Part shown: in pieces, positions 1-64,000 of the stretch
How positions within the stretch are numbered: the stretch's first letter is position 1
Layout of the letters: each line of letters starts with the position of its first letter
Assembly: GCA_964454895.1 (NCBI GenBank)
Contig: CAYVTW010000007.1
Location: forward strand, 12,338-76,337
Length of the DNA: 64,000 bases
Reading direction: 5' to 3'
Source of the DNA: an uncultured Ignavibacterium sp.
Lineage (GTDB): Bacteria > Bacteroidota > Ignavibacteria > Ch128b
Translations under genes and position numbers: made by a program
Notes under the pieces: generated by a model
The model's database searches: none
Told to the model about the DNA's origin: nothing
What the model saw: the letters and a program-made list of their open reading frames with translations, nothing else

Positions 1-194
1 ACAACTTGATTTCTAAAAGATGGATTTATAGAAGGGAATTTTGATTCAGTAAAAATTCTTTCGCCATTAATAATGAGGGGATATTCTTTACCAAAGTTTT
101 TTTCAACTTCGGCAAGGGCTTTTTGAATTCGATTTACATTTTTTTTGTCTGAAAAATCAAGATAAGTTTCATTTTTAAAGTTTGTTTGTGCCAT
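1..194 (-). CDS. Partial gene: N-terminus of 1-pyrroline-5-carboxylate / aldehyde dehydrogenase (RocA/PruA-like); rest lies beyond the window edge
   Basis: Reverse complement of 1-194 reads ATG..MAQTNFKNETYLDFSDKKNVNRIQKALAEVEKNFGKEYPLIINGERIFTESKF, which resembles the RocA N-terminus (..EYPLVINGER..). The ATG is the reverse complement of 192-194. Identification rests on memory of the family. Confidence 0.55.
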   Translation of the reverse strand, partial: MAQTNFKNETYLDFSDKKNVNRIQKALAEVEKNFGKEYPLIINGERIFTESKFPSINPSFRNQV

Positions 195-497
195 ATTTAT
201 ACCCTTTTTAATTTGTTATACATTTATACAAAATTAAGAAAGGGAGGGCTAAGAAACTAAGTAGGAACTTAATCTCTAATCTAAATCTCGGTTATTATCA
301 ATTGAAGATTTAGTAGGAATACTTTAAATACTTTGTTTCTATCGATTTGTGACTTTAATGTTTTTGATGGATAACAAATGGCTAATATCTTTTTTTGAGA
401 TATGATAATTACGGTTTCTTTTTTAGACGATAGTTAATAATAAAGGTTAAATTCTTAGCTCACACATGTGAACATGGATCCACTTATTATCAAACTT

Positions 498-1754
498 TCA
501 AGTCTTTTGTTTCTTTTTCTTTGCAGCTGGGAATAACACATTATTTAAGATCAATCTGTAACCAGGAGAATTTTTGAATAGTGATAAATCAGTTGGAGGA
601 TCTCCAACTTGATGTTGATAATCTTCTGGATCATGTCCACCTAAGAAACAAAAAGTGCCTCTTCCGTAATCACCACGAATGTACTTAACCTGATCAGTTC
701 CCTCACGTTTTCCCATTACTGTTACAGTTTTCTTTATTAATTTTTCTCTAAAAGCTGTTGTCTGTCCAAGAAATCCTCTTATAACATTCACATGATTTTG
801 AGTTAGCATGGTTGGGACAGGATCATACTTGGCAGAAAACTCAAACAATGTGAAATAATCATTTTCAAAGCTTCCAATTTCAATCGGTTGAATATCTATA
901 TCTGAATATTCATAGACATAAGGATTCATTTCCAATCTAAAATCTGTGAAAGCAAGAGTTTGATTGTAATCAAGTTTATTTTGTGCATCAGGATCAGGTG
1001 GATCACCATCATACATTCTATCACAGATATCAGCATTTTTTGCAGCGAGTGCAATATCGTATGAGTCTGTTGCCGAACACATTGCAAATAAGAATCCTCC
1101 ATTTGCTACATAACTTTTAATAGTAAATGCAACATCTCGCATCATTTCGCTTACTTTTCTGTAACCATTTTTCTTTGCGTTGTTTTCATACAAAATTTGC
1201 TGCTCCTGGTACCATTGAGCATTAGCAAAACTAGCATAGAATTTTCCATATTGACCCGTAAAATCTTCGTGATGCAGGTGCAACCAATCATATTTTGCTA
1301 AATCACCTCGAAGTACTTCGTCGTTCCATATTTTATCGTATGGTATTTGTGCATAATCTAAGGCTAATGTCACTGCATCATCCCATGGATTGAAGCCTGG
1401 TGGAACATAAACTGCAATTTTCGGCTCTTTCTCCAATCGAACTACATCCATGTTATTATTTTCATCCTGAACTTCAGCAAGTATTTGTGCAGCAGCGCTT
1501 CCGCTAATTTGCTCGAATCTCACTCCTCGAATTCTACAAACATTTGCCATTTCTTCGTTATAATCTAACATAAAAGATCCACCACGGTAATTCAGGAGCC
1601 AATCTACAATAATTCCTTTTGTTAAGGCATAATATGCAATGCCATACGCTTTAAGGTGGTCGGTTTGTTTTAAATCCATTGGGATTAACAATTTCCCTTG
1701 AGAATAAGAAATTGAAAACAAAAAGAAAGCAAGAAACAAAATTTTTTTTAGCAT
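498..1754 (-). CDS. Hypothetical secreted protein (418 aa) with a hydrophobic N-terminal signal peptide. It may have a glutamine-amidotransferase-like fold with a Cys in an AMCSATDS elbow.
   Basis: Long ORF. The N-terminus MLKKILFLAFFLFSISYSQG is signal-like. No motif firmly recognised. Confidence 0.5.
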   Translation of the reverse strand: MLKKILFLAFFLFSISYSQGKLLIPMDLKQTDHLKAYGIAYYALTKGIIVDWLLNYRGGSFMLDYNEEMANVCRIRGVRFEQISGSAAAQILAEVQDENNNMDVVRLEKEPKIAVYVPPGFNPWDDAVTLALDYAQIPYDKIWNDEVLRGDLAKYDWLHLHHEDFTGQYGKFYASFANAQWYQEQQILYENNAKKNGYRKVSEMMRDVAFTIKSYVANGGFLFAMCSATDSYDIALAAKNADICDRMYDGDPPDPDAQNKLDYNQTLAFTDFRLEMNPYVYEYSDIDIQPIEIGSFENDYFTLFEFSAKYDPVPTMLTQNHVNVIRGFLGQTTAFREKLIKKTVTVMGKREGTDQVKYIRGDYGRGTFCFLGGHDPEDYQHQVGDPPTDLSLFKNSPGYRLILNNVLFPAAKKKKQKT

Positions 1755-1943
1755 ATGATAATAGAATTAAGTTTTATTTTACTTGAATCTATCTTTTTAC
1801 CACAGTTAGTAACTCTAAGAAGAACATTAGCATTTTGATGAGAAAAATTTTTCAAACGAGAACTCTATTTAATTACTAAAGAGATTTTGAACGCTTCAAA
1901 AAATCACACAATAGCTAATTAACTTCTACTCAAAACACATTTT

Positions 1944-3227
1944 CTAACTTCCTGTTTCTGCTTTTGGTTCTTCAATTTTTTCAGATTTCGTTTTGTAAAC
2001 ATAAATTGGTTCTTTGTGATTTAGAACTGTATCACGAGTAATTATGCATTTTTTCAAATTCTTTTTCGATGGAAGATGATACATTATATCCAACATGAAA
2101 TCTTCTACAATTGATCTCAAAGCACGTGCCCCTGTTTTTCTTTCGATAGCTCTTTCAACAATTGCATCAAGAGCATCTTCTTCAAACTCAAGATCAACTT
2201 TCTCCAGCTCAAACAATTTTTTGAATTGTTTGAGAATTGCATTCCTAGGTTCAGTCAATATTTGTTTTAGTGCATCTTTACCAAGTGAATGAAGCGGAGC
2301 AATTATTGGAAGTCTTCCAATCAATTCTGGAATGAAACCAAATTTTAGTAAATCATCAGGTTGAATTTGATCGAGCAACTCGTCGGTAGAAATATCTCGA
2401 GTTCCTCTTACTTCAGCACCAAAACCGACCTTACTTTTGTTTGTACGAGCGGCGATTATTTTCTCAATACCTTCAAAAGCTCCGCCACAGATGAATAAGA
2501 TATTTTTCGTATTGATATGAATTAATGGTTGTTCCGGATGTTTTCTTCCACCTCTTGGTGGAACTCCTGCAACTGTTCCTTCTAAAATTTTTAGAAGTGC
2601 TTGCTGAACTCCTTCACCTGAAACATCTCTTGTGATAGATGGATTTTCAGACTTTCGTGCAATTTTATCAATCTCATCAATATAGACGATTCCCTTCTGG
2701 GCTTTTTCAACATCGTAATCCGCTGCTTGGAGTAATCGAACAAGAACTGTTTCTACATCATCACCTACATAACCAGCTTCGGTGATTGTTGTTGCATCGG
2801 CCATAGCAAAAGGAACATCTAAAATTTTTGCAAGTGTTTGTGCAAGTAAAGTTTTTCCAACTCCTGTTGGACCAACAAGCAAAATGTTACTTTTCTCAAT
2901 CTCAACATCATCAAAATTATAGAATGATGATTGAGCATTAATTCTTTTGTAATGATTATAAACAGCAACTGCTAAAATCTTTTTTGCTTTTTCTTGACCA
3001 ATTACATACTGATCGAGAGTAGATTTTATTAGTTCAGGTGTGAGTATTGCATTTTTTCTTACCTGCGGCGAAAGAGTTTCCAAATTATTTTTTAAGATTT
3101 GAACTGCACTCCCAACGCATAAGTCACAAATATAAACCTCCTTACCAGCAATCATTCCACCAACTTCTGATGCATCTCTTCCGCAAAATGAGCATCGAAC
3201 ATTTCGATAGTTTCTTCTATCAACCAT
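1944..3227 (-). CDS. clpX: ATP-dependent Clp protease ATP-binding subunit ClpX
   Basis: N-terminal zinc finger CSFCGR..CDLC. Walker A GPTGVGKT. Conserved ClpX blocks ([25 protein letters not shown]). Confidence 0.95.
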
Positions 3228-3237
3228 TATATCTCCG

Positions 3238-5085
3238 TTAAAAATTTTCTGATTGAATTTGATTAATTAAGGATCTCACTTCGGTTACAAAAATAGAATT
3301 AGGGAACTCTGCAAGCAATTTATTGAAAGTTTGTTCGGCTCTCATTTTATCATTTAATCCATAAAGATAAAGTTGCCCTATTCTGTATAATGCTCTATCC
3401 GAATAGATTGATTTTTCTTTTAGTTCATAAATATAATTAAGCTGAGCCAATGCATCTGAATAGCGATTTCTTAGAATGAATAACTCTGCAAGAATAAATC
3501 TTAGTTTATTCTGAAGAATTGAATAATCGTCATCAAGATTTAGAGTAGAAATTATTTTAATCCCATTATCGAATTGTTTTGATTCTATCATTCTCTCAAG
3601 TTCAATATAAGTTCGAAGCAATTGTGGCGAACTCTCTTGTTCAGTAATAATCATCAAAAACTCAATTGCATCATTAGCGACATCGTTGGTTGTAACTTTT
3701 TTAATATTAGATAAAATAGATTTTGCTGAGTCATATAAACCTTTTTGAATTAAAATCTCAGCGATTTGAAATTGAGCAAGACTTCTTTCAGTTTCGCTAG
3801 CTCGAGAGAATATTCTTATTTTCTCGTAGTAATCGTATGCAGAGTTATAATTACCAAGAATTTTTTCAATATCTCCAGCAAGCAAAAGACCTTTTGCGTA
3901 AAAATCTGTTAAGACATAATTGTTTATCAATTTATTCAATAATTCTTTTGCCTTAGTAAAATCTTGAAAATGTTCTTTGTAGAAAAAGGCTGATTTATAC
4001 AGAGCCTCGGCAACAAGGTTAGGAAGTGTATAATTATTAAAGATGATGGAATAATATTTTAAAGATTCTTTTAAGTTCTTATTATTAGTATCTGCAGCTG
4101 GTTTATAAAGCTTCCAGAAAAGATCTTTTGAAAGAAATTCATTTTGGAGAAGTTGTTCATAAGCACGTGCAAGACCAATAATTGACATAGCCTCGAGATC
4201 TTTTTTCTCTTTGAAGTTTTTGAGGATATATTCAAAACCTTTAACAGCTTCTTCTACAAATCCTTCTTGATATGCACGATTTGAAAAATCTAAAATCTCA
4301 TAACCATTTGAATTTGTGAGTTTTTCTATTTCAAGCGTTAGATCAAAAGCTTTTTTAAATTCTCTTTTTTGAAAATAAAGCCATGATAGTAGTTTAAGAT
4401 GTGACAAGTTTTTGCGATCTAAATTTCTCTCAAAAACTTGGACTGATGTCTCAAGTCCAGCTGGATTAGAAATAATTTGTGCAAGTTTATTTTGAACAAA
4501 CGAAATCTGTTGTGGCTGTTTTTTCAAAAGTTCGATCATTTCTGTACAAGCTTTCGGGTAATTCATCAAGACCGTATTGATGTTAATTAAATCAATGATA
4601 AACATATCATTGTCTATAACTTTGGCTTTTCCTTCTTCGAGGACATTATTTGCATAATCGAACATTCTATTTTGAATTAAAATGTTTGCAATGAATTTAT
4701 AGCTCATTGCATTCTTAGGATCACGATTAATGCCTTGTTTTATGAAGTAATCAATTGAGTCCTTTATGCCTTTTCTTTCATATAGTACAGCGAGTTCACC
4801 ATAGATATTAAAGTCACTTGGATTTTGGTTCAATCTATCTCGGAGAAGTGATATTGCTTCATCATATCGTTTTAGTTGACTTAGCATTCTGTAGTAAGCA
4901 TCGTAGAATTGAAATTGATAAGGATATTTGAAGTAAAGTTCTCGATACAGTTCGAAAGCTTTATCATAGTTGGCAATACTTTCGTAACTCTGAGCAAGGC
5001 GAAATTTATTCCAATCGTCTTGAGATTGAGCTGATAATTCTATCGAGATATAAAAAAATATAAAAACTAACAAAAATCTCTTCAT
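3238..5085 (-). CDS. TPR-repeat protein with signal peptide (615 aa)
   Basis: N-terminal hydrophobic leader. Repetitive Y/F/L-rich helical repeats typical of TPR. Confidence 0.75.
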
Positions 5086-5350
5086 ATTAACTGACTTTAT
5101 TATTATTTAGGGATCTTCATTTTTTAAATCATTTTAGATATATGAATTCTTAGATTCAGATTGCAATTCTTACTTTTTCACATATCATTCGTTCTAAAAT
5201 TCTCCATTCATTTTTCTTCAATATAGAATTTCCTCTGATAAATTTATGAGCAATCTATTCTAATAATCAAACAGGATCAATTGTAGATTTACTTGATAAA
5301 AAAATAATTCCCCTTATAATTCATTACGGTTCGAAACAAAATTTTAATTC

Positions 5351-5383
5351 TTAAAAAATAACCTACGAACTTAGTCGTAGGTT
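5351..5383 (-). terminator. Rho-independent terminator downstream of serS
   Basis: Perfect 9-bp stem aacctacga/tcgtaggtt (5360-5368 / 5375-5383) with a 6-nt loop. An A-run at 5353-5359 on plus gives a U-tract after the hairpin on minus. Confidence 0.6.
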
Positions 5384-5423
5384 ATGTTGATAAGAAACTA
5401 AAGTGTACTTATTTGTTTCTGAA

Positions 5424-6704
5424 TTAATCAATAATCTCAAAACCAGTGTATTTCTGCAATACTTTAGGGACGATTAATTTACCTTCTGGTGTTTGATAAT
5501 TTTCCAGTATTGAAACCATAAGTCTAGATGTTGCAAGTCCAGATCCATTAAGTGTATGAACAAATTCCGGTTTACCACCATCTTTTCTTCTAAAACGAAT
5601 ATTAGCTCTTCTTGCTTGAAAACTTTCAAAGTTACTACAAGATGAAGCTTCTAAATATTTTTTTTCAACCGGAGCCCAAACTTCAATATCATAGCATTTA
5701 GCAGCTGAAAAGCTCAGATCGCCAGTGCATAAGAGCATTACACGATATGGTATCTTCAATTCCTTCAAAATCTCTTCAGCATCATTAACGAGGCTTTCGA
5801 GCTCATCATATGAATCTTCGGGTTTTACAAATTTTACCATTTCCACTTTATTGAACTGATGAACTCTCAAAAATCCTTTCGTATCTTTTCCGTATGAACC
5901 AGCTTCTCTTCTAAAACAAGCTGAATATCCAACGAATTTAATTGGCAAATCCTCTTCTTTTAAAATTTCATTCCTGTAAAAATTTGTAATTGGCACTTCA
6001 GCTGTAGGAATTGGGAATAAATCATCTTCTACACAATGATACATATCTTCTTCAAGTTTTGGGATCTGCCCAGTACCTATCATAGAATCCCGGTTTACCA
6101 AAAACGGTGGAAAGATTTCTTTATAACCATGTTTTTGCAAGTGATAATCGAGCATAAAATTTATTAATGCTCTCTCGAGTGTAGCTCCTTTGCCAACATA
6201 AACAGGAAAACCACTACCAGATATCTTTGCTCCTCTTTCAAAATCTAATATCTCTAATTTTTTCCCAAGCGAAAGATGATCGAGATAATTTCCATTTTCT
6301 AGCTCGTAAGAATATCCTTCAGGTGCCCATTTTCTCACTTCAACATTATGCGTTGAGTTATCACCTACGGGAACAGATGAATGGGGAACATTCGGAATGA
6401 ATAACAATATCTGATTAAGTTGTCTTTCAATTTCTGAAAGCTGTTTATCTAAAGTTGAAATTTCATCAGATACTGATTTCATCTTTTGAATAATCTCTGA
6501 TGCATCTTTCCTTTCTCGTTTTAACTTCGCAACTTCTTCCGATGCTTTATTTTTTTGAGACTTTAGCTCTTCAACTTTTTTTAATAGCTCCCTCCGTTCT
6601 ACATCGAGGTTAAGCAACTGATCTAAATTGTCTTTTTCGTGTTTATTCTTTATTGCGGTTCTTACAACCTCTGGATTTTCTCTTATGAACTTAATGTCTA
6701 ACAT
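5424..6704 (-). CDS. serS: Seryl-tRNA synthetase
   Basis: 426 aa with an N-terminal coiled-coil arm and a class II core (..GYSACFRREAGS..). Matches SerS throughout. Confidence 0.95.
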   Translation of the reverse strand: MLDIKFIRENPEVVRTAIKNKHEKDNLDQLLNLDVERRELLKKVEELKSQKNKASEEVAKLKRERKDASEIIQKMKSVSDEISTLDKQLSEIERQLNQILLFIPNVPHSSVPVGDNSTHNVEVRKWAPEGYSYELENGNYLDHLSLGKKLEILDFERGAKISGSGFPVYVGKGATLERALINFMLDYHLQKHGYKEIFPPFLVNRDSMIGTGQIPKLEEDMYHCVEDDLFPIPTAEVPITNFYRNEILKEEDLPIKFVGYSACFRREAGSYGKDTKGFLRVHQFNKVEMVKFVKPEDSYDELESLVNDAEEILKELKIPYRVMLLCTGDLSFSAAKCYDIEVWAPVEKKYLEASSCSNFESFQARRANIRFRRKDGGKPEFVHTLNGSGLATSRLMVSILENYQTPEGKLIVPKVLQKYTGFEIID

Positions 6705-6855
6705 TTTCTTTTCCTTTTAATCGAACATATTTTTTGGCTTTATAATAAATGGTAACGCTCCACAAATTGAGCATGATTAATGATGCTGAAAACTTATGGG
6801 ACTTTTGTTGAAGATCCTCAGCATATTATTCTTCATAGCGATACCGAGATTTCTA

Positions 6856-9321
6856 TTATCTAACAACTATATTCAAGATCTTTTTTGTAACATATATTTC
6901 TTTAACGATTTCTTTCCCGTCGATAAACTTTTTAACTCGAGGATCTTCTTTTGATTTTAATTTTATTTCATCTTCAGGTGTATTGATTTCGAAATCAATT
7001 GCCGCTCGAAGTTTGCCATTTACTTGAACTGCAAGTGTAAATGTTTCTTGAACTAAGGCTTCTGGATCGTAATCAAACCAAACAGGAGCTTCAAAAATGC
7101 TTTTATCTTTGCCAAGCAACGACCAACATTCTTCACCAAGATGTGGAGCAAGTGGTGCAATCAAAAATGCAAATCTTTCAAGAGCATAATAAATCAAATC
7201 TTTATTTTGAATTGAATTTAATTTTGAAAAATCGTTTAGAAGTTCCATTAAGAATGCAATCCCGGTATTAAAATGTAATGTATCAATATCTTCCACAACT
7301 TTTTTAAGAGCTTGATTTACTCTTTTATAAATGAATTTTTCATCTCCTGTAAGCTCACTAAATATAATCTTCTTTACTTGCTTATAATTTTTTAGATCAT
7401 TTGAATATTTGGAGAATAACTCATAAACACGATTGACAAATCTATTTACGCCTACAATTCCTTGATCACTCCAATCACCGCCCATATCATAAGGGCCCAT
7501 AAACATCAAGTACATTCGAAAAACATCTGAACCATATTTTTCAACGAACACATCTGGATTTACAACATTTCCTTTTGACTTCGACATCTTTGCACCCATA
7601 TTGGTAATTGTTCCTTGATGTCGAAGTTTATAGTATGGTTCATCGCATTTTACAAGTCCAATATCTCTTAAAAACTTATGTATAAATCTTGCATACAACA
7701 GGTGCATTGTTGCATGTTCGGCACCACCGATATAGCTATCAACCGGCATCCATTTATCTGCTAACTCAACATCAAACATTGCATTATCAATTTTAGGATT
7801 TAAATAACGCAAATGATACCAAGACGAATCAACAAATGTATCCATTGTGTCGGGATCTCTTTTTGCATCAGCGTGACAATTTGGACATTTCACATTCATA
7901 AATTTCTCGTGTCGTAACAGCGGTGATTCACCTGTTGGTTTAAAATCAACATCATATGGTAGAACTACAGGCAAATCTTTTTCAGGAACTGGTACTTCGC
8001 CACATTCTGGACAATGGATTATTGGGATTGGTGTCCCCCAGTATCTCTGACGCGAAATCAACCAATCACGTAATCTGTAGTTTATTTTTTTCTTTCCAAT
8101 ATTCTTTGCTTCGAGATAATCTGCTATTTTCTTTTTACCCTCTTCCGAGTCCAAGCCACTAAATTCACCAGAATTAATCATTATACCTGGTTCTACATAT
8201 GCTTCAGTTAGTTCATCTTCTGGATTTGTTCCTGGTTTCAAGATTACTTTTCTAATTGGAAGATTAAATTTCGAAGCAAACTCAAAATCTCTTTCATCAT
8301 GCCCTGGCACTGCCATCACCGCACCTGTCCCATATGTTAATAGTACATAATCTGAAATCCAGATTGGGACTTTTTCTCCATTGATAGGATTAATTGCATA
8401 AGAGCCAATGGGCACGCCAGTTTTCTCTTTTGCAGTTGAAAGTCGTTCGATTTCAGTTTCGTATTTTACTTTGTCTATGTAATCATCAACATCTCTCTTA
8501 AATTCTGGTTTTGTCAGTTTTTCGACAAGTGGATGTTCAGGAGCTAGAACAACATAAGTTACTCCAAACAATGTATCGGGCCTTGTAGTGAACACAGTAA
8601 TTTTATCACCAGTTTCAGCTTCAAAATCAATTTCAACACCTTCACTTTTTCCGATCCAGTTAATTTGCATTAACTTGGTTTTTTCAGGCCAATCAATTTT
8701 TTCTAGATCTTTTAATAATTCTTCAGCATAAGCCGTAATTTTAAAAAACCACTGAGTTAGAAATTTTTTCACAACAGGATTATCGCATCGTTCACAAGTT
8801 CCATCTGCTTTAACCTGTTCATTAGCTAATACGGTTTGACAAGATTCGCACCAATTTACAGGAGCATTTTTTCTATAAGCTAAACCTTTTTCATATAGTT
8901 TAAGAAATAGCCATTGATTCCATTTGTAATATTCAGGGACGCAAGTCATCAACTCTTTATCCCAATCATACATCGCCCCAATTCTTTTCAATTGTTTACG
9001 AATATCTTCAATATTTTGTAGTGTGCTGTCTTGTGGATGAATTCCGGTTTTAATTGCATAATTTTCTGCAGGAAGTCCAAAAGCATCATAACCCATAGGT
9101 TCAAAAGTATTGTAACCCTGAAGTTTTTTTAGCCTCGTCCATGTATCGGCTGGTCCATAATTATACCAATGTCCAATATGTAATTTTGCTCCACTTGGAT
9201 AGATAAACATTACTAATGAATACAATTTCTTATCACTTTTAGTAAGATCTGTTTTATAAACTTGATTATCTTCCCAGTATTTTTGCCATTTCAGTTCAAT
9301 TTCTTGAACAGGATATTTCAT
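6856..9321 (-). CDS. leuS: Leucyl-tRNA synthetase
   Basis: 821 aa with HIGH motif (LHIGHWYNY), KMSKS motif (KMSKSKGN), and a CP1 editing domain. Confidence 0.95.
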   Translation of the reverse strand: MKYPVQEIELKWQKYWEDNQVYKTDLTKSDKKLYSLVMFIYPSGAKLHIGHWYNYGPADTWTRLKKLQGYNTFEPMGYDAFGLPAENYAIKTGIHPQDSTLQNIEDIRKQLKRIGAMYDWDKELMTCVPEYYKWNQWLFLKLYEKGLAYRKNAPVNWCESCQTVLANEQVKADGTCERCDNPVVKKFLTQWFFKITAYAEELLKDLEKIDWPEKTKLMQINWIGKSEGVEIDFEAETGDKITVFTTRPDTLFGVTYVVLAPEHPLVEKLTKPEFKRDVDDYIDKVKYETEIERLSTAKEKTGVPIGSYAINPINGEKVPIWISDYVLLTYGTGAVMAVPGHDERDFEFASKFNLPIRKVILKPGTNPEDELTEAYVEPGIMINSGEFSGLDSEEGKKKIADYLEAKNIGKKKINYRLRDWLISRQRYWGTPIPIIHCPECGEVPVPEKDLPVVLPYDVDFKPTGESPLLRHEKFMNVKCPNCHADAKRDPDTMDTFVDSSWYHLRYLNPKIDNAMFDVELADKWMPVDSYIGGAEHATMHLLYARFIHKFLRDIGLVKCDEPYYKLRHQGTITNMGAKMSKSKGNVVNPDVFVEKYGSDVFRMYLMFMGPYDMGGDWSDQGIVGVNRFVNRVYELFSKYSNDLKNYKQVKKIIFSELTGDEKFIYKRVNQALKKVVEDIDTLHFNTGIAFLMELLNDFSKLNSIQNKDLIYYALERFAFLIAPLAPHLGEECWSLLGKDKSIFEAPVWFDYDPEALVQETFTLAVQVNGKLRAAIDFEINTPEDEIKLKSKEDPRVKKFIDGKEIVKEIYVTKKILNIVVR

Positions 9322-9822
9322 TTTTTCACCTTTTCTTTTAACAATTAGTTACAATTTTAATGATAATGTGATTGATGTTCAAAAAGGATGAATTAGTTCA
9401 TCGATTAGGAGTGGAATAATTAAACATGGTTTCTATTATCCAACGAACATTATCTAACGAATTCATTTACATAAACTTTAAGAATCCTGAACAAAAAAGT
9501 TCATTTTAGAAATTGTATTGGTCTTTTGAGCTTAAATATTTGATAAAATCGTTAAAGGCACTTTGATAAGACTTTCTTTAAATTTTCTAAGTTTAATTTG
9601 AGAGAATGGTTTTTAACTTGCTTAAAAAAATTAAAAACAAAATTAATTTTGTATGATGCAAATCGGTTTAGAATCTTGTATAGTTGATTGCTAATGAAAA
9701 ATTTAAAAAACTCTTTAAGCAAACTTGAAATAGCGAATGAATTGATTTTTGTTAATCAGATCATAGCCCAGAATTGAGTTTCAGGGCTATGATTACTTTG
9801 ATTTGAAAACACGTCTTAGATT

Positions 9823-9969
9823 TTATTCTTTTGTATCAGTGGATTCTTCTTTTTCAGTTTTAGTTGATTGAGCGGTTGCCTTGTTTTTCTTTTTCTTTCT
9901 TGGTCTTGATTTACCAAATGTTCCACGAAAAATTTTGCCTCTTTTTGTTCTTCTATCACCTTTGCCCAT
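9823..9969 (-). CDS. thx: 30S ribosomal protein Thx (bTHX), 48 aa. Not in the ORF track because it is shorter than 60 aa.
   Basis: Reverse complement reads [48 protein letters not shown]. It matches the Thermus/Bacteroidetes Thx N-terminus ([18 protein letters not shown]). ATG is the reverse complement of 9967-9969 and TAA is the reverse complement of 9823-9825. Confidence 0.75.
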
Positions 9970-9978
9970 AATTACTCC

Positions 9979-10965
9979 TTAGTTTATTTGTTCAAGAATC
10001 GTTTTAATTATGTCAGCTGAAGTTATTCCATCAGCTTCAGCACTGAATGTTGGAATAATTCTATGTCGCAAGATAGGTAAAGCTACACTCTTAACATCCT
10101 CTATCGATGGCGTAAATGAACCATTCATGACTGAACGAGCTTTTGCAGCAATTATCATGAATTGCGAAGCTCTTGGACCTGCTCCCCAACTCACATTATC
10201 CTTAACGAATTTAATCGCCCCGTCAATTGGGCGAGTTGAATTAGTTAATTTAACAGCAAATTCAATAACATTATCTGCAACCGGGACTCTTCTTACTAAT
10301 TCCTGAAAATATTTTATTTCTTTTGAACTCAATACTTTGTTCACTTCAGGATTGAACTGTGAAGTTGTTGTTTTAACAATTTCAACCTCTTCGTCTTTCG
10401 AAGGATAATCGAGCCAGAGATTGAACATAAATCTATCGAGTTGAGCTTCTGGTAAAGGGTAAGTACCTTCTTGCTCAATAGGATTTTGAGTAGCAAGAAC
10501 GAAGAAAGGTTCTTCCAATGGATATTTATTTCCAGCAGCTGTTACCTGAAGTTCTTGCATTGCTTCGAGTAAAGCCGATTGAGTCTTTGGTGGTGTTCGA
10601 TTGATTTCATCTGCTAGAAGTATGTTAGTGAATATAGGTCCTTTAACAAACTTGAAGATTCTTTGATTAGTAGCTTGGTCAACCTCTAAAATTTCAGTTC
10701 CGGTGATATCACTAGGCATTAAATCAGGAGTGAATTGGATTCGGCTAAATTTCAGGTCGAGTGCCTGAGCAAGCGTTTTAATTAAAAGTGTTTTTGCGAG
10801 CCCAGGAACACCAATCAATAAACAGTGACCCTTTGAAAGCAAAGCGATCAAAAGATTTTCGATTATCTCTTCCTGACCAACAATTACTTTTTTTATTTCC
10901 TGTTTGAGTTTTTTAATGCTCGAGCTTAATGCTTCAACAGCTTCGACATCATTTTTGAACATCAT
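9979..10965 (-). CDS. MoxR-family AAA+ ATPase
   Basis: Walker A GVPGLAKT. Conserved MoxR blocks (ILLADEINRTPPKTQSALLEAMQE). Confidence 0.85.
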   Translation of the reverse strand: MMFKNDVEAVEALSSSIKKLKQEIKKVIVGQEEIIENLLIALLSKGHCLLIGVPGLAKTLLIKTLAQALDLKFSRIQFTPDLMPSDITGTEILEVDQATNQRIFKFVKGPIFTNILLADEINRTPPKTQSALLEAMQELQVTAAGNKYPLEEPFFVLATQNPIEQEGTYPLPEAQLDRFMFNLWLDYPSKDEEVEIVKTTTSQFNPEVNKVLSSKEIKYFQELVRRVPVADNVIEFAVKLTNSTRPIDGAIKFVKDNVSWGAGPRASQFMIIAAKARSVMNGSFTPSIEDVKSVALPILRHRIIPTFSAEADGITSADIIKTILEQIN

Positions 10966-10969
10966 TCAC

Positions 10970-12247
10970 CTATAATCTGATTTCCCAATAAACTTGTTTT
11001 TTAAGTTGATCTATTAAATCTCTATAAACTTTTTGTCTTTTCTGAAATAGTGCTAGTTGAGAAATTCTTTCGTAATCTAAATTTAAATCTGGATAGTGCT
11101 CTGGAATCCTTTTCTCTAAATAAATTATTTGATATCCATACATATCTTTTGAAACGACGAGTTTTCGTGGTTTAGAAACTTCACCATCTTTCATTTTTGA
11201 AATTAAATTTCTTAAATCTGCATCGAGCTCCGCAACTGGAATTTTTCCCATTTCACCACCAAAGGGAGCAGTTGCTTTATCCTCAGAATAAATTCGAGCA
11301 TAATATCCGAATGAGTTTACTCCGCTCACAATACTATCCCGAATTGCATTCAGAAAGTTAATAATTTTTTGTTCACTTTCGGGACTTGTCTGAAGTTTTA
11401 AAAGTATGTGTCGAACTCTAACCGACTCCCCTCTTCTTTCAAGTAATTGAGCAATATGAAAACCAAATGGACTTTCAATTATATCAGATATTTCACCTTC
11501 TTTCATAGTAAATACAACTTCCTCGAATTCTTTAACTAGCAACCCTCTTCTAACAAATCCTAAGTCGCCACCGGCTTTTGCTGTATTTGCATCTTCGCTA
11601 TATCTTCTAGCATAATCTGCAAAGTCACCACCATTTTTAATTGAGTCAAGAATAGCACTGAGTTTATTTTTGAGAAATGTTTTATCAGAATCTGATAATT
11701 TAGCTTGAATAAAAATCTGTGATAATTTTACTTCCTCAGGAACTAGTCCAACACTATCTTTATACTGATTGTAGAATTGCTCAACTTCGTACCTGCTTAC
11801 CTCGAGACGACCAAATTTTGCATCTTGAACTTTCTGAACAAGCAGATTATTTCTAATCTCATCACGTAGCTCTCTTCTAATTTTTTCGAGTGGTCGATTG
11901 TATGCTTGTTCTAGCTTCTCTTTTGAACCAAATTGCTGAATAAAATTTTCAATTTGAAAATCAAGCTGGCGATTTACTTCATCTTCTGTAACTCTGATCG
12001 AATCAATCTCAGCTTGAGCTAACATCAACTTTTCTTCAATTAATGAATTTAGAACTGCTTTCTTAAGTGCAGGATCGTTAGGATTTAATTTTCTCTGGTA
12101 AGCAATTAATTGCGTTTGAAATTCAAGTTCACTGAGTAGAATGAATTGATTATCAACAACGGCAACAACTTTATCAATGACTTCCTGAGCGAAACCAATT
12201 GAGCAAAAAATTAAAGATCCCAAAATAAGTTTTTTGATTTTTATCAT
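10970..12247 (-). CDS. surA: Periplasmic chaperone / peptidyl-prolyl isomerase SurA (parvulin domain)
   Basis: Signal peptide plus a PpiC/parvulin block (GGDLGFVRRGLLVKEFEEVVF..FGFHIAQL). Confidence 0.8.
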   Translation of the reverse strand: MIKIKKLILGSLIFCSIGFAQEVIDKVVAVVDNQFILLSELEFQTQLIAYQRKLNPNDPALKKAVLNSLIEEKLMLAQAEIDSIRVTEDEVNRQLDFQIENFIQQFGSKEKLEQAYNRPLEKIRRELRDEIRNNLLVQKVQDAKFGRLEVSRYEVEQFYNQYKDSVGLVPEEVKLSQIFIQAKLSDSDKTFLKNKLSAILDSIKNGGDFADYARRYSEDANTAKAGGDLGFVRRGLLVKEFEEVVFTMKEGEISDIIESPFGFHIAQLLERRGESVRVRHILLKLQTSPESEQKIINFLNAIRDSIVSGVNSFGYYARIYSEDKATAPFGGEMGKIPVAELDADLRNLISKMKDGEVSKPRKLVVSKDMYGYQIIYLEKRIPEHYPDLNLDYERISQLALFQKRQKVYRDLIDQLKKQVYWEIRL

Positions 12248-13041
12248 TTGAATTCTCTTATTTTTATATCAGCTTCTTGTGCTAGTTTTGTTATTAAATC
12301 TTGATAGTATTTCCTTTGTCTCTCAAAAATAATTCTTTCTTCAATCAATTCTTTTACGAACTCGATTTTCGGTTCGTCTCCTTTATTATACTTGCTAACA
12401 AGTTGTGTAATCAGATATTCACCATTTCCAAGGTCAATTGGATATGTTATCTCACCTGGCACCATTGTTTGGATAACGTTCGCAAGCTCAAAAGGCATTT
12501 CATCAAACTCTTTTAAGTAAACGCTGTAAGCCTCACCAAGAATTTCTTCTGGTTTAAATGCAACTCTTACCGACTTAGAAAAATCAAGCTTTGCAAGGGT
12601 TGTATTTCTCAATTCAATTGCTTTTGAAAGATTTTTTGTAATTAATTGATTGACCTTGTACACATCATAAGTCAACACAAATTCACTTCTATGCTTATTA
12701 AAATAATCTTCAAGTTCTTCTTTCGAGACAACCGTATTCACTTCTTTTAATTTTTCTTTTAGGTAATTAGAAGCGAGAAGTCTTCGAGTATTGAAATCAC
12801 TTCTTACTGCAAATTCATCCTTTGCTTCAAAACCTTCTGAAAGTGCAGCTTGAGTTAATAATTCCATCTCAACCCAGTTCTGAATTATTTGGTCAAGACT
12901 TTCCTCACTCAGATAAACAGAATCAATAAGAAAACCAACAGTTCTTTTGGTTAACATTCTATCGTTGACAACCGCAAGATAATCTTCGGGAAGATTTTCT
13001 TCAGAACAACTGGAGAAAAGAATTGCATAAACTAAAAACAA
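12244..13041 (-). CDS. SurA-N-like periplasmic chaperone-domain protein, likely a lipoprotein (..LFSSC lipobox). The start is uncertain.
   Basis: The ORF track opens at 13227, but that overlaps the upstream gene by 118 nt. The region just below 13108 encodes RRIHWETLFLVYAILFSSCSEE, which looks like a lipobox. The nearest in-frame start below the upstream stop is TTG at 13041. Confidence 0.55.
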   Translation of the reverse strand: MFLVYAILFSSCSEENLPEDYLAVVNDRMLTKRTVGFLIDSVYLSEESLDQIIQNWVEMELLTQAALSEGFEAKDEFAVRSDFNTRRLLASNYLKEKLKEVNTVVSKEELEDYFNKHRSEFVLTYDVYKVNQLITKNLSKAIELRNTTLAKLDFSKSVRVAFKPEEILGEAYSVYLKEFDEMPFELANVIQTMVPGEITYPIDLGNGEYLITQLVSKYNKGDEPKIEFVKELIEERIIFERQRKYYQDLITKLAQEADIKIREFK

Positions 13042-13108
13042 GGTCTCCCAATGGATTCTTCGAAGTATAGAATCTTTAAATCGAAGGATCCATTGGGAAT
13101 TAAAAATA

Positions 13109-15100
13109 TTAGTCAACAAAAGCCTTGCTAAGTTTATCGTAATAAATACGTGGTTTGTAAGTTGCCTTAAGAAATTCGAGATAATCATTTTCCAATCGTT
13201 TCGATTCAATTTCTTGCACTGCACCACTTACTTCTGGTAATGCTTCTTCAAATGTTTTCAAATCAGATGGATGTTTCTTAATTAATTTTACAATCGAATA
13301 ACCATTAGAGTTCTTGAATGGTTCAGAAAATCCTCCTTCCTTTAATTGATCAGCTTTTTGTGATAGAATATTATCAAGGACCGGTTTAATTCCATGATAA
13401 CCATACTTCTCTTTGAAACCAGGTCGTTCTGTGTACTTTACAGCAAGTGAGTCAAATTCTTCGCCAGTTTTTAAGAGTTTGTAAATTTCATTAGCTAACG
13501 AATCCGATACTACAAAAATTTCGGCATATTCAACTCTATCAGGCCACTTAAATTTTTCTTTATTCTTCTCCCAATATTCTCTGAGTTTATTTTCGTCAAT
13601 TTGAATTTTATTCCATACTTCTTCTTCTTGAAGCTTGAAGATTAAAATGCCATTTTTATACTCTTCCATCAATTCAGCAAACTGTGGGTATTTCGCTGGT
13701 AAATACTCAACTGCTTCTGCAAGCAATAAATCTTCTGAAATCCTAGAGACGACATTATCGAGAGTAGATTTATTAATTCTTCGATTACTAAATTCAGGCA
13801 TTTGTTCAGCTCTTGAAATCAAGGTGTCTAATGAAATGCCTTTAGATGCATATGTTATAATTATAGAGTCACCAAACTCTGGTTTAAGATGACTGACCCA
13901 ATATTGCCCACCAATTTGAATTGTATCAGCCTTTGCAGCTATCTCATCAATTAATGTGTAATTGACTTTGTAATTGAAAGCTCGCTTTAAAGAGTCGATA
14001 TATTTTTGTTTATCTTCGTTGTATTTGATTCGTTGGTAAATTGTTTTTAAAATATCTTTCTCTTCTTCAAATGAACGAGTTTCTTTTTTATCAGTGACTT
14101 TAATCAAGTGATAACCGAATTGAGTTTTTACGATATCTGAAACCTGTCCAACTTTAAGATTAAAAGCAGCTTCGTCAAAAGGTTGAACCATCATTCTTCT
14201 TGAGAAAAATCCTAAGTCACCACCAAGATCTTTGGTTCCGATATCATCAGAAAATTCTTTAGCTAGTTCAGCAAAATCTTCACCAAGCAAAACTTTCTCT
14301 CTAATTGTTGTAATTTTTTCGAGAGCTTTAGCAGTATCTTCTGATGTAAATCCTGGTTTTAATTCCACAAGAATATGACTTGCACGAATTTCTGGAATTC
14401 TTGGTCTACGATCTGTGACTTTAATCAAGTGATAACCAAATTGAGTTCTAACTGGTTCTGGATAAACTTCACCAGTTTGAAGTTTATAGCAAGCTTCTTC
14501 AAATGAAGGAATTATATCACCTGCTGTGATGTAAAAGATATCTCCACCATAAGGTGCAGAATAATAATCTTGACTATGAGCTTTAGCCATTTCTTCAAAT
14601 GATGCTCCATTTTTAATTGAGTCTAGGATAGCAAGAGCACGAACATAAGCTCCTTCAAAACCTGCGGTATCTGGCCTGAACATTATATGACTAACTCTCA
14701 GCTCTTCTTTTCTCTTTTCATAAAGCATTTTGATATTTGGTTCAACTATTTCTTTTTCGAGTAAATATGTAACTCCGATTTTTTGTTTGTAGTCGTTGTA
14801 TTCGGCAACTACTTCGGGAAGTTTATCGAGTTCTCTTCTTCTTGCATCATGTACTTTCATCTTGAAATTCACATAAAGATCAAGGAAGTTCTTTTTCTTT
14901 GATATGGAGTCTCTTTTTGCAACTTCATATCCACCATTATTCTTAGCATAAACTTTTTCAAATTCCTCAATTGTAATCTTGTTTTTATCAAATTCAGCAA
15001 TCACGACTTCCTTTTTTGATGTTGCACAACTTGCTAAAAAAATAACTGACAAAACTAAAATTGAGATGCCATTTAACAACTTTATTTTCATTCTGTACAT
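13109..15100 (-). CDS. PpiD/PrsA-like peptidyl-prolyl isomerase lipoprotein with two parvulin domains (663 aa)
   Basis: Lipobox LASC. Two PpiC blocks (GGDIFYITAGD..FGYHLIKVTDR and GGDLGFFSRRMM..FGYHLIKVTDK). Confidence 0.8.
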   Translation of the reverse strand: MYRMKIKLLNGISILVLSVIFLASCATSKKEVVIAEFDKNKITIEEFEKVYAKNNGGYEVAKRDSISKKKNFLDLYVNFKMKVHDARRRELDKLPEVVAEYNDYKQKIGVTYLLEKEIVEPNIKMLYEKRKEELRVSHIMFRPDTAGFEGAYVRALAILDSIKNGASFEEMAKAHSQDYYSAPYGGDIFYITAGDIIPSFEEACYKLQTGEVYPEPVRTQFGYHLIKVTDRRPRIPEIRASHILVELKPGFTSEDTAKALEKITTIREKVLLGEDFAELAKEFSDDIGTKDLGGDLGFFSRRMMVQPFDEAAFNLKVGQVSDIVKTQFGYHLIKVTDKKETRSFEEEKDILKTIYQRIKYNEDKQKYIDSLKRAFNYKVNYTLIDEIAAKADTIQIGGQYWVSHLKPEFGDSIIITYASKGISLDTLISRAEQMPEFSNRRINKSTLDNVVSRISEDLLLAEAVEYLPAKYPQFAELMEEYKNGILIFKLQEEEVWNKIQIDENKLREYWEKNKEKFKWPDRVEYAEIFVVSDSLANEIYKLLKTGEEFDSLAVKYTERPGFKEKYGYHGIKPVLDNILSQKADQLKEGGFSEPFKNSNGYSIVKLIKKHPSDLKTFEEALPEVSGAVQEIESKRLENDYLEFLKATYKPRIYYDKLSKAFVD

Positions 15101-15122
15101 TTTTCCTCCGATTTGGTTGACC

Positions 15123-17183
15123 CTATCTTAGTAATGACCCTAATGGAAGATTATCGTCAACTGTTATTAGTTTAAGATTTTTATTCTGGTCTTCAACTGC
15201 CAGAATCATTCCTTGTGATATTTCGTTCATTAATTTAGCTTCTTTAAGGTTTGAAACAATTAAAACTTTTTTCCCAATTACATCTTCTGGTTTATAAAAT
15301 TCAGCAATACCAGCGATTACTTGTCTTTGTTCGAAACCAAGATCGACTTTTAGTTTTAGAAGTTTTTTTGATTTTGGAACAGGTTCACATTCAAGAATTT
15401 TTGCGACTCGAATTTCAATTTTTTTGAATTCATCAATATCAATTTTGTTTTGATTTGTTTCAGATTTTGGTTGCTCAGTTTTTTCTTGACTTTTCAAGTA
15501 TGGCTCTATCATTTTATCATCAATCTTTGCGAAGATGATTTCAGGTTGATTGATTTTATGTCCAGCTTCTAATTTTGTTTCATCACAACCATACCATTTC
15601 TTTAAATTTTCATCTTTAATCTTTAGCATGTTGAAAATCTTTTCGCTTGTAAATGGAATAACTGGAGATAACATAACAGCAAGCGTTCTGATCAATTGAA
15701 GTGAAAGATTAATTGTTGTTGAACAAGCTTCATAATCCTCTTTTACTGTTTTCCATGGCTGACTATCATTAAAATATTTATTTGCAAGCCGAGCCAGATT
15801 CATTGTTTCAGTCAATGCATCTTTGATTTTGATTTTTTCGTATAGCTCTTCGACTTTCTTTTTGAACACAGGAATTTGATTAAGAAGCTCTTGGTCAATC
15901 TCTCTCAATTTTTTGATTTCCGGAACTTGAGAATTAAAATGTTTTACCGTGAAGGTCAAGGTACGATTAACAAAATTTCCAAAGATATCTGCAAGTTCGT
16001 TATTATTTTTGGCTTGAAAATCTCTCCAATAAAAATCCGTATCTCTGTTTTCTGGAAGAATTGATGCTAAGTAGTATCTCAAAGGATCAGGCGGAAAATG
16101 TTCTAAAAAATCTTTCAAATCAATGCCCCAACCTCTACTTTTGGAGAATTTCAAACCTTCATAATTCAAAAATTCATTCGCCGGAACATTATCTGGCAAA
16201 ATATATTTTTCATCACTTAAATCGTTCCATGCCATTAACATTGCAGGAAAAACAATACAATGGAATACTATATTATCTTTACCGATGAATGCAATGTATT
16301 TTGTATCAGAATTTTGCCAAAATTTTTTCCATTCATCAGGTTTGCCCTGTTTTTCTGCCCACTCTTTAGTAGATGAAATATAACCTAAAACTGCTTCAAA
16401 CCAAACATATAAAACTTTGTTTTCGAAACCCTCAACCGGAACCTTAACTCCCCAATCTAAATCACGAGTAACAGCTCTATCTTGTAATCCTTCCTGAAAC
16501 CACGCTTTACAATAATTCAAAACATTTTCTTTCCAACCCTCTTGAGCATCTTTCTCTGAAATATATTTTTCAAGCCGCTCTTGATAATCACCAAGTGGGA
16601 AATAGAAATGACTAGTCTCTTTAAGAACTGGTGTCTCACCAGTGATTTTGCTTTTGGGATTAATTAAATCGGTAGGATTTAGATAACTTCCGCAACTTTC
16701 ACATTGATCACCACGAGCATCTTCGCTTTTACAATGTGGACAGGTACCAACTAGGTAACGGTCGGGCAAAAACATTCTGGCTTTTTCATCATAATACTGT
16801 AGTTCTTTTTTCTGTTTAAGAATTCCATTGTGATAATACTTTAGGAAAAATTGTTGAGCAGTGTTATGATGGAGCGATAAAGATGTTCTTGAATAGTTAT
16901 CGAAACTCATTCCAAAATCTTCGAAAGCTTTGCGGTTCATTTCGTGATATCTATCTATAATTACTTTTGGAGCAACTCCTTCTTTCTCTGCAGTAATAGT
17001 AATTGGAACACCATGTTCATCTGAACCGCAAATAAAAAGGATATCGTCCCCTTTTAATCGTTTGAATCGTACAAAAATATCAGCTGGTAAGTAAGCGCCA
17101 GCTAAATGTCCTAAATGAATTGGACCATTTGCGTAGGGTAAAGCTGCTGTGACTAAAGTGCGAGTGAATGTTCGTTTATCCAT
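15123..17183 (-). CDS. metG: Methionyl-tRNA synthetase with C-terminal tRNA-binding (EMAP/Trbp111-like) domain
   Basis: HIGH motif (PIHLGHL), KMSKS motif (KFSKSRG), and zinc knuckles CPHC..CESC. Confidence 0.95.
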   Translation of the reverse strand: MDKRTFTRTLVTAALPYANGPIHLGHLAGAYLPADIFVRFKRLKGDDILFICGSDEHGVPITITAEKEGVAPKVIIDRYHEMNRKAFEDFGMSFDNYSRTSLSLHHNTAQQFFLKYYHNGILKQKKELQYYDEKARMFLPDRYLVGTCPHCKSEDARGDQCESCGSYLNPTDLINPKSKITGETPVLKETSHFYFPLGDYQERLEKYISEKDAQEGWKENVLNYCKAWFQEGLQDRAVTRDLDWGVKVPVEGFENKVLYVWFEAVLGYISSTKEWAEKQGKPDEWKKFWQNSDTKYIAFIGKDNIVFHCIVFPAMLMAWNDLSDEKYILPDNVPANEFLNYEGLKFSKSRGWGIDLKDFLEHFPPDPLRYYLASILPENRDTDFYWRDFQAKNNNELADIFGNFVNRTLTFTVKHFNSQVPEIKKLREIDQELLNQIPVFKKKVEELYEKIKIKDALTETMNLARLANKYFNDSQPWKTVKEDYEACSTTINLSLQLIRTLAVMLSPVIPFTSEKIFNMLKIKDENLKKWYGCDETKLEAGHKINQPEIIFAKIDDKMIEPYLKSQEKTEQPKSETNQNKIDIDEFKKIEIRVAKILECEPVPKSKKLLKLKVDLGFEQRQVIAGIAEFYKPEDVIGKKVLIVSNLKEAKLMNEISQGMILAVEDQNKNLKLITVDDNLPLGSLLR

Positions 17184-17337
17184 CCAAAATTTTTAACAAA
17201 TTTAAGTTTTGAGTTAGAATTTTTAAAACAAGCTAAAATTAGGTTTTTTCATTAATAAAAATACTATGTTAATTCACTACGAAACACACTAAAAATGTAA
17301 CTAATTCTGAGTAACTTTTTGATTTCGATTAAAGAAT

Positions 17338-17377
17338 ATTAAAATTTGAAGTGAGAATTATCTGCTTACATTCTCAC
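17338..17377 (-). terminator. Putative rho-independent terminator overlapping the stop codon of the AI-2E transporter gene
   Basis: 8-bp stem gtgagaat/attctcac (17351-17358 / 17370-17377) with an 11-nt loop. A modest U-rich tract follows on minus. Confidence 0.4.
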
Positions 17378-18430
17378 TATTTGATAGGCTTTGTATCCTC
17401 TGTAAATCTCTGTAGCCATTACACGAATAATATTTGCAATAGGAACCGCGAGAAGCAAACCGAGTAACCCAAATAATTCACTACCAATTAAGATTAAAAG
17501 AATGATAACAACTGGATGGATCTTTAATGATTTTGCATAAATCATTGGTTGAACAAATCCATTATCAATTGTATAAACTATTGCAAATAAAATTACAATT
17601 GGAAGTGCTAGCGAAAAATTTCCCATCTGATAATATGAAACAAGTATTGATGGGACCACACCAATGAACGGACCAAGATACGGAATTAAATGCCCAACTC
17701 CAGCGAGTAATCCAAGCATTACGAAATTATTTATACCGAGTAAATACAAACCAATCATTATACAAACTCCTAGAAACATTGCATCGAAAATCCAACCACG
17801 AACAAATTTTCCAAGCTCAATGGATACTTTTTGTAACACTTCATATGCCATTTCAAAGTATCTGTTTGGAAGAATATTAATCAATCCTAGTTTGAGATTT
17901 CTCGAGTCTTTTAAGATGAAAAATGTTATAAATGGGACAATTATTGTAAATGCAGCAAAAGTGAAAACTTTAGGAATAAAATTGGAAATATCTGTGAGAA
18001 AATTTTCAACCCCAGTCTGAACTATTTTTGATAATTGTCTTGAGATATCTCCCCTCTTGATGAATGGAAATGTATTAGCAATCTTTCTTTCTAATTGTGA
18101 AATTAAATCTTGAATCCTTAAATCTCTAAAAAGAATAAGAAGGTTATCGAATTGAGCCGAAATAATGGGCACAAAGTAGTAAATCAAGAAACCTATAAAA
18201 CCGACAGCAAAAATCACAGTGAGTAAAGCAGCAGAAGCCCGAGGAATCTTCAGCAACTCAAGATACTGGACAATTGGTTTAAGAATGAATGCGAGCAAAA
18301 CAGAAATTGCAATTAAAACTATAATATTAATAAGCTCTAAAATAAAATATGTAATGAGAGCAATTGTAACAAAAGGAAGTATAATTCTAAGAATTTTTTT
18401 TGTTATTGCTTCTTTGAACATTTGAGTCAA
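17366..18430 (-). CDS. AI-2E family (PerM/YdiK-like) transporter
   Basis: 354 aa polytopic membrane protein with typical AI-2E length and hydropathy. Confidence 0.8.
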   Translation of the reverse strand: MTQMFKEAITKKILRIILPFVTIALITYFILELINIIVLIAISVLLAFILKPIVQYLELLKIPRASAALLTVIFAVGFIGFLIYYFVPIISAQFDNLLILFRDLRIQDLISQLERKIANTFPFIKRGDISRQLSKIVQTGVENFLTDISNFIPKVFTFAAFTIIVPFITFFILKDSRNLKLGLINILPNRYFEMAYEVLQKVSIELGKFVRGWIFDAMFLGVCIMIGLYLLGINNFVMLGLLAGVGHLIPYLGPFIGVVPSILVSYYQMGNFSLALPIVILFAIVYTIDNGFVQPMIYAKSLKIHPVVIILLILIGSELFGLLGLLLAVPIANIIRVMATEIYRGYKAYQIVRM

Positions 18431-18435
18431 AATTT

Positions 18436-18672
18436 TTAATCGTAAACTGCTTCGACTCTTCTGATCTCTGGGATGACTCTCATCAATGCTCGTTCAATTC
18501 CTGCGCGCAATGTCATTTGAGACATTGGACAGGTTCCACAAGCTCCAGTTAATCTCAGCTCAACAATTCCATCTTTTGTAACTTGAACAAGTTCAACATC
18601 TCCACCATCAGCTTGGAGATAAGGTCTGACCATTTGTAAAGCTTCTCTAACTCTATTTTCTAAATCTTCCAT
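18436..18672 (-). CDS. NifU-like (Nfu C-terminal domain) Fe-S cluster protein
   Basis: 78 aa containing CGTCP (..LTGACGTCPMSQMTL..). Confidence 0.8.
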   Translation of the reverse strand: MEDLENRVREALQMVRPYLQADGGDVELVQVTKDGIVELRLTGACGTCPMSQMTLRAGIERALMRVIPEIRRVEAVYD

Positions 18673-18680
18673 AATTAGTC

Positions 18681-19781
18681 CTATGAATTTAAGATTTCAA
18701 TTTTTGGAATTATTGGTGCATTGATATTTCTAATACTTATTTGTGCGGCCATATTTCTTGCTATTTCCATAATTTTCTTGGATTCTTCACAGTCGGGATC
18801 GGCTACAACAATTGGTTTACCAGTATCACCGCCTTCTCTAATTAACGGATTGATCGGAATCTCACCAAGAAAAGGAATTCCCATCTCTTCGGCTGCTTTT
18901 TTACCACCACCGCATCCAAAAATTTCATATCGTTTGCCGGTATCTGGAGCAATGAAGTAACTCATATTTTCTACCAAACCAAGAACAGTGACATTAACTC
19001 GTTGAAACATTCTCAAAGCTTTTCTTGCATCGATAAGAGCAACATCTTGAGGTGTTGTGACAATTACCGCACCAGTCAGAGGAATTGTTTGAACAAGTGT
19101 AAGTTGAATATCGCCAGTTCCGGGAGGTAAATCAAAAATTAAATAATCAAGTTCACCCCAGATTACATCGCTCATAAATTGTTTAATTGCACCACTTGCC
19201 ATTGGTCCACGCCAGATTACGGGAGTATTATCATCAATTAAAAATCCAATAGACATTAATTTAACATCAAATTTATTAATAGGAATCAATTTAACATTAT
19301 TAGGATTATCACCAACCATTTTTGGTTGTTCATTTACACCAAGCATTAGCGGTATGCTTGGCCCATAAATATCAGCATCTATCAAACCAACGCTTGCACC
19401 ATCTTTAGCAAGTGCAACAGCGAGATTCACAGCAACTGTTGATTTTCCAACTCCACCTTTTCCGCTAGCAACTGCAATGGTGTTTTTTACTCCAGGTAAA
19501 AGCTTTTCCTTAATTTCATTGATATGTGAAATAACGCTCGCTCCCATTTCAACATTGATTGAAAATTCGTTGCCAACAAGCTTTCGAATTTCTTCAACAC
19601 AATTTTTTTTAATGTGATCTTTGAGTGGGCAGGCGGGCGTAGTTAGATTTACCTTAACATAAATATTTTTATCATCAATCCTGATTTCTTTTACCATGTT
19701 AAGGCTAACTATATCTCTTCTCAAATCAGGGTCTTGAACATTGCTTAAAGCTTTTAGTACTAAATTATTATCAACTTTCAT
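18681..19781 (-). CDS. mrp: Mrp/ApbC/NBP35 Fe-S cluster carrier ATPase with N-terminal DUF59
   Basis: Deviant Walker A (ASGKGGVGKST) and CxxC (GCGG..). DUF59-like N-terminus. Confidence 0.9.
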   Translation of the reverse strand: MKVDNNLVLKALSNVQDPDLRRDIVSLNMVKEIRIDDKNIYVKVNLTTPACPLKDHIKKNCVEEIRKLVGNEFSINVEMGASVISHINEIKEKLLPGVKNTIAVASGKGGVGKSTVAVNLAVALAKDGASVGLIDADIYGPSIPLMLGVNEQPKMVGDNPNNVKLIPINKFDVKLMSIGFLIDDNTPVIWRGPMASGAIKQFMSDVIWGELDYLIFDLPPGTGDIQLTLVQTIPLTGAVIVTTPQDVALIDARKALRMFQRVNVTVLGLVENMSYFIAPDTGKRYEIFGCGGGKKAAEEMGIPFLGEIPINPLIREGGDTGKPIVVADPDCEESKKIMEIARNMAAQISIRNINAPIIPKIEILNS

Positions 19782-19968
19782 CTTTTAACCTTTAAAATTC
19801 TTCTACACTTTAGTCGCAAATTATGAAAAAATGAAGTGAAAGTAATAAACCAGGTTTTTACACTGGGATCATTAAAATTTCTACCAAAAATTTTATTTAA
19901 ATATCAAGCAATGTTCTACAAAATTTTAGGCGGGTTATTTTATCTTATTAGACATTCATGATGAAATA

Positions 19969-21966
19969 TCACATCAAAATTTGACTGACAATTCCACCAA
20001 TAGTGAATGCAAAAAACCAAGTACCAGCCCAGATAATAAGACCTTTCTTTAATCCTCTTTCTTTAATCATTACAAGGAAAGAAGCGATACATGGGACAAA
20101 AAGCGTTATTGTAACTAGTGCAACAACTGTTTGATAAATACTTAAATCCATGTGAAATAAACCAGCAGCACCAAAATCTCTTCTAATCATTCCCATAATA
20201 AAAGCTATTGCTGATTCTTTTGGCAACTGAAGCCATTTTGTTGTAAATGGTTCAAGCAGATTAATCCATACATTGATTAGACCAGTTATTTGAAGCATTC
20301 CAATTATTGCTGTTCCTAAAAAGAAAAGTGGAGTTGCTTCTTTCATAAATCCAACAGTTCTGTAATAAGTTTTTCTGAGAACATTTTTTAAGTCAGGAAT
20401 ACTCATTAGAGGTAAATCTAATATTAATGGTGAACTATGGCCGGGTACAAGTTTATCGAGTAATGTACTAGTAAGAATTAAAACTGTAAGAATCACAATA
20501 ACATATAAGACAATTGCTTTCGGACCTGCAGCACTTAACAAGACAGTTATTACAGCAAGTTGTGCAGAACATGGAATAACAAATTGTAATATTGCAGTTG
20601 CAATTGTTTTTTCTCTTTCTGTTCCAAGCATTCGAGTTGTGATTGTTGCCATCGTCACACATCCAAAGCCAAGAATAATTGGAATGATAGCTTTACCATT
20701 TAAACCAACTTTTGTAAATAAACGATCAGCCATTGCTGCAAGTCTTGGTAGGTATCCGCTATCTTCTAAAAATGCAAGTGTTAAATAAAATGAAGTCACA
20801 AGCGGAAGTAAAAGGAAGAAAAGATATGTTATCGTCATTGTGATTACACCAAACTCACCGAAAAAAAACTGTGCAATTACATTATGGAATACAAAGTTAA
20901 TTTCTGTGTTTTTATCTGATATAAAATTCTGAAATTCTTCAAACCCTTTTTCATCACTTCCAATCCCATTTGGAAATGAATATACTTTTTCTTGTATAAC
21001 ATTATCTTCTTCGTCGAGAACCGAAACAAAAATATCCGTGCTGATTGAATGACCAATCAGCTTTTTGATATTATATTCAACTAATCCTTTGCCAATTGTA
21101 TTTTCTGTCAGATCCACAAGCCTTTGGGCAACTAAATCTCCAACAAAGAAATATATCAGAGTTAAAAGAAGTAACAGAATCGGAATACCTGTTAAAGGAT
21201 TTAATGCTAGTCTACCAAGTTTGGAAAAAAATAATCCAACTGGAGTATCACTACTTTCAACCGAGTCAACAATTTCTTTAACTCTATTTCTTCGATGGAT
21301 GTAAATTTCTTCTCTTATATCCTCCAGTGGTAATTTGATATCGGGATATTTTTTTATAACCTCTCTATCACCTTCAAGATAGAGCAAAGCCTCTGCGGGA
21401 TCAAAAATTCTTTCTTTTACTAGTTTTAATTTTTCTTGAGTTAACTTGTCAACCTTCCCAACTCTTGCTTTTTGAATTGCTTCATCTATTTTGTCAATGC
21501 CATCACCTCTTAAGGCAGACATTTCGAATACTTCAACACCGAGTATATTAGAAAGTTTTTTTGTATCAATTATCAAATTGTGCTTTTTAACTTCATCCAT
21601 CATATTTAAAATGACGGATACTTTCTTCCCCATATCAATCAATTGAAGAGTAAGGAAAAGATCTCGTTCGAGATTCAATGCATTAACGATACAAAGAATA
21701 ATATCACCTCGCAGAATAATTTCTTTTGCTACTTTCTCTTCATCGTTAAACGAGGAAACTCCATAAATTCCTGGTGTATCGAAAACATGATAATTCTTGT
21801 ACCACGCAGAAATTATAGAAACAGTAGTTCCTGGGAAATTTGAAACTTCAGCGTAAAGTCCACTCAAATGATTAAAGATGAGAGATTTGCCGACATTTGG
21901 ATTTCCAGCTAGAACAACTTTTTTAAATTCAATCTTAGGATTTGTAGAAGCTTTTGGTGAGTGCAT
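19969..21966 (-). CDS. feoB: Ferrous iron transporter FeoB
   Basis: N-terminal G-domain (GNPNVGKSLIFNHLSG) plus polytopic membrane domain. 665 aa. Confidence 0.9.
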   Translation of the reverse strand: MHSPKASTNPKIEFKKVVLAGNPNVGKSLIFNHLSGLYAEVSNFPGTTVSIISAWYKNYHVFDTPGIYGVSSFNDEEKVAKEIILRGDIILCIVNALNLERDLFLTLQLIDMGKKVSVILNMMDEVKKHNLIIDTKKLSNILGVEVFEMSALRGDGIDKIDEAIQKARVGKVDKLTQEKLKLVKERIFDPAEALLYLEGDREVIKKYPDIKLPLEDIREEIYIHRRNRVKEIVDSVESSDTPVGLFFSKLGRLALNPLTGIPILLLLLTLIYFFVGDLVAQRLVDLTENTIGKGLVEYNIKKLIGHSISTDIFVSVLDEEDNVIQEKVYSFPNGIGSDEKGFEEFQNFISDKNTEINFVFHNVIAQFFFGEFGVITMTITYLFFLLLPLVTSFYLTLAFLEDSGYLPRLAAMADRLFTKVGLNGKAIIPIILGFGCVTMATITTRMLGTEREKTIATAILQFVIPCSAQLAVITVLLSAAGPKAIVLYVIVILTVLILTSTLLDKLVPGHSSPLILDLPLMSIPDLKNVLRKTYYRTVGFMKEATPLFFLGTAIIGMLQITGLINVWINLLEPFTTKWLQLPKESAIAFIMGMIRRDFGAAGLFHMDLSIYQTVVALVTITLFVPCIASFLVMIKERGLKKGLIIWAGTWFFAFTIGGIVSQILM

Positions 21967-21973
21967 TGTTTTA

Positions 21974-22201
21974 TTAATTAATCATGATCACTTTAATCTT
22001 CTTTGCGAGCTCACTACCGAGAGCAATCTCTAGTCGATTCTTTTTAAGGATAACTGTCCCTCCAAGAATTTTATCGAGGCAGGTAACTTTTTCTCCTTCA
22101 GCAATTCCAAATCGAATTAATTGAAGTTTATACTCATCTTCAGGAAGATGATCGATAATAAATTTTTGTCCTCTTTCAACTTTATCAAGAGTTGTCTTCA
22201 T
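21974..22201 (-). CDS. feoA: FeoA
   Basis: 75 aa SH3-like protein immediately upstream of feoB. Confidence 0.8.
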   Translation of the reverse strand: MKTTLDKVERGQKFIIDHLPEDEYKLQLIRFGIAEGEKVTCLDKILGGTVILKKNRLEIALGSELAKKIKVIMIN

Positions 22202-22202
22202 T

Positions 22203-22664
22203 TTATTCTTCTCTTTTTGTTTTACACTTATCTGGATTTTTACAATATCCGTAAATATGGAAGCTGTGATTTACAGGTGTAAATCCATATTCCTCACATA
22301 TTCTTTCTTGGATTTTTAAGATTTCATTATTTTCGAATTCGACAATTTTACCACAATTCAAACAAATTAAATGATCGTGCTCAGTTACACCTAAACTCTT
22401 TTCATAGCGTGCTTCTTTCCCCATAAAATTATGTTTAGAAAGAAGCCCACAAGCTACAAGTAATTCAAGTGTATTATAAACAGTCGCTCTAGAAATATTA
22501 GATCCCTCATTTTTCATCGCAAGAAAAAGTTCATCGGCGCTAAAATGCATAACTTGTCTAAATGCATATTCAAGTACTTCGAATCTTTCTGGAGTAATCC
22601 GATAAGAACCCTTCTTCAAAAAGTCGGTAAATATTTCGGTTGCGTGAGTAATATTAATTATCAT
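22203..22664 (-). CDS. fur: Fur-family metalloregulator (Fur or PerR)
   Basis: 153 aa with HxH, CxxC x2 (HLICLNCG..GYCKNPDKC) and the DNA-binding helix (SRATVYNTLELL). Confidence 0.85.
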   Translation of the reverse strand: MIINITHATEIFTDFLKKGSYRITPERFEVLEYAFRQVMHFSADELFLAMKNEGSNISRATVYNTLELLVACGLLSKHNFMGKEARYEKSLGVTEHDHLICLNCGKIVEFENNEILKIQERICEEYGFTPVNHSFHIYGYCKNPDKCKTKREE

Positions 22665-22779
22665 TTCAATTATTATTTAGACTAAATCTAATTTAGGCAT
22701 CTAATATATTTTTGTCAAGATTAAACTTTAATCTTTTATTTTTTGTTAAAAATGCGAAATTTGAAAAAAGAGGTTTTAT

Positions 22780-22983
22780 ATGTCAAATACATCTTTTGAA
22801 AAAAGACAAGTCGTCGGAATATCCACAAAAAGCATTTCCGACGCAATCGATTCAGTTGTAAAACAATACAACTCAAAAAATCCAGTTTCCTGGTTTGAAG
22901 TTGTTGAAATTAGAGGAAGAGTAACTCAAACTGGAGAAATTGAATATCAAGTCACAATAAACTTAGGTCAAAAAACAAATTAA
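22780..22983 (+). CDS. Dodecin (flavin-binding)
   Basis: 67 aa MSNTSFEKRQVVGIS..WFEVVEIRG..YQVTINLG. Matches the dodecin signature (..VIEIVG.S..WFEV..IRG..FQVT.KVGF). Confidence 0.8.
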   Translation: MSNTSFEKRQVVGISTKSISDAIDSVVKQYNSKNPVSWFEVVEIRGRVTQTGEIEYQVTINLGQKTN

Positions 22984-22994
22984 ACGGAGGAAAA

Positions 22995-23477
22995 ATGTCC
23001 TTAAAAGTTGGAGACACATACAAAAATTTTACCTTAAAAAATAATCGTTTAGAAAATGTAACCTTGAGCGATTTTGTTGGGAAGAAAAATATTGTTCTGT
23101 TATTTTTCCCATTTGTGAATACTGGTGTTTGCGAAAAAGAACTTTGTCAGACACGTGATAGTCTTGAAGATTATAAAAATTTAGATGCAACAATCTTTGG
23201 AATTAGCGTGGATAGTCCTTTCGCCCAAAAACTCTGGAATGAAAAGTTGAATTTTGGTTTCGATCTACTTAGCGACTTTAACAAAGAGGTATGTCAACTT
23301 TATGGAGTGCTAGATGAGAATTGGCTATCCGAAAAGTTCGGCTACAGAGGTGTGGCTAAAAGATCGGCTTTTGTAATCGATAAAAATGGTATTATTCAAT
23401 ATGCTGAGGTGCTTGACGACCCGGGAAAAGAACCTAATTATGAAAAAATAAAAGAATCTCTTTCCAAACTTGTGTAA
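22995..23477 (+). CDS. Peroxiredoxin (AhpC/TSA/redoxin family)
   Basis: FFPFVNTGVCEKELC contains the peroxidatic Cys in a Prx context. Confidence 0.8.
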   Translation: MSLKVGDTYKNFTLKNNRLENVTLSDFVGKKNIVLLFFPFVNTGVCEKELCQTRDSLEDYKNLDATIFGISVDSPFAQKLWNEKLNFGFDLLSDFNKEVCQLYGVLDENWLSEKFGYRGVAKRSAFVIDKNGIIQYAEVLDDPGKEPNYEKIKESLSKLV

Positions 23478-23546
23478 ACATTTATGAATGCTCATCTCAA
23501 TGATCGATAATTTTTTAAACAATCGTTATTTTTGAAATAAAAAGAG

Positions 23547-24041
23547 ATGGGCATTCATTTCTTAAAATACATTTCAGAAATTTTTCAAATTATTGCAATT
23601 ATATTTTGGACAGGAAGCTTAATAGTGATTGTTTTTATTCTTTATCCTCAAATAAACAGATTTAAAGAGAGTAAAAAAATTATTACACAGATTTTCGTCG
23701 AAAGCATAAATAAGGTCGAATATATTTTAATTATTGCGTTAATTTTATTATGGAGTGGAATATTAATTCATCTTACAACAGCTGCGAGCAATCCTCTAAA
23801 ATCAAAAATGTATATTCTTTATTTGCTTCTTTCAGGAATGATGAGCGTTTTTACTTTGTTGAAAATTTTCTGGATTCAACATACTATCATAAAATCTGAA
23901 AAAAGTCTTCGTTTATTTACACAACATGAACTCAAAAACTCAATTGACAAAAAACTTGATAATTATAATAAAGCCTACTACTTCATATCATTAGTAAACC
24001 TTGTGATTATTTTCACAATAATTTTAATTAACCAATTTTGA
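23547..24041 (+). CDS. Hypothetical membrane protein (about 4 transmembrane segments)
   Basis: Hydrophobic segments. 4-nt overlap with the downstream bcp start. Confidence 0.55.
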   Translation: MGIHFLKYISEIFQIIAIIFWTGSLIVIVFILYPQINRFKESKKIITQIFVESINKVEYILIIALILLWSGILIHLTTAASNPLKSKMYILYLLLSGMMSVFTLLKIFWIQHTIIKSEKSLRLFTQHELKNSIDKKLDNYNKAYYFISLVNLVIIFTIILINQF

Positions 24042-24508
24042 GGTGGACGATGTTAAAAGAAGGAGCAAAAGCACCAGTATTCACTCTTTTAAATCAGGAT
24101 GGAAAGAAAATATCACTAAAGGATTTTCTCGGCAAAAAGGTTGTTCTTTATTTTTATCCAAAGGATATGACCTCCGGTTGTACAAAAGAGGCGTGTGATT
24201 TTAGAGATCACATAAAGTTATTTCATAATAAAGATGTTGTTGTGGTTGGTGTAAGCCCTGACTCAGTTCAGTCTCACAAAAAATTTCAAGAAAAATATAG
24301 TTTACCATTCGATCTATTAAGTGATGAAAGTAAAAAGGTTCTGGAAAAATATGGTGTATGGAAAGAAAAAAGTATGTATGGGAAAAAATACTTTGGAGTA
24401 GAGAGAACAACATTTATTATTGATGAAAATGGGAAGATTAAAAAGATTTTTCCGAAAGTTAAAGTAGATGGCCATATAAAAGATGTCTTAAAAGCATTGG
24501 AAGAATAA
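24038..24508 (+). CDS. bcp: Thiol peroxidase Bcp (peroxiredoxin Q)
   Basis: LYFYPKDMTSGCTKEAC with Bcp length and motif. Confidence 0.9.
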   Translation: MRWTMLKEGAKAPVFTLLNQDGKKISLKDFLGKKVVLYFYPKDMTSGCTKEACDFRDHIKLFHNKDVVVVGVSPDSVQSHKKFQEKYSLPFDLLSDESKKVLEKYGVWKEKSMYGKKYFGVERTTFIIDENGKIKKIFPKVKVDGHIKDVLKALEE

Positions 24509-24512
24509 AAAA

Positions 24513-24980
24513 ATGGATATACCAAATTTAGATCAAAACAAAGTTAAGCTTCTTGCAAATTCAAAAACTTATAAAAATTTACTTGAAGGATTTGCATTAG
24601 AGAGTCAAGCAAATCGTAGATATATATTTTTTGCACAGAAGGCTAAAGCAGAAGGTTTTGAAGAGATTGCAAATGTTTTCTTGGAAACTGCTGAAGGAGA
24701 AGGAGGCCACTCATTAGGTCATATCGAATTTCTATCACCGATTGCTGATCCATTAACAGGAAAACAGCTTGGTGATACCGAAACAAATCTTAAAACTGCT
24801 ATTGAAGGGGAGACCTACGAATTTAGTGAGCTCTACCCTGGGTTTGCCAGAGTTGCTCGAGAGGAAGGATTTGATGAAATAGCAGAATGGTTCGAATTTC
24901 TTGCAAGAGCTGAAAAATCTCACGCGGGAAGGCTACAAAAAGCTCTGGACTTATTGTATGAACTAAAAAAGAAAAAATAG
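24513..24980 (+). CDS. Rubrerythrin-family ferritin-like diiron protein (no rubredoxin domain)
   Basis: ExxH diiron motifs (EGEGGHSLGHIEF..EGETYEFSELYP..). 155 aa. Confidence 0.75.
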   Translation: MDIPNLDQNKVKLLANSKTYKNLLEGFALESQANRRYIFFAQKAKAEGFEEIANVFLETAEGEGGHSLGHIEFLSPIADPLTGKQLGDTETNLKTAIEGETYEFSELYPGFARVAREEGFDEIAEWFEFLARAEKSHAGRLQKALDLLYELKKKK

Positions 24981-25022
24981 TCTCTTCCTCTCATCACAAT
25001 TCAAAATTATATGAGGTTTTAA

Positions 25023-25604
25023 TTGAGAAAGATTGATTATTCGGAAATAATACCTTATAGCGAGTATCTGAAAGTTAGAAAAGAATTTCAAGATAAAATT
25101 ATTAAACTCAAAAAAAATCGAAGAATTCAGATTGGTGAATACATTACTTTTGTTTTCGAAAACAGAGAGACTGTTCTTTATCAGATACAAGAAATGATTA
25201 GACTTGAAAAGATGACCGATGAAAGATTAATCAAAAATGAAATAGAAGTTTTTAACCAACTAATTCCAAACGAAAATGAACTTGTAGCAACCATGTTCAT
25301 TGAAATTTTTGAGAGACATTTAATTAAACCAGTTTTAAATTCATTAGTTGGAATACAAAACAAGATTTTTCTTGAGTTTAATAATGAAGTGATCCCCTGC
25401 ATATTCTATGAAGAAAATATAAGCGAAGGGAAAATTAGCTCAGTACAATATGTTAAATTTATATTTAACGATGAACAAAAAAATAAATTTATAGATCCCA
25501 AGGTCCAGATTAAAATTAAAATAGATCATCCTAATTACAAAGTTGAAGCTATTATTCCAGAAAATATCAAAGCAAGTTTAAGAGAGGATTTAATTAAAAA
25601 ATGA
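25023..25604 (+). CDS. Conserved hypothetical protein (193 aa, TTG start), possibly DUF3501-like and rubrerythrin-associated
   Basis: ORF directly downstream of the rubrerythrin gene. Family assignment is from memory only. Confidence 0.5.
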   Translation: MRKIDYSEIIPYSEYLKVRKEFQDKIIKLKKNRRIQIGEYITFVFENRETVLYQIQEMIRLEKMTDERLIKNEIEVFNQLIPNENELVATMFIEIFERHLIKPVLNSLVGIQNKIFLEFNNEVIPCIFYEENISEGKISSVQYVKFIFNDEQKNKFIDPKVQIKIKIDHPNYKVEAIIPENIKASLREDLIKK

Positions 25605-26011
25605 AAATATATGTAACAAGAAAATCTCACTTTGCAGCAGCTCATAGACTATATAACCCAAATTTTAGTGACGAAAAAAACAATGAAGTCTATGGAATGT
25701 GTAATAATCCATTATACCATGGCCATAACTATGTTCTTGAAGTTACTGTCTGTGGTGAACCAGATCCAGAGACTGGGTACTTAATAGATTTAAAACAATT
25801 GAAAAAAATTATCGAAGAAAAAATTATTAAACATGTAGATCATAAAAACCTGAATCTAGAAGTTGAGTTTTTGAAAGGAATAATTCCAACTGCGGAAAAT
25901 TTAGCTATCGCTTTTTGGAAACAACTCGAGGCTGAAATTCCCAGAGGTAAATTATATTCAATAAAGATTTATGAAAGTGAAAGAAATATAGTTGAATACA
26001 GAGGTGAATAA
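25601..26011 (+). CDS. 6-pyruvoyl-tetrahydropterin synthase family (PTPS/QueD, COG0720)
   Basis: Cx5HGH motif ([11 protein letters not shown]). 136 aa. Stop overlaps the folE start (TAATG). Confidence 0.85.
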
Positions 26012-26577
26012 TGGATATAGAAAAAACAACAAAACTCGTTCGCGAACTTTTAATTCAAATAGGAGAAAATCCAGACCGTGAAGGATTATTAAAAACACCA
26101 GAACGTGTAGCAAAAGCTTATGAGTTTTTAACTCGTGGTTACCAACAAGATGTTCATGAAATCATGAACAAAGCGATTTTCACAGAAAAATATGATGAGA
26201 TGGTGATAGTAAAAGATATCGATTTCTATTCGATGTGTGAACATCATTTACTTCCATTTTTTGGAAAAGCTCATGTAGCTTATATACCTAATGGAAAAAT
26301 CATTGGTTTGAGTAAAATCCCTAGATTAGTAGATATTTTTGCACGAAGACTTCAAGTTCAAGAAAGATTAACTCAACAAATCGCCGATACTTTGAACGAA
26401 TACCTTAAACCCGATGGTGTCGGAGTTGTTATAGAGGCTATGCATATGTGTATGATGATGCGTGGAGTTGAAAAACAAAATAGTATTGCTACAACCAGCG
26501 CAATGCATGGCTCATTCAAAGAAGACGAGAGAACAAGATCAGAATTCTTAACTCTAATAAAATCGAGTCTTAAATAG
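26011..26577 (+). CDS. folE: GTP cyclohydrolase I
   Basis: MCEHHLLPF active-site block. 188 aa. Confidence 0.95.
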
Positions 26578-27299
26578 TGAAAGACGATAAAAAAATAATC
26601 TGGGTAACAGGCGGTTCAAGTGGGATTGGTAAAGCAATCGCCTTTAACTTTGCGAAGATTAATTGTAAAGTTTATATATCCGGAAGAAGAAACTCCGAGC
26701 TTGAGCGGACCATTAAAGAATTCTCTAAAGAAAAGTTAAAAATTAAAGCTATTCCATGTAATGTTGCATCAGAAGTGAATGTGAGTCAAGTTGTAAAAAC
26801 AATAATGAGAGAAGAAGGGAAAATCGATTGCCTCATTAACAACGCAGGAATAACTGTTTTCAAAAATGTAATTGATACATCTAACCGAGAAGCTAAAGAT
26901 ATAATTGATACAAATCTTCTAGGTTCAATTTATTGTACCAAGCATGTTTTGCCTTATATGATAGAACGAAAATCTGGATTAATAATAAATATCAGTTCGT
27001 TTGCTTCAAAAAAAATTTACCCAAAGAGCGCTGTCTATTCAGCATCTAAAGCAGGTCTAAATGCATTTGCTAATTGTTTAAGAGAAGAAGTAAGAGAATA
27101 TGGAATCAAAGTAGTAACCATTCTTCCTGGTGCGACTGAAACACCAATGTGGGATAAGGAGATTAGAAAAAAGGCTTCGGAAAGAATGATGAAGGCTGAC
27201 GATCTTGCGCATCTTGTAGTTTCGGTATTTCTGCAACCAAATAATATAGTTAGTGAAGAGATCGTAGTTCGACCAATTTATGGTGATATAAATGTCTGA
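26577..27299 (+). CDS. Short-chain dehydrogenase/reductase (sepiapterin-reductase-like candidate), GTG start
   Basis: TGGSSGIGKA NAD(P)-binding motif and the YSASK catalytic motif. Confidence 0.85.
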   Translation: MKDDKKIIWVTGGSSGIGKAIAFNFAKINCKVYISGRRNSELERTIKEFSKEKLKIKAIPCNVASEVNVSQVVKTIMREEGKIDCLINNAGITVFKNVIDTSNREAKDIIDTNLLGSIYCTKHVLPYMIERKSGLIINISSFASKKIYPKSAVYSASKAGLNAFANCLREEVREYGIKVVTILPGATETPMWDKEIRKKASERMMKADDLAHLVVSVFLQPNNIVSEEIVVRPIYGDINV

Positions 27300-28005
27300 T
27301 CTTTTAGGAAGAAATGTTTTTATATCTGGAGTGAGTAAAGGAATTGGTAGAGCGATTGCTATTTCACTTGCTAAAGAAGGTTGTAATATTTTTGGCGTAT
27401 CAAGAAACAGAACTGAACTTGAGAAATTGAAAAATGAATTTATTGAATTTAATATCAAGGCAGAATTTTTTTCTGTTGATGTCGGTGATTTTTATGAATT
27501 AAAAGCGACATTGAAGGATCTTCTCTCAAAAACAAAAATTGATATACTTGTTAATAATGCTGGAATTGGTATGTTTAAAAATTTGCTTGATTTTTCCTAT
27601 GAAGAATTTGACCGAGTAGTGAAAACAAATTTGTATGGTGTCTTCAATCTTACAAAATTGATTATACCCTCAATGATTGAAACTCAAAACGGTGATATCA
27701 TCTTCATTTCTTCACTAGCGGGGAAAAATGTTAACGCCGGCAGTTCAGTCTATTCTGCAACAAAATTTGCTTTAACGGGGCTTGCTCATTCTTTGATGCT
27801 TGAAGTGCGTCAATACAATATAAGAGTATGCTTGGTTCATCCAGGTTCAGTTGATACTGATTTGATTGGAAATTTTAATCCAAATATTAATCGAGAAAAA
27901 ATACTAAAACCTATAGATGTTGCCGATGCAATCCTAACATTTCTCAAATTACCTAGAAGAGCAATGCTCTCAGAATTCGAAATCAGACCTACAAATCCAA
28001 AATAA
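27292..28005 (+). CDS. Short-chain dehydrogenase/reductase (second paralog)
   Basis: SGVSKGIGRA NAD(P)-binding motif and the YSATK catalytic motif. Confidence 0.85.
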   Translation: MSDLLGRNVFISGVSKGIGRAIAISLAKEGCNIFGVSRNRTELEKLKNEFIEFNIKAEFFSVDVGDFYELKATLKDLLSKTKIDILVNNAGIGMFKNLLDFSYEEFDRVVKTNLYGVFNLTKLIIPSMIETQNGDIIFISSLAGKNVNAGSSVYSATKFALTGLAHSLMLEVRQYNIRVCLVHPGSVDTDLIGNFNPNINREKILKPIDVADAILTFLKLPRRAMLSEFEIRPTNPK

Positions 28006-28440
28006 TTCTAATCTGATACTTTATTGACCAGAAATAACTGACCCAAAAGTAAACTTTATTAATAAAATCAATTCAAGAAAAAATTTTTTCAAACCAACTT
28101 ATTGTCTTTTTAGTACATCTATTAATTTTAAAGAACACTGTTCAAAAAGAATAAAAATTAAAACTGATATTAATGGCGTTAAAATATCAGGCCATTCGTA
28201 ACCTAATCAAAAAACTTTTCTCACTTTTTCAAAGTACTAATGGTAAAGATTTTTCTCTCACCTCAAACTTCAACATAACAAACGAATTTCGATTTGTTAA
28301 TTGATCAAATATTTTTGGTCTTTGGTGACATGGATCTCAAATTAACTTATAGATTTTGATCTCACTATTGCATGTCTTGTAACTGAGTATTCTATGCATT
28401 ACGATCTTAATAACTTTAATTAGATTTATTGATAAATCCA

Positions 28441-28483
28441 TTTAAAATAAAAGAGCCTCACAGAGGAGGAGGAACTGTGAGGC
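28441..28483 (-). terminator. Rho-independent terminator downstream of the Spy/CpxP-like gene
   Basis: 9-bp stem gcctcacag/ctgtgaggc (28455-28463 / 28475-28483). An A-run at 28444-28453 on plus gives the U-tract on minus. Confidence 0.55.
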
Positions 28484-28529
28484 TTATGGGAATATAACGC
28501 AAGCAAGGAGGTCTTATGAGAACTACCTA

Positions 28530-29045
28530 CTATTGATCCCACCAGGGACCCAAACCACATCCGCAAGGGCCAAATCCTCGACCGATCCGAGGTTTTTGAT
28601 GGAAAAACTCTTTTCTAAATTTTGGCCCTAAAAATTTACCATCTCTAAAAAATTCACTTCTGAATTCACGAAATTTCTCTTTTTGTTTTTCATCTAAAAG
28701 ATTATATACATCAAACCAATGATTCAATTTTTGTTTTTGCATTTTTGCTCTAACTTCACTCATCTTATCGGTTAATGCTTCCATCTTTTTTCTGTCGGGA
28801 CTTGATTTTCTCCATTCGCTTCTCAAATCTATACTGAGTTTTTCAAGTTCGCTTCTTAAATCAGTCATTTTCTTGAGATGATCATCTCTTAGTTTTTCAA
28901 TATCAGCAATTTGCTTATCAGATAAATCAAGCTTATCAATTAAATAACCTCTGTAAGGTTGTGCTAACAAGGTTGCAGACCAACTGAATAACACAACCAC
29001 AATCAACGAAAGAATTATTCTCTTCTTCATTTTTATATCCACCAT
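28530..29045 (-). CDS. Spy/CpxP/ZraP-like periplasmic protein (LTxxQ family) with a Cys-Gly-rich C-terminal tail
   Basis: Signal peptide (MKKRIILSLIVVVLFSWSATLLA). Two LxxxQ motifs (LSDKQ, LDEKQ). Tail GFGPCGCGLGPWW. Start chosen at the MVDIKMKKR methionines rather than the ORF-track start. Confidence 0.65.
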   Translation of the reverse strand: MVDIKMKKRIILSLIVVVLFSWSATLLAQPYRGYLIDKLDLSDKQIADIEKLRDDHLKKMTDLRSELEKLSIDLRSEWRKSSPDRKKMEALTDKMSEVRAKMQKQKLNHWFDVYNLLDEKQKEKFREFRSEFFRDGKFLGPKFRKEFFHQKPRIGRGFGPCGCGLGPWWDQ

Positions 29046-29139
29046 TTTTGTTTTACATATTTCTTGCATTTTGACATGACATACTGTGCTAAGGTTTAAA
29101 AATTTGAAATTTATTTGTGTAATGAGGGAGGGGAAAAGT

Positions 29140-29196
29140 TTTATTTAAAAAATAAAAGGCATCTATCTCCACGAACAGTTCTTAGAGGTAGATGCC
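29140..29196 (-). terminator. Rho-independent terminator downstream of the acyl-CoA ligase gene
   Basis: 12-bp stem ggcatctatctc/gaggtagatgcc (29158-29169 / 29185-29196) with one G:U pair and a 15-nt loop. A-rich tract on plus before it. Confidence 0.6.
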
Positions 29197-29226
29197 TGTG
29201 TTCTAAAGATTTAATAATATTATAAT

Positions 29227-31035
29227 CTATTCTTTTTCATATATATCTTTTATTAGATGTGAATAACGCTCTTCGATAATTTTTCTACGAATTTTTAATG
29301 TTGGTGTAAGCTCACCACCTTCAATGGTGAATGGTTTATCAAGGATCACAAATTTTCTTATTCTTTCATAACTAGCCAGGTTTTTCTGTAGTGTTTGAAT
29401 ATCTTTCTCAATCAATTTATAAATTTCTGGATGATGAGCTAAATCCTCAACTCTATCGTAAGGAATTTTATGAGCATCAGCATATTCTCTGATTGCTTCG
29501 AAGTCTGGAGTAATCAAGGCTGAAAGGAATGTTTTATTATCACCTATCAGAACAAATTGATCTATGAATTTACTTCTAGTGAAAAGACTTTCGAGTTGTT
29601 GTGGTGCAATATATTTCCCACCGGAAGTTTTGAAGAGATGTTTCTTCCTATCAGTAATTTTTAAGAATCCGTGTTTATCAAATTCACCGATATCACCCGT
29701 ATGAAGCCAACCATCTTTATCAATAGCTTCTTCAGTTGCTTTTTTGTTTTTGTAATATCCTTTCATAATGTTTGGTCCACGGGCAAGTATTTCACCATCT
29801 TCAGCAATCTTTACTTCAACACCTGGAATTGGTTTTCCAACGGTTCCAAATTTATAATCGTCTAATCTATTACAAGTAATTACAGGGCTTGATTCGGTTA
29901 GACCATATCCTTCGATAATTAAAATTCCCATCGCTTCAAAGAATTCTCCAATTTCTTGAGGTAATGCTGCTCCACCACTAACAAAAAATCTTAACCTACC
30001 ACCAGTAGCAGCTCTAATCTTTTTAAAAACTAATTTTTCTGCTAATTTATATTTAGCCGTCAGAATGGGATTTAATTTTTTTTCTTTCTTTGCGTCTTGA
30101 TACTTTTTACCTACTTCAAGTGCCCAGTAGAAAATTTTCTGCTTTGCAGGAGGTGAGTTATCGACATTTTTCAGAACACGAGAATGAATTCTTTCAAACA
30201 ATCTTGGTACTGATGTCATCACAGTAGGCTTAACTTCTTGTAAATCTTTAGCCACAGTATCGATCGATTGAGCATAGGCTATTAAGCATCCTGCTGAAAA
30301 GGCTGTGTAATAACCAGCCATTCTCTCGAATGAGTGGGAAAGGGGCAAGAAAGATAGAAAAATATCGTTATGATCAGCTGGTATTACTTGAAGAACAGCT
30401 TTCACATTACTTACAAAATTATTATGAGTAAGCATCACCCCTTTTGGTTCCCCAGTAGTTCCTGAAGTGTAAATTAATGTACATAAGTCTTCAGGATTAG
30501 CTTTACTCATCTCCTCGTTTAATACAGGATCAAATTTATCCGCTTCTTTTCTACCAAGATCAACAACTGATCTAAAGGTATAAATACCTTCTTCTGCATC
30601 TTTTTCATTCAAAATTATTATATGTTTAAGTGATTTAACATTTTTTTGGATTTTCTGAACTTTAGTTAGTTGCAGTTTATTAGAAACAATTACCGCTTTA
30701 CATTCTGAATCATTCATTATATATTCAATTGTATTTGAAGTTGAAGAAGGATACATCGGTACATCAATTGCTCCTATAGAAAGGATCGCTAAGTCACAAA
30801 AGACCCATTCTGGTCTATTTTCTGAAATAATTCCGACCATATCATTTCTTTTTATTCCAAGCGCAAGTAGCCCCATTGCAAAATTTCTTACCTTTTCCCT
30901 AAGCTCCTTGTATGTTATTCCAACCCATTTATCCTGCACCTTATGCATAAGCGCAGGTCTATCTAGATTTATAAAATGTTTAGTAATTCTATCGTACATT
31001 TCTACGATAGTATTAAAATTTGTAACTATAGGCAT
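29227..31035 (-). CDS. Long-chain acyl-CoA synthetase (AMP-binding family)
   Basis: AMP-binding motif YTSGTTGEPKGV. 602 aa. Confidence 0.85.
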   Translation of the reverse strand: MPIVTNFNTIVEMYDRITKHFINLDRPALMHKVQDKWVGITYKELREKVRNFAMGLLALGIKRNDMVGIISENRPEWVFCDLAILSIGAIDVPMYPSSTSNTIEYIMNDSECKAVIVSNKLQLTKVQKIQKNVKSLKHIIILNEKDAEEGIYTFRSVVDLGRKEADKFDPVLNEEMSKANPEDLCTLIYTSGTTGEPKGVMLTHNNFVSNVKAVLQVIPADHNDIFLSFLPLSHSFERMAGYYTAFSAGCLIAYAQSIDTVAKDLQEVKPTVMTSVPRLFERIHSRVLKNVDNSPPAKQKIFYWALEVGKKYQDAKKEKKLNPILTAKYKLAEKLVFKKIRAATGGRLRFFVSGGAALPQEIGEFFEAMGILIIEGYGLTESSPVITCNRLDDYKFGTVGKPIPGVEVKIAEDGEILARGPNIMKGYYKNKKATEEAIDKDGWLHTGDIGEFDKHGFLKITDRKKHLFKTSGGKYIAPQQLESLFTRSKFIDQFVLIGDNKTFLSALITPDFEAIREYADAHKIPYDRVEDLAHHPEIYKLIEKDIQTLQKNLASYERIRKFVILDKPFTIEGGELTPTLKIRRKIIEERYSHLIKDIYEKE

Positions 31036-31208
31036 TCTAGCTCTCCTCTTTTATGATAAGATTAAAAATTTGATAGAAGTTAAATATCAAGATGTAAAAA
31101 ATCAAAACGCTTTAAGCTTAACTCTAGATAAGAATTCAATCCATTGATATAATGGATTATTTTCATTCAGGCTTCATTATTTATCTTTGCAAAAATATAG
31201 GAGACAAA

Positions 31209-32738
31209 ATGAAAAAGCTTAGAAATACAATTTCACTTTTATTTAATAAATCGCTTGATTTAATTGAGTATATAGGTAACAAACTACCGCATCCTGCAAC
31301 TCTTTTCATTATTCTTGCTCTTACAGTGGCTATTTTTTCGTTGTTAGGTACTCTATTGGATTGGACTGCTATTCATCCTGCAAATAATTCCGAAATTAAA
31401 GTTAAAAATTTGTTAAATGCTGATGGATTGAGATGGATTTACACAAACGTTACTCACAATTTTGTTAATTTCCCTCCCCTCGGTTATGTTCTTGCAGTTA
31501 TGATTGGTATTGGTGTTGCCGAAGGTTCTGGACTATTTACAGCGTTGATCCGAGCATTAGTATTAAGCGCTCCAAAAAGTATGATCACTTTTGCATTAGT
31601 CTTTGCTGGTATTTTATCTCATATTGCTTCAGAAGCTGGTTATGTAATTCTAATCCCCCTAGGAGCTATGCTATTTCATGCACTTGGTAGACATCCAATG
31701 GCCGGATTAGCTGCAGCTTTTTGTGGTGTTAGCGGCGGATTTGGTGCAAACTTTTTAATTGGTTCGGTTGATCCAATTCTTGCTGGACTCTCTCAGTCCG
31801 CTGCCCAAATCATCGATCCAAATATAAAGATTAACGCGGCGGTAAATTTTTACTTTATGTTTATTTCGGCTATTCTTATAACTTTTCTTGGAACATTCAT
31901 AACCGAAAGAATTGTTGAACCACGACTAAAATCCTACACTGGAAATGTTGAAAGAGTAAATGTTGAGACGATTTCACTAGATGAGAAAAGAGGTTTACGA
32001 TGGGCTGGTCTCAGTGCATCAGTTCTTTTAGTTCTCTTGGCGCTCACCATTATTCCTCAGAACGGTCTATTAAGAAATCCTGAAACTGGCGAGATACTTC
32101 ACTCACCTTTCTTTGATGGGATAATAACAGGTATACTTTTGTTCTTCTTCATTCCTGGTTTAGTTTACGGAATAGTTGTGAAATCAATTCGAAACGACAA
32201 AGATTTAATGAAACATATTATAAAATCAATGGGAACATTGGCCACTTACATAGTTTTAGTATTTTTTGCTGCTCAATTTGTTTATTTCTTCAGATACAGC
32301 AATCTGGGATTAATTATAGCAATCAAAGGTGCAGAATTTTTAAGAAGCATAGAATTGACTGGTATAAGTTTAATTGTTGCATTTGTTCTACTCTCTGCTT
32401 TTATAAATATGTTCATGGGAAGTGCTTCAGCAAAGTGGGCAATTATGGCTCCCGTTTTTGTGCCTATGTTTATGTTACTTGGATACCATCCCGCTCTTAC
32501 GCAAGCAGCTTTTCGAATTGGTGACTCTGTAACCAATCTTATTACTCCAATGATGAGTTACTTTGCCTTAATAGTTGCATTCGCTCAAAAATATGATGAG
32601 AAATATGGAATCGGTACAATTATTTCCACGATGATACCTTATACAATTCTTTTTACAATCTTTTGGACTTTATTATTAATCATTTGGATGTTAATAGGAT
32701 TACCCGTTGGACCAGATGGACCGCTTTACTTGAAATAA
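31209..32738 (+). CDS. AbgT-family transporter
   Basis: Polytopic membrane protein with an AbgT-like N-terminus (..GNKLPHPATLFIILAL..). Start moved to MKKLRN, which follows an AGGAG ribosome-binding site. Confidence 0.8.
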   Translation: MKKLRNTISLLFNKSLDLIEYIGNKLPHPATLFIILALTVAIFSLLGTLLDWTAIHPANNSEIKVKNLLNADGLRWIYTNVTHNFVNFPPLGYVLAVMIGIGVAEGSGLFTALIRALVLSAPKSMITFALVFAGILSHIASEAGYVILIPLGAMLFHALGRHPMAGLAAAFCGVSGGFGANFLIGSVDPILAGLSQSAAQIIDPNIKINAAVNFYFMFISAILITFLGTFITERIVEPRLKSYTGNVERVNVETISLDEKRGLRWAGLSASVLLVLLALTIIPQNGLLRNPETGEILHSPFFDGIITGILLFFFIPGLVYGIVVKSIRNDKDLMKHIIKSMGTLATYIVLVFFAAQFVYFFRYSNLGLIIAIKGAEFLRSIELTGISLIVAFVLLSAFINMFMGSASAKWAIMAPVFVPMFMLLGYHPALTQAAFRIGDSVTNLITPMMSYFALIVAFAQKYDEKYGIGTIISTMIPYTILFTIFWTLLLIIWMLIGLPVGPDGPLYLK

Positions 32739-32917
32739 AACTAATTTGCAAATTTTATTTTTCGATTTCATTAGTTAAGTTTGAAACAAATTTCCCAGAA
32801 CTCTTGAACTAGATTTTAATATTGAATTTTATTTTTCTCTTTTCTAATTAGTAAGTAATCTCTTCACATATAAAGTGAAGAAGTCATTCTGAAAATTCAA
32901 AAAAAAGGAGAGCATCT

Positions 32918-35686
32918 ATGAAGCATTCAAATACAAACGATAGTAAAAATTCACCTAAAATTGAGAACAACGGCCTATTCAAGCAAGGTGGATTGAAGTT
33001 CAAATATCTTTTCTCAAGAAAAGGGGTACATCCTTTTGATGAAATTGAATGGGAATTACGAGAGGCAAAAATTAACAATGAAAAAGGTCAGGTAGTTTTT
33101 CACCAAAAGGATGTGGAGGTCCCTAAAAGCTGGTCAATGACTGCAACCAATGTAGTTGTATCAAAATATTTTCATGGTCAGATTAACACACCGGACCGAG
33201 AAAAAAGTGTTAAACAATTAGTTGAAAGAGTTTCAAGAACAATTACAAATTGGGGCATTAAAGACGGCTACTTCGAGAGTAACGAAGATGCAGAAGCATT
33301 TTATAGTGAACTAACATATCTTCTAGTTAATCAGTACGGAAGTTTTAACAGTCCAGTTTGGTTTAATGTAGGGATTGAAGAAAAGCCTCAATGTTCTGCT
33401 TGCTTTATCAATTCTGTTGAAGATACGATGGAGTCAATTCTTGAACTAGCAAAAACTGAGGGCATGCTATTCAAATATGGGAGTGGAACGGGCTCAAATT
33501 TGAGTGTTTTACGATCATCAAAAGAACCATTAAGTGGTGGAGGAATGGCATCTGGTCCCGTTTCTTTCATGAAAGGATTTGATGCATTTGCAGGTGTGAT
33601 TAAGAGTGGAGGTAAGACTCGTCGTGCGGCCAAGATGGTAATCTTAAATGTAGACCATCCAGATATAATCGATTTTATTAATTGCAAAGCAGATGAAGAG
33701 AAAAAAGCTCATGCATTGATTCAGATGGGATATGATCCTGGATTTAATGTTCCTGGCGGTGCATATGATAGTATTGCTTATCAAAATGCTAATCATTCCG
33801 TGCGTGTATCCGATGATTTTATGAAGGCAGTTATTGAAGATAAAGAATGGCACACAAAAGCTGTCAAAACAGGTAAAGTATCAGATACATATAGAGCAAA
33901 AGATATAATGGATCAAATCGCACAGGCTGCATGGATTTGTGGCGATCCTGGAATGCAATTCGATACGACAATTAATAACTGGCATACTTGCCCTAATTCT
34001 GGTAGAATCAATGCTAGTAATCCATGCAGTGAATATATGTTCCTAGATGACTCGGCTTGTAATCTCGCCTCATTAAATTTGATGAAATTCCGAAAAGCAG
34101 ATGGTTCTTTTGATATTGAAAAATTTAAATATGCGGTCGATATCTTTATCACAGCACAGGAAATTATAGTTGATAATTCCTCTTACCCAACTAAAGCAAT
34201 CGAGATAAATAGTCATGAGTTTCGTCCTTTAGGATTAGGTTATGCAAACCTCGGTGCATTGCTTATGGCAAATGGGTTAGCTTATGATAGTGATGAAGGA
34301 AGAGCTTATTCCGCTGCAATAACATCAATTATGACAGGGGAAGCATATCGGCACTCTGCAGAGATCGCAAGTAAAATAGGACCATTCAAGGGCTACTATA
34401 AGAATCGTGAGCCATTCTTAAGAGTTATCCAACAACATCTTTCATTTGCAAGAAAAATTGACGGAACTCTAATTCCTATTGATATGTACGATGAAGCAGT
34501 AGCTGTGTGGGAAGAAGCTATTAAACTTGGTGAAAAATATGGTTTTAGAAATGCTCAAGTAACAGTGCTTGCTCCGACAGGAACTATTGGATTTATGATG
34601 GATTGTGATACAACCGGTGTAGAACCTGATATTGCGTTAGTAAAGTATAAAAAATTAGTTGGAGGTGGTGTTTTCAAAATTGTTAACAATACTGTTCCGC
34701 TTGCTCTTGAGAAACTTGGATATGATAGCGAACAAATTGAGCAAATTGTTGCTTACATTAATGCCAATGATACAATTGAAGGTGCACCATATCTTTTAGA
34801 AAAACACCTTCCTATCTTCGACTGTGCTTTCAAACCAGCTAATGGTAAGCGATCAATTCATTATATGGGCCATATCAAAATGATGGCTGCTGTTCAGCCT
34901 TTTCTTTCAGGAGCAATTTCAAAAACTGTTAATATGCCAAATGATGTCACACCTGAAGAGATTAAAAATGCTTATATAGAAGCATGGAAACTTGGACTCA
35001 AAGCAATTGCCGTTTATCGTGATGGTTGCAAATTAACTCAACCATTAAGTACATCATTAAAATCTGATAAGAAAATTAAATCTGAAGAAAAATCTACCGT
35101 AATTGAACAAAGACCAAAAAGAAGAAGATTACCTGACGAGAGACAATCTATCACACACAAATTTAGTATTGGTGGACACGAAGGATATATCACCGTTGGA
35201 ATGTACGAAGATGGAACACCAGGTGAAATTTTTATCGTAATGTCTAAAGAAGGAAGTACAATTTCTGGTGTTATGGATGCATTTGCAACTGCTATTTCTC
35301 TTGCATTACAATATGGTGTCCCATTAAAAGTCCTTGTCGACAAATTTACTCATACGCGATTTGAACCCTCAGGATTTACGAACAATAAACAAATACCAAT
35401 AGCTAAATCAGTTATGGATTATATTTTCAGATGGTTAGCATTGAAATTTTTGCCTGAAGATCAATCTGCATATACTTCAATAGTCGAAACACCAAATGAA
35501 ATAAAACTTGATGAACCCAAAATTCAAAGAAGTGAAAAAGAGACACAAACAATAGAACAGACAGAAAAATTGGTTTTCGTAAGTCAAGCAGATGCACCAC
35601 CATGCCCAGAGTGTGGTTCAATCATGGTGCGAAGCGGTAGTTGTTATAAATGTTTTGAATGTGGTGCTACAAGTGGTTGTTCTTAA
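32918..35686 (+). CDS. nrdJ: Adenosylcobalamin-dependent ribonucleotide reductase (class II, NrdJ) with C-terminal zinc ribbon
   Basis: 922 aa. RNR active-site region (NPCSEY..). C-terminal CPECG..CYKCFECG. GGAG ribosome-binding site upstream. Confidence 0.9.
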   Translation: MKHSNTNDSKNSPKIENNGLFKQGGLKFKYLFSRKGVHPFDEIEWELREAKINNEKGQVVFHQKDVEVPKSWSMTATNVVVSKYFHGQINTPDREKSVKQLVERVSRTITNWGIKDGYFESNEDAEAFYSELTYLLVNQYGSFNSPVWFNVGIEEKPQCSACFINSVEDTMESILELAKTEGMLFKYGSGTGSNLSVLRSSKEPLSGGGMASGPVSFMKGFDAFAGVIKSGGKTRRAAKMVILNVDHPDIIDFINCKADEEKKAHALIQMGYDPGFNVPGGAYDSIAYQNANHSVRVSDDFMKAVIEDKEWHTKAVKTGKVSDTYRAKDIMDQIAQAAWICGDPGMQFDTTINNWHTCPNSGRINASNPCSEYMFLDDSACNLASLNLMKFRKADGSFDIEKFKYAVDIFITAQEIIVDNSSYPTKAIEINSHEFRPLGLGYANLGALLMANGLAYDSDEGRAYSAAITSIMTGEAYRHSAEIASKIGPFKGYYKNREPFLRVIQQHLSFARKIDGTLIPIDMYDEAVAVWEEAIKLGEKYGFRNAQVTVLAPTGTIGFMMDCDTTGVEPDIALVKYKKLVGGGVFKIVNNTVPLALEKLGYDSEQIEQIVAYINANDTIEGAPYLLEKHLPIFDCAFKPANGKRSIHYMGHIKMMAAVQPFLSGAISKTVNMPNDVTPEEIKNAYIEAWKLGLKAIAVYRDGCKLTQPLSTSLKSDKKIKSEEKSTVIEQRPKRRRLPDERQSITHKFSIGGHEGYITVGMYEDGTPGEIFIVMSKEGSTISGVMDAFATAISLALQYGVPLKVLVDKFTHTRFEPSGFTNNKQIPIAKSVMDYIFRWLALKFLPEDQSAYTSIVETPNEIKLDEPKIQRSEKETQTIEQTEKLVFVSQADAPPCPECGSIMVRSGSCYKCFECGATSGCS

Positions 35687-35704
35687 AGATTATCTTAGAT
35701 AACA

Positions 35705-35739
35705 ATAAAAAAGCCTCGCATTGTCGAGGCTTTTTTATT
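35705..35739. terminator. Bidirectional rho-independent terminator between nrdJ and the NlpC/P60 gene
   Basis: aaaaaGCCTCGcattgtCGAGGCtttttt. A-tract on one side and T-tract on the other. Confidence 0.8.
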
Positions 35740-35757
35740 TCAGTAAAAATCAAAAAA

Positions 35758-36462
35758 TTAATCTGCATTAGTTAAGGAGTAAACTTCGCTTAGCCTTCGA
35801 GCACCAACAAATCTTCTCTCATAATAGCCCGATGCCATTGAACTAACAATTACACCATACTTCGTAGAGGCATGTACAAAATAATTCTCCCACAAATAAA
35901 TACCTACATGACCTGGATTTTGTCTTCTTCGTGTATTGAAAAAAACTAAATCACCAAATTTGAGATTATCTTTTGAAACAGGTTGGCCTAATTTAACTTG
36001 TTCCAAGGTTGATCTTGGTAAATCTATACTTAACGATTCTTGAAATACCAAACGTGTAAATGCGCTACAATCAATTCCTTTTCTTGTGTTTCCGCCAAAT
36101 TTATACGGTGTTCCGAGGTAAGAAATAACTGTCATCAAAAATTTTTCATAATCAGTTGGGATACTATTGGTTGTATCTAATCTACCATACTTTGAGAAGA
36201 AATCTGCTAAATTTTCTATTGGTTTAATTTCTTCTTCTGATGAAATAACTTCTCGAAGTTCTTCTTCCGTAAATTCTAAATCAGTCGCAAATCTCTGAGT
36301 TGTATCTGATGCTTGAGAATTAATTGCTTTAGCTATTCGAAGTGAATCAATAAAAAATTGTTTACCGTTTCCATTTCCATTTGTTTTTGTTGCAAATCTT
36401 ACTGGTCCATAACAAGAAGAAAAAAATAGAATTGCAGTAAAAAGGAAAAGTAATTCTCTCAA
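35758..36462 (-). CDS. NlpC/P60 (C40) peptidase lipoprotein
   Basis: Lipobox (FFSSC). C40 catalytic Cys-His blocks (DCSAFTRLVF..HVGIY). Confidence 0.8.
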   Translation of the reverse strand: MRELLFLFTAILFFSSCYGPVRFATKTNGNGNGKQFFIDSLRIAKAINSQASDTTQRFATDLEFTEEELREVISSEEEIKPIENLADFFSKYGRLDTTNSIPTDYEKFLMTVISYLGTPYKFGGNTRKGIDCSAFTRLVFQESLSIDLPRSTLEQVKLGQPVSKDNLKFGDLVFFNTRRRQNPGHVGIYLWENYFVHASTKYGVIVSSMASGYYERRFVGARRLSEVYSLTNAD

Positions 36463-36480
36463 ACTCTCTCCTCTTTTAGT

Positions 36481-36524
36481 TCAAAAATAAAAAACCTCCG
36501 GTTGATTCTACATCAACGCGGAGG
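36481..36524 (-). terminator. Rho-independent terminator downstream of rpoD
   Basis: Roughly 12-bp stem cctccggttgat/atcaacgcggagg (36495-36506 / 36512-36524) with a 1-nt bulge. An A-run at 36483-36494 on plus gives the U-tract on minus. Confidence 0.65.
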
Positions 36525-36543
36525 ATATAGATAATAAAAGTTA

Positions 36544-37401
36544 TTAACCCAAGTAAGCTTTTAAAGCTTTACTTCTTGATGCGTGTCTTAATCGTCTAAT
36601 AGCTTTTTCTTTAATTTGTCTTACTCTTTCCCTCGTAAGGTTAAATTTTTCTCCAATCTCTTCAAGGGTAAGTGAGTGTTCAGAATTTAATCCAAAATAT
36701 AATCTTATAACTTCCGCTTCTCTTTCTGTCAATGTTGATAAAGCTCTCTCTATTTCTTGCTTCAATGATTCTTTCATCAATCCATGATCTGGAGCAGGTT
36801 GAGCATCGTTGCTAATAACATCGAGTAGTCTATTCTCTTCACCTGGTGCAAATGGTGCATCAACAGAGACATGTCGACCAGAGATTTTCAAAGTATCAGC
36901 AATCTCATTAATTGGAATGTTCAATTCTTCTGAAAGCTCTTCAGCACTTGGTTCTCTCTCGAATTCCTGCTCAAGGTTACTGAAAGCTTTACCTATTTTA
37001 TTTAATGCACCTACTCTGTTTAGAGGTAATCGAACAATTCTCGATTGTTCTGCGAGTGCTTGAAGAATAGATTGTCTGATCCACCAAACTGCATAAGAAA
37101 TAAATTTGAATCCACGAGTCTCATCAAATCTTTTTGCGGCTTTAATTAAGCCTAAATTACCTTCGTTAATTAAATCTCCTAAAGATAACCCCTGGTTTTG
37201 GTATTGTTTAGCGACACTAACTACGAAGCGAAGATTTGCTTTTACCAGTTTTTCTAAAGCTCTCTGGTCACCTTTTTTAATTCGTTGAGCTAACTCGATT
37301 TCCTCCTCCGAGGTTATTAAATCAACTCGACCAATTTCTTGTAAATATTTATCTAAAGATTGACTCTCACGATTTGTATATTGTTTTGTGATTCTCACCA
37401 T
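36544..37401 (-). CDS. rpoD: RNA polymerase sigma-70 factor (short primary-type, 285 aa)
   Basis: Regions 2-4 conserved (..[18 protein letters not shown].., ..[13 protein letters not shown].., ..[23 protein letters not shown]..). Confidence 0.9.
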
Positions 37402-37403
37402 GT

Positions 37404-37685
37404 TTATCCCTTTAAATTTGTTTCAACATCTATTCTATCAATGATACCAACAATTGAAGCATCAACAGGAGCCATATCAACGGGTAACGGAATGACCGCT
37501 TCAGACGCAGTTATATACATAACTATCTCACCTGGTCCTGCACCAACAGTATCAATAGCAACAATTGGCTCCCCAGTTTTTTCTAGCTTTGAATTTAATG
37601 GTTGTATGAATTGCATTTTTAACGCTTGCAGGGCTGGATACTTTTTAGTAGCCCAAATTGTTCCAATAACTTTAGCAAAAAACAT
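37404..37685 (-). CDS. BMC vertex (pentamer) protein, EutN/CcmL/PduN family (PF03319-like), paralog 2
   Basis: 93 aa [50 protein letters not shown]. Shares the conserved VIGTV..T.K...L.G and VA.D.VGAG.GE.VL blocks. Confidence 0.7.
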
Positions 37686-37984
37686 TAATTCTTTGCTGTC
37701 TCCAATTTTTCTTCTTTAATTACAATATCTAACTTGTCTACGATTGCCATTATAACAGCATCTATTGGTTTGTTCTTGGTGAATGTTGTTTGTCGAGCCG
37801 AAGAACCCGTTGCCACAAGTACCACCTCACCAACACCAGCACCAACGCTATCAACTGCAACTACGAAATTCTTGGTTTCAGAATAATCTAGGTTAATTTG
37901 ACGAACAATCAGAAACTTGGCACCCACCAGATTTTCGTCTTTTCTGGTTGCCCAAACTGTTCCTATTACTCTTCCTAAGATCAA
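37685..37984 (-). CDS. BMC vertex (pentamer) protein, EutN/CcmL/PduN family (PF03319-like), paralog 1
   Basis: 99 aa MILGRVIGTVWATRKDENLVGAKFLIV..VVAVDSVGAGVGEVVLVATGSSARQ..IDAVIMAIVDKLD. Close to E. coli EutN (VAIDNIGAGTGEWVLLVSGSSARQ). Confidence 0.8.
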   Translation of the reverse strand: MILGRVIGTVWATRKDENLVGAKFLIVRQINLDYSETKNFVVAVDSVGAGVGEVVLVATGSSARQTTFTKNKPIDAVIMAIVDKLDIVIKEEKLETAKN

Positions 37985-37988
37985 TTTT

Positions 37989-38381
37989 CTACCCTTTTTT
38001 GTTAATTTTTAGAAGTTTTACATTATTATAATTTAAATATTTTTCTGAATTAAAAGTAGCCAAAACCAACTTGTTCTGAACCGACATCACAACAATTAGA
38101 GCATCCCGCAAGTTCCATTCTTTGTTTAACATTTTTTGCGTTTCAATAATTTCTGCTACTTTTTCAGCGTATCTACTATGAATACCTAGAACTTTGAAAC
38201 CAAATAATAACATATCCGCAAATTTTTTATTTTCAGTTCCTGCGAATTCATAAACTTCAATTGCGTTTATCACAGAAGTAAAACAATCATACTTTTTCAT
38301 TAATTTCATTAAAGTTGATTCCTGATCGCTTGTAATTAGATGATCAACTAATATATCGGTATCAACTAATATTTGTTTCAT
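37989..38381 (-). CDS. PIN-domain protein (VapC-like putative ribonuclease)
   Basis: 130 aa. ILVDTDILVDHL at the N-terminus (catalytic Asp), E in NAIEVYE, D in LRDALIV, and an LATFNSEKY C-terminal motif. 4-nt overlap with the upstream ORF. Confidence 0.7.
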   Translation of the reverse strand: MKQILVDTDILVDHLITSDQESTLMKLMKKYDCFTSVINAIEVYEFAGTENKKFADMLLFGFKVLGIHSRYAEKVAEIIETQKMLNKEWNLRDALIVVMSVQNKLVLATFNSEKYLNYNNVKLLKINKKG

Positions 38382-38626
38382 TTAGTGATTTTTCCCTTCG
38401 ATCTAACAACTCCAAGTGCAATTTCAAGAGGAATCCTTTGTATAGTTGATATCTGTTCAACTGTTTTCTTTGAGATATTTTCTTTCTTACAAATTTCATC
38501 TAGATCAATCAAAAATTTTACTTTAAATTCTCTAGAATTTAATCGTCGCAAGAATGCAATAGCATCATCCGAAAGAATTAATGAATTATTCTCAAGCTTC
38601 GCTTTGAATTCTTTTTCTTCGATCAT
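38378..38626 (-). CDS. Hypothetical 82-aa protein, candidate PIN partner (antitoxin-like position)
   Basis: ORF translationally coupled (ATGA overlaps) to deoB upstream and the PIN gene downstream. No recognisable DNA-binding motif. Confidence 0.45.
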   Translation of the reverse strand: MIEEKEFKAKLENNSLILSDDAIAFLRRLNSREFKVKFLIDLDEICKKENISKKTVEQISTIQRIPLEIALGVVRSKGKITK

Positions 38627-39789
38627 ATAATCTCTCCATAAAAACTTTCTCCTGAGAGATAATTTTCAACACCATAAAAATCACAAACTGTTTTTGCCAG
38701 ATCAGCAAAAGTATTCCTCAATCCTAAATTGATATTTTGTTTCAATTTTTTTCCATACACTAAAATTGGTACGAGTTCTCTTGTGTGATCAGTACCTGGA
38801 AAAGTTGGATCATTGCCATGGTCTGCCGTGATAAAAAGAACGTCATTATTAGATAATGATTGAATTATATCTGGTAAGTAATTGTCAAATTCTTTGAGAG
38901 CATTATAAAAACCTTCAACATCGTTACGATGACCGTAAAGCATATCGAAGTCGACAAGATTCGTCATGATATATGCCGATTTTTCCATTTTGGTATTTTC
39001 AATTGTTTGAATAATTCCTTCTAAATTATTCTTCGTTTTAATCTGGATATCAATATTTCTGTAGGCAAATAAATCATTTATCTTTCCGATACCAATTGTC
39101 TTAATATTGTTTTTCTTTAGAACATCAAAAATTATTTCACCATCTGGCTCTAGTGCAAAATCTTTTCTTCGATGCGTACGGATAAAATTACCGTTCGAAC
39201 CGATGAATGGCCGGGCTATGATTCTACCAACTGCATGTTCACCAATCATTACTTTTTCGCGGGTAACTTTACATATTTCATACAGACGATCTATTGGGAT
39301 TACTTCTTCGTGAGCTGCTATTTGAAAGACAGAATCTGCACTTGTATAAACAATAGGGAAACCTGTTCTAATATGTTCTTCACCAAGCTCTTGTATTATC
39401 TCGGTTCCAGACGCGGCTTTATTTCCAAGAATTCCTTTAAGATTATTCTCTTTCAAAAATTTCTGAATTATTTCATTAGGGAATCCGTTCGGATAAACTG
39501 GAAATTGTTTTTGCGAAATATATCCTCCTAATTCCCAGTGGCCAGTAGTACTATCTTTTCCTTTCGAAATTTCTTTCATCTTCCCAAAACAACCAATAAT
39601 TTCAGGATTCTTTGAGTTTAATTCTACTAGTTTTCCTAAGCCGAGTCTTTCGAGATTAGGTAATTCTATTCCACCAAGAGCTTTAGAAATGTTACCAAGT
39701 GTATTTGAGCCTGTATCATTATAGAGTTCTGCATCTGGAGCATTCCCAATTCCTACACCATCTAAAACTATAACTATTGCTTTACTCAT
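38623..39789 (-). CDS. deoB: Phosphopentomutase
   Basis: 388 aa. The N-terminus MSKAIVIVLDGVGIG and the metal-binding blocks match DeoB. Confidence 0.9.
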   Translation of the reverse strand: MSKAIVIVLDGVGIGNAPDAELYNDTGSNTLGNISKALGGIELPNLERLGLGKLVELNSKNPEIIGCFGKMKEISKGKDSTTGHWELGGYISQKQFPVYPNGFPNEIIQKFLKENNLKGILGNKAASGTEIIQELGEEHIRTGFPIVYTSADSVFQIAAHEEVIPIDRLYEICKVTREKVMIGEHAVGRIIARPFIGSNGNFIRTHRRKDFALEPDGEIIFDVLKKNNIKTIGIGKINDLFAYRNIDIQIKTKNNLEGIIQTIENTKMEKSAYIMTNLVDFDMLYGHRNDVEGFYNALKEFDNYLPDIIQSLSNNDVLFITADHGNDPTFPGTDHTRELVPILVYGKKLKQNINLGLRNTFADLAKTVCDFYGVENYLSGESFYGEII

Positions 39790-39800
39790 ACAACTATCCT

Positions 39801-41630
39801 CTATTTAGATGTTCTAATTTTATCACCACCACTTGCTATAGCTTTGCTCAGAGCTGCCTCAGCTGAGTTAAAGAGAGTTTCTGCTTTAATTATTTTGACA
39901 CCTCCTGAATAACCTATACTTACAGTAATACCTATTTCATTATCATCATATCTTATAAAGTCCCCAGAAATCTTCTGTAAAATCTTTTGACACCAAATAT
40001 AATCACTAGCACTATCTCGATTCAGAAACAATACACCGAACTTTAAATTTTCGAGTCTTCCCAGTAGCATCAATTCCTCTGCTTCTTTGGTAAGAAGTAG
40101 CGATATATGTTTTGCAATTTTTGGAATTATTTTATGAGTATATTTTCTGACTAACTTATCGACTTTATCGACAGATATCAATGCTAAACCAATATGCATC
40201 ACTGTTGTTTTAAATTTTGTTAACTCTTCTTGAACTCTATTCTCAAATGTCTGACGATTTAATAGCATTGTTTCAAGATCTATGCTTAAATAATTCTCAA
40301 GCAAAGTTTTATTGAAAAGATAATCTAGCTGAGATGCAAAATAACTTGATATTTTTTCTATAAGTCTAACATCTTCATCTGAGTAAATTTTTTTCTTTAG
40401 GCTTTCAAGAACCAATGCACCATATATCTGACCATTTGATGTTATTGGTACAATTATTAAAGATCCTTTGATATTAGATTGCAGATTTTTTCTAAATAAG
40501 AAATATTTATCAATACCTGAATCATCAATTCGTATACTTTTATTTTTTTCGAAGGAATAACCTATTAGAGTATCTGGGCTAATATCTACAGATAGGTTTT
40601 CGCCCATATAATCAACAGAGGTTCTATTGACCAATTTCTTTAGTATATAACTTTTTGCAGCATTATCATATAGAACAACACCGAGTACATCCCATGGTAG
40701 TAATTTATCAAGTACGACTATTATTTTTTGAATTAATTTTTTTTCATCAAATTCTTGAGAAGAATTTCCAATCAATTCAATTATTGCATCAAATTTTTGA
40801 TTGGACATTTCAATATTAAACTTCTCATCGTAAATACTAAGAACTAAAGTTATCATTCTTACAAATTTTCCAAGTATAAATATTGTTTCTGGTCCAAAAG
40901 CATCTTCACTTTTACTATCAATTGCTAATACACCAATAATTTTATCATTCAAGTAAACAGGTACAGCAGCTATAGATTTTATTCCAATGGGTGTTGGATA
41001 ATATTTAATTAGATCAGTTTCTATATTCGAATTAATGTTACAAGTATAGATTGGATTTCCACTTCGTATAACTCTACTTATTAAATCTGAACCAATCTTG
41101 TATTTAATTTTTTGAAGATCGTCCACTGCTGATGAGAAGTTGTGGAATATTATTTGTCCCTTATCACTTCGATACCAGAAAAAAATCGCTGAGTGAGCAA
41201 GAAATACCTGTTTGATTACATCTAATGTTTTTTCTAGGATAAAATTAAATTGAACTTCAACACTAGCGCTACCCGGTATAGGTTCAAGAGCAATCCTTCG
41301 ATATTCTGCATTTAAATCTTGTGGTATTAACTTAGAGATTTTTTTGTTTACAATACTTTCCTGTAAATCTATATCCGTTAAAATCTTATCCGTCGGTTCT
41401 TCGGATAATTCAAATTTTTCATCTGTAGTATTTTCACTTTCATCATCTATTGTTACAGAACTTATCTTGTTACTTCCTCCATTTCGAAAAAATATGACAA
41501 AACTGATTAGTATCAAAATTAATGCACTTAAGATAATTTTAATTAACTGTGAATCTATCAGAAATATCCCAACTAGAGGAAGTAGAATTGATAAAAAGAT
41601 TAGAGCTCTTTTGAGATTTACTTTTATCAA
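39801..41630 (-). CDS. Membrane-anchored GAF-domain sensor with a degenerate GGDEF-like C-terminal domain
   Basis: Two N-terminal transmembrane helices and central GAF-like regions. The C-terminus aligns to GGDEF, but the signature reads ENLKF in place of GG(D/E)EF. Confidence 0.7.
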   Translation of the reverse strand: MIKVNLKRALIFLSILLPLVGIFLIDSQLIKIILSALILILISFVIFFRNGGSNKISSVTIDDESENTTDEKFELSEEPTDKILTDIDLQESIVNKKISKLIPQDLNAEYRRIALEPIPGSASVEVQFNFILEKTLDVIKQVFLAHSAIFFWYRSDKGQIIFHNFSSAVDDLQKIKYKIGSDLISRVIRSGNPIYTCNINSNIETDLIKYYPTPIGIKSIAAVPVYLNDKIIGVLAIDSKSEDAFGPETIFILGKFVRMITLVLSIYDEKFNIEMSNQKFDAIIELIGNSSQEFDEKKLIQKIIVVLDKLLPWDVLGVVLYDNAAKSYILKKLVNRTSVDYMGENLSVDISPDTLIGYSFEKNKSIRIDDSGIDKYFLFRKNLQSNIKGSLIIVPITSNGQIYGALVLESLKKKIYSDEDVRLIEKISSYFASQLDYLFNKTLLENYLSIDLETMLLNRQTFENRVQEELTKFKTTVMHIGLALISVDKVDKLVRKYTHKIIPKIAKHISLLLTKEAEELMLLGRLENLKFGVLFLNRDSASDYIWCQKILQKISGDFIRYDDNEIGITVSIGYSGGVKIIKAETLFNSAEAALSKAIASGGDKIRTSK

Positions 41631-42235
41631 ATTGCGCTCTCTCTACTTTCGGAAATTTTTCTCATCACGTAAGATTGAAATTCTCTTTTACCTTCACCTG
41701 ATTTTGCTGAAAAGAAGAAAAAATCTAAACTTAAACCACTTGTTAAATTCCTTACCAATTTATTCAATTTAGTTCTTTCTGATTGGTTTAATTTATCAAC
41801 TTTAGTAAACAAAATGCAATATGGGAAATTTAAGTTTATAACATAATCTCTCGCAATCTCATCTAGCTTAGTAAAAGGGATCCTTGCATCCATAAGATGA
41901 CACACAAGAAAAATTTTAGGACTTAGAGCAAAATAATCTTGTATCAATTTTGAAAATCTGAAACTATCCTCTTTACTAGTTGATGAATATCCAAAGCCTG
42001 GTAGATCAACTAAATAAAATTTTTCATCTACTACATAGAAATTGATTGATCGAGTTTTTCCAGGAGTTTGACTGACCTTAGCAAAATTTTTTTTGTTTAA
42101 AAGTGCATTAATCAATGAGGATTTCCCGACATTAGAGCGACCCATGAATACAATTTCGGGTAAATTTTGGGTTTTCAACTGTTCCAATGTGTAAACCGTC
42201 CGTTCTAAACGCACATTTTCAAAATTTATTCTCAT
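41627..42235 (-). CDS. engB: Ribosome biogenesis GTPase EngB (YsxC/YihA)
   Basis: GRSNVGKSSLINALL G1 motif. 202 aa. Confidence 0.85.
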   Translation of the reverse strand: MRINFENVRLERTVYTLEQLKTQNLPEIVFMGRSNVGKSSLINALLNKKNFAKVSQTPGKTRSINFYVVDEKFYLVDLPGFGYSSTSKEDSFRFSKLIQDYFALSPKIFLVCHLMDARIPFTKLDEIARDYVINLNFPYCILFTKVDKLNQSERTKLNKLVRNLTSGLSLDFFFFSAKSGEGKREFQSYVMRKISESRESAI

Positions 42236-42279
42236 AAATTACTATTGCTTTTATGTACACAAGGACATTACAAATAGAA

Positions 42280-42316
42280 ACAAAAAAAGGAGTAGTTAGA
42301 ATATTCCAACTACTCC
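42280..42316 (-). terminator. Rho-independent terminator downstream of rplQ (end of the ribosomal super-operon)
   Basis: 9-bp stem ggagtagtt/aactactcc (42289-42297 / 42308-42316). An A-run at 42282-42288 on plus gives the U-tract on minus. Confidence 0.6.
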
Positions 42317-42338
42317 TAAAATAGTAAAATGAAAAGTC

Positions 42339-42923
42339 TTATCTATCTTGTTTATTATTTTCAGAAGTTGATTCAGCTTGATCTGTCTTAGAACTTTTTG
42401 AAGCATCAACATTTTCTTCTGACTTTACATCGTCTTTTGCTTCTTCAGTAGTTTCTTTTTGTTCAAGAGTTTGTTCAGTTGTCTTTGTCTTCGTTTCTTG
42501 AGAAGTCTTTTCAGTTGTGACTATATCTGATTTTTCTTTTTTCTTTGTTGCTTTAACCTCACCCTCATTATAATCAACAAGTTCTAAAATCGCCAGATCA
42601 GCACCATCACCTCTTCTTGATCCGATTTTTACAACACGGGTATATCCACCCGGTCTCTCTCCAACTTTAACAACAATTTCATTAAATAATTCTTTTAAAA
42701 TTTCACGGTCTTTAATAAATCTGGCAATATATCTTCTGGCTGGTATATCACCTTTGCGAGCTTTTGTTATTAAATGTTCGACGAAAGAGCGAGCTTCTTT
42801 AGCTTTTGCAACAGTAGTTTTAATTTTTTTATGTCTAAACAAAGCAGTTGCAAGATTAACTAGTAAAGCTTTTTTATGACTTGAGGTTCTCTTTAGTTTT
42901 CTACCTTTTACTGCATGTCTCAT
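42339..42923 (-). CDS. rplQ: 50S ribosomal protein L17 with a roughly 75-aa low-complexity K/T/E-rich C-terminal extension
   Basis: N-terminus MRHAVKGRKLKRTSSHKKALL. 194 aa total. Confidence 0.9.
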   Translation of the reverse strand: MRHAVKGRKLKRTSSHKKALLVNLATALFRHKKIKTTVAKAKEARSFVEHLITKARKGDIPARRYIARFIKDREILKELFNEIVVKVGERPGGYTRVVKIGSRRGDGADLAILELVDYNEGEVKATKKKEKSDIVTTEKTSQETKTKTTEQTLEQKETTEEAKDDVKSEENVDASKSSKTDQAESTSENNKQDR

Positions 42924-42943
42924 TTTTCAATTCCCAGTTTTTA

Positions 42944-43924
42944 CTACTCATTTTCAAAATATTTGTCTACATCCATTCCGAATTGAAGACCTAATTCATG
43001 GATTTTTTCTTTTATTTCATCCAATGATTTTCGGCCAAAGTTTCTAAATCGTAATAATTCACTTTCTTCTCTTCGGACAAGATCAGCAACTGTAATGATA
43101 TTTGCTCCTCTTAATGAGTTAGTTGCGCGAACAGATAGTTCGAGCTCTTCAATTGATCTCTTAAGTATTTTACGAATTCTTTCTTTTTCAGGGTCTTTTT
43201 GTTTTTCAACGGCAGCTTTATCCTCAAACCTATATGCCGTGAAGAACTCGAAATGTTCTTTCAAGATATTTGCCGCAGTCTTTAGGCTCTCTTCAGGCGT
43301 AATAGAACCATCTGTAGTAATTTCAATTGTCAATCTCTCAAGATTATCTCTGTTTTCCCAACGAATAGTTTCAACAAGATAATTCACATTTTTGATTGGA
43401 GTATAGATACTATCAATAGGAATTACACCAATCGAAAATTCAGGATTTTTATTTTCTTCAGCAGGAACATAACCAATTCCATGACCTATCCACAATTCCA
43501 TACTAAAATTAGCTGTTTTACCCAGTGAAGCTATATAAACATCGGGATTTAGTACTTGAATATCTGGTGCTTGTTTTTGTATTTCTGCAGCAGTAAAATC
43601 GCCGGGTCCTTTTAGTTTTATAGAAATCTTACTTATGCGATCATTTAACAATTTAATTCTTACTTGCTTTAGATTTAATATTATTTCTGTAACATCTTCT
43701 TTTACGCCTTCAATTGTGCTATACTCATGAAGAATATTATCTATCTTGATTGCTTTAAAAGCAAATCCTGGAATAGATGAAATTAAAACTCGACGAAGAG
43801 CATTTCCTACTGTAGTTCCATAACCTCGTTCAAGCGGTTGAATTACAAACTTTCCATAACTTGAAGAATGCGAGGTTTGATCTAAATTAATTTTTTGTGG
43901 CAATTGCAATAGTGATAAACTCAT
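42944..43924 (-). CDS. rpoA: DNA-directed RNA polymerase alpha subunit
   Basis: 326 aa with conserved N-terminal and C-terminal alpha-subunit domains. Confidence 0.95.
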   Translation of the reverse strand: MSLSLLQLPQKINLDQTSHSSSYGKFVIQPLERGYGTTVGNALRRVLISSIPGFAFKAIKIDNILHEYSTIEGVKEDVTEIILNLKQVRIKLLNDRISKISIKLKGPGDFTAAEIQKQAPDIQVLNPDVYIASLGKTANFSMELWIGHGIGYVPAEENKNPEFSIGVIPIDSIYTPIKNVNYLVETIRWENRDNLERLTIEITTDGSITPEESLKTAANILKEHFEFFTAYRFEDKAAVEKQKDPEKERIRKILKRSIEELELSVRATNSLRGANIITVADLVRREESELLRFRNFGRKSLDEIKEKIHELGLQFGMDVDKYFENE

Positions 43925-43950
43925 CTCTCAACCTTTCCTAAGGTTATTGT

Positions 43951-44577
43951 TTATTTAGAATATAATTCAACGATTAACTGTTCATTTGCATTTAATGGTA
44001 TATCGGTTCTTTCAGGGACATGTAAAAATGTCCCAGAAAGAGTTGCTTTATCAATCTGTAACCAGGGATAAGTACCTTCTTTCACTCTTTTGAGAGAGTT
44101 ATGTATAATATCCAGAGTTTTACTCTTTTCTTTAATAGATACAACTTGACCTGGCTTAATTAGGTATGATGGAATATCAACAATTTTACCATCGACTAAA
44201 ATATGTCTATGACGAACTAATTGTCTAGCCGCTTTTCGTGATGGGGCAAAACCGAGACGATAAACAACGTTATCAAGCCTTCTTTCTAAAAGCTTAATTA
44301 AGTTTTCACCAGTTCTACCTTTTTGTTTAAGAGCTCTTTCGAAGTAATTCTTAAACTGTCTTTCGAGAAGACCATATATTCTTTTAACTTTTTGTTTTTC
44401 TCTTAACTGAATACCATACTCGCTTATTTTAGTCCTTCGAGAAGTTCCGTGTTGCCCTGGAGGATAATTCTTCTTCTCAAGAGGACACTTTTCAGTATAA
44501 CATTTAGTTCCTTTTAAGAACAGTTTCTGTCTTTCTCTTCTACATAATTTACAAACAGCGTCGTGATAAACTGCCAT
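43951..44577 (-). CDS. rpsD: 30S ribosomal protein S4
   Basis: 208 aa with zinc knuckle CKLCRRE..CYTEKC. Confidence 0.95.
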
Positions 44578-44595
44578 TTAATTTTTCTCCAATAA

Positions 44596-44982
44596 TTAAA
44601 CTCTTCTTCTTTTTGGTGGTCTACAACCGTTATGTGGAATAGGTGTTATGTCCTTGATTGATTCAATATGAAGCCCAACATTAGCAAGTGCACGAATTGC
44701 AGCTTCTCGTCCTGCGCCTGGGCCTTTAATCAGAACATCAACTTTTCTTACACCAACATCATAAGCTTCTTTTGCAGCAGCTTCAGCAGTGACTTGTGCT
44801 GCGAAAGGAGTGTTTTTTCGTGAACCACGAAAACCATTTTTCCCTGCAGATGACCAAGCTATAGTATTACCGTAGATATCTGTAATAGTAACAATAATAT
44901 TATTAAACGTTGCTTGAATATGAGCAACACCTTTTGGATCTATATGAATTTTCTTTTTCGATTTTTTCTGTGTCTTTGCCAA
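44596..44982 (-). CDS. rpsK: 30S ribosomal protein S11
   Basis: 128 aa matching the S11 family. Confidence 0.95.
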
Positions 44983-45000
44983 TTTTCAATCTCCTCTAAA

Positions 45001-45384
45001 TTACTTCTTAGCTACTGCTTTCTTCTTACCAGCAACAGTTTTTCTCTTACCTTTTCTTGTTCTTGCATTGGTTCTTGTCCGTTGACCACGAACTGGTAAA
45101 CCTTTCCTATGTCTTAGACCTCTGTATGTACCAATATCCATTAAACGCTTAATATTCATCTGTACTTCACTTCGTAAAGCACCTTCGACTTTATAGTCTG
45201 ATGTAATAACTGCTCTAATAGCGGCGACTTCATCAGGAGTTAAATCACTAACCTTTTTATTAGGATCAACATTTGCAGCTTTAAGAATTTCAAAAGTATT
45301 TGAACGACCAATGCCGTAAATCAATGGTAGCGCATAAGCTATTTTTTTGTTTTTTGGTAAATCTATTCCTGCTATTCGTGCCAA
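45001..45384 (-). CDS. rpsM: 30S ribosomal protein S13
   Basis: N-terminus [10 protein letters not shown]. 127 aa. Confidence 0.95.
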
Positions 45385-45400
45385 TTTTTTAACTCCTTAT

Positions 45401-45514
45401 TTATCCTTGTCTTTGCTTATGTTTTGGATTCTTACAAATCACTCTAACCTGACCTTTTCTTTTTATGATTTTACAATGCTCACATCTTTTTTTTACAGAA
45501 GCTCTGACTTTCAT
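45401..45514 (-). CDS. rpmJ: 50S ribosomal protein L36 (37 aa; too short for the ORF track)
   Basis: Reverse complement reads [37 protein letters not shown] with the CxxC..C..H zinc ribbon. It sits between infA and rpsM, the expected position. Confidence 0.8.
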
Positions 45515-45526
45515 AAAAACTCCAAA

Positions 45527-45745
45527 TTACTTATATCTATATATTATTCTACCTTTTGTTAAATCGTAAGGTGATATTTCAACCTGAACTTTATCACCAA
45601 CCAGAATTCTAATAAAATGCATTCTCATTTTACCAGAGACATGAGCAAGAATTTCATGACCATTATCAAGTTTCACTCTAAACATTGCATTTGGCAATGT
45701 TTCAGTTATTACTCCATCCATAACAATAACATCTTTTTTCGCCAT
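45527..45745 (-). CDS. infA: Translation initiation factor IF-1
   Basis: 72 aa with an S1-like fold. Confidence 0.95.
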
Positions 45746-46506
45746 TATGCTGTAAGTATTTCTGGTTCGTTTTTGGTAATTAAAACAGTATGTTCAAAAT
45801 GGGCAGACGGTTGACCATCCTCCGTAACTATAGTCCAACCATCCTTTAAAGTTTTTATCCTAAAAGTACCTGCATTAACCATTGGCTCAATTGCTATGGT
45901 CATTCCATCTCTTAATTTAGGACTTGGTCCTGCGACAACATAATTTGGAATAGAAGGATCTTCATGCAGATACCTCCCAACACCATGTCCCGTTAACTCT
46001 CTCACAACACTAAATCCACTATTCTCAACATAAGATTGAATTGCTCGTGATATATCAACAACGCGATTTCCGTTTCTTGCTTTATTAATTCCTTTATATA
46101 AAGATTCTTCAGTAACTTTCAAAAGTTTTTTCTTTAATTCAGATACTTTGCCAACCACAAAAGTTTTTGCAGCATCACCAAAATAACTTTTGTATTGAAC
46201 ACCAACATCTATAGATATAATTTGGCCTTCCTTTAACTCTTTATCGTTAGGAATACCATGTACTACTTCGTTGTCAATAGATGTACATATTGAAGATGGA
46301 AAGTTAAAACTACCAGCTTGTGAATAACCTTTAAAAGCTGGAATTCCACCTTTTTCTCTAATATAATTTTCAGCTACTTCGTCAAGCATTTTTGTTGTTA
46401 TTCCAGGTTTAATCATCTCACCTAATATTCTTAAAACTTCTGCAACTATTTGACAACTTTTTCTAATACCATCAATCTCTTGAGCATTTTTGATATAAAT
46501 CATCAA
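45745..46506 (-). CDS. map: Methionine aminopeptidase (type I)
   Basis: 253 aa with metal ligands (D..D..H..E..E) in conserved blocks. Confidence 0.9.
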
Positions 46507-46508
46507 AA

Positions 46509-47843
46509 TTATCTACGTCCTTTAATCCTACCCGATTTCAAAAATCCATCATAATGTCTCATCTTCAAATGAGTCTCAATCTGTTGTAAGGTATCCAAAG
46601 CTACACCAACCATAATTAATAGACTGGTGCCACCAAAAAATTGAGCGAAACTCTGTGAAACACCAAACCTTGAAATAAAGGCTGGTAATATTGCAATAAT
46701 TGCAAGGAAAACTGAACCGGGCAATGTAATTCTTGTCAATATGTTATCAATGTATTCAGCAGTTTGAGTTCCTGGTCTAATACCCGGAATAAAACCACCT
46801 TGTTTTTTCATTGTTTCGGCAACATCTTTCGGGTTGAAAGCAATAGCAGTATAAAAGTAAGTAAAGAACACAATTAATAATGCATAAAAGAATGAATAAA
46901 CAAAAGAATCATAATTAAAATGACTAGCTATTGAAGCCATTAATTCACTTTCAGGGAAAAATGTTAAAACTGTATTGGGAATAAACATAATTGATTGAGC
47001 AAAAATTATTGGCATTACTCCAGCGGTATTCACTCTAAGAGGAATAAACTGAGTAACACCACCAACTACTTTTCTACCAACAACTCTCTTTGCATATTGA
47101 ACTGGAATTCTTCGTTCTGCACGAGTCATCAATACAACAGCAGCAATTATAAAAACCATAATAGTAAGGAAAATCAATTCAACAATTAAATTTGTTTGAC
47201 CAGCAGCGAGTAGTCTATATTCATCTAAGAGAGCGTATGGTAATCTATCAACTATTCCAATGAAGATAATTAGTGAAATACCATTACCAATTCCTCTTTC
47301 TGTAATTTGCTCGCCCATCCACATTAAGAAAATTGTACTAGCTGTCAAGATGATAATAGTGGAAAATGCAAATAAAGCGCCTTGAACTTCTTGAGGAACG
47401 ATTGGAACTCCACCAGCATTCATATATGTCAGTCTTACACTTACTCCCCATGCTTGAACTGAAGCTACTAGTACTGTTCCGTATCGTGTAATTTGATTAA
47501 TCTTTTTCCTACCTTCTTCGCCTTCTTTTTGCAGTTTCTGGAAGTAAGGTACAACAGCACTTAACAACTGAATAATAATAGATGAGCTTATATAAGGCAT
47601 AATTCCAAGAGCGAAAATTGCTGCATTAGAGAATGCCCCACCAACAAACAAATCATATAATCCAAATAAATTATCCTGAGTTGCATTTCTCGTAGCTTCA
47701 GCGAGAACATGAGCATCTACTCCCGGAAGAGTAATGTGAGCTCCAATTCTTACAATAATTAATAGCCCAAGAGTAAAAAGCACTCTTTCTCTTAGTTCTT
47801 CAATTTTAAAGATATTTCTGAAACTTTCAGCAAATGTTGCCAT
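46509..47843 (-). CDS. secY: Preprotein translocase SecY
   Basis: 444 aa, 10 transmembrane segments, conserved SecY N-terminus. Confidence 0.95.
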   Translation of the reverse strand: MATFAESFRNIFKIEELRERVLFTLGLLIIVRIGAHITLPGVDAHVLAEATRNATQDNLFGLYDLFVGGAFSNAAIFALGIMPYISSSIIIQLLSAVVPYFQKLQKEGEEGRKKINQITRYGTVLVASVQAWGVSVRLTYMNAGGVPIVPQEVQGALFAFSTIIILTASTIFLMWMGEQITERGIGNGISLIIFIGIVDRLPYALLDEYRLLAAGQTNLIVELIFLTIMVFIIAAVVLMTRAERRIPVQYAKRVVGRKVVGGVTQFIPLRVNTAGVMPIIFAQSIMFIPNTVLTFFPESELMASIASHFNYDSFVYSFFYALLIVFFTYFYTAIAFNPKDVAETMKKQGGFIPGIRPGTQTAEYIDNILTRITLPGSVFLAIIAILPAFISRFGVSQSFAQFFGGTSLLIMVGVALDTLQQIETHLKMRHYDGFLKSGRIKGRR

Positions 47844-48307
47844 CAGAATTTCACTATTTTAATTGTTCCACCTGCAGCTTCGATTTTTTGACGAGCTGTT
47901 TGACTAATTGCGTGAGTGGTGATATCTAATTTAAGTTTAACATCACCTTCACCCAATATTTTGATAGGCTTGTTTTTACTACCAACCACTTTCCTTGAAT
48001 AGAGCAACTCTGGAGTAATCGGTTGCTCCGACAAATTATTCACTTTAACGAACTCAATTAACTTATCTAAATTGAGAGGTTGGTATTCAATTTTGAAGGG
48101 ACTCTTAAAACCTCTTTTCGGAATTCTACGAGAAAGTGGCATTTGACCACCCTCGAACCAAGGTCGATATTTATCACCGGAGCGAGATTTTTGACCATTC
48201 ATACCACGAGTTGAGGTTCCACCATGACCAGAACCAGGTCCCCTACCAACTCTTTTTTCCTTTTTTACAGAACCCTTTGCTGGTTTTAAATTGCTTAAAA
48301 TATCCAT
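47843..48307 (-). CDS. rplO: 50S ribosomal protein L15
   Basis: GRGPGSGHGGTSTRG block. The start is probably the internal MDILSNLKP, which avoids overlap with rpmD. Confidence 0.9.
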   Translation of the reverse strand: MDILSNLKPAKGSVKKEKRVGRGPGSGHGGTSTRGMNGQKSRSGDKYRPWFEGGQMPLSRRIPKRGFKSPFKIEYQPLNLDKLIEFVKVNNLSEQPITPELLYSRKVVGSKNKPIKILGEGDVKLKLDITTHAISQTARQKIEAAGGTIKIVKF

Positions 48308-48308
48308 A

Positions 48309-48497
48309 TTACACTTCATTAATTTCTTCAACTTTTACTAAATGGCTTACTTTACGAATCATGCCTCTGATTTGAGGTGTATCATTGTGTATAACAAAAT
48401 AATTTGGTCTTCCTAGACCAAGAGCTTCAATAGTCCTCTTTTGTCTTTCCGGTCTATCAATAATTGACCTAATCTGTGTAATTTTTAGTTTTTTCAT
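48309..48497 (-). CDS. rpmD: 50S ribosomal protein L30
   Basis: 62 aa. N-terminus [11 protein letters not shown]. Confidence 0.8.
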
Positions 48498-49003
48498 GAT
48501 TGACCAAACAATTCTTTTTTTGAAATTCCTCTTTTCATAGCAATGCTGTTAGCATCAAGTAAACTAGTAAGTGCTTTTAATGTAGCTTTAACAGAGTTAT
48601 GTGGATTGGATGAACCAAGAGACTTAGTCAAAACATCTGAAATACCTGCTGCTTCTAAAACCGCACGCACACCGCCACCAGCAATTAAACCCGTACCTGG
48701 TGAAGCAGGTTTTAGAAGAACCTTAGCGGCACCATACTTTCCAATAATCTCATGTGGAATGGTTCCTTTAACAATCGGAACTCTAACTAAATTTTTCTTA
48801 GCATCTTCAGTTCCTTTCCTAATTGCATCAGTTACTTCGTTGGCTTTACCAAGACCAATACCAACATGACCATTTCGATCACCAACAACAACAATCGCAT
48901 TGAAACTGAATCTGCGTCCACCTTTAACTACTTTTGCTACACGATTTATGTGTACAACTTTTTCCTTTAAATCTTCAATGTTTTGTGGTTTAACAGTTTT
49001 CAA
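48494..49003 (-). CDS. rpsE: 30S ribosomal protein S5
   Basis: 169 aa matching the S5 family. Confidence 0.95.
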
Positions 49004-49025
49004 ATTACATCACTCCATTATTTTG

Positions 49026-49096
49026 CTGCCGGGAGAGGATTCGAACCTCTACATACGGCTCCAAAGGCCGCTGTCCTACCCTTAGACGACCCGGCA
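49026..49096 (-). tRNA. tRNA, anticodon UUG (Gln) by manual folding. No CCA is encoded.
   Basis: Cloverleaf on the reverse complement:
- 7-bp acceptor TGCCGGG/CCCGGCA
- U8
- D-arm GTCT-AAGGGTA-GGAC with G18 G19 A21
- anticodon stem GCGGC/GCCGT around loop CTTTGGA
- 4-nt variable loop
- T-arm AGAGG-TTCGAAT-CCTCT
- discriminator G. Confidence 0.6.
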
Positions 49097-49104
49097 AATT
49101 CATA

Positions 49105-49473
49105 TTAAATTTTTAATCCACCTTCTCTTAACCCATCAGCAAGAGATTGGACTCTGCCATGATAACGGAAACCATTTCTATCAAAAATCCCTGTTGTAAT
49201 GCCATTATTAATAGCAATTTGGGCAGCTACTTTTCCAACCAATTTACTTATTTCAGTTTTAGTTAACTTACCTTCAATCTTTCCTTTCACTTCTTTAGAT
49301 AAATTTGAAACCGAGAATAAAGTTTTATTATTCAAATCATCAATAAACTGAACATAAATATTATTTAAACTTCTGTAAACACATATCCTTGGTTTTTCAG
49401 GAGTTCCCCTTTTCAAAACTTTCTTGATGTGTTTTTTAATTCTAAATCTTGATTTTACTTTTGGTTTAATCAT
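49105..49473 (-). CDS. rplR: 50S ribosomal protein L18
   Basis: 122 aa matching the L18 family. Confidence 0.9.
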   Translation of the reverse strand: MIKPKVKSRFRIKKHIKKVLKRGTPEKPRICVYRSLNNIYVQFIDDLNNKTLFSVSNLSKEVKGKIEGKLTKTEISKLVGKVAAQIAINNGITTGIFDRNGFRYHGRVQSLADGLREGGLKI

Positions 49474-49475
49474 AT

Positions 49476-50015
49476 CTATTTACCTGCAGTTTTACCAGCT
49501 TTTCTAATTAATTTTTCACCTTCGTATCTAATACCCTTACCTTTATATGGTTCAGGTGGTCTAAATGATCTAATTTTTGCTGCAACTTGTCCAACAAGTT
49601 GTTTATCGATTCCACTCACAACTATATTTGTTGGAGCAGGCACTTCAATTTTTACATCTTTAGGTGGAATGAAAAATATCGGATGTGAATAACCTAGAGC
49701 TAATTGTAAACCTCTGCCTTTCCACTCTGCTCTGTAACCAACACCAACAATCTCTAATTTTTTGGTGAATCCTTCACTCACACCATTTATCATGTTTTGA
49801 ATAAGTGCTCTATAAAGCCCGTGTAAAGCTCGAACTCTTTTCTCATTAGAATCTCTTGTTAAAACAACTTGACTATCTTCAACTTTGATGTTGATTCGTG
49901 TATCATAAGTTTGTGTAAGCTCACCTTTGGGACCTTTGACAATGATTGTCCCATCTTTAACTTGAACAGATACACCCTTTTTAATTTCAACTGGTTTTCT
50001 ACCAATTCGCGACAC
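49476..50015 (-). CDS. rplF: 50S ribosomal protein L6
   Basis: 179 aa. N-terminus MSRIGRKPV. Confidence 0.95.
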   Translation of the reverse strand: MSRIGRKPVEIKKGVSVQVKDGTIIVKGPKGELTQTYDTRINIKVEDSQVVLTRDSNEKRVRALHGLYRALIQNMINGVSEGFTKKLEIVGVGYRAEWKGRGLQLALGYSHPIFFIPPKDVKIEVPAPTNIVVSGIDKQLVGQVAAKIRSFRPPEPYKGKGIRYEGEKLIRKAGKTAGK

Positions 50016-50036
50016 TTTTTAATCTCCTCTTTCAAT

Positions 50037-50432
50037 TTACCAAATATGGCAAATTACTTCGCCACCGATATTTTCATTTCTTGCTTCTTTATCGGTTTTA
50101 AGACCTTTTGAAGTAGAAATAATTGCAATTCCAAGACCATTAAGAACACGATCTATAGATTTAGCGTCTTTATAAATTCTTAAACCCGGCTTACTTATTC
50201 TCTTCAATCCTGAAATTGCGCATCTATTCTGAACATATTTCAATTTGATCTTTAATATACCCTGTTTATTATCTTCGATTACCTCAAAGGAGTCTATATA
50301 ATTTTGCTGTTTCAAAATACGAGCGATATCAATTTTCATTTTTGAAGCAGGCACTTCAACAATAACATGCCTTGCTTTAATCGCGTTTCTTAATCTTGTT
50401 AAAAAATCAGCAATAGGATCTGTCATCGACAT
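50037..50432 (-). CDS. rpsH: 30S ribosomal protein S8
   Basis: 131 aa. N-terminus [17 protein letters not shown]. Confidence 0.95.
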
Positions 50433-50451
50433 TATTCTCTAATCTCCTCTT

Positions 50452-50637
50452 TTACCAACTTGCTTTCCTAACACCAGGAATTTGTCCGCTGCTTGCCATA
50501 TTTCTAAAACAAATTCGACAAATTCCGAATTTTCTTAAATAACCTCTTGGTCTACCACATATACTGCAGCGGTTATACTTTCTAACTTTAAACTTTGGTT
50601 CTTTTTTTTGTTTTACTATTAAAGCTAATCTGGCCAA
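50452..50637 (-). CDS. rpsZ: 30S ribosomal protein S14 type Z (zinc-binding, 61 aa)
   Basis: CSICGR..CRICFR zinc ribbon. Confidence 0.9.
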
Positions 50638-50647
50638 CTTTAACTCC

Positions 50648-51316
50648 TTATTGACTTACTTCTTTCTTTCTGAATGGAAACCCAAATGCTTTTAATAATT
50701 CATAAGCTTCAGAATCAGTTTTTGCTGTTGTTACAATTGATATATCCATGCCATAAATTCTGTTCACTTTATCGACATTAATTTCTGGGAAAATGATATG
50801 TTCCTTAATTCCTAAAGAATAATTACCTCTACCATCAAAGGATTTGTCTGAAACACCTCTAAAGTCTCGAACTCTCGGTAACGCAATATTGATTAACCGA
50901 TCAAGAAATTCATACATTCTAGCTCCTCGTAATGTAACCATACAACCGATAGCCATTCCTTGTCTAAGCTTGAAATTCGAAATAGCTTTTTTAGCTTTTC
51001 TAACCGAAGGTTTTTGTCCAGCGATTAATTCTAAATCTTTTAAAGCATCTTCAAGTAATTTAGGATCTTGTGAAGCTCTTCCTACTCCTATATTTAATGT
51101 AATTTTATGAAGCTTCGGAACCTGCATTATGTTCTTGTAATTAAATTGCTTCATTAACATTGGAGTAATTTCTAGTTTATACATCTCCAAAAGTCTAGGA
51201 GTAACTTTTTCTTCAGGCTCCGTTGGAACTTCTACTTTAACTTCCTTTTCTTCCTTTTTGGATTTTTTTGTTTGAGCTACTTGTTGAACTTGTTTTTTTT
51301 GCTTTTTATCTGCCAT
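50648..51316 (-). CDS. rplE: 50S ribosomal protein L5 with a roughly 38-aa K/E-rich N-terminal extension
   Basis: The conserved L5 core begins at PRLLEMYK. The only in-frame ATG is at 51316, 8 nt after the rplX stop. Confidence 0.9.
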
Positions 51317-51324
51317 CTTTAAAC

Positions 51325-51654
51325 CTAAATCATTTCTCCAGATTTTTTAGTTACACGAACAATTTTTTTCTTTTTTGTAGTTTCATCGTAAATAATTTTT
51401 GATCCTATTCTAGTTCTTTCATTCGTTTTCGGGTCTAAAATCATTACATTAGAAATATGAATGGGGGCTTCTTTTTTAAGAATACCACCTTGCGGATTTT
51501 TTTGTGATGGTCTGGTATGTCTTTTTACAATGTTTACACCTTCAACGATAACTCGTTGTTTTTTCGGAAAAACCTTAAGTACTTTACCGGTTTTTCCTTT
51601 TTCGTTACCAGCTATGACAATTACGTTATCATTTTTTTTGATTTTAAGTCTCAT
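51325..51654 (-). CDS. rplX: 50S ribosomal protein L24
   Basis: 109 aa with a KOW motif. Confidence 0.9.
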
Positions 51655-51664
51655 TCAAAACCTC

Positions 51665-52033
51665 TTATAATACTTCAGGAGCTAATGATACAATTTTCAT
51701 GAATTGTTTCTCTCTTAATTCACGAGCAACGGGACCAAAAATTCGCGTTCCACGTGGTTCATTTTTGTTGTCGAGAAGAACCGCAGCATTTTCATCAAAT
51801 CTAATATACGTTCCATCTTTTCTCTTTACTTCTTTCTTAGTTCTTACAACTACTGCACGAGATACATCACCTTTTTTAACAGCACCACCAGGAATTGCTG
51901 ATTTAACAGACACGACTATAATATCTCCAACACTTGCATATCTTCTATTACTACCACCAAGAACTCTTATACATCTAACCTTTTTTGCACCTGAATTATC
52001 AGCAACAACTAAATTGGTTTCTTCCTGAATCAT
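51665..52033 (-). CDS. rplN: 50S ribosomal protein L14
   Basis: N-terminus [18 protein letters not shown]. 122 aa. Confidence 0.95.
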
Positions 52034-52057
52034 TTCTGTATCCTCTCTCTATATATT

Positions 52058-52318
52058 TTATTTTTCTCGTTCAAGAATTTTTACTAATCGCCATCTTTTT
52101 CTCTTACTCAAAGGACGCGTTTCCATTATTTCGACGATATCACCAATCTGGCATTCGTTGTTTGGATCATGAGCCATTAATTTTGTGGTTTTCTTATAAT
52201 ATTTTTTATAAATAGGATGAGCAACTCGCCTTTCAATTTCTACGACAATGCTCTTATCCATTTTGTTGCTTACTACTTTTCCGATTCTGGTTTTTCTTTT
52301 ACCTCTAGTTACTGTCAT
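52058..52318 (-). CDS. rpsQ: 30S ribosomal protein S17
   Basis: 86 aa matching the S17 family. Confidence 0.9.
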
Positions 52319-52321
52319 CTC

Positions 52322-52558
52322 TTATTTCTCCTCCTTTGTTCCAGAACCGGATTTTCTATCTATACCTAATTCTCTTTCTCTAAGAACGGTTTTCATTCTT
52401 GCAATGTCTCTTCTAGTTAATTTTATTTTGGCTGTGTTAGTTAATTGCTTTGTTGCTAATGCAAATCTTAAATCAACTAAATTGCTTTCTTCTTCTATAA
52501 TTCTTTTTCTTAATTCTTCGTCAGTCATCTGTCTGATTTCGAATAACTTCATACTCAC
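52322..52558 (-). CDS. rpmC: 50S ribosomal protein L29
   Basis: 78 aa matching the L29 family. Confidence 0.85.
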   Translation of the reverse strand: MSMKLFEIRQMTDEELRKRIIEEESNLVDLRFALATKQLTNTAKIKLTRRDIARMKTVLRERELGIDRKSGSGTKEEK

Positions 52559-52560
52559 AC

Positions 52561-52983
52561 CTATTCTGCTTTGTAATCTATTCTAGTGACGATTTTAGTT
52601 TTAATTGGTAGCTTATGAGCTGCTAATTTTAAAGCTTCTTGTGCAGTTGTAGGATCAACACCCGCAACCTCAAACATAACTCTTCCTGGTTTAACAACAG
52701 CTACCCAAAATTCTGGTGCTCCTTTACCTTTACCCATTCTGGTCTCAAGTGGTTTTTTGGTTACTGGTTTATCTGGAAAAATTCTAATCCAAATTTTACC
52801 ATCTCTTTTCATCTTCCTAGCAAGTGCAACACGGCATGCTTCAATCTGTCTTGAAGTTATCCAATGTGGCTCAAGCGCTTTTAATCCGAATTCACCAAAA
52901 GCTACGGTATTACCTCGAGTAGCTTTACCTTTCATTCTACCACGATGAGCTTTTCTATATTTAACTCTTTTAGGCATCAACAT
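52561..52983 (-). CDS. rplP: 50S ribosomal protein L16
   Basis: N-terminus [11 protein letters not shown]. 140 aa. Confidence 0.95.
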
Positions 52984-52988
52984 AAAAT

Positions 52989-53639
52989 TTATGCTCCAAT
53001 TTTTTCACCTGGTTTACCAAAAATTTCGCCTCTGCAAATCCAAACTTTAACACCAATTGACCCATAAATGGTCTGAGCAGTTGCAGTAGCGTAATCGATA
53101 TCAGCTCGAAAAGTGTGTAAAGGAATTCTACCTTCTTTATACTGTTCAGAACGAGCCATTTCTGCACCAGCAAGCCGTCCGCCGCATTTAATTCTTATAC
53201 CTTCAGCACCCATTCTCATAGCTGCAGTAATTGCAGTTTTCATAGCTCGTCGATGTGAAATTCTATTTTCAATTTGTCTAGCGATATTTTTTGCAACGAG
53301 CTCCGCATCAAGCTCTGGTCGTTTAATTTCATGAATTTGAACTTTAACTTCCTTATCAAATAATTTTTTCAATTCAGCTTCAAGTTGAGCTATATCTTTT
53401 CCACTTCTGCCAATTACCACACCTGGTCTAGAGGTATGAATTGTAATAGTTAGATCTTTGGCGGTTCTTTCAATAATCACTTTAGAAACGCCTGCGTTCT
53501 CTAATCTATTTTTTATGTAGCTTCTAATCTTGACATCTTCCACGAGTTTTGGGCCAAAGGATTTTTCTTCATACCAATTCGAATCCCAACCTCGTGTAAT
53601 ACCTATTCTCAAGCCAATTGGATTAGATTTCTGTCCCAA
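52989..53639 (-). CDS. rpsC: 30S ribosomal protein S3
   Basis: N-terminus [15 protein letters not shown] domain. Confidence 0.95.
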
Positions 53640-53647
53640 AGATACAC

Positions 53648-54001
53648 CTATGATTTTGTTTCTTTTTGTGCAACAACAATAGTTACATGATTAGATCTTT
53701 TTCTAATTCGATAAGCTCTACCCATCGGTGCAGGTAAAACACGTTTTAACATTGGCCCACCATCCACATAAGCTTCCTTAACATAAAGGTCACTAACTTC
53801 AATTCGACCATCTTCAACCTTATTCATTAAATTAGCAACAGCTGAGCGCAGGACTTTTTCAGCATCTCTAGCAGCATGTTTTTTATTAAAATGTAAAATA
53901 CTTAAAGCTTCTTCAACAGACTTTCCACGAATCAAATCAATTACAGTTCTCATTTTTCGTGGCGATGTTGGTATAAATCTAAATCTTGCTCTTGCTTCCA
54001 T
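53648..54001 (-). CDS. rplV: 50S ribosomal protein L22
   Basis: 117 aa matching the L22 family. Confidence 0.9.
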
Positions 54002-54018
54002 ATATTACCTTATCAAAC

Positions 54019-54306
54019 TTATTTTGCTTTGCTTGCTTTTTCCGCTTTTGTTCCTGGATGACCTCTAAATATTCGAGTAGGAGCAAATTCACCAAGTTTG
54101 TGTCCTACCATGTATTCAGTAATCAACACAGGAATAAATTGCTTACCGTTATGTATAGCAATTGTATGTCCCACAAATTCTGGTGAAATAGTTGATGCAC
54201 GCGACCAAGTCTTTATCATTTTTTTCTGATTAGCCTCATTTAGAGCTCTAATCTTTTTTAGTAACTTTTCATTTATATAAGGACCTTTTTTAACAGATCT
54301 TGGCAT
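54019..54306 (-). CDS. rpsS: 30S ribosomal protein S19
   Basis: N-terminus [10 protein letters not shown]. 95 aa. Confidence 0.95.
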
Positions 54307-54320
54307 AAATTCCTCTTACA

Positions 54321-55154
54321 CTATTTCCTTCGTTTGACAATAAATTTATTCGATAATTTTTTCTTTTTGCGAGTTTTTAATCCTTTAGCGTATTGACCCC
54401 AAGGAGAAGTAGGATGCTGCCAACCACCGCCAGATTTACTTTTTCCTTCACCCCCTCCATTAGGATGATCAATTGGATTCATTGCAACACCTCGCACATA
54501 AGGTCTCCAACCTAACCATCGATTTCTTCCAGCCTTACCCAAACTAATATTCTCGTGATCAGCATTTCCAACTATCCCATAAGTGCAATAGCAATTTACA
54601 TTTACTAGACGAACTTCTCCTGATGGAAGTTTTAAGTGTACATATTTATCTTCTCTTGCTACAACCTGAGCTGAAGTACCAGCACTTCTTGCAAGTTGGC
54701 CACCTTTGCCAGGCTTCATTTCAACATTATGTACAAAACTTCCTAAAGGTACAATACCAAGCGGCATTGCATTTCCAGGTTTAATTTCAACGTTTTCGCC
54801 AGCCATAATTGTATCGCCAACTTTTAAACCATTTGGTGCAAGAATGTATCGTTTCTCTCCATCAGCATAATGTATCAATGCTATCCTAGCAGAACGATTT
54901 GGATCATATTCTATTGAAAAGACTTTACCAGGTATATTTCGCTTATCTCTTTTGAAATCAATGATTCTATACATTCGTTTATGTCCACCACCACGATGTC
55001 GTGAAGTTAGACGACCATAGTTATTCCTACCACCCGATTTTTTCAAAGGTTCAAGTAAGGATTTCTCAGGTTCAACTCTAGTTATTTCTGAGAAGTCTGG
55101 TAAGATTGCAAATCTTTGTGATGGTGTAACTGGTTTTAATTTTTTAAGTCCCAT
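54321..55154 (-). CDS. rplB: 50S ribosomal protein L2
   Basis: 277 aa with the conserved GGGHKR block. Confidence 0.95.
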
Positions 55155-55172
55155 TATTGTTCATCCTTGCAA

Positions 55173-55481
55173 TTATATGTTCTCAAAGAAATCAATTTTC
55201 TGGCCTTTATCTAAAGTTACATAGGCTTTTTTAATAGTAGCTCTTCTACCAGTAAATCGACCAGACCTGGTAAATTGTGTTTTTGCTTTTCCTTTGCGCA
55301 CCACAGTTCGAACATTTATAACTTTAACATTAAACTTTTTTTCAACTGCATTTGCTATATCAATCTTGTTAGCACCTTTTGAAACAACAAAACCGTAAAC
55401 ATTAACACCTTGATCCTGCAATGCGGTAATCTTTTCGGTCAATAAAGGTCGAATCAATATTTCGTTAATTTTCTTACTCAT
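55173..55481 (-). CDS. rplW: 50S ribosomal protein L23
   Basis: 102 aa matching the L23 family. Confidence 0.9.
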   Translation of the reverse strand: MSKKINEILIRPLLTEKITALQDQGVNVYGFVVSKGANKIDIANAVEKKFNVKVINVRTVVRKGKAKTQFTRSGRFTGRRATIKKAYVTLDKGQKIDFFENI

Positions 55482-56112
55482 GGCTAAATTTATTATTTAT
55501 TAATTTCAAGGCACTTTCTTGAATCATTAAGACTTTATTATTAAGAATTGCATAAGTTGAGGCTTTGGAAGCCTCGAGCACATTCAATGTTGGAATATTT
55601 CTACCTGATAAGTAGATATTTTTATTGTAAGATCCTGTTAAAAGTAAAGTCTTTTTCTGGCTAATATTCAGTGCTTTTAAGATACTGAACATCTCTTTAG
55701 TCTTTGGTTGTTCGAAGTCAAAGTCTTCAACAACAATTATTTGGTTATTCTGAGCTTTATATGTTAAAGCAGAAAGTCGAGCTAATAACTTGACTTTTTT
55801 TGGCAATTTCATTTCATAATCACGTGGTTTAGGTCCAAAAACAGTTCCACCTCCAACCCAAAGTGGTGAACGGATAGAACCTGCTCGAGCTGTACCACGG
55901 CCTTTTTGTCGCCATGGTTTACGACCACCACCACGCACTTCGCTTCTTTCTTTTGTTTTCGCTGTGCCTTGTCTTTGATTTGCAAGGTAAGCCTTTACAG
56001 CTAAATAAATTGCGTGATCGTTTGGTGTCACAGCAAAAATTTCCGGATTCAATTCTACTTGATGTCCGGCTAATGTACCATCTATTTTGTATACATCAAT
56101 TTTCATTGTCAT
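55474..56112 (-). CDS. rplD: 50S ribosomal protein L4
   Basis: 212 aa matching the L4 family. Confidence 0.9.
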
Positions 56113-56741
56113 TTCTTTATCAATTTCACATAACCGTTAATATGACCAGGGATTGCACCTTTTATGTAGATTAAATTCTGGTCTTTGTCAATTTTTACAA
56201 TCTTTAGATTACGAATAGAGACTTTTGCACCGCCCATTCTACCAGCCATTCTCTGACCCTTAAAAACACGGCTTGGGAATGAGCTAGCACCAATCGAACC
56301 AGGCGCTCTCAGTCTATCACTCTGACCGTGAGTTACAGATCCACCGCCAAATCCATGCCTTTTCACAACACCTTGAAAACCTTTTCCTTTAGAAATCCCT
56401 TGAACCGTGATTTTTTCACCTTCATTAAAGATATCAACTAGAATTTGCTGTCCTAATTTTAACTCTTTCAGGTCAAAGTCTCTAAATTCAGCCAAGAATT
56501 TCTTAGGTGTAATACTTGCCTTATTAAAATGTCCAAGTAATGGTTTGTTTGTACTCTTAATTTTCTTTTGATCAAATCCCAACTGAACCGCATAATAACC
56601 ATCGTTCTCTTTTGTTTTAATCTGTGTAACAAAACAAGGTCCAGCTTCAACAATCGTCACCGGAATAACATTACCATTTTGGTCAAAAATTCGTGTCATT
56701 CCTATTTTTTTACCTAGAAGACCTATCATTATAATCTCCAA
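56109..56741 (-). CDS. rplC: 50S ribosomal protein L3
   Basis: 210 aa. The true start is probably a few codons inside ([15 protein letters not shown]). Confidence 0.9.
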
Positions 56742-57056
56742 CTATGCATTTACTTTTATCTCAATATCGACACCCGCAGGGATATCGAGTTTCATTAATG
56801 AGTCAATTGTTTTATTGTTTGAGTTTAGTATATCAATTAATCTTTTATGAGAACGAATTTCAAATTGATCACGTGATTTTTTATCAACATGTGGAGATCT
56901 AAGAACAGTATATACAGTTCTTTTTGTTGGCAAAGGAATAGGCCCAGAAACCAAAGCTCCAGTACTTCTGACAGTTTTAATTATCTTCTCAGCTGACTTA
57001 TCTAAGAGATTATGATCGTATGATTTTAATTTAATTCGTATCTTTTGACTTTGCAC
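56742..57056 (-). CDS. rpsJ: 30S ribosomal protein S10
   Basis: 104 aa with N-terminus [15 protein letters not shown]. Confidence 0.95.
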
Positions 57057-57092
57057 TTCTTAAATCTCCTTTTAATAAAATTATATCACCTC

Positions 57093-58301
57093 TTATTCAA
57101 GAATTTTTGTAACAACACCAGCACCAACAGTTCTACCGCCTTCGCGAATAGCAAATCTCAATCCTTCTTCCATTGCAATTTCAGAAATTAGATCTACTGT
57201 GAGCCTTACATTATCGCCAGGCATAACCATCTCAACACCTTCTGGTAAGGTTACAACTCCAGTAACATCAGTTGTTCTGAAATAGAACTGTGGTCTGTAA
57301 CCCGAGAAGAATGGTGTATGGCGGCCACCTTCTTCTTTTGAAAGAACGTAAACTTCGCATTCAAATTTTTTGTGTGGTGTGATACTACCTGGTTTTGCTA
57401 AAACCATTCCTCTTTCTATCTCATCCTTACCTATACCTCTAAGAAGTAATCCAGCATTATCACCTGCGATAGCTTCATCAAGTTCTTTTCTAAACATTTC
57501 AATACCTGTTACAACTGTCTTCTTGTGCTGTCCAAGTCCAATTAATTCTACTTCTTCGTTTAACTTTATTTTACCTCTCTCAACTCTACCAGTTGCTACT
57601 GTTCCACGTCCTGTGATACTGAAAACGTCCTCAACTGGCATCAAAAATGGTTTATCGATTTCTCTTTGTGGTAATGGGATATAATTATCTAATGCGTCTA
57701 CTAAATCCCAAATACATTTAAATTCAGGTTCATCCGGAGAAGTTGTTGGTAAAACAGCTTTCTCCATAGCTTTCAAAGCACTTCCTCGAATTACAGGAAT
57801 TTCATCGCCAGGGAATTCATATTTAGATAACAATTCCCTAACTTCCATTTCTACTAAGTCAAGTAACTCTGGATCGTCAACTGCATCGACTTTATTCATG
57901 AAGACAACAATAGCAGGAACACCAACCTGACGAGCCAAAAGAATATGTTCTCTTGTTTGTGGCATTGGTCCATCGGTTGCAGCAACAACTAAGATAGCAC
58001 CATCCATTTGTGCTGCACCAGTAATCATATTCTTTATATAATCAGCGTGTCCTGGGCAATCAACATGTGCATAATGTCTCTTTTCAGATGAATACTCAAC
58101 GTGTGCAGTTGCAATGGTAATACCACGTGCTTTTTCTTCTGGTGCATTATCAATTGAGTCAAAGGTTCTTACTTGAGCTAAATTTTTCTTAGCTAGAACC
58201 ATCGTAATTGCTGCAGTTAAAGTTGTTTTACCATGATCCACGTGACCAATTGTTCCAACATTCACGTGAGGTTTACTACGATCAAATTTTTCCTTTGCCA
58301 T
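57093..58301 (-). CDS. tuf: Elongation factor Tu
   Basis: [15 protein letters not shown] and NKVD motifs. 402 aa. Confidence 0.97.
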
Positions 58302-58335
58302 TTTTGTTTCTCCTTTTAATTAGTAAAGATTAAAC

Positions 58336-60432
58336 TTAGACTATAATTCCTTCTTTTCCGATTGATTTTTCAATTATTTGATCAGCAATCTGTTTTGGTA
58401 CTTCTTGATAAAACGCAAACTGCATTGTATATAATGCTCTACCTTGAGTCATAGATCTTAAAATCGTAGCATATCCGAACATTTCAGACAGAGGAACTAA
58501 TGCACGAATAACTTGGGCATCTTTTCTTGCACTAAAGCCTTCGATCTTTCCACGTCGTGAGTTTAAATCACCCATCACATCACCTAAATATTCCTCAGGA
58601 GTAACTACTTCAACTTCCATAATTGGCTCTAACAGTGTTGGCGAGGCTTTCTTTGCAGCTTCTTTAAATGCGATAGAACCTGCTATTCTGAACGACAACT
58701 CATCGGAATCAACTTCATGATAAGAACCATCGAATAATGTAACCTTAACATCAACAACTGGATAACCAGCTAATACACCATTTCTCATTGCTTCTTCTAT
58801 GCCTGCAGAGACTGCAGGAATATACTCTTTTGGTATTACACCACCTACAATTTTATTTATAAATTCGTAACCTTTACCTTTTTCATTAGGTTCAATTTCA
58901 ATCCACACATGCCCATATTTACCACGACCTCCAGTTTGTCTAACAAATTTACCTTCTGCTTGAGCTTTCTTGGAAATAGTTTCTCTATATGCAACTTGTG
59001 GTCTTCCAATATTTGCTTCAACCTTGAATTCTCTTTTCATTCGGTCAACTAAAATTTCGAGGTGAAGCTCTCCCATCCCGGCTATTAAAGTTTGTCCTGT
59101 TTCTTCATTAACACTAACTCTGAATGTAGGATCTTCATCGGCTAACTTATTCAAGGCTTCTGATAATTTGTCTTGATCAGCTTTGGTTTTAGGTTCAATT
59201 GCTATTTGAATAACTGGCTCAGGAAATTCCATTTTTTCAAGAATAATCGGATCCGATTCATCACAAAGTGTATCCCCGGTCTTCGTAAATTTCAATCCAA
59301 CGGCAGCTGCAATATCACCAGCATATACTTCTTCAATATCCGTTCTATGATTAGCATGCATTTGCAGCAGTCTACCTAATCTTTCTTTCTTTTCTTTATT
59401 GGAGTTATAAATATATGAGCCTGCTGTAGCTTTACCAGAATAAACTCTAAAAAAAGTTAATCGACCGACATACGGATCACTCATAATTTTAAACGCTAAT
59501 GCAGTGAATTTTTCATCCTCTGTTTGTTCTCGAGTAACTAAGTCGTTCAAATGGGGATGATGCCCAACTAAAGGCGGTAGATCAGCTGGTGAAGGTAAAT
59601 AATCAATTACCGCGTCAAGCAATAATTGAATACCTTTATTCTTGAATGCCGAACCACAAAGGACCGGAACAATTGTATTCTTTATCGTTGCTTGTCTTAT
59701 AACTTTTTTTATTTCTTCTTCGGTGATTTTTTCACCTTCTAAATATTTCACTAACAAGGTATCATCAATATCCGAGACTGCTTCCAATAACTTAGTTCTA
59801 TTTTCCTTAGCATAGTTTTCAAGATCTTTGGGTATTTCAAATATTTCAAATTTGGTTCCGAGTGGATCTTCAGTGTACATTACAGCTTTCATAGTAATCA
59901 GATCAATAACACCAGTAAACATATCACCTTCGCCAATTGGAATTTGAATAGGTACAGGATTTGCACCTAGTCTATCCTTCATCATCTGAATTACATTAAA
60001 GAAGTCCGCACCCACTCGATCCATTTTATTGACAAAGGCTATTCTTGGTACACCAAATTTATCAGCTTGTCTCCAAACAGTTTCGGACTGAGGTTCAACG
60101 CCACCAACTGCACAGAATAAAGCAACGGCTCCATCTAAAACTCTTAATGATCTCTCAACTTCAACCGTAAAATCAACGTGGCCTGGTGTATCAATAATAT
60201 TAATTCTGTGTCCTTTCCATTCACAAGTTGTCGCAGCACTTGTAATAGTTATTCCTCTTTCTCTTTCCTGCTCCATGAAGTCCATCGTAGCAGACCCATC
60301 ATGAACTTCACCCATCTTATGGACTTTACCAGTATAGAACAGGATTCGTTCAGTTGTAGTAGTTTTACCGGCATCAATATGAGCCATAATCCCAATATTT
60401 CGCAATTTCTCTATCGGTAATCCTCTAGGCAT
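58336..60432 (-). CDS. fusA: Elongation factor G
   Basis: [17 protein letters not shown] and NKMD motifs. 698 aa. Confidence 0.97.
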
Positions 60433-60452
60433 AAAAATTTAATTCTCCAACC

Positions 60453-60920
60453 TTACCATTTAAAATGAGCAAATGCTTTATTAGCTTCAGCCATACGATG
60501 AGTATCATCTTTTTTCTTAACCGAAGCACCCTCATTATTCGATGCTGCGATTAATTCAGCCGCTAACTTAGTAGCAAAAGATTTATCTTTTCTATCTCTG
60601 GCAAAATTTATTATCCATCTGAGAGCAAGTGCAATTTGCCTTTCAGGTCTTACTTCTGTAGGAACTTGATATGTTGCACCACCTATTCTACGGCTTCTTA
60701 CCTCAATCATTGGCTTAACATTGTTTACAGCTTTAAGGAATACATCTAATGGGTTTTTATTTGTCTTTTCTTTAATAATATCAAAAGCGCCATACACTAA
60801 CTTTCTGGCAACATTCTTTTTACCACGCTTCATCACATAATTTATTAGCTTAGTAACAAGTATCTCATTATAAATTGGGTCTGGTGATAAAATTCTTTTT
60901 TCTGCTCTTCTCTTTCTCAT
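60453..60920 (-). CDS. rpsG: 30S ribosomal protein S7
   Basis: 155 aa matching the S7 family. Confidence 0.95.
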
Positions 60921-60922
60921 AA

Positions 60923-61306
60923 CTATTTACTTGCTGTTTTTGCTTTTTTAGTTCCGTATTTTGATCTGCCTTGTTTTCTATCGTTTACTCCAGCCGCATC
61001 AAGAGTTCCACGTATTATGTGATAACGAACACCAGGCAAATCTTTGACTCTTCCACCTCGAACAAGAACTATTGAGTGTTCTTGCAAGTTATGGCCTTCT
61101 CCAGGAATATATGCAGTAACTTCAATACCATTAGATAGGCGCACACGAGCAACTTTGCGAAGTGCTGAATTTGGTTTCTTCGGTGTTGTAGTATATACTC
61201 TTGTGCAGACCCCCTTTTTTTGAGGGCATCCCTGAAGAGCTGGTGATTTGCTCTTACTCTTAACCTTAACTCTATTATGTCTAACTAATTGATTTATTGT
61301 TGGCAA
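60923..61306 (-). CDS. rpsL: 30S ribosomal protein S12
   Basis: N-terminus MPTINQLVR and the [10 protein letters not shown] block. 127 aa. Confidence 0.95.
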
Positions 61307-61362
61307 ATCTATATCTCCATTTTATAAAAATTTAGCTTTGCAATATAATATTTCAAAATATT

Positions 61363-64000
61363 TTAATCAATAGTTTTTTTACTTTTCACCTTACTTGTTT
61401 CTGTCGTTACTCTTGTTTCTGTAATAAATTCTGGTGTTGTAAGAACAATATTTCTAAATTCTTTAAGTCCAGTTCCTGCTGGAATTTTATGACCAATCAC
61501 AACATTTTCTTTCAAACCGAGCAAGTGGTCAGTTTTTGCTTCGGTTGCAGCATCTGTTAACACCTTCGTAGTTTCTTGGAATGATGCTGCCGATAGGAAG
61601 CTTTCGGTGGATAATGCAGCAGCAGTAATACCCAGTAAAACTGGTTCTGAAGTAGCTGGTTGAGCGTCTCTATATTCAATGAGCTTCTTGTTTCTTTTTC
61701 GCAGTTCGATATTGGCATCCCTTACCTTGTTCTTTTCTACAACCTGACCATTTCTAAATCTAGAATCCCCTCTATTCAAAACAACAACTGACTGCTCAAC
61801 CTTTTTATTTTCTTCAGCTAACATATATCTATCAACAAGATCATTTTCAAGGAACTTTGTATCACCCGGATCGAGTATTCTAACTTTTTGAAGCATTTGC
61901 TTAACAATGATCTCGATGTGTTTATCATTTATTTTAACACCTTGAAGTCGGTATACTTCTTGGATTTCATTTACTAGAAACTCCTGAACAGCATTTGGTC
62001 CTTTAATACGTAATATATCATGAGGATCTAAATCACCATCAGTGAGTTTATCACCAGCTTTTACTGTGTCACCATTTTGAACAAGGACATGTTTACCAAC
62101 CGAGATAGAATATGTTTTCTGCGTAAGTCCATCGATTGAAGTGATTATGATATCGCGAGTACCTTTTCTTTGAGAACCAAAAGATACAACACCATCGAAC
62201 TCTGCGACAATAGCAGGATCGTGCGGTCTTCTAGCTTCAAATAATTCCGTTACTCTTGGTAATCCACCAGTGATATCTCTTGTTTTTCCTATCTCTCGTG
62301 GGATTTTAGCTAATACAGTACCTGCTTTTATTTCTTGACCTTCTCTTACAACTAAGTGAGCTTTTGCAGGAATTATTATTTCATGATTATTTACACCGTT
62401 CCTAATGATAATCTTTGGAACTAACGATTTATCTTTAGATTCAATGACGACTTGCTGAATGTGACCGGTTTGCTCATCACTTTCATGACGGAAGGTAATA
62501 TTCTCAACCATATCCTGAAATTCAACGATACCATCCGCCTCTGAAATTATTAATGCATTATATGGATCATGGTTATATAATATAGTTCCTCTTTCAACTT
62601 TCTGTCCATTTTCAATTAGTATCTCTGCTCCAAAAGGTACTTCATATCTTCTTAGAACACGACCATCATTATCAATAATACCAATTATACCATTTCTCGT
62701 TAATGATACTTTTACTTTTTCACCAAATTCATTGGATTTTTCGACGAATTTTAGATTTTCAAAAAATGCTTTTCCTTCAAATCTTGAGGTAACTTGCGAT
62801 GTTTCTACTATCCTGCTAGCAGCACCACCAATATGGAATGTTCTCAAAGTTAACTGAGTACCAGGTTCACCAATAGATTGTGCTGCAATTATACCTACTG
62901 CTTCACCAACATCAACCAGTTTTCCAGTCGTTAAGTTTCTTCCGTAACATTTAGCACATACACCTCTTCGGCTTTCGCATGTCAAAACTGTTCTGATTTT
63001 AACACTTTCTAGAGTTGATTCTCCAATTCGTTCTGCAATTTCTTCGGTTATCAATTCACCACTTTCGCAAAGGAGGTCATTAGTAATAGGATCGATAATA
63101 TCGACAAGAGCAACTCTACCAAGAATTCTTTCAGAAAGTGGTTCTCTAATTTCTTCTCCATCTTTAAGAGCTGTTATTTCTACGCCTCGAATTGTTCCAC
63201 AATCATGTTCAGTTACAACAACATCTTGCGAAACATCGACAAGTCTTCTTGTTAAGTATCCAGCATCAGCAGTTTTTAATGCAGTATCAGCAAGACCTTT
63301 TCGGGCACCATGTGTAGAAATAAAGTATTCAATAACAGAGAGACCTTCTTTGAAATTTGAAATGATCGGGCTCTCAATAATTTCACCAGCTTGACCAGTT
63401 AAGCTCTTTTGTGGTTTTGCCATCAATCCTCGCATACCTGCTAATTGACGGACCTGTTCTTTTGAACCGCGAGCTCCTGAATCAATCATCATCCATAGTG
63501 GATTAAAACCTTGCTGTGATTTTTTAAGTGTATCAATTAAAGCATCTGCAACATTGTTTGTCGTATGAGTCCAAATATCGATTATCTTATTATATCTTTC
63601 ACCTTCAGATATGTAACCTTCTTGCCACTGATTTAAAACTTTTTTCACTTCTTTATTAGATTTTTCTACAAATTGCCATTTTATCTCAGGAACAATCATA
63701 TCTTCAACATTGATAGAAATTCCACCAATTGTCGCGAATTTGAAACCAATATCTTTCAAATCATCAAGAAATTTGGCAGTTCGAACGTTACCAAGTTTTC
63801 TAAACATCTTACCGATTAACGCACCGAACGATTTTTTAACTAACAATTCGTTAATGTATCCCATTTCTTTAGGGACAATTTGATTGAAAATTACTCTACC
63901 AACCGAAGTCTCGATTAGTTCATTCTCAACTCTTACCTTAATTCTAGCATGTAATCCAACTTTTTTATTTTCGTATGCAATTAAAACTTCATCTGGAGAG
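61363..64000 (-). CDS. rpoC: Partial gene: C-terminal roughly 880 aa of DNA-directed RNA polymerase beta-prime subunit. The gene continues beyond the window end.
   Basis: Beta-prime C-terminal blocks. The reading frame stays open to the window edge upstream of the ORF-track Met at 63864. Confidence 0.95.

Follow-up and report, generated by a model that had tools for sequence, protein, structure and literature searches.

Why should the gene for the primary sigma factor close an unbroken chain that also holds a ribosome-biogenesis GTPase, a sensor-like protein, a pentose-phosphate enzyme, a PIN-domain protein and two microcompartment proteins? We addressed this question in a 64-kb stretch of DNA from an uncultured Ignavibacterium sp. 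(the window, 64,000 nucleotides). Eight minus-strand ORFs, engB, a GAF/GGDEF gene, deoB, an 82-aa ORF, a PIN gene, EutN1, EutN2 and rpoD, were present in the order given by an earlier sequence-only reading, and the gene names were upheld by Pfam and NCBIfam profiles (Table 1). From engB to rpoD, the junctions computed from the coordinates were -4, +11, -4, -4, +4, -1 and +2 nt, exactly as that reading had listed them. The chain sits directly after the ribosomal-protein/rpoA-rplQ cluster.

Table 1. Features of the engB-rpoD chain and its boundaries in the window.
Feature	Coordinates	Strand	Basis
Intrinsic terminator after rplQ, at the end of the rpoA-rplQ (alpha) operon; bounds the chain upstream	42278..42317	-	13-bp stem and T-run
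engB/ysxC, ribosome-biogenesis GTPase, first gene of the chain	41627..42235	-	TIGR03598
Membrane-anchored GAF-GAF and catalytically degenerate GGDEF protein	39801..41630	-	Pfam GAF_2, GAF, GGDEF
deoB, phosphopentomutase, full length	38623..39789	-	NF003766
82-aa ORF in antitoxin position	38378..38626	-	4-nt overlaps with deoB and with PIN
VapC-like PIN-domain protein	37989..38381	-	Pfam PIN, 34 bits
EutN1, BMC-P (EutN/CcmL), predicted shell-vertex paralogue 1	37685..37984	-	PF03319
EutN2, BMC-P (EutN/CcmL), predicted shell-vertex paralogue 2	37404..37685	-	PF03319
rpoD, last gene of the chain	36544..37401	-	Sigma-70 regions 1.2, 2, 3, 4
Intrinsic terminator after rpoD; downstream boundary in the window's lineage	36483..36524	-	Hairpin and U-run
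NlpC/P60 peptidoglycan endopeptidase, neighbour downstream of the chain	35758..36462	-	PF00877

The first gene was assigned to YsxC/EngB with 186.9 bits against a cutoff of 124, and engB followed rplQ in every relative with enough flank. The TTG start of the GAF protein overlaps the engB stop (TTGA) and was backed by N-terminal homology to relatives; the TTG start of EutN1 was backed by a canonical BMC-P N-terminus. The EutN2 start overlaps the EutN1 stop by 1 nt, and rpoD starts 2 nt past EutN2. It encodes a short Bacteroidota-type primary sigma factor of 285 aa that shares 74-87% identity with the rpoD products of Ignavibacteria and Bacteroidota. The next gene encodes an NlpC/P60 protein (103 bits).

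Both flanking terminators named by the sequence-only reading proved real upon folding. The upstream hairpin (42317-42288) had a free energy of -19.0 kcal/mol (z -6.2), and the hairpin after rpoD (36524-36495) had -18.2 kcal/mol (z -4.6), with UUUUUUAUUUUU directly after it and a U-run to about 36483. A terminator scan found no terminator-like site inside the chain. The single-operon appearance described earlier was thus borne out, and from the spacing, the flanking terminators and the lack of internal terminator-like sites, co-transcription from engB to rpoD is most likely.

Alternatively, EutN1-EutN2-rpoD(-nlpC) could be a sub-operon driven by a promoter ahead of EutN1 or the small ORF, with engB, the GAF gene and deoB transcribed separately and the tight junctions a secondary compaction. 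Lineages without the small-ORF/PIN pair had 130-265 nt of non-coding sequence before EutN1, and in two of the relatives (L010 and L089) this stretch was 72% identical, with near-perfect blocks, versus 53% at third-codon positions of the flanking genes. Some relatives had a gap of about 30-110 nt before rpoD (by hit coordinates), the engB-GAF gap was about 60-85 nt in most relatives and carried TAnnTTTG motifs in some of them, and rpoD of a Balneolia MAG (L040) had its own promoter-like site, TTTG-N21-TATATTTG. Because of these gaps before EutN1 and rpoD, one of the former being more conserved than synonymous sites, internal promoters are likely in such relatives, and they are also possible in the window's chain. 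In the window, however, the largest gap is 11 nt, and a scan for the Bacteroidota -7 motif, a consensus that may not be that of the host, found no TAnnTTTG in the 1,800 nt upstream of rpoD. The sigma-70 and -7 scans were low-powered for Ignavibacteria, whose promoter consensus is not established. A TATTTTTG motif lay 20 nt ahead of the NlpC/P60 start. Moreover, internal promoters would add to read-through rather than replace it, as in E. coli rpsU-dnaG-rpoD. We therefore regard a division into several transcription units as possible but not the probable arrangement.

Short or overlapping junctions were frequent among the other operons of the window, so the tight spacing of the chain is by itself ordinary operon behaviour and would fit unrelated genes having come together by chance in a compact genome. 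We therefore considered the chain in relatives, where loss of the arrangement had been named as evidence against a meaningful grouping. Instead, Ignavibacteriales retained the order, with the proteins of the flanking genes 27-59% identical. In an rpoD scan, the same gene order was found in 6/80 genomes, despite identities of only 39-45% for engB and 27-31% for the GAF protein. In a metagenome sample of 80 loci found through EutN2, with testable loci as denominators, rpoD lay downstream of EutN2 in 70/70, EutN1 upstream in 68/68, and NlpC/P60 after rpoD in 38/39. NlpC/P60 overlapped rpoD (-4 nt) in L094 and L095, while in the window a terminator stands between them. The same order surrounded divergent EutN2 and PIN homologues, including those of Melioribacteraceae 4301-Me, an apparent isolate genome judging by a source name free of the 'MAG:' tag. 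Every related locus examined had kept the order despite deep divergence, and the chain is therefore more than a chance assembly. The comparative data refute chance, and we give that reading almost no weight.

The small ORF and the PIN gene resemble a VapBC type II toxin-antitoxin system, in that a small upstream gene overlaps the PIN gene by 4 nt, the predicted fold is VapC-like and three catalytic acids are present. In an AF2 model of the PIN protein (pLDDT 91.8), the best fold matches were VapC toxins (TM 0.75-0.80), and the top 30 PDB matches were mostly VapC/FitB toxins (TM 0.72-0.80). D9 and E42 were invariant and D93 nearly so (≥90%), and a dN/dS of 0.110 indicated purifying selection. 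However, the fourth acid of VapC is replaced by N/Q in all lineages aligned, and searches of the 82-aa protein with Pfam, PDB profiles and hhalign revealed no DNA-binding domain of the kinds known from antitoxins (AbrB, RHH, Phd or HTH). Its single Pfam match, His_biosynth, fell below the gathering threshold and was not credible, no PDB profile match was meaningful, and hhalign gave a probability of 0.1% for an alignment with AbrB/MazE. A single-sequence structure model was of low confidence. The ORF had a dN/dS of 0.149 versus L004 and a C-terminal motif, Q-x-(I/L)-P...K-G, that was kept across lineages. A search of 1.84 billion representatives yielded just 5 small-protein clusters of its family, which by this count is lineage-restricted.

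VapBC systems are sporadic and mobile in distribution, whereas this pair occupies one fixed position in a housekeeping operon in many lineages. The pair occurred in 23/51 metagenome loci; in every context examined its neighbours were EutN1 on one side and deoB (or the GAF gene) on the other, and the PIN gene was at the same place in L011, L087, L091, L093, L094 and L095; it was absent from about half of the lineages. A mobile toxin-antitoxin cassette was set aside on the grounds of this constant position. These results suggest that the pair is VapBC-like in fold and layout.

PelD-type receptors consist of a transmembrane region, GAF and a degenerate GGDEF domain. The GAF protein of the chain likewise has a membrane anchor, GAF domains and an inactive GGDEF. 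As the sequence-only reading had proposed, the motif is degenerate: RLENLKF aligned with RYGGEEF of PleD, and nine relatives were equally degenerate. An active diguanylate cyclase was ruled out, as GG(D/E)EF is replaced. The protein differs from PelD-type receptors in having two GAF domains and in lacking an RxxD I-site at the aligned position of its GGDEF domain in all lineages aligned; PelD-style c-di-GMP binding is therefore not supported.

The sequence-only reading had suggested a growth-state or nucleoside-sensing circuit that tunes σA. In such a circuit, the sensor, deoB and the PIN protein would respond to growth or nucleoside state and tune rpoD, for example through PIN-mediated mRNA processing. 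A GAF/degenerate-GGDEF protein was upstream of rpoD in 31/31 testable Ignavibacteriales loci and in a Chloroherpetonaceae MAG, and in a Balneolia MAG the protein upstream of deoB-rpoD matched GAF only below threshold. The three acids and the purifying selection of the PIN protein also fit such a role, and the E. coli rpoD operon is regulated by internal processing. However, rpoD stays the same in the roughly half of the lineages that have no PIN gene and in the fifth that have no deoB; with neither active site nor I-site in the GGDEF domain, a signalling output cannot be assigned; and synteny beside a ribosomal cluster is commonly conserved without functional coupling. That the GAF/degenerate-GGDEF protein has been kept ahead of rpoD over such depth would fit either a functional link or simply old synteny, and the circuit as a whole seems very unlikely.

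We next turn to the two EutN genes. EutN1 and EutN2 scored 110.5 and 93.7 bits against PF03319 (cutoff 25), covering profile positions 1-83 of 83. Both are single-domain proteins above the Pfam gathering threshold and of the length, about 90-100 aa, by which we defined BMC-P. The best solved relative of EutN1 was 5V74, the shell pentamer of Haliangium ochraceum (E 1.8e-24, about 56% identity over 86 positions, no gaps), and the best PDB matches of EutN2 were 4I7A/5V74 (E about 1e-13 to 1e-12). The two were 37-38% identical to each other, and EutN1 was 66-86% identical across lineages. In comparison with a relative sharing about 91% nucleotide identity, dN/dS was 0.000 for EutN1, 0.017 for EutN2 and 0.011 for rpoD, and 0.07-0.16 for the other chain genes. 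From these values, the constraint on EutN1 and EutN2 matches that on rpoD. No genes of the chain are more strongly constrained, and the BMC-P genes are therefore not decaying remnants.

The deoB product matched NF003766 with 518 bits (its residues 1-385 aligned to positions 3-393 of the 396-position profile). In 31/39 related loci this phosphopentomutase gene immediately precedes the pair, which raised the idea that the two are linked: a FRAG1 compartment would process (deoxy)ribose phosphates, in line with proposals for SPU and HO compartments, and the block would be its enzyme-bearing piece or a remnant. The HO-like sequence of the BMC-P proteins agrees with this, and for HO and SPU compartments a role in breaking down nucleic-acid sugars via a DeoC aldolase has been proposed. 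The evidence against it is broader. Eight of the 39 loci keep the pair and rpoD without deoB, and in Balneolales deoB adjoins rpoD without any BMC-P. By profile coverage, deoB has no terminal extension that could serve as an encapsulation peptide. The 64-kb window holds no DeoC (PF01791), RpiB (PF02502) or aldehyde dehydrogenase, and no BMC-H (PF00936) was found there or in about 175 fetched loci. An SPU locus, defined by a DeoC-type aldolase and RpiB beside BMC-H/BMC-P, was likewise rejected for the window. The sequence-only reading had also considered that a sugar-phosphate/nucleoside-utilising microcompartment locus had been reduced to deoB and the vertex proteins; this is not supported, given the low dN/dS of the pair, the separability of deoB, the missing enzymes, and the shell genes of the phylum being catalogued as scattered over several loci (FRAG1). 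We consider the deoB-BMC-P link unlikely. On these comparisons, deoB is a frequent but optional passenger.

FRAG1 is a fragmented microcompartment type, most prominent in Ignavibacteria, that consists of shell genes only in scattered loci: a BMC-P triplet (three paralogue clades), with two BMC-H encoded elsewhere, one of them with a long C-terminal extension, and often PduS/PduT homologues elsewhere (Sutter et al. 2021, PMC8217296). Satellite microcompartment loci have also been described (Axen et al. 2014, PMC4207490). Melioribacter roseus has seven BMC-P genes in five loci, four of them satellite or satellite-like, and BMC-H has been reported in FRAG1/MIC4 loci of Ignavibacteria. The chain shares with these loci an Ignavibacteria host, several BMC-P paralogues, and BMC-P genes away from BMC-H and signature enzymes. 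Homologues of its genes carry Ignavibacteria names, and the window held no other shell gene or microcompartment enzyme, the scatter that characterises FRAG1. Neither a third BMC-P nor a BMC-H gene was found in the window or in the ±7-10 kb flanks of about 100 related loci. The nearest shell relative belongs to the HO type, and that type, too, has a BMC-P triplet. The chain differs from FRAG1 as described in having two of the three expected paralogues and in the fixed place of the pair directly upstream of the primary sigma factor gene. Such a fixed position in a conserved operon is unmentioned in PMC8217296, PMC4207490 or the other literature searched. Membership of EutN1-EutN2 in a FRAG1 shell fits these observations and the literature for the phylum. 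The pair at rpoD is a new detail of a known, poorly understood fragmented microcompartment type and not a new kind of system.

Taken together, we favour, with moderate confidence, a vertically inherited Ignavibacteriales housekeeping operon downstream of the rpoA-rplQ cluster that would carry satellite FRAG1 vertex genes under σA-linked expression. Its conserved backbone would comprise the membrane GAF/degenerate-GGDEF protein, two BMC-P proteins, rpoD and NlpC/P60, with engB upstream wherever the contig reaches; deoB and the VapBC-like pair would be frequent, optional inserts. In the window's lineage, the stretch between the two terminators appears to have been compacted, with all junctions at -4..+11 nt, and a single polycistronic mRNA is therefore most likely, with probable translational coupling at the overlapping junctions. 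As part of this explanation, and at the same confidence, EutN1 and EutN2 would be functional shell-vertex paralogues in a satellite locus of the kind that defines FRAG1 in Ignavibacteria, and their position may give them σA-linked, presumably constitutive expression.

The mixed gene content would require no common pathway. The E. coli rpsU-dnaG-rpoD operon is a macromolecular-synthesis operon with a B. subtilis counterpart, dnaG-sigA. There, as here, the primary sigma gene is distal in a heterogeneous housekeeping operon that begins with a translation-related gene, and internal signals may modulate it. The content of the chain is entirely different, with neither rpsU nor dnaG, and the comparison is one of working and not of membership.

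Since the pair is adjacent to rpoD in all sampled loci and as constrained as rpoD, its link to the sigma gene may be functional and not mere synteny, although we think this improbable. If so, FRAG1 would be a constitutive housekeeping organelle of Ignavibacteria, with its vertex proteins synthesised at a constant ratio to σA, or the BMC-P paralogues and the VapC-like nuclease would act in σA expression or RNA-polymerase biology, independently of a shell.

In the window, eight minus-strand ORFs were recovered at exactly the coordinates assigned by the sequence-only reading, and the junctions from engB to rpoD again measured -4, +11, -4, -4, +4, -1 and +2 nt. Pfam and NCBIfam profiles upheld the gene names. 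The engB product is a YsxC/EngB GTPase, the 609-aa GAF protein combines two GAF regions with a weak GGDEF domain, deoB encodes a full-length phosphopentomutase DeoB (518 bits), and the ORF after the small ORF encodes a PIN-domain protein. EutN1 and EutN2 are EutN/CcmL (BMC-P) proteins (110.5 and 93.7 bits). The 82-aa small ORF matched no family above threshold in these profile sets. The rpoD product is a 285-aa sigma-70 protein with regions 1.2, 2, 3 and 4, and it is 74-87% identical to rpoD in Ignavibacteria and Bacteroidota genomes. The names carried by homologues assign the organism to the Ignavibacteria. Two genes have unusual TTG starts, and both appear credible. The N-terminus of the GAF protein matches its relatives only from the TTG overlapping the engB stop, and EutN1 begins with a canonical BMC-P N-terminus. 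The GGDEF domain is degenerate, as had been proposed: RLENLKF aligned to RYGGEEF of PleD, no RxxD I-site was present in this alignment, and nine aligned relatives were equally degenerate. That the chain forms a circuit tuning σA expression is, in our view, very unlikely. Coordinates, together with other observations in and around the window, are collected in the table.

Coordinates of the chain, of neighbouring features and of sites in related loci (a handle before a colon names a related locus fetched for comparison; other positions are in the window)
Feature	Location	Strand	Observation
Chain, engB to rpoD	36544-42235	-	
Ribosomal protein L17	42339-42923	-	194 aa; K-, E- and T-rich C-terminal tail of ~75 aa; partial match to NCBIfam 'L17 sunset domain variant' (154.6 bits; cutoff 280)
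TATTTTTG	36482-36489	-	Fits TAnnTTTG; NlpC/P60 starts 20 nt downstream; overlapping the rpoD terminator's T-run
Class II ribonucleotide reductase with TSCPD domain	32918-35686	+	922 aa; convergent to the operon
Its homologue	L094:9084-12375		1198 aa; may carry an insertion, for example an intein
Fur-led cluster	22203-28005		Fur, then tightly packed plus-strand genes: AhpC/TSA, unknown 164-aa ORF, AhpC/TSA, rubrerythrin, DUF3501, 6-pyruvoyl-tetrahydropterin synthase, GTP cyclohydrolase I, two short-chain dehydrogenases; looks like an oxidative-stress and pterin cluster
Three SurA/PPIase-like genes in a row	10970-15100	-	
Two of their ORFs	12244-13227 and 13109-15100	-	Overlap of 119 nt, probably from a mis-assigned start in one of them
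deoB, small ORF and PIN	L095:4847-6663		deoB split in two ORFs, small ORF fused to PIN (220 aa); probably assembly indels, not biology
deoB-rpoD gap, Balneolia MAG	L040:7805-8005		TTTG-N21-TATATTTG
deoB-EutN1 gap	L010:7153-7411		~260 nt non-coding, in place of the small-ORF/PIN pair
deoB-EutN1 gap	L089:8438-8701		~260 nt non-coding, in place of the small-ORF/PIN pair

The neighbourhood was compared across relatives, as the sequence-only reading had suggested, and the chain order was kept. Near-identical strains carried an identical chain. An rpoD-based scan with one genome per species gave 80 loci from Ignavibacteria, Balneolales, Bacteroidota and relatives. Six MAGs among them (L007, L009-L013; variously labelled Melioribacteraceae, Ignavibacteria or Ignavibacteriaceae, Bacteroidota, and Chlorobiaceae) showed the order rpoA-rplQ-engB-GAF/GGDEF-deoB-EutN1-EutN2-rpoD-NlpC, complete in five, despite an identity to the window of only 39-45% for engB and 27-31% for the GAF protein. 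Divergent EutN2 homologues (70-76% identity) and PIN homologues lay in the same chain in every context, including that of Melioribacteraceae 4301-Me (GCA_041538185.1), an apparent isolate genome. A chance juxtaposition of these genes is refuted and can be regarded as extremely improbable.

A metagenome scan with EutN2 as the query added 80 loci, in which a gene was counted only where the flank was long enough. As counted in testable loci, rpoD lay downstream in 70/70, EutN1 upstream in 68/68, NlpC/P60 after rpoD in 38/39, and the GAF protein upstream in 31/31; for rpoD and EutN1, the cases flagged by the distance filter were inspected and contained the gene. deoB was found in 31 of 39 and PIN in 23 of 51. 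Therefore, the invariant core runs from the GAF/degenerate-GGDEF gene to EutN1-EutN2-rpoD-NlpC; the optional members are deoB and the small-ORF/PIN pair. deoB was missing beside an intact EutN1-EutN2-rpoD in L117, L133, L134, L147, L149, L155, L160 and L168, where the GAF gene lies 440-680 nt away from PIN or EutN1. Balneolales kept deoB-rpoD without the BMC-P genes, and the ORF preceding it had a sub-threshold GAF match in one of the two loci checked. A real functional link between deoB and the BMC-P genes is weakened because each is found without the other, and we consider it unlikely. A Chloroherpetonaceae MAG had a GAF-GGDEF gene directly 5' of rpoD, and other Ignavibacteria lineages had unrelated neighbours. 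From the Balneolales and Chloroherpetonaceae contexts, it appears that the BMC-P pair either was inserted into an older GAF-deoB-rpoD synteny or was retained there in a lineage-specific manner. No EutN remnant was detected in lineages lacking the pair, all matches being at chance level. In relatives, the junctions of GAF-deoB-(small ORF-PIN)-EutN1-EutN2-rpoD were mostly -11 to +25 nt, the engB-GAF junction was ~60-85 nt in most, and hit coordinates placed ~30-110 nt before rpoD in some lineages. Judged by these distances, the window's lineage has the most compact version of the chain.

The small ORF (82-98 aa) and PIN (124-130 aa) formed an orthologous pair at the same site in six related loci (L011, L087, L091, L093, L094 and L095) and in the 23 of 51 metagenome loci counted above, both under purifying selection (dN/dS 0.149 and 0.110). 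The absence of the pair from most genome-scan loci had raised the idea of a recent mobile toxin-antitoxin insertion, which the recurrence of the pair at one site across many divergent lineages ruled out. With a profile search, 633 relatives of PIN were recovered, and all source names given were Ignavibacteria-like. The PIN model (pLDDT 91.8) superposed on VapC toxins with TM 0.75-0.80 in a fold search, and its alignment profile gave no sequence match in the PDB. Its acidic sites D9 and E42 are invariant, D93 is nearly so, and the fourth position is N or Q. In the small protein, a C-terminal motif is conserved and the N-terminus varies. The protein had no Pfam match above threshold and no meaningful PDB profile match, and only five small-protein clusters among 1.84 billion representatives matched it. 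An AbrB/MazE-type antitoxin was rejected on these searches (no credible Pfam or meaningful PDB match) and on an hhalign probability of 0.1%; a single-sequence AF2 model reached a pLDDT of only 68.8. By these results, the pair is VapBC-like in layout and predicted fold, but three usual features of VapBC are missing: the acid at the fourth site, an antitoxin domain that can be recognised, and a sporadic distribution.

Terminators had been proposed on both sides of the chain, and both folded strongly with a U-run after the hairpin (-19.0 kcal/mol, z -6.2 after rplQ; -18.2 kcal/mol, z -4.6 after rpoD). A scan found no terminator-like site inside the chain. The promoter scans had low power: E. coli-type sigma-70 sites numbered 25, fewer than the 32 expected by chance, the Bacteroidota -7 motif TAnnTTTG occurred four times against four expected by chance and was absent from the 1.8 kb upstream of rpoD, and no motif stood at a consistent place before rpoD in 13 lineages. 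The position of TATTTTTG suggests a putative terminator-promoter overlap between rpoD and NlpC/P60 in the window; in other lineages, NlpC/P60 overlaps rpoD by 4 nt instead. The -7 motif is informative in relatives. The site in the Balneolia MAG is of textbook Bacteroidota type and shows a promoter-like site of rpoD's own where the BMC-P pair is absent.

In lineages without the PIN pair, EutN1 is preceded by 130-265 nt of non-coding sequence, with no PIN or small-ORF remnant (all matches at chance level). The L010 and L089 gaps share 72% identity with near-perfect blocks, one of which, AATTCTGATTAGTGGCRGGAAAA, occurs only in L010, L089 and L090. Third-codon identity of the flanking genes is 53%, so that the gap is clearly more conserved than synonymous sites. 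In lineages of this kind, the gap therefore probably holds a promoter and a leader that serve EutN1-EutN2-rpoD as a sub-operon. Neither the chain nor the gaps of the relatives matched any Rfam family. Partly independent transcription of the chain genes is a possibility that we hold tentatively, and it is compatible with a single housekeeping operon.

Against strain L004 (~91% nucleotide identity), dN/dS was 0.000 for EutN1, 0.017 for EutN2 and 0.011 for rpoD, and 0.07-0.16 for the remaining chain genes. EutN1 was 66-86% identical across lineages whose rpoA is only 51-54% identical. By these measures, the BMC-P genes are not decaying. The sequence-only reading is partly borne out: the operon appearance holds and proved to be conserved, but its idea of a remnant microcompartment locus does not hold, the BMC-P genes being under rpoD-like constraint. 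The best solved relative of EutN1 was the Haliangium ochraceum shell pentamer 5V74 (E 1.8e-24, 48/86 identical, no gaps), and EutN2 matched 4I7A and 5V74. No BMC-H or third BMC-P was detected by tblastn in the window, the 80 rpoD loci or the 80 metagenome loci. Queries were both EutN proteins and PduA, CcmK2 and HO BMC-H. DeoC, RpiB and aldehyde dehydrogenase were absent from the 64-kb window and the fetched flanks.

Axen et al. 2014 (PMC4207490) defined satellite loci and reported seven BMC-P genes in five loci of Melioribacter roseus, four of them satellite or satellite-like. FRAG1 is a type of scattered, shell-protein-only locus that is most prominent among Ignavibacteria and comprises a BMC-P triplet and two BMC-H, often along with PduS/T; no enzymes or encapsulation peptides are identified for it (Sutter et al. 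2021, PMC8217296). The isolated position of the BMC-P genes is explained by this scattering. The EutN1-EutN2 pair fits the FRAG1 description, with BMC-H co-occurrence in this organism taken from the literature. We favour, as the probable reading, a vertically inherited housekeeping operon ending in the primary sigma gene, with two functional FRAG1-type shell-vertex genes embedded and with deoB and a domesticated VapBC-like pair as optional passengers. This operon is analogous to rpsU-dnaG-rpoD in logic, not in content.

Satellite BMC loci and heterogeneous rpoD operons are known; the invariant BMC-P/rpoD adjacency is new, and no paper in the literature searched connects BMC-P genes with rpoD. 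Current ideas are not overturned, and the value of the finding is that of a lead, not a discovery. The VapBC-like pair acts as a fixed operon component, not a mobile cassette, and the GAF/degenerate-GGDEF protein has a very old synteny with rpoD. FRAG-type microcompartments have been catalogued, yet are without known function, enzymes or regulation. Two FRAG vertex genes adjoin rpoD upstream in every sampled Ignavibacteriales locus, under rpoD-like constraint, and the block is present in an apparently cultured carrier, strain 4301-Me; Melioribacter roseus is another candidate carrier. This adjacency makes an enigmatic type of microcompartment accessible to concrete tests, and it predicts that expression would be constitutive and σA-linked, unlike that of substrate-induced metabolosomes.

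Follow-up and report, generated by a model that had tools for sequence, protein, structure and literature searches.

Why should two proteins of the kind that caps the vertices of bacterial microcompartment shells be encoded directly upstream of a sigma factor gene, at the tail of a ribosomal-protein cluster? The question was raised by a 64,000-nucleotide stretch of DNA from an uncultured Ignavibacterium sp., referred to here as the window, in which two small tandem genes on the minus strand, P1 (37685..37984, 99 aa, with a TTG start codon) and P2 (37404..37685, 93 aa), are followed immediately by a sigma-70 gene. A sequence-only reading had taken both products to be BMC-P vertex proteins and had proposed that an orphan pair in this setting was an undescribed arrangement, either a satellite of distant microcompartment genes or a non-microcompartment use of the pentamer fold.

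We compared both proteins with the PF03319 (EutN_CcmL) profile, for which the gathering cut-off is 25 bits. P1 scored 110.5 bits (E 5.6e-32) and P2 scored 93.7 bits (E 1e-26), in each case over profile positions 1-83 of 83, and a single PF03319 domain spans each protein, which places both in the BMC-P family. The family motifs VIGT[VI]WAT.K and VGAG.GE were present, as had been claimed. Both proteins also matched the NCBIfam models for CcmL, EutN, and CsoS4, always below the equivalog cut-offs; they are therefore members of the family rather than orthologs of any named vertex protein. Identity between P1 and P2 is 38%. The best solved relative of P1 is Hoch_5814 of Haliangium ochraceum (PDB 5V74; 88.7 bits, 58% identity over 83 aa), a pentamer that occupies the vertices of the intact H. 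ochraceum shell, and P1 scored 66.9 bits against 4I7A. P2 matched 4I7A at 53.1 bits and 5V74 at 51.5 bits, with 35% identity to Hoch_5814. With the BMC-P protein of an HO-like complete locus (gene order Tdp-H-P-AldDH-T), P1 shares 56% identity.

In the GRM2 shell structure, from which we borrowed the roles of the loop and pore residues, the BMC-P residues that touch BMC-H are G49, D54, E79, and K80 (PMC6971018). Comparison of orthologs showed that the GAGxGE loop and the C-terminal I(V/I)D motif (IVD or IID) are kept in both the P1 and the P2 families, P2 itself having GAGPGE and GIID. P1 has the GS pore motif (as GSSAR), and ASEA occupies that place in P2. W11 is invariant in both families, the Haliangium vertex protein having V instead. 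AlphaFold2 monomer models built from shallow alignments were of low confidence (pLDDT 57.0 for P1 and 58.8 for P2) and lend the assignment no structural support. Judged from these comparisons, the best-supported reading is that P1 is a standard pentamer and P2, which is covered by PF03319 from end to end, a specialised, divergent paralog. P1 would belong to the "green/viridian3" type, a link that runs through its best solved relative, Hoch_5814 (the main-locus P protein of the HO system); P2 would probably fall in the "grey" or "orange" clade of a BMC-P triplet.

The pair forms part of a compact string of genes. On the minus strand, the sequence TAATG joins P1 to P2, the P1 stop codon lying at 37687-37685 and the P2 ATG at 37685-37683, and the sigma ATG at 37401 follows 2 nt after the end of P2 at 37404; the 1-nt overlap at 37685 and the 2-nt spacing are thus as first reported. 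Read in the direction of transcription, the string begins with an EngB/YsxC GTPase gene (41627-42235; NCBIfam TIGR03598, 187 bits) and continues with a gene for a GAF-GGDEF protein (39801-41630; both Pfam families appear in the Logan annotation), the phosphopentomutase gene deoB (38623..39789, 388 aa; PRK05362 at 518 bits against a cut-off of 256 and TIGR01696 at 461 against 341), an 82-aa open reading frame of no family (38378-38626), a PIN-domain gene (37989-38381; PF01850, 34 bits), P1, P2, and the sigma gene (36544..37401), all on the minus strand and separated by overlaps or gaps of 4, 11, 4, 4, 4, 1, and 2 nt. An NlpC/P60 peptidoglycan endopeptidase gene (35758..36462, minus strand; PF00877, 103 bits) starts 81 nt downstream of the sigma gene, and beyond it lie a class II ribonucleotide reductase gene and other housekeeping genes. 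At the other end, the window runs from a partial rpoC through S12, S7, EF-G, EF-Tu, the S10/spc/alpha ribosomal clusters, rpoA, and L17 to EngB, which makes the string that holds P1 and P2 the tail of the ribosomal-protein/rpoA cluster.

The downstream gene had been labelled rpoD, a label that needs a caveat. The 285-aa product contains Pfam sigma-70 regions r1_2, r2, r3, and r4, and its median identity of 84% across 63 genomes fits a housekeeping factor; its score against the NCBIfam RpoD equivalog is 303 bits, below the cut-off of 572. A short sigma factor of this form is the usual primary sigma in the Bacteroidota/Ignavibacteria group.

A pattern scan of the region from 35.6 to 43.1 kb found one terminator-like hairpin, at 42288..42317 on the minus strand between L17 and EngB, with a 13-bp stem and a T run, and no terminator-like site between EngB and the end of the sigma gene. 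The hairpin likely marks the start of an EngB-to-sigma transcription unit. Since the genes overlap or lie no more than 11 nt apart, and since the only terminator-like hairpin lies ahead of EngB, cotranscription of P1 and P2 with the sigma gene, as had been suggested from the spacing, is plausible. Because the pair sits in a compact string at the tail of the ribosomal-protein/rpoA cluster, P1 and P2 are probably expressed constitutively, along with the housekeeping sigma factor. Promoter scans spoke neither for nor against an internal promoter: sigma-70-type sites numbered 25, against 34 in shuffled sequence, and the Bacteroidetes-type -7 motif TAnnTTTG occurred 90 times against 91 expected, neither being enriched. 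TAnnTTTG was found upstream of neither P1 nor the sigma gene; one match, at 36482-36489, precedes the NlpC/P60 gene, which may have its own promoter. PADLOC returned no match for the PIN protein, the 82-aa open reading frame, P1, or P2, and an Rfam search over the whole window found one tRNA and nothing else. The GC content of P1 and P2 is the same as that of the neighboring genes, and on this ground we rejected horizontal or recent acquisition of the pair.

A search of the window by tblastn with four BMC-H proteins found no hexamer gene, and an HMM built from the same four proteins found nothing at E < 9 among six-frame open reading frames of at least 50 aa. The nonribosomal open reading frames of the window matched housekeeping Pfam families only, with no PF00936, PF00171, PduL, EutBC, PduCDE, or glycyl-radical enzyme, and a BMC-P HMM picked out exactly two PF03319 open reading frames. 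The claim that neither a hexamer gene nor a signature enzyme lies nearby was thus borne out by tblastn and HMM searches of the window and by Pfam scans of its nonribosomal open reading frames.

We next looked at relatives of the pair. Database relatives of P1 number in the thousands, and the best 120 are 76 to 100% identical to it; those with names come mostly from Ignavibacteria or Melioribacteraceae metagenome-assembled genomes (MAGs), a few are labelled Bacteroidetes/Bacteroidota, and a hydrocarbon metagenome, Syntrophothermus, and an unclassified bacterium contribute one match each. A scan of GTDB with one genome per species found relatives of P1 in at least 229 species, of which we analysed the best 80 loci. 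These come from Ignavibacteria, Melioribacteraceae (including Melioribacter MAGs with the P1-P2 pair, loci L023 and L033), Kryptonia, "Bacteroidota" MAGs, a Chlorobiaceae MAG, Rhodothermales, and Calditrichota, together with some unclassified MAGs.

The arrangement is conserved across this range, as a synteny comparison proposed in the sequence-only reading showed. Among the best 80 loci, P1 and P2 are adjacent in 78 of 80 genomes, P2 is followed by the sigma gene at a distance of less than 200 nt in 54 of 77, and P1 is preceded by deoB within 1 kb in 53 of 70, Rhodothermales and Calditrichota included; the PIN gene is directly upstream of P1 in 26 of 70. Many Ignavibacteria loci also keep NlpC/P60 downstream of the sigma gene. 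In Rhodothermales, deoB-P1-P2 is followed by an inverted block of four genes (LysE, PCMT, CdaA, and FolP), with the sigma gene about 3.5 kb further on, and the order in Calditrichota is deoB-P1-P2-Ham1. Some unclassified MAGs have genes for an ECF sigma factor, an anti-sigma factor, and HtrA ahead of P1, P2, and Ham1, and Ham1/ITPase is found downstream of the pair in six distant loci. In 83 loci, HMMs detected neither a BMC-H gene nor a third BMC-P gene in the roughly 6 kb around the pair, a pattern that fits an obligately distal fragment.

Both proteins are also highly conserved. The median identity to the proteins of the window is 75% for P1 (80 genomes) and 66% for P2, the values for the sigma factor, L17, and deoB being 84%, 63%, and 57%, and such values indicate strong purifying selection on P1 and P2. 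Both genes have unbroken, full-length frames in 78 of 80 species, and the translationally coupled arrangement is kept.

Shell genes scattered without enzymes have been described as a microcompartment type. The catalogue of Sutter et al. (2021, Nat Commun 12:3809, PMC8217296, Supplementary Data 2) defines a fragmented type, FRAG1, made up of shell proteins only and spread over up to six genomic places, possibly with no true main locus at all. The 57 FRAG1 loci are most prominent in Ignavibacteria and occur also in "Candidatus Kryptonia" and Bacteroidetes, in a few Chlorobi and Rhodothermaeota, and in one proteobacterium. Their parts are a green/grey/orange BMC-P triplet, two hexamers (a basal BMC-H and one of about 229 aa with a C-terminal extension), and, in 24 loci, a PduS/PduT pair; as reported there, the catalogue authors found neither enzymes nor encapsulation peptides. 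In the catalogue's BMC-P tree, entries of 98 to 99 aa from Ignavibacteria and Rhodothermaeota marked "FRAG1 (sat)" fall in clade viridian3, which also holds the HO main-locus P protein.

The P1-P2 locus resembles FRAG1 in its taxa, in its enzyme-free, scattered shell genes, and in having a 98- to 99-aa pentamer, probably of viridian3 type. The 80 related loci came from the groups in which FRAG1 is catalogued, plus Calditrichota and unclassified MAGs; this range was found independently, and its agreement with that given in the catalogue (PMC8217296) counts in favor of FRAG1. The dispersal expected of the type was seen as well, there being no enzymes in the window and no other shell genes either in the window or within 6 kb of the pair in the 83 loci.

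One genome connects the pair to the catalogue directly. Contig MHAE01000047.1 of the Ignavibacteria bacterium RBG_13_36_8 has the order rpoA-L17-EngB-GGDEF-deoB-P1 (99 aa)-P2 (93 aa)-sigma-NlpC, lacking the PIN gene, and thus the same deoB-P1-P2-sigma order as the window. In the catalogue's BMC-T tree (PMC8217296), the same genome is listed as "FRAG1 (sat)" for a 183-aa PduT-type BMC-T protein, A2V66_12875. The occurrence of both in one genome puts the rpoD-adjacent pair inside a catalogued FRAG1 system with PF00936 shell proteins at other sites. Neither the P2 clade nor a BMC-H entry for RBG_13_36_8 was found in the truncated, redundancy-reduced catalogue trees (PMC8217296). A protein search with a Haliangium BMC-H query likewise yielded no identifiable Ignavibacteria BMC-H among the 120 matches listed, all of which were at least 82% identical to the query, the named ones being myxobacterial. 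An abundant BMC-H match, P0145, proved to come from an HO-like complete locus and not from Ignavibacteria.

We therefore consider P1 and P2 to be, with a probability of about three in four, two vertex proteins of a fragmented microcompartment of the FRAG1 type, with its dispersed shell genes. The reading draws on domain identity, similarity to a proven shell vertex, conserved synteny, the lack of other shell genes nearby, and the catalogue listing of a genome that has the same arrangement. Each protein would form a pentamer, and the pentamers would cap the vertices of a polyhedral shell whose facets would consist of BMC-H and BMC-T proteins from other loci of the genome. The distant genes would comprise the basal hexamer, the hexamer of about 229 aa, a third BMC-P, and often a PduT-type trimer with PduS; P1 and P2, expressed from the housekeeping operon, would be incorporated into this shell. 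The co-occurrence of the pair with PF00936 proteins is given by the catalogue and by one directly linked genome, RBG_13_36_8.

The pair thus fits a known kind, the catalogued FRAG1 type, and the proposal that it is undescribed does not hold: the arrangement belongs to a catalogued type (PMC8217296), and RBG_13_36_8 has the identical gene order. The sequence-only reading had stated that its finding would fall if the rpoD-adjacent arrangement were catalogued, and in essence it is. Of the two explanations offered there, a satellite of distant microcompartment genes is the one that the FRAG1 catalogue and RBG_13_36_8 favor. As a routine instance of a catalogued type, the locus reveals no new system. 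What the accessible description of FRAG1 (PMC8217296) does not include is the deoB/rpoD operon context, and the conserved deoB-P-P-sigma linkage is, to that extent, an ancient and previously unremarked point. A place in a housekeeping operon beside the primary sigma factor, together with very strong conservation, is unusual for a catabolic organelle and speaks against FRAG1.

The FRAG1 type itself comes without known cargo, enzymes, or encapsulation peptides, and so the catalogue (PMC8217296) demonstrates no shell for it, a further point against this reading. Melioribacter roseus MROS_2475 is listed as a FRAG1 satellite in the catalogue (PMC8217296), and the type strain of M. roseus has five BMC-H, one BMC-T, and seven BMC-P genes distributed among five loci, of which four are satellite or satellite-like (Axen et al. 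2014). Ignavibacterium album JCM 16511 has two BMC-H genes and no BMC-P gene (Axen et al. 2014), which means that hexamers and pentamers do not always occur together in this group.

Better-known microcompartments offer partial parallels. In the HO system, Hoch_5814 lies in the catalogue clade to which P1 would belong, and two of the three pentamer genes sit at a satellite site (the type I HO satellite locus). The HO main locus differs in having BMC-H, BMC-T, BMC-P, and AldDH together, and the HO satellite pair adjoins an aldolase gene, whereas the P1-P2 pair includes the standard pentamer and adjoins deoB and the sigma gene. Among carboxysome genes, ccmK3 and ccmK4 are likewise shell paralogs at an obligately distal site away from the main locus, and csoS4A and csoS4B are likewise a tandem pair of adjacent pentamer genes; the carboxysome cases differ in having known cargo and a main locus, ccmK3/ccmK4 encoding hexamers and csoS4A/csoS4B lying inside the cso operon.

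One rival explanation does without a shell. The pair might serve a shell-independent housekeeping function, acting on RNA polymerase or sigma, on nucleic acid, or on an enzyme of nucleotide metabolism, and the deoB/rpoD operon would then reflect that role. The antiquity of deoB-P1-P2-(sigma), present in Ignavibacteria, Kryptonia, Rhodothermales, and Calditrichota, agrees with this, as do the housekeeping and nucleotide genes around the pair (deoB upstream and, in the six distant loci, Ham1/ITPase downstream), the higher conservation of P1 than of L17, the invariant W11 where the Haliangium vertex protein has V, and the lack of known enzymes or encapsulation peptides in FRAG1 (PMC8217296). However, P1 has 58% identity with a vertex protein proven in a shell, both families retain the loops by which pentamers meet hexamers in solved shells, and those pair-bearing genomes that can be checked through the literature do have PF00936 proteins. 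We found no non-shell function of a PF03319 protein in the literature consulted. The non-microcompartment use of the fold that had been suggested for the pair lacks positive support, and we retain it as a rather improbable rival.

Another possibility lies outside FRAG1: the genome might contain a complete metabolosome locus of the conventional kind, such as the MIC4/PVM-like locus with aldolase and AldDH of M. roseus, to which the pair would be an ordinary satellite. Axen et al. (2014) define a satellite locus as having PF03319 genes only or PF00936 genes only, as having contiguous shell genes, and as accompanied by at least one nonsatellite locus elsewhere; the P1-P2 locus contains PF03319 genes only, and they are contiguous. 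M. roseus does have a main MIC4/PVM-like locus (MROS_0099-0104) besides its satellites, and MIC4 occurs in Ignavibacteria too, according to the catalogue (PMC8217296). By that same source, however, the 98- to 99-aa viridian3 pentamers of Ignavibacteria, and RBG_13_36_8 itself, are catalogued as FRAG1 and not as MIC4; M. roseus encodes a separate BMC-P, MROS_0104 of the different clade fadedGreen1, within its main MIC4 locus; and relatives of the pair, in at least 229 GTDB species, range far more widely than the 15 catalogued MIC4 loci. An origin of the pair as a MIC4-type satellite is accordingly quite improbable. That P1 and P2 are functionless, decaying remnants of a lost microcompartment locus, which the absence of shell and enzyme partners within 25 kb might suggest, is effectively refuted by frames that remain complete in 78 of 80 species, by median identities of 75% and 66% across phylum-level distances, and by the conserved translational coupling.

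Returning to a FRAG1 shell as the preferred explanation, we asked what the deoB linkage might mean for it. Sugar-phosphate utilization (SPU) metabolosomes (PMC11585597) share with the locus the possession of BMC-P triplets, the HMM in the catalogue closest to the clade of P1 bears the name "viridian3_mixed-spu," and the product of deoB, deoxyribose-5-phosphate, is the presumed SPU substrate. The differences are that Pfam scans found no DERA (PF01791), RpiB (PF02502), or AldDH in the window and that the SPU texts consulted do not list deoB among the genes of such loci. A bolder proposal is that the deoB-BMC-P-BMC-P-primary sigma operon is older than the divergence of Ignavibacteria, Rhodothermales, and Calditrichota and that FRAG1 would be a constitutive organelle in which deoxyribose-phosphate or nucleosides are broken down, a scattered analogue of SPU fed by deoB, or else that the pentamers would have a second, shell-independent role. 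We regard this as speculative and on balance unlikely, though either version, if true, would give a first functional handle on a microcompartment type without known cargo. The persistence of deoB beside the pair across phylum-level distances and the "mixed-spu" name of the HMM for P1's clade are a hint in this direction and not evidence.

The locus touches two open problems. FRAG microcompartments occur in many uncultured phyla without known cargo, substrate, or regulation, and many microcompartments keep three pentamer paralogs although twelve pentamers suffice for each shell. The residual value of the conserved deoB-P-P-sigma operon is as a lead to FRAG1 function, and it supplies two inexpensive experimental clues: two of the FRAG1 pentamer genes stay beside deoB and the sigma gene across phylum-level distances, and their evolution is slower than that of a ribosomal protein. 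Melioribacter, Ignavibacterium, and Stygiobacter are groups with cultured members in which these clues could guide experiments.

We looked at how the surroundings of the two vertex protein genes, P1 at window 37685-37984 and P2 at window 37404-37685, vary among related loci. A Rhodothermales locus, L046, carries an inverted four-gene block between P2 and the sigma gene (L046:6590-9642), encoding LysE, a protein-isoaspartate methyltransferase, the diadenylate cyclase CdaA and FolP, and the spacing between P2 and the sigma gene was similar in L035, L048, L051, L053, L065 and L070. The Rhodothermales block suggests that the P2-sigma adjacency is ancestral and was later split by insertion. In one Ignavibacteriales MAG, P2 is followed by a tandem pair of sigma genes (L039:6553-8319), whose products are 69% and 70% identical to the sigma factor of the window.

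In Calditrichota and several unclassified MAGs, a Ham1/RdgB-type ITPase, not a sigma factor, follows P2 (L052:6523-7182 and L078:6643-7263; also L075, L076, L083 and L084). The ITPase is a second nucleotide-metabolism neighbor of the pair, the first being the phosphopentomutase gene, deoB.

Between deoB and P1 on the minus strand of the window lie an 82-aa ORF, to which no family was assigned, and a gene for a 130-aa PIN-domain protein (window 37989-38626), with 4-nt overlaps. The immediate upstream neighbor of P1 is a PIN gene in 26 of 70 related genomes, with PIN identities of only 22 to 79%; the Ignavibacteria bacterium RBG_13_36_8 has none at this position. A PADLOC search with the 82-aa ORF and the PIN protein matched neither. 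Retention of the PIN gene beside P1 is unusual for a toxin-antitoxin-like pair.

Trp11, within the motif GT[VI]WAT[RK]K, was invariant across both the P1 and P2 families, whereas the Haliangium vertex protein, the best solved relative of P1, has Val at this position. P2 has ASEA where the usual GS pore motif would stand.

Among the matches listed, many P1 orthologs (PF03319) carry the JGI name "microcompartment protein CcmK/EutM" and some are named EutN, while several PF00936 hexamers are named "CcmL/EutN." The JGI product names look swapped between the two families; screens by product name would miscount shell types. The type strain of Ignavibacterium album is listed with two BMC-H and no BMC-P proteins (Axen 2014, Table S2), but a MAG named I. 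album (L007) carries the P1-P2-sigma gene order, with 85% identity. Either the pair is missing from the type strain, or the 2013 annotation passed over genes this small.

Elsewhere in the window, an iron and oxidative-stress cluster occupies both strands of 19969-25604: Fur, FeoA and FeoB are encoded on the minus strand and, divergently on the plus strand, dodecin, two peroxiredoxins, a 164-aa ORF without a family assignment, rubrerythrin and DUF3501. A tRNA gene (window 49026-49096, minus strand; Rfam, 62 bits) lies within the ribosomal-protein gene cluster.
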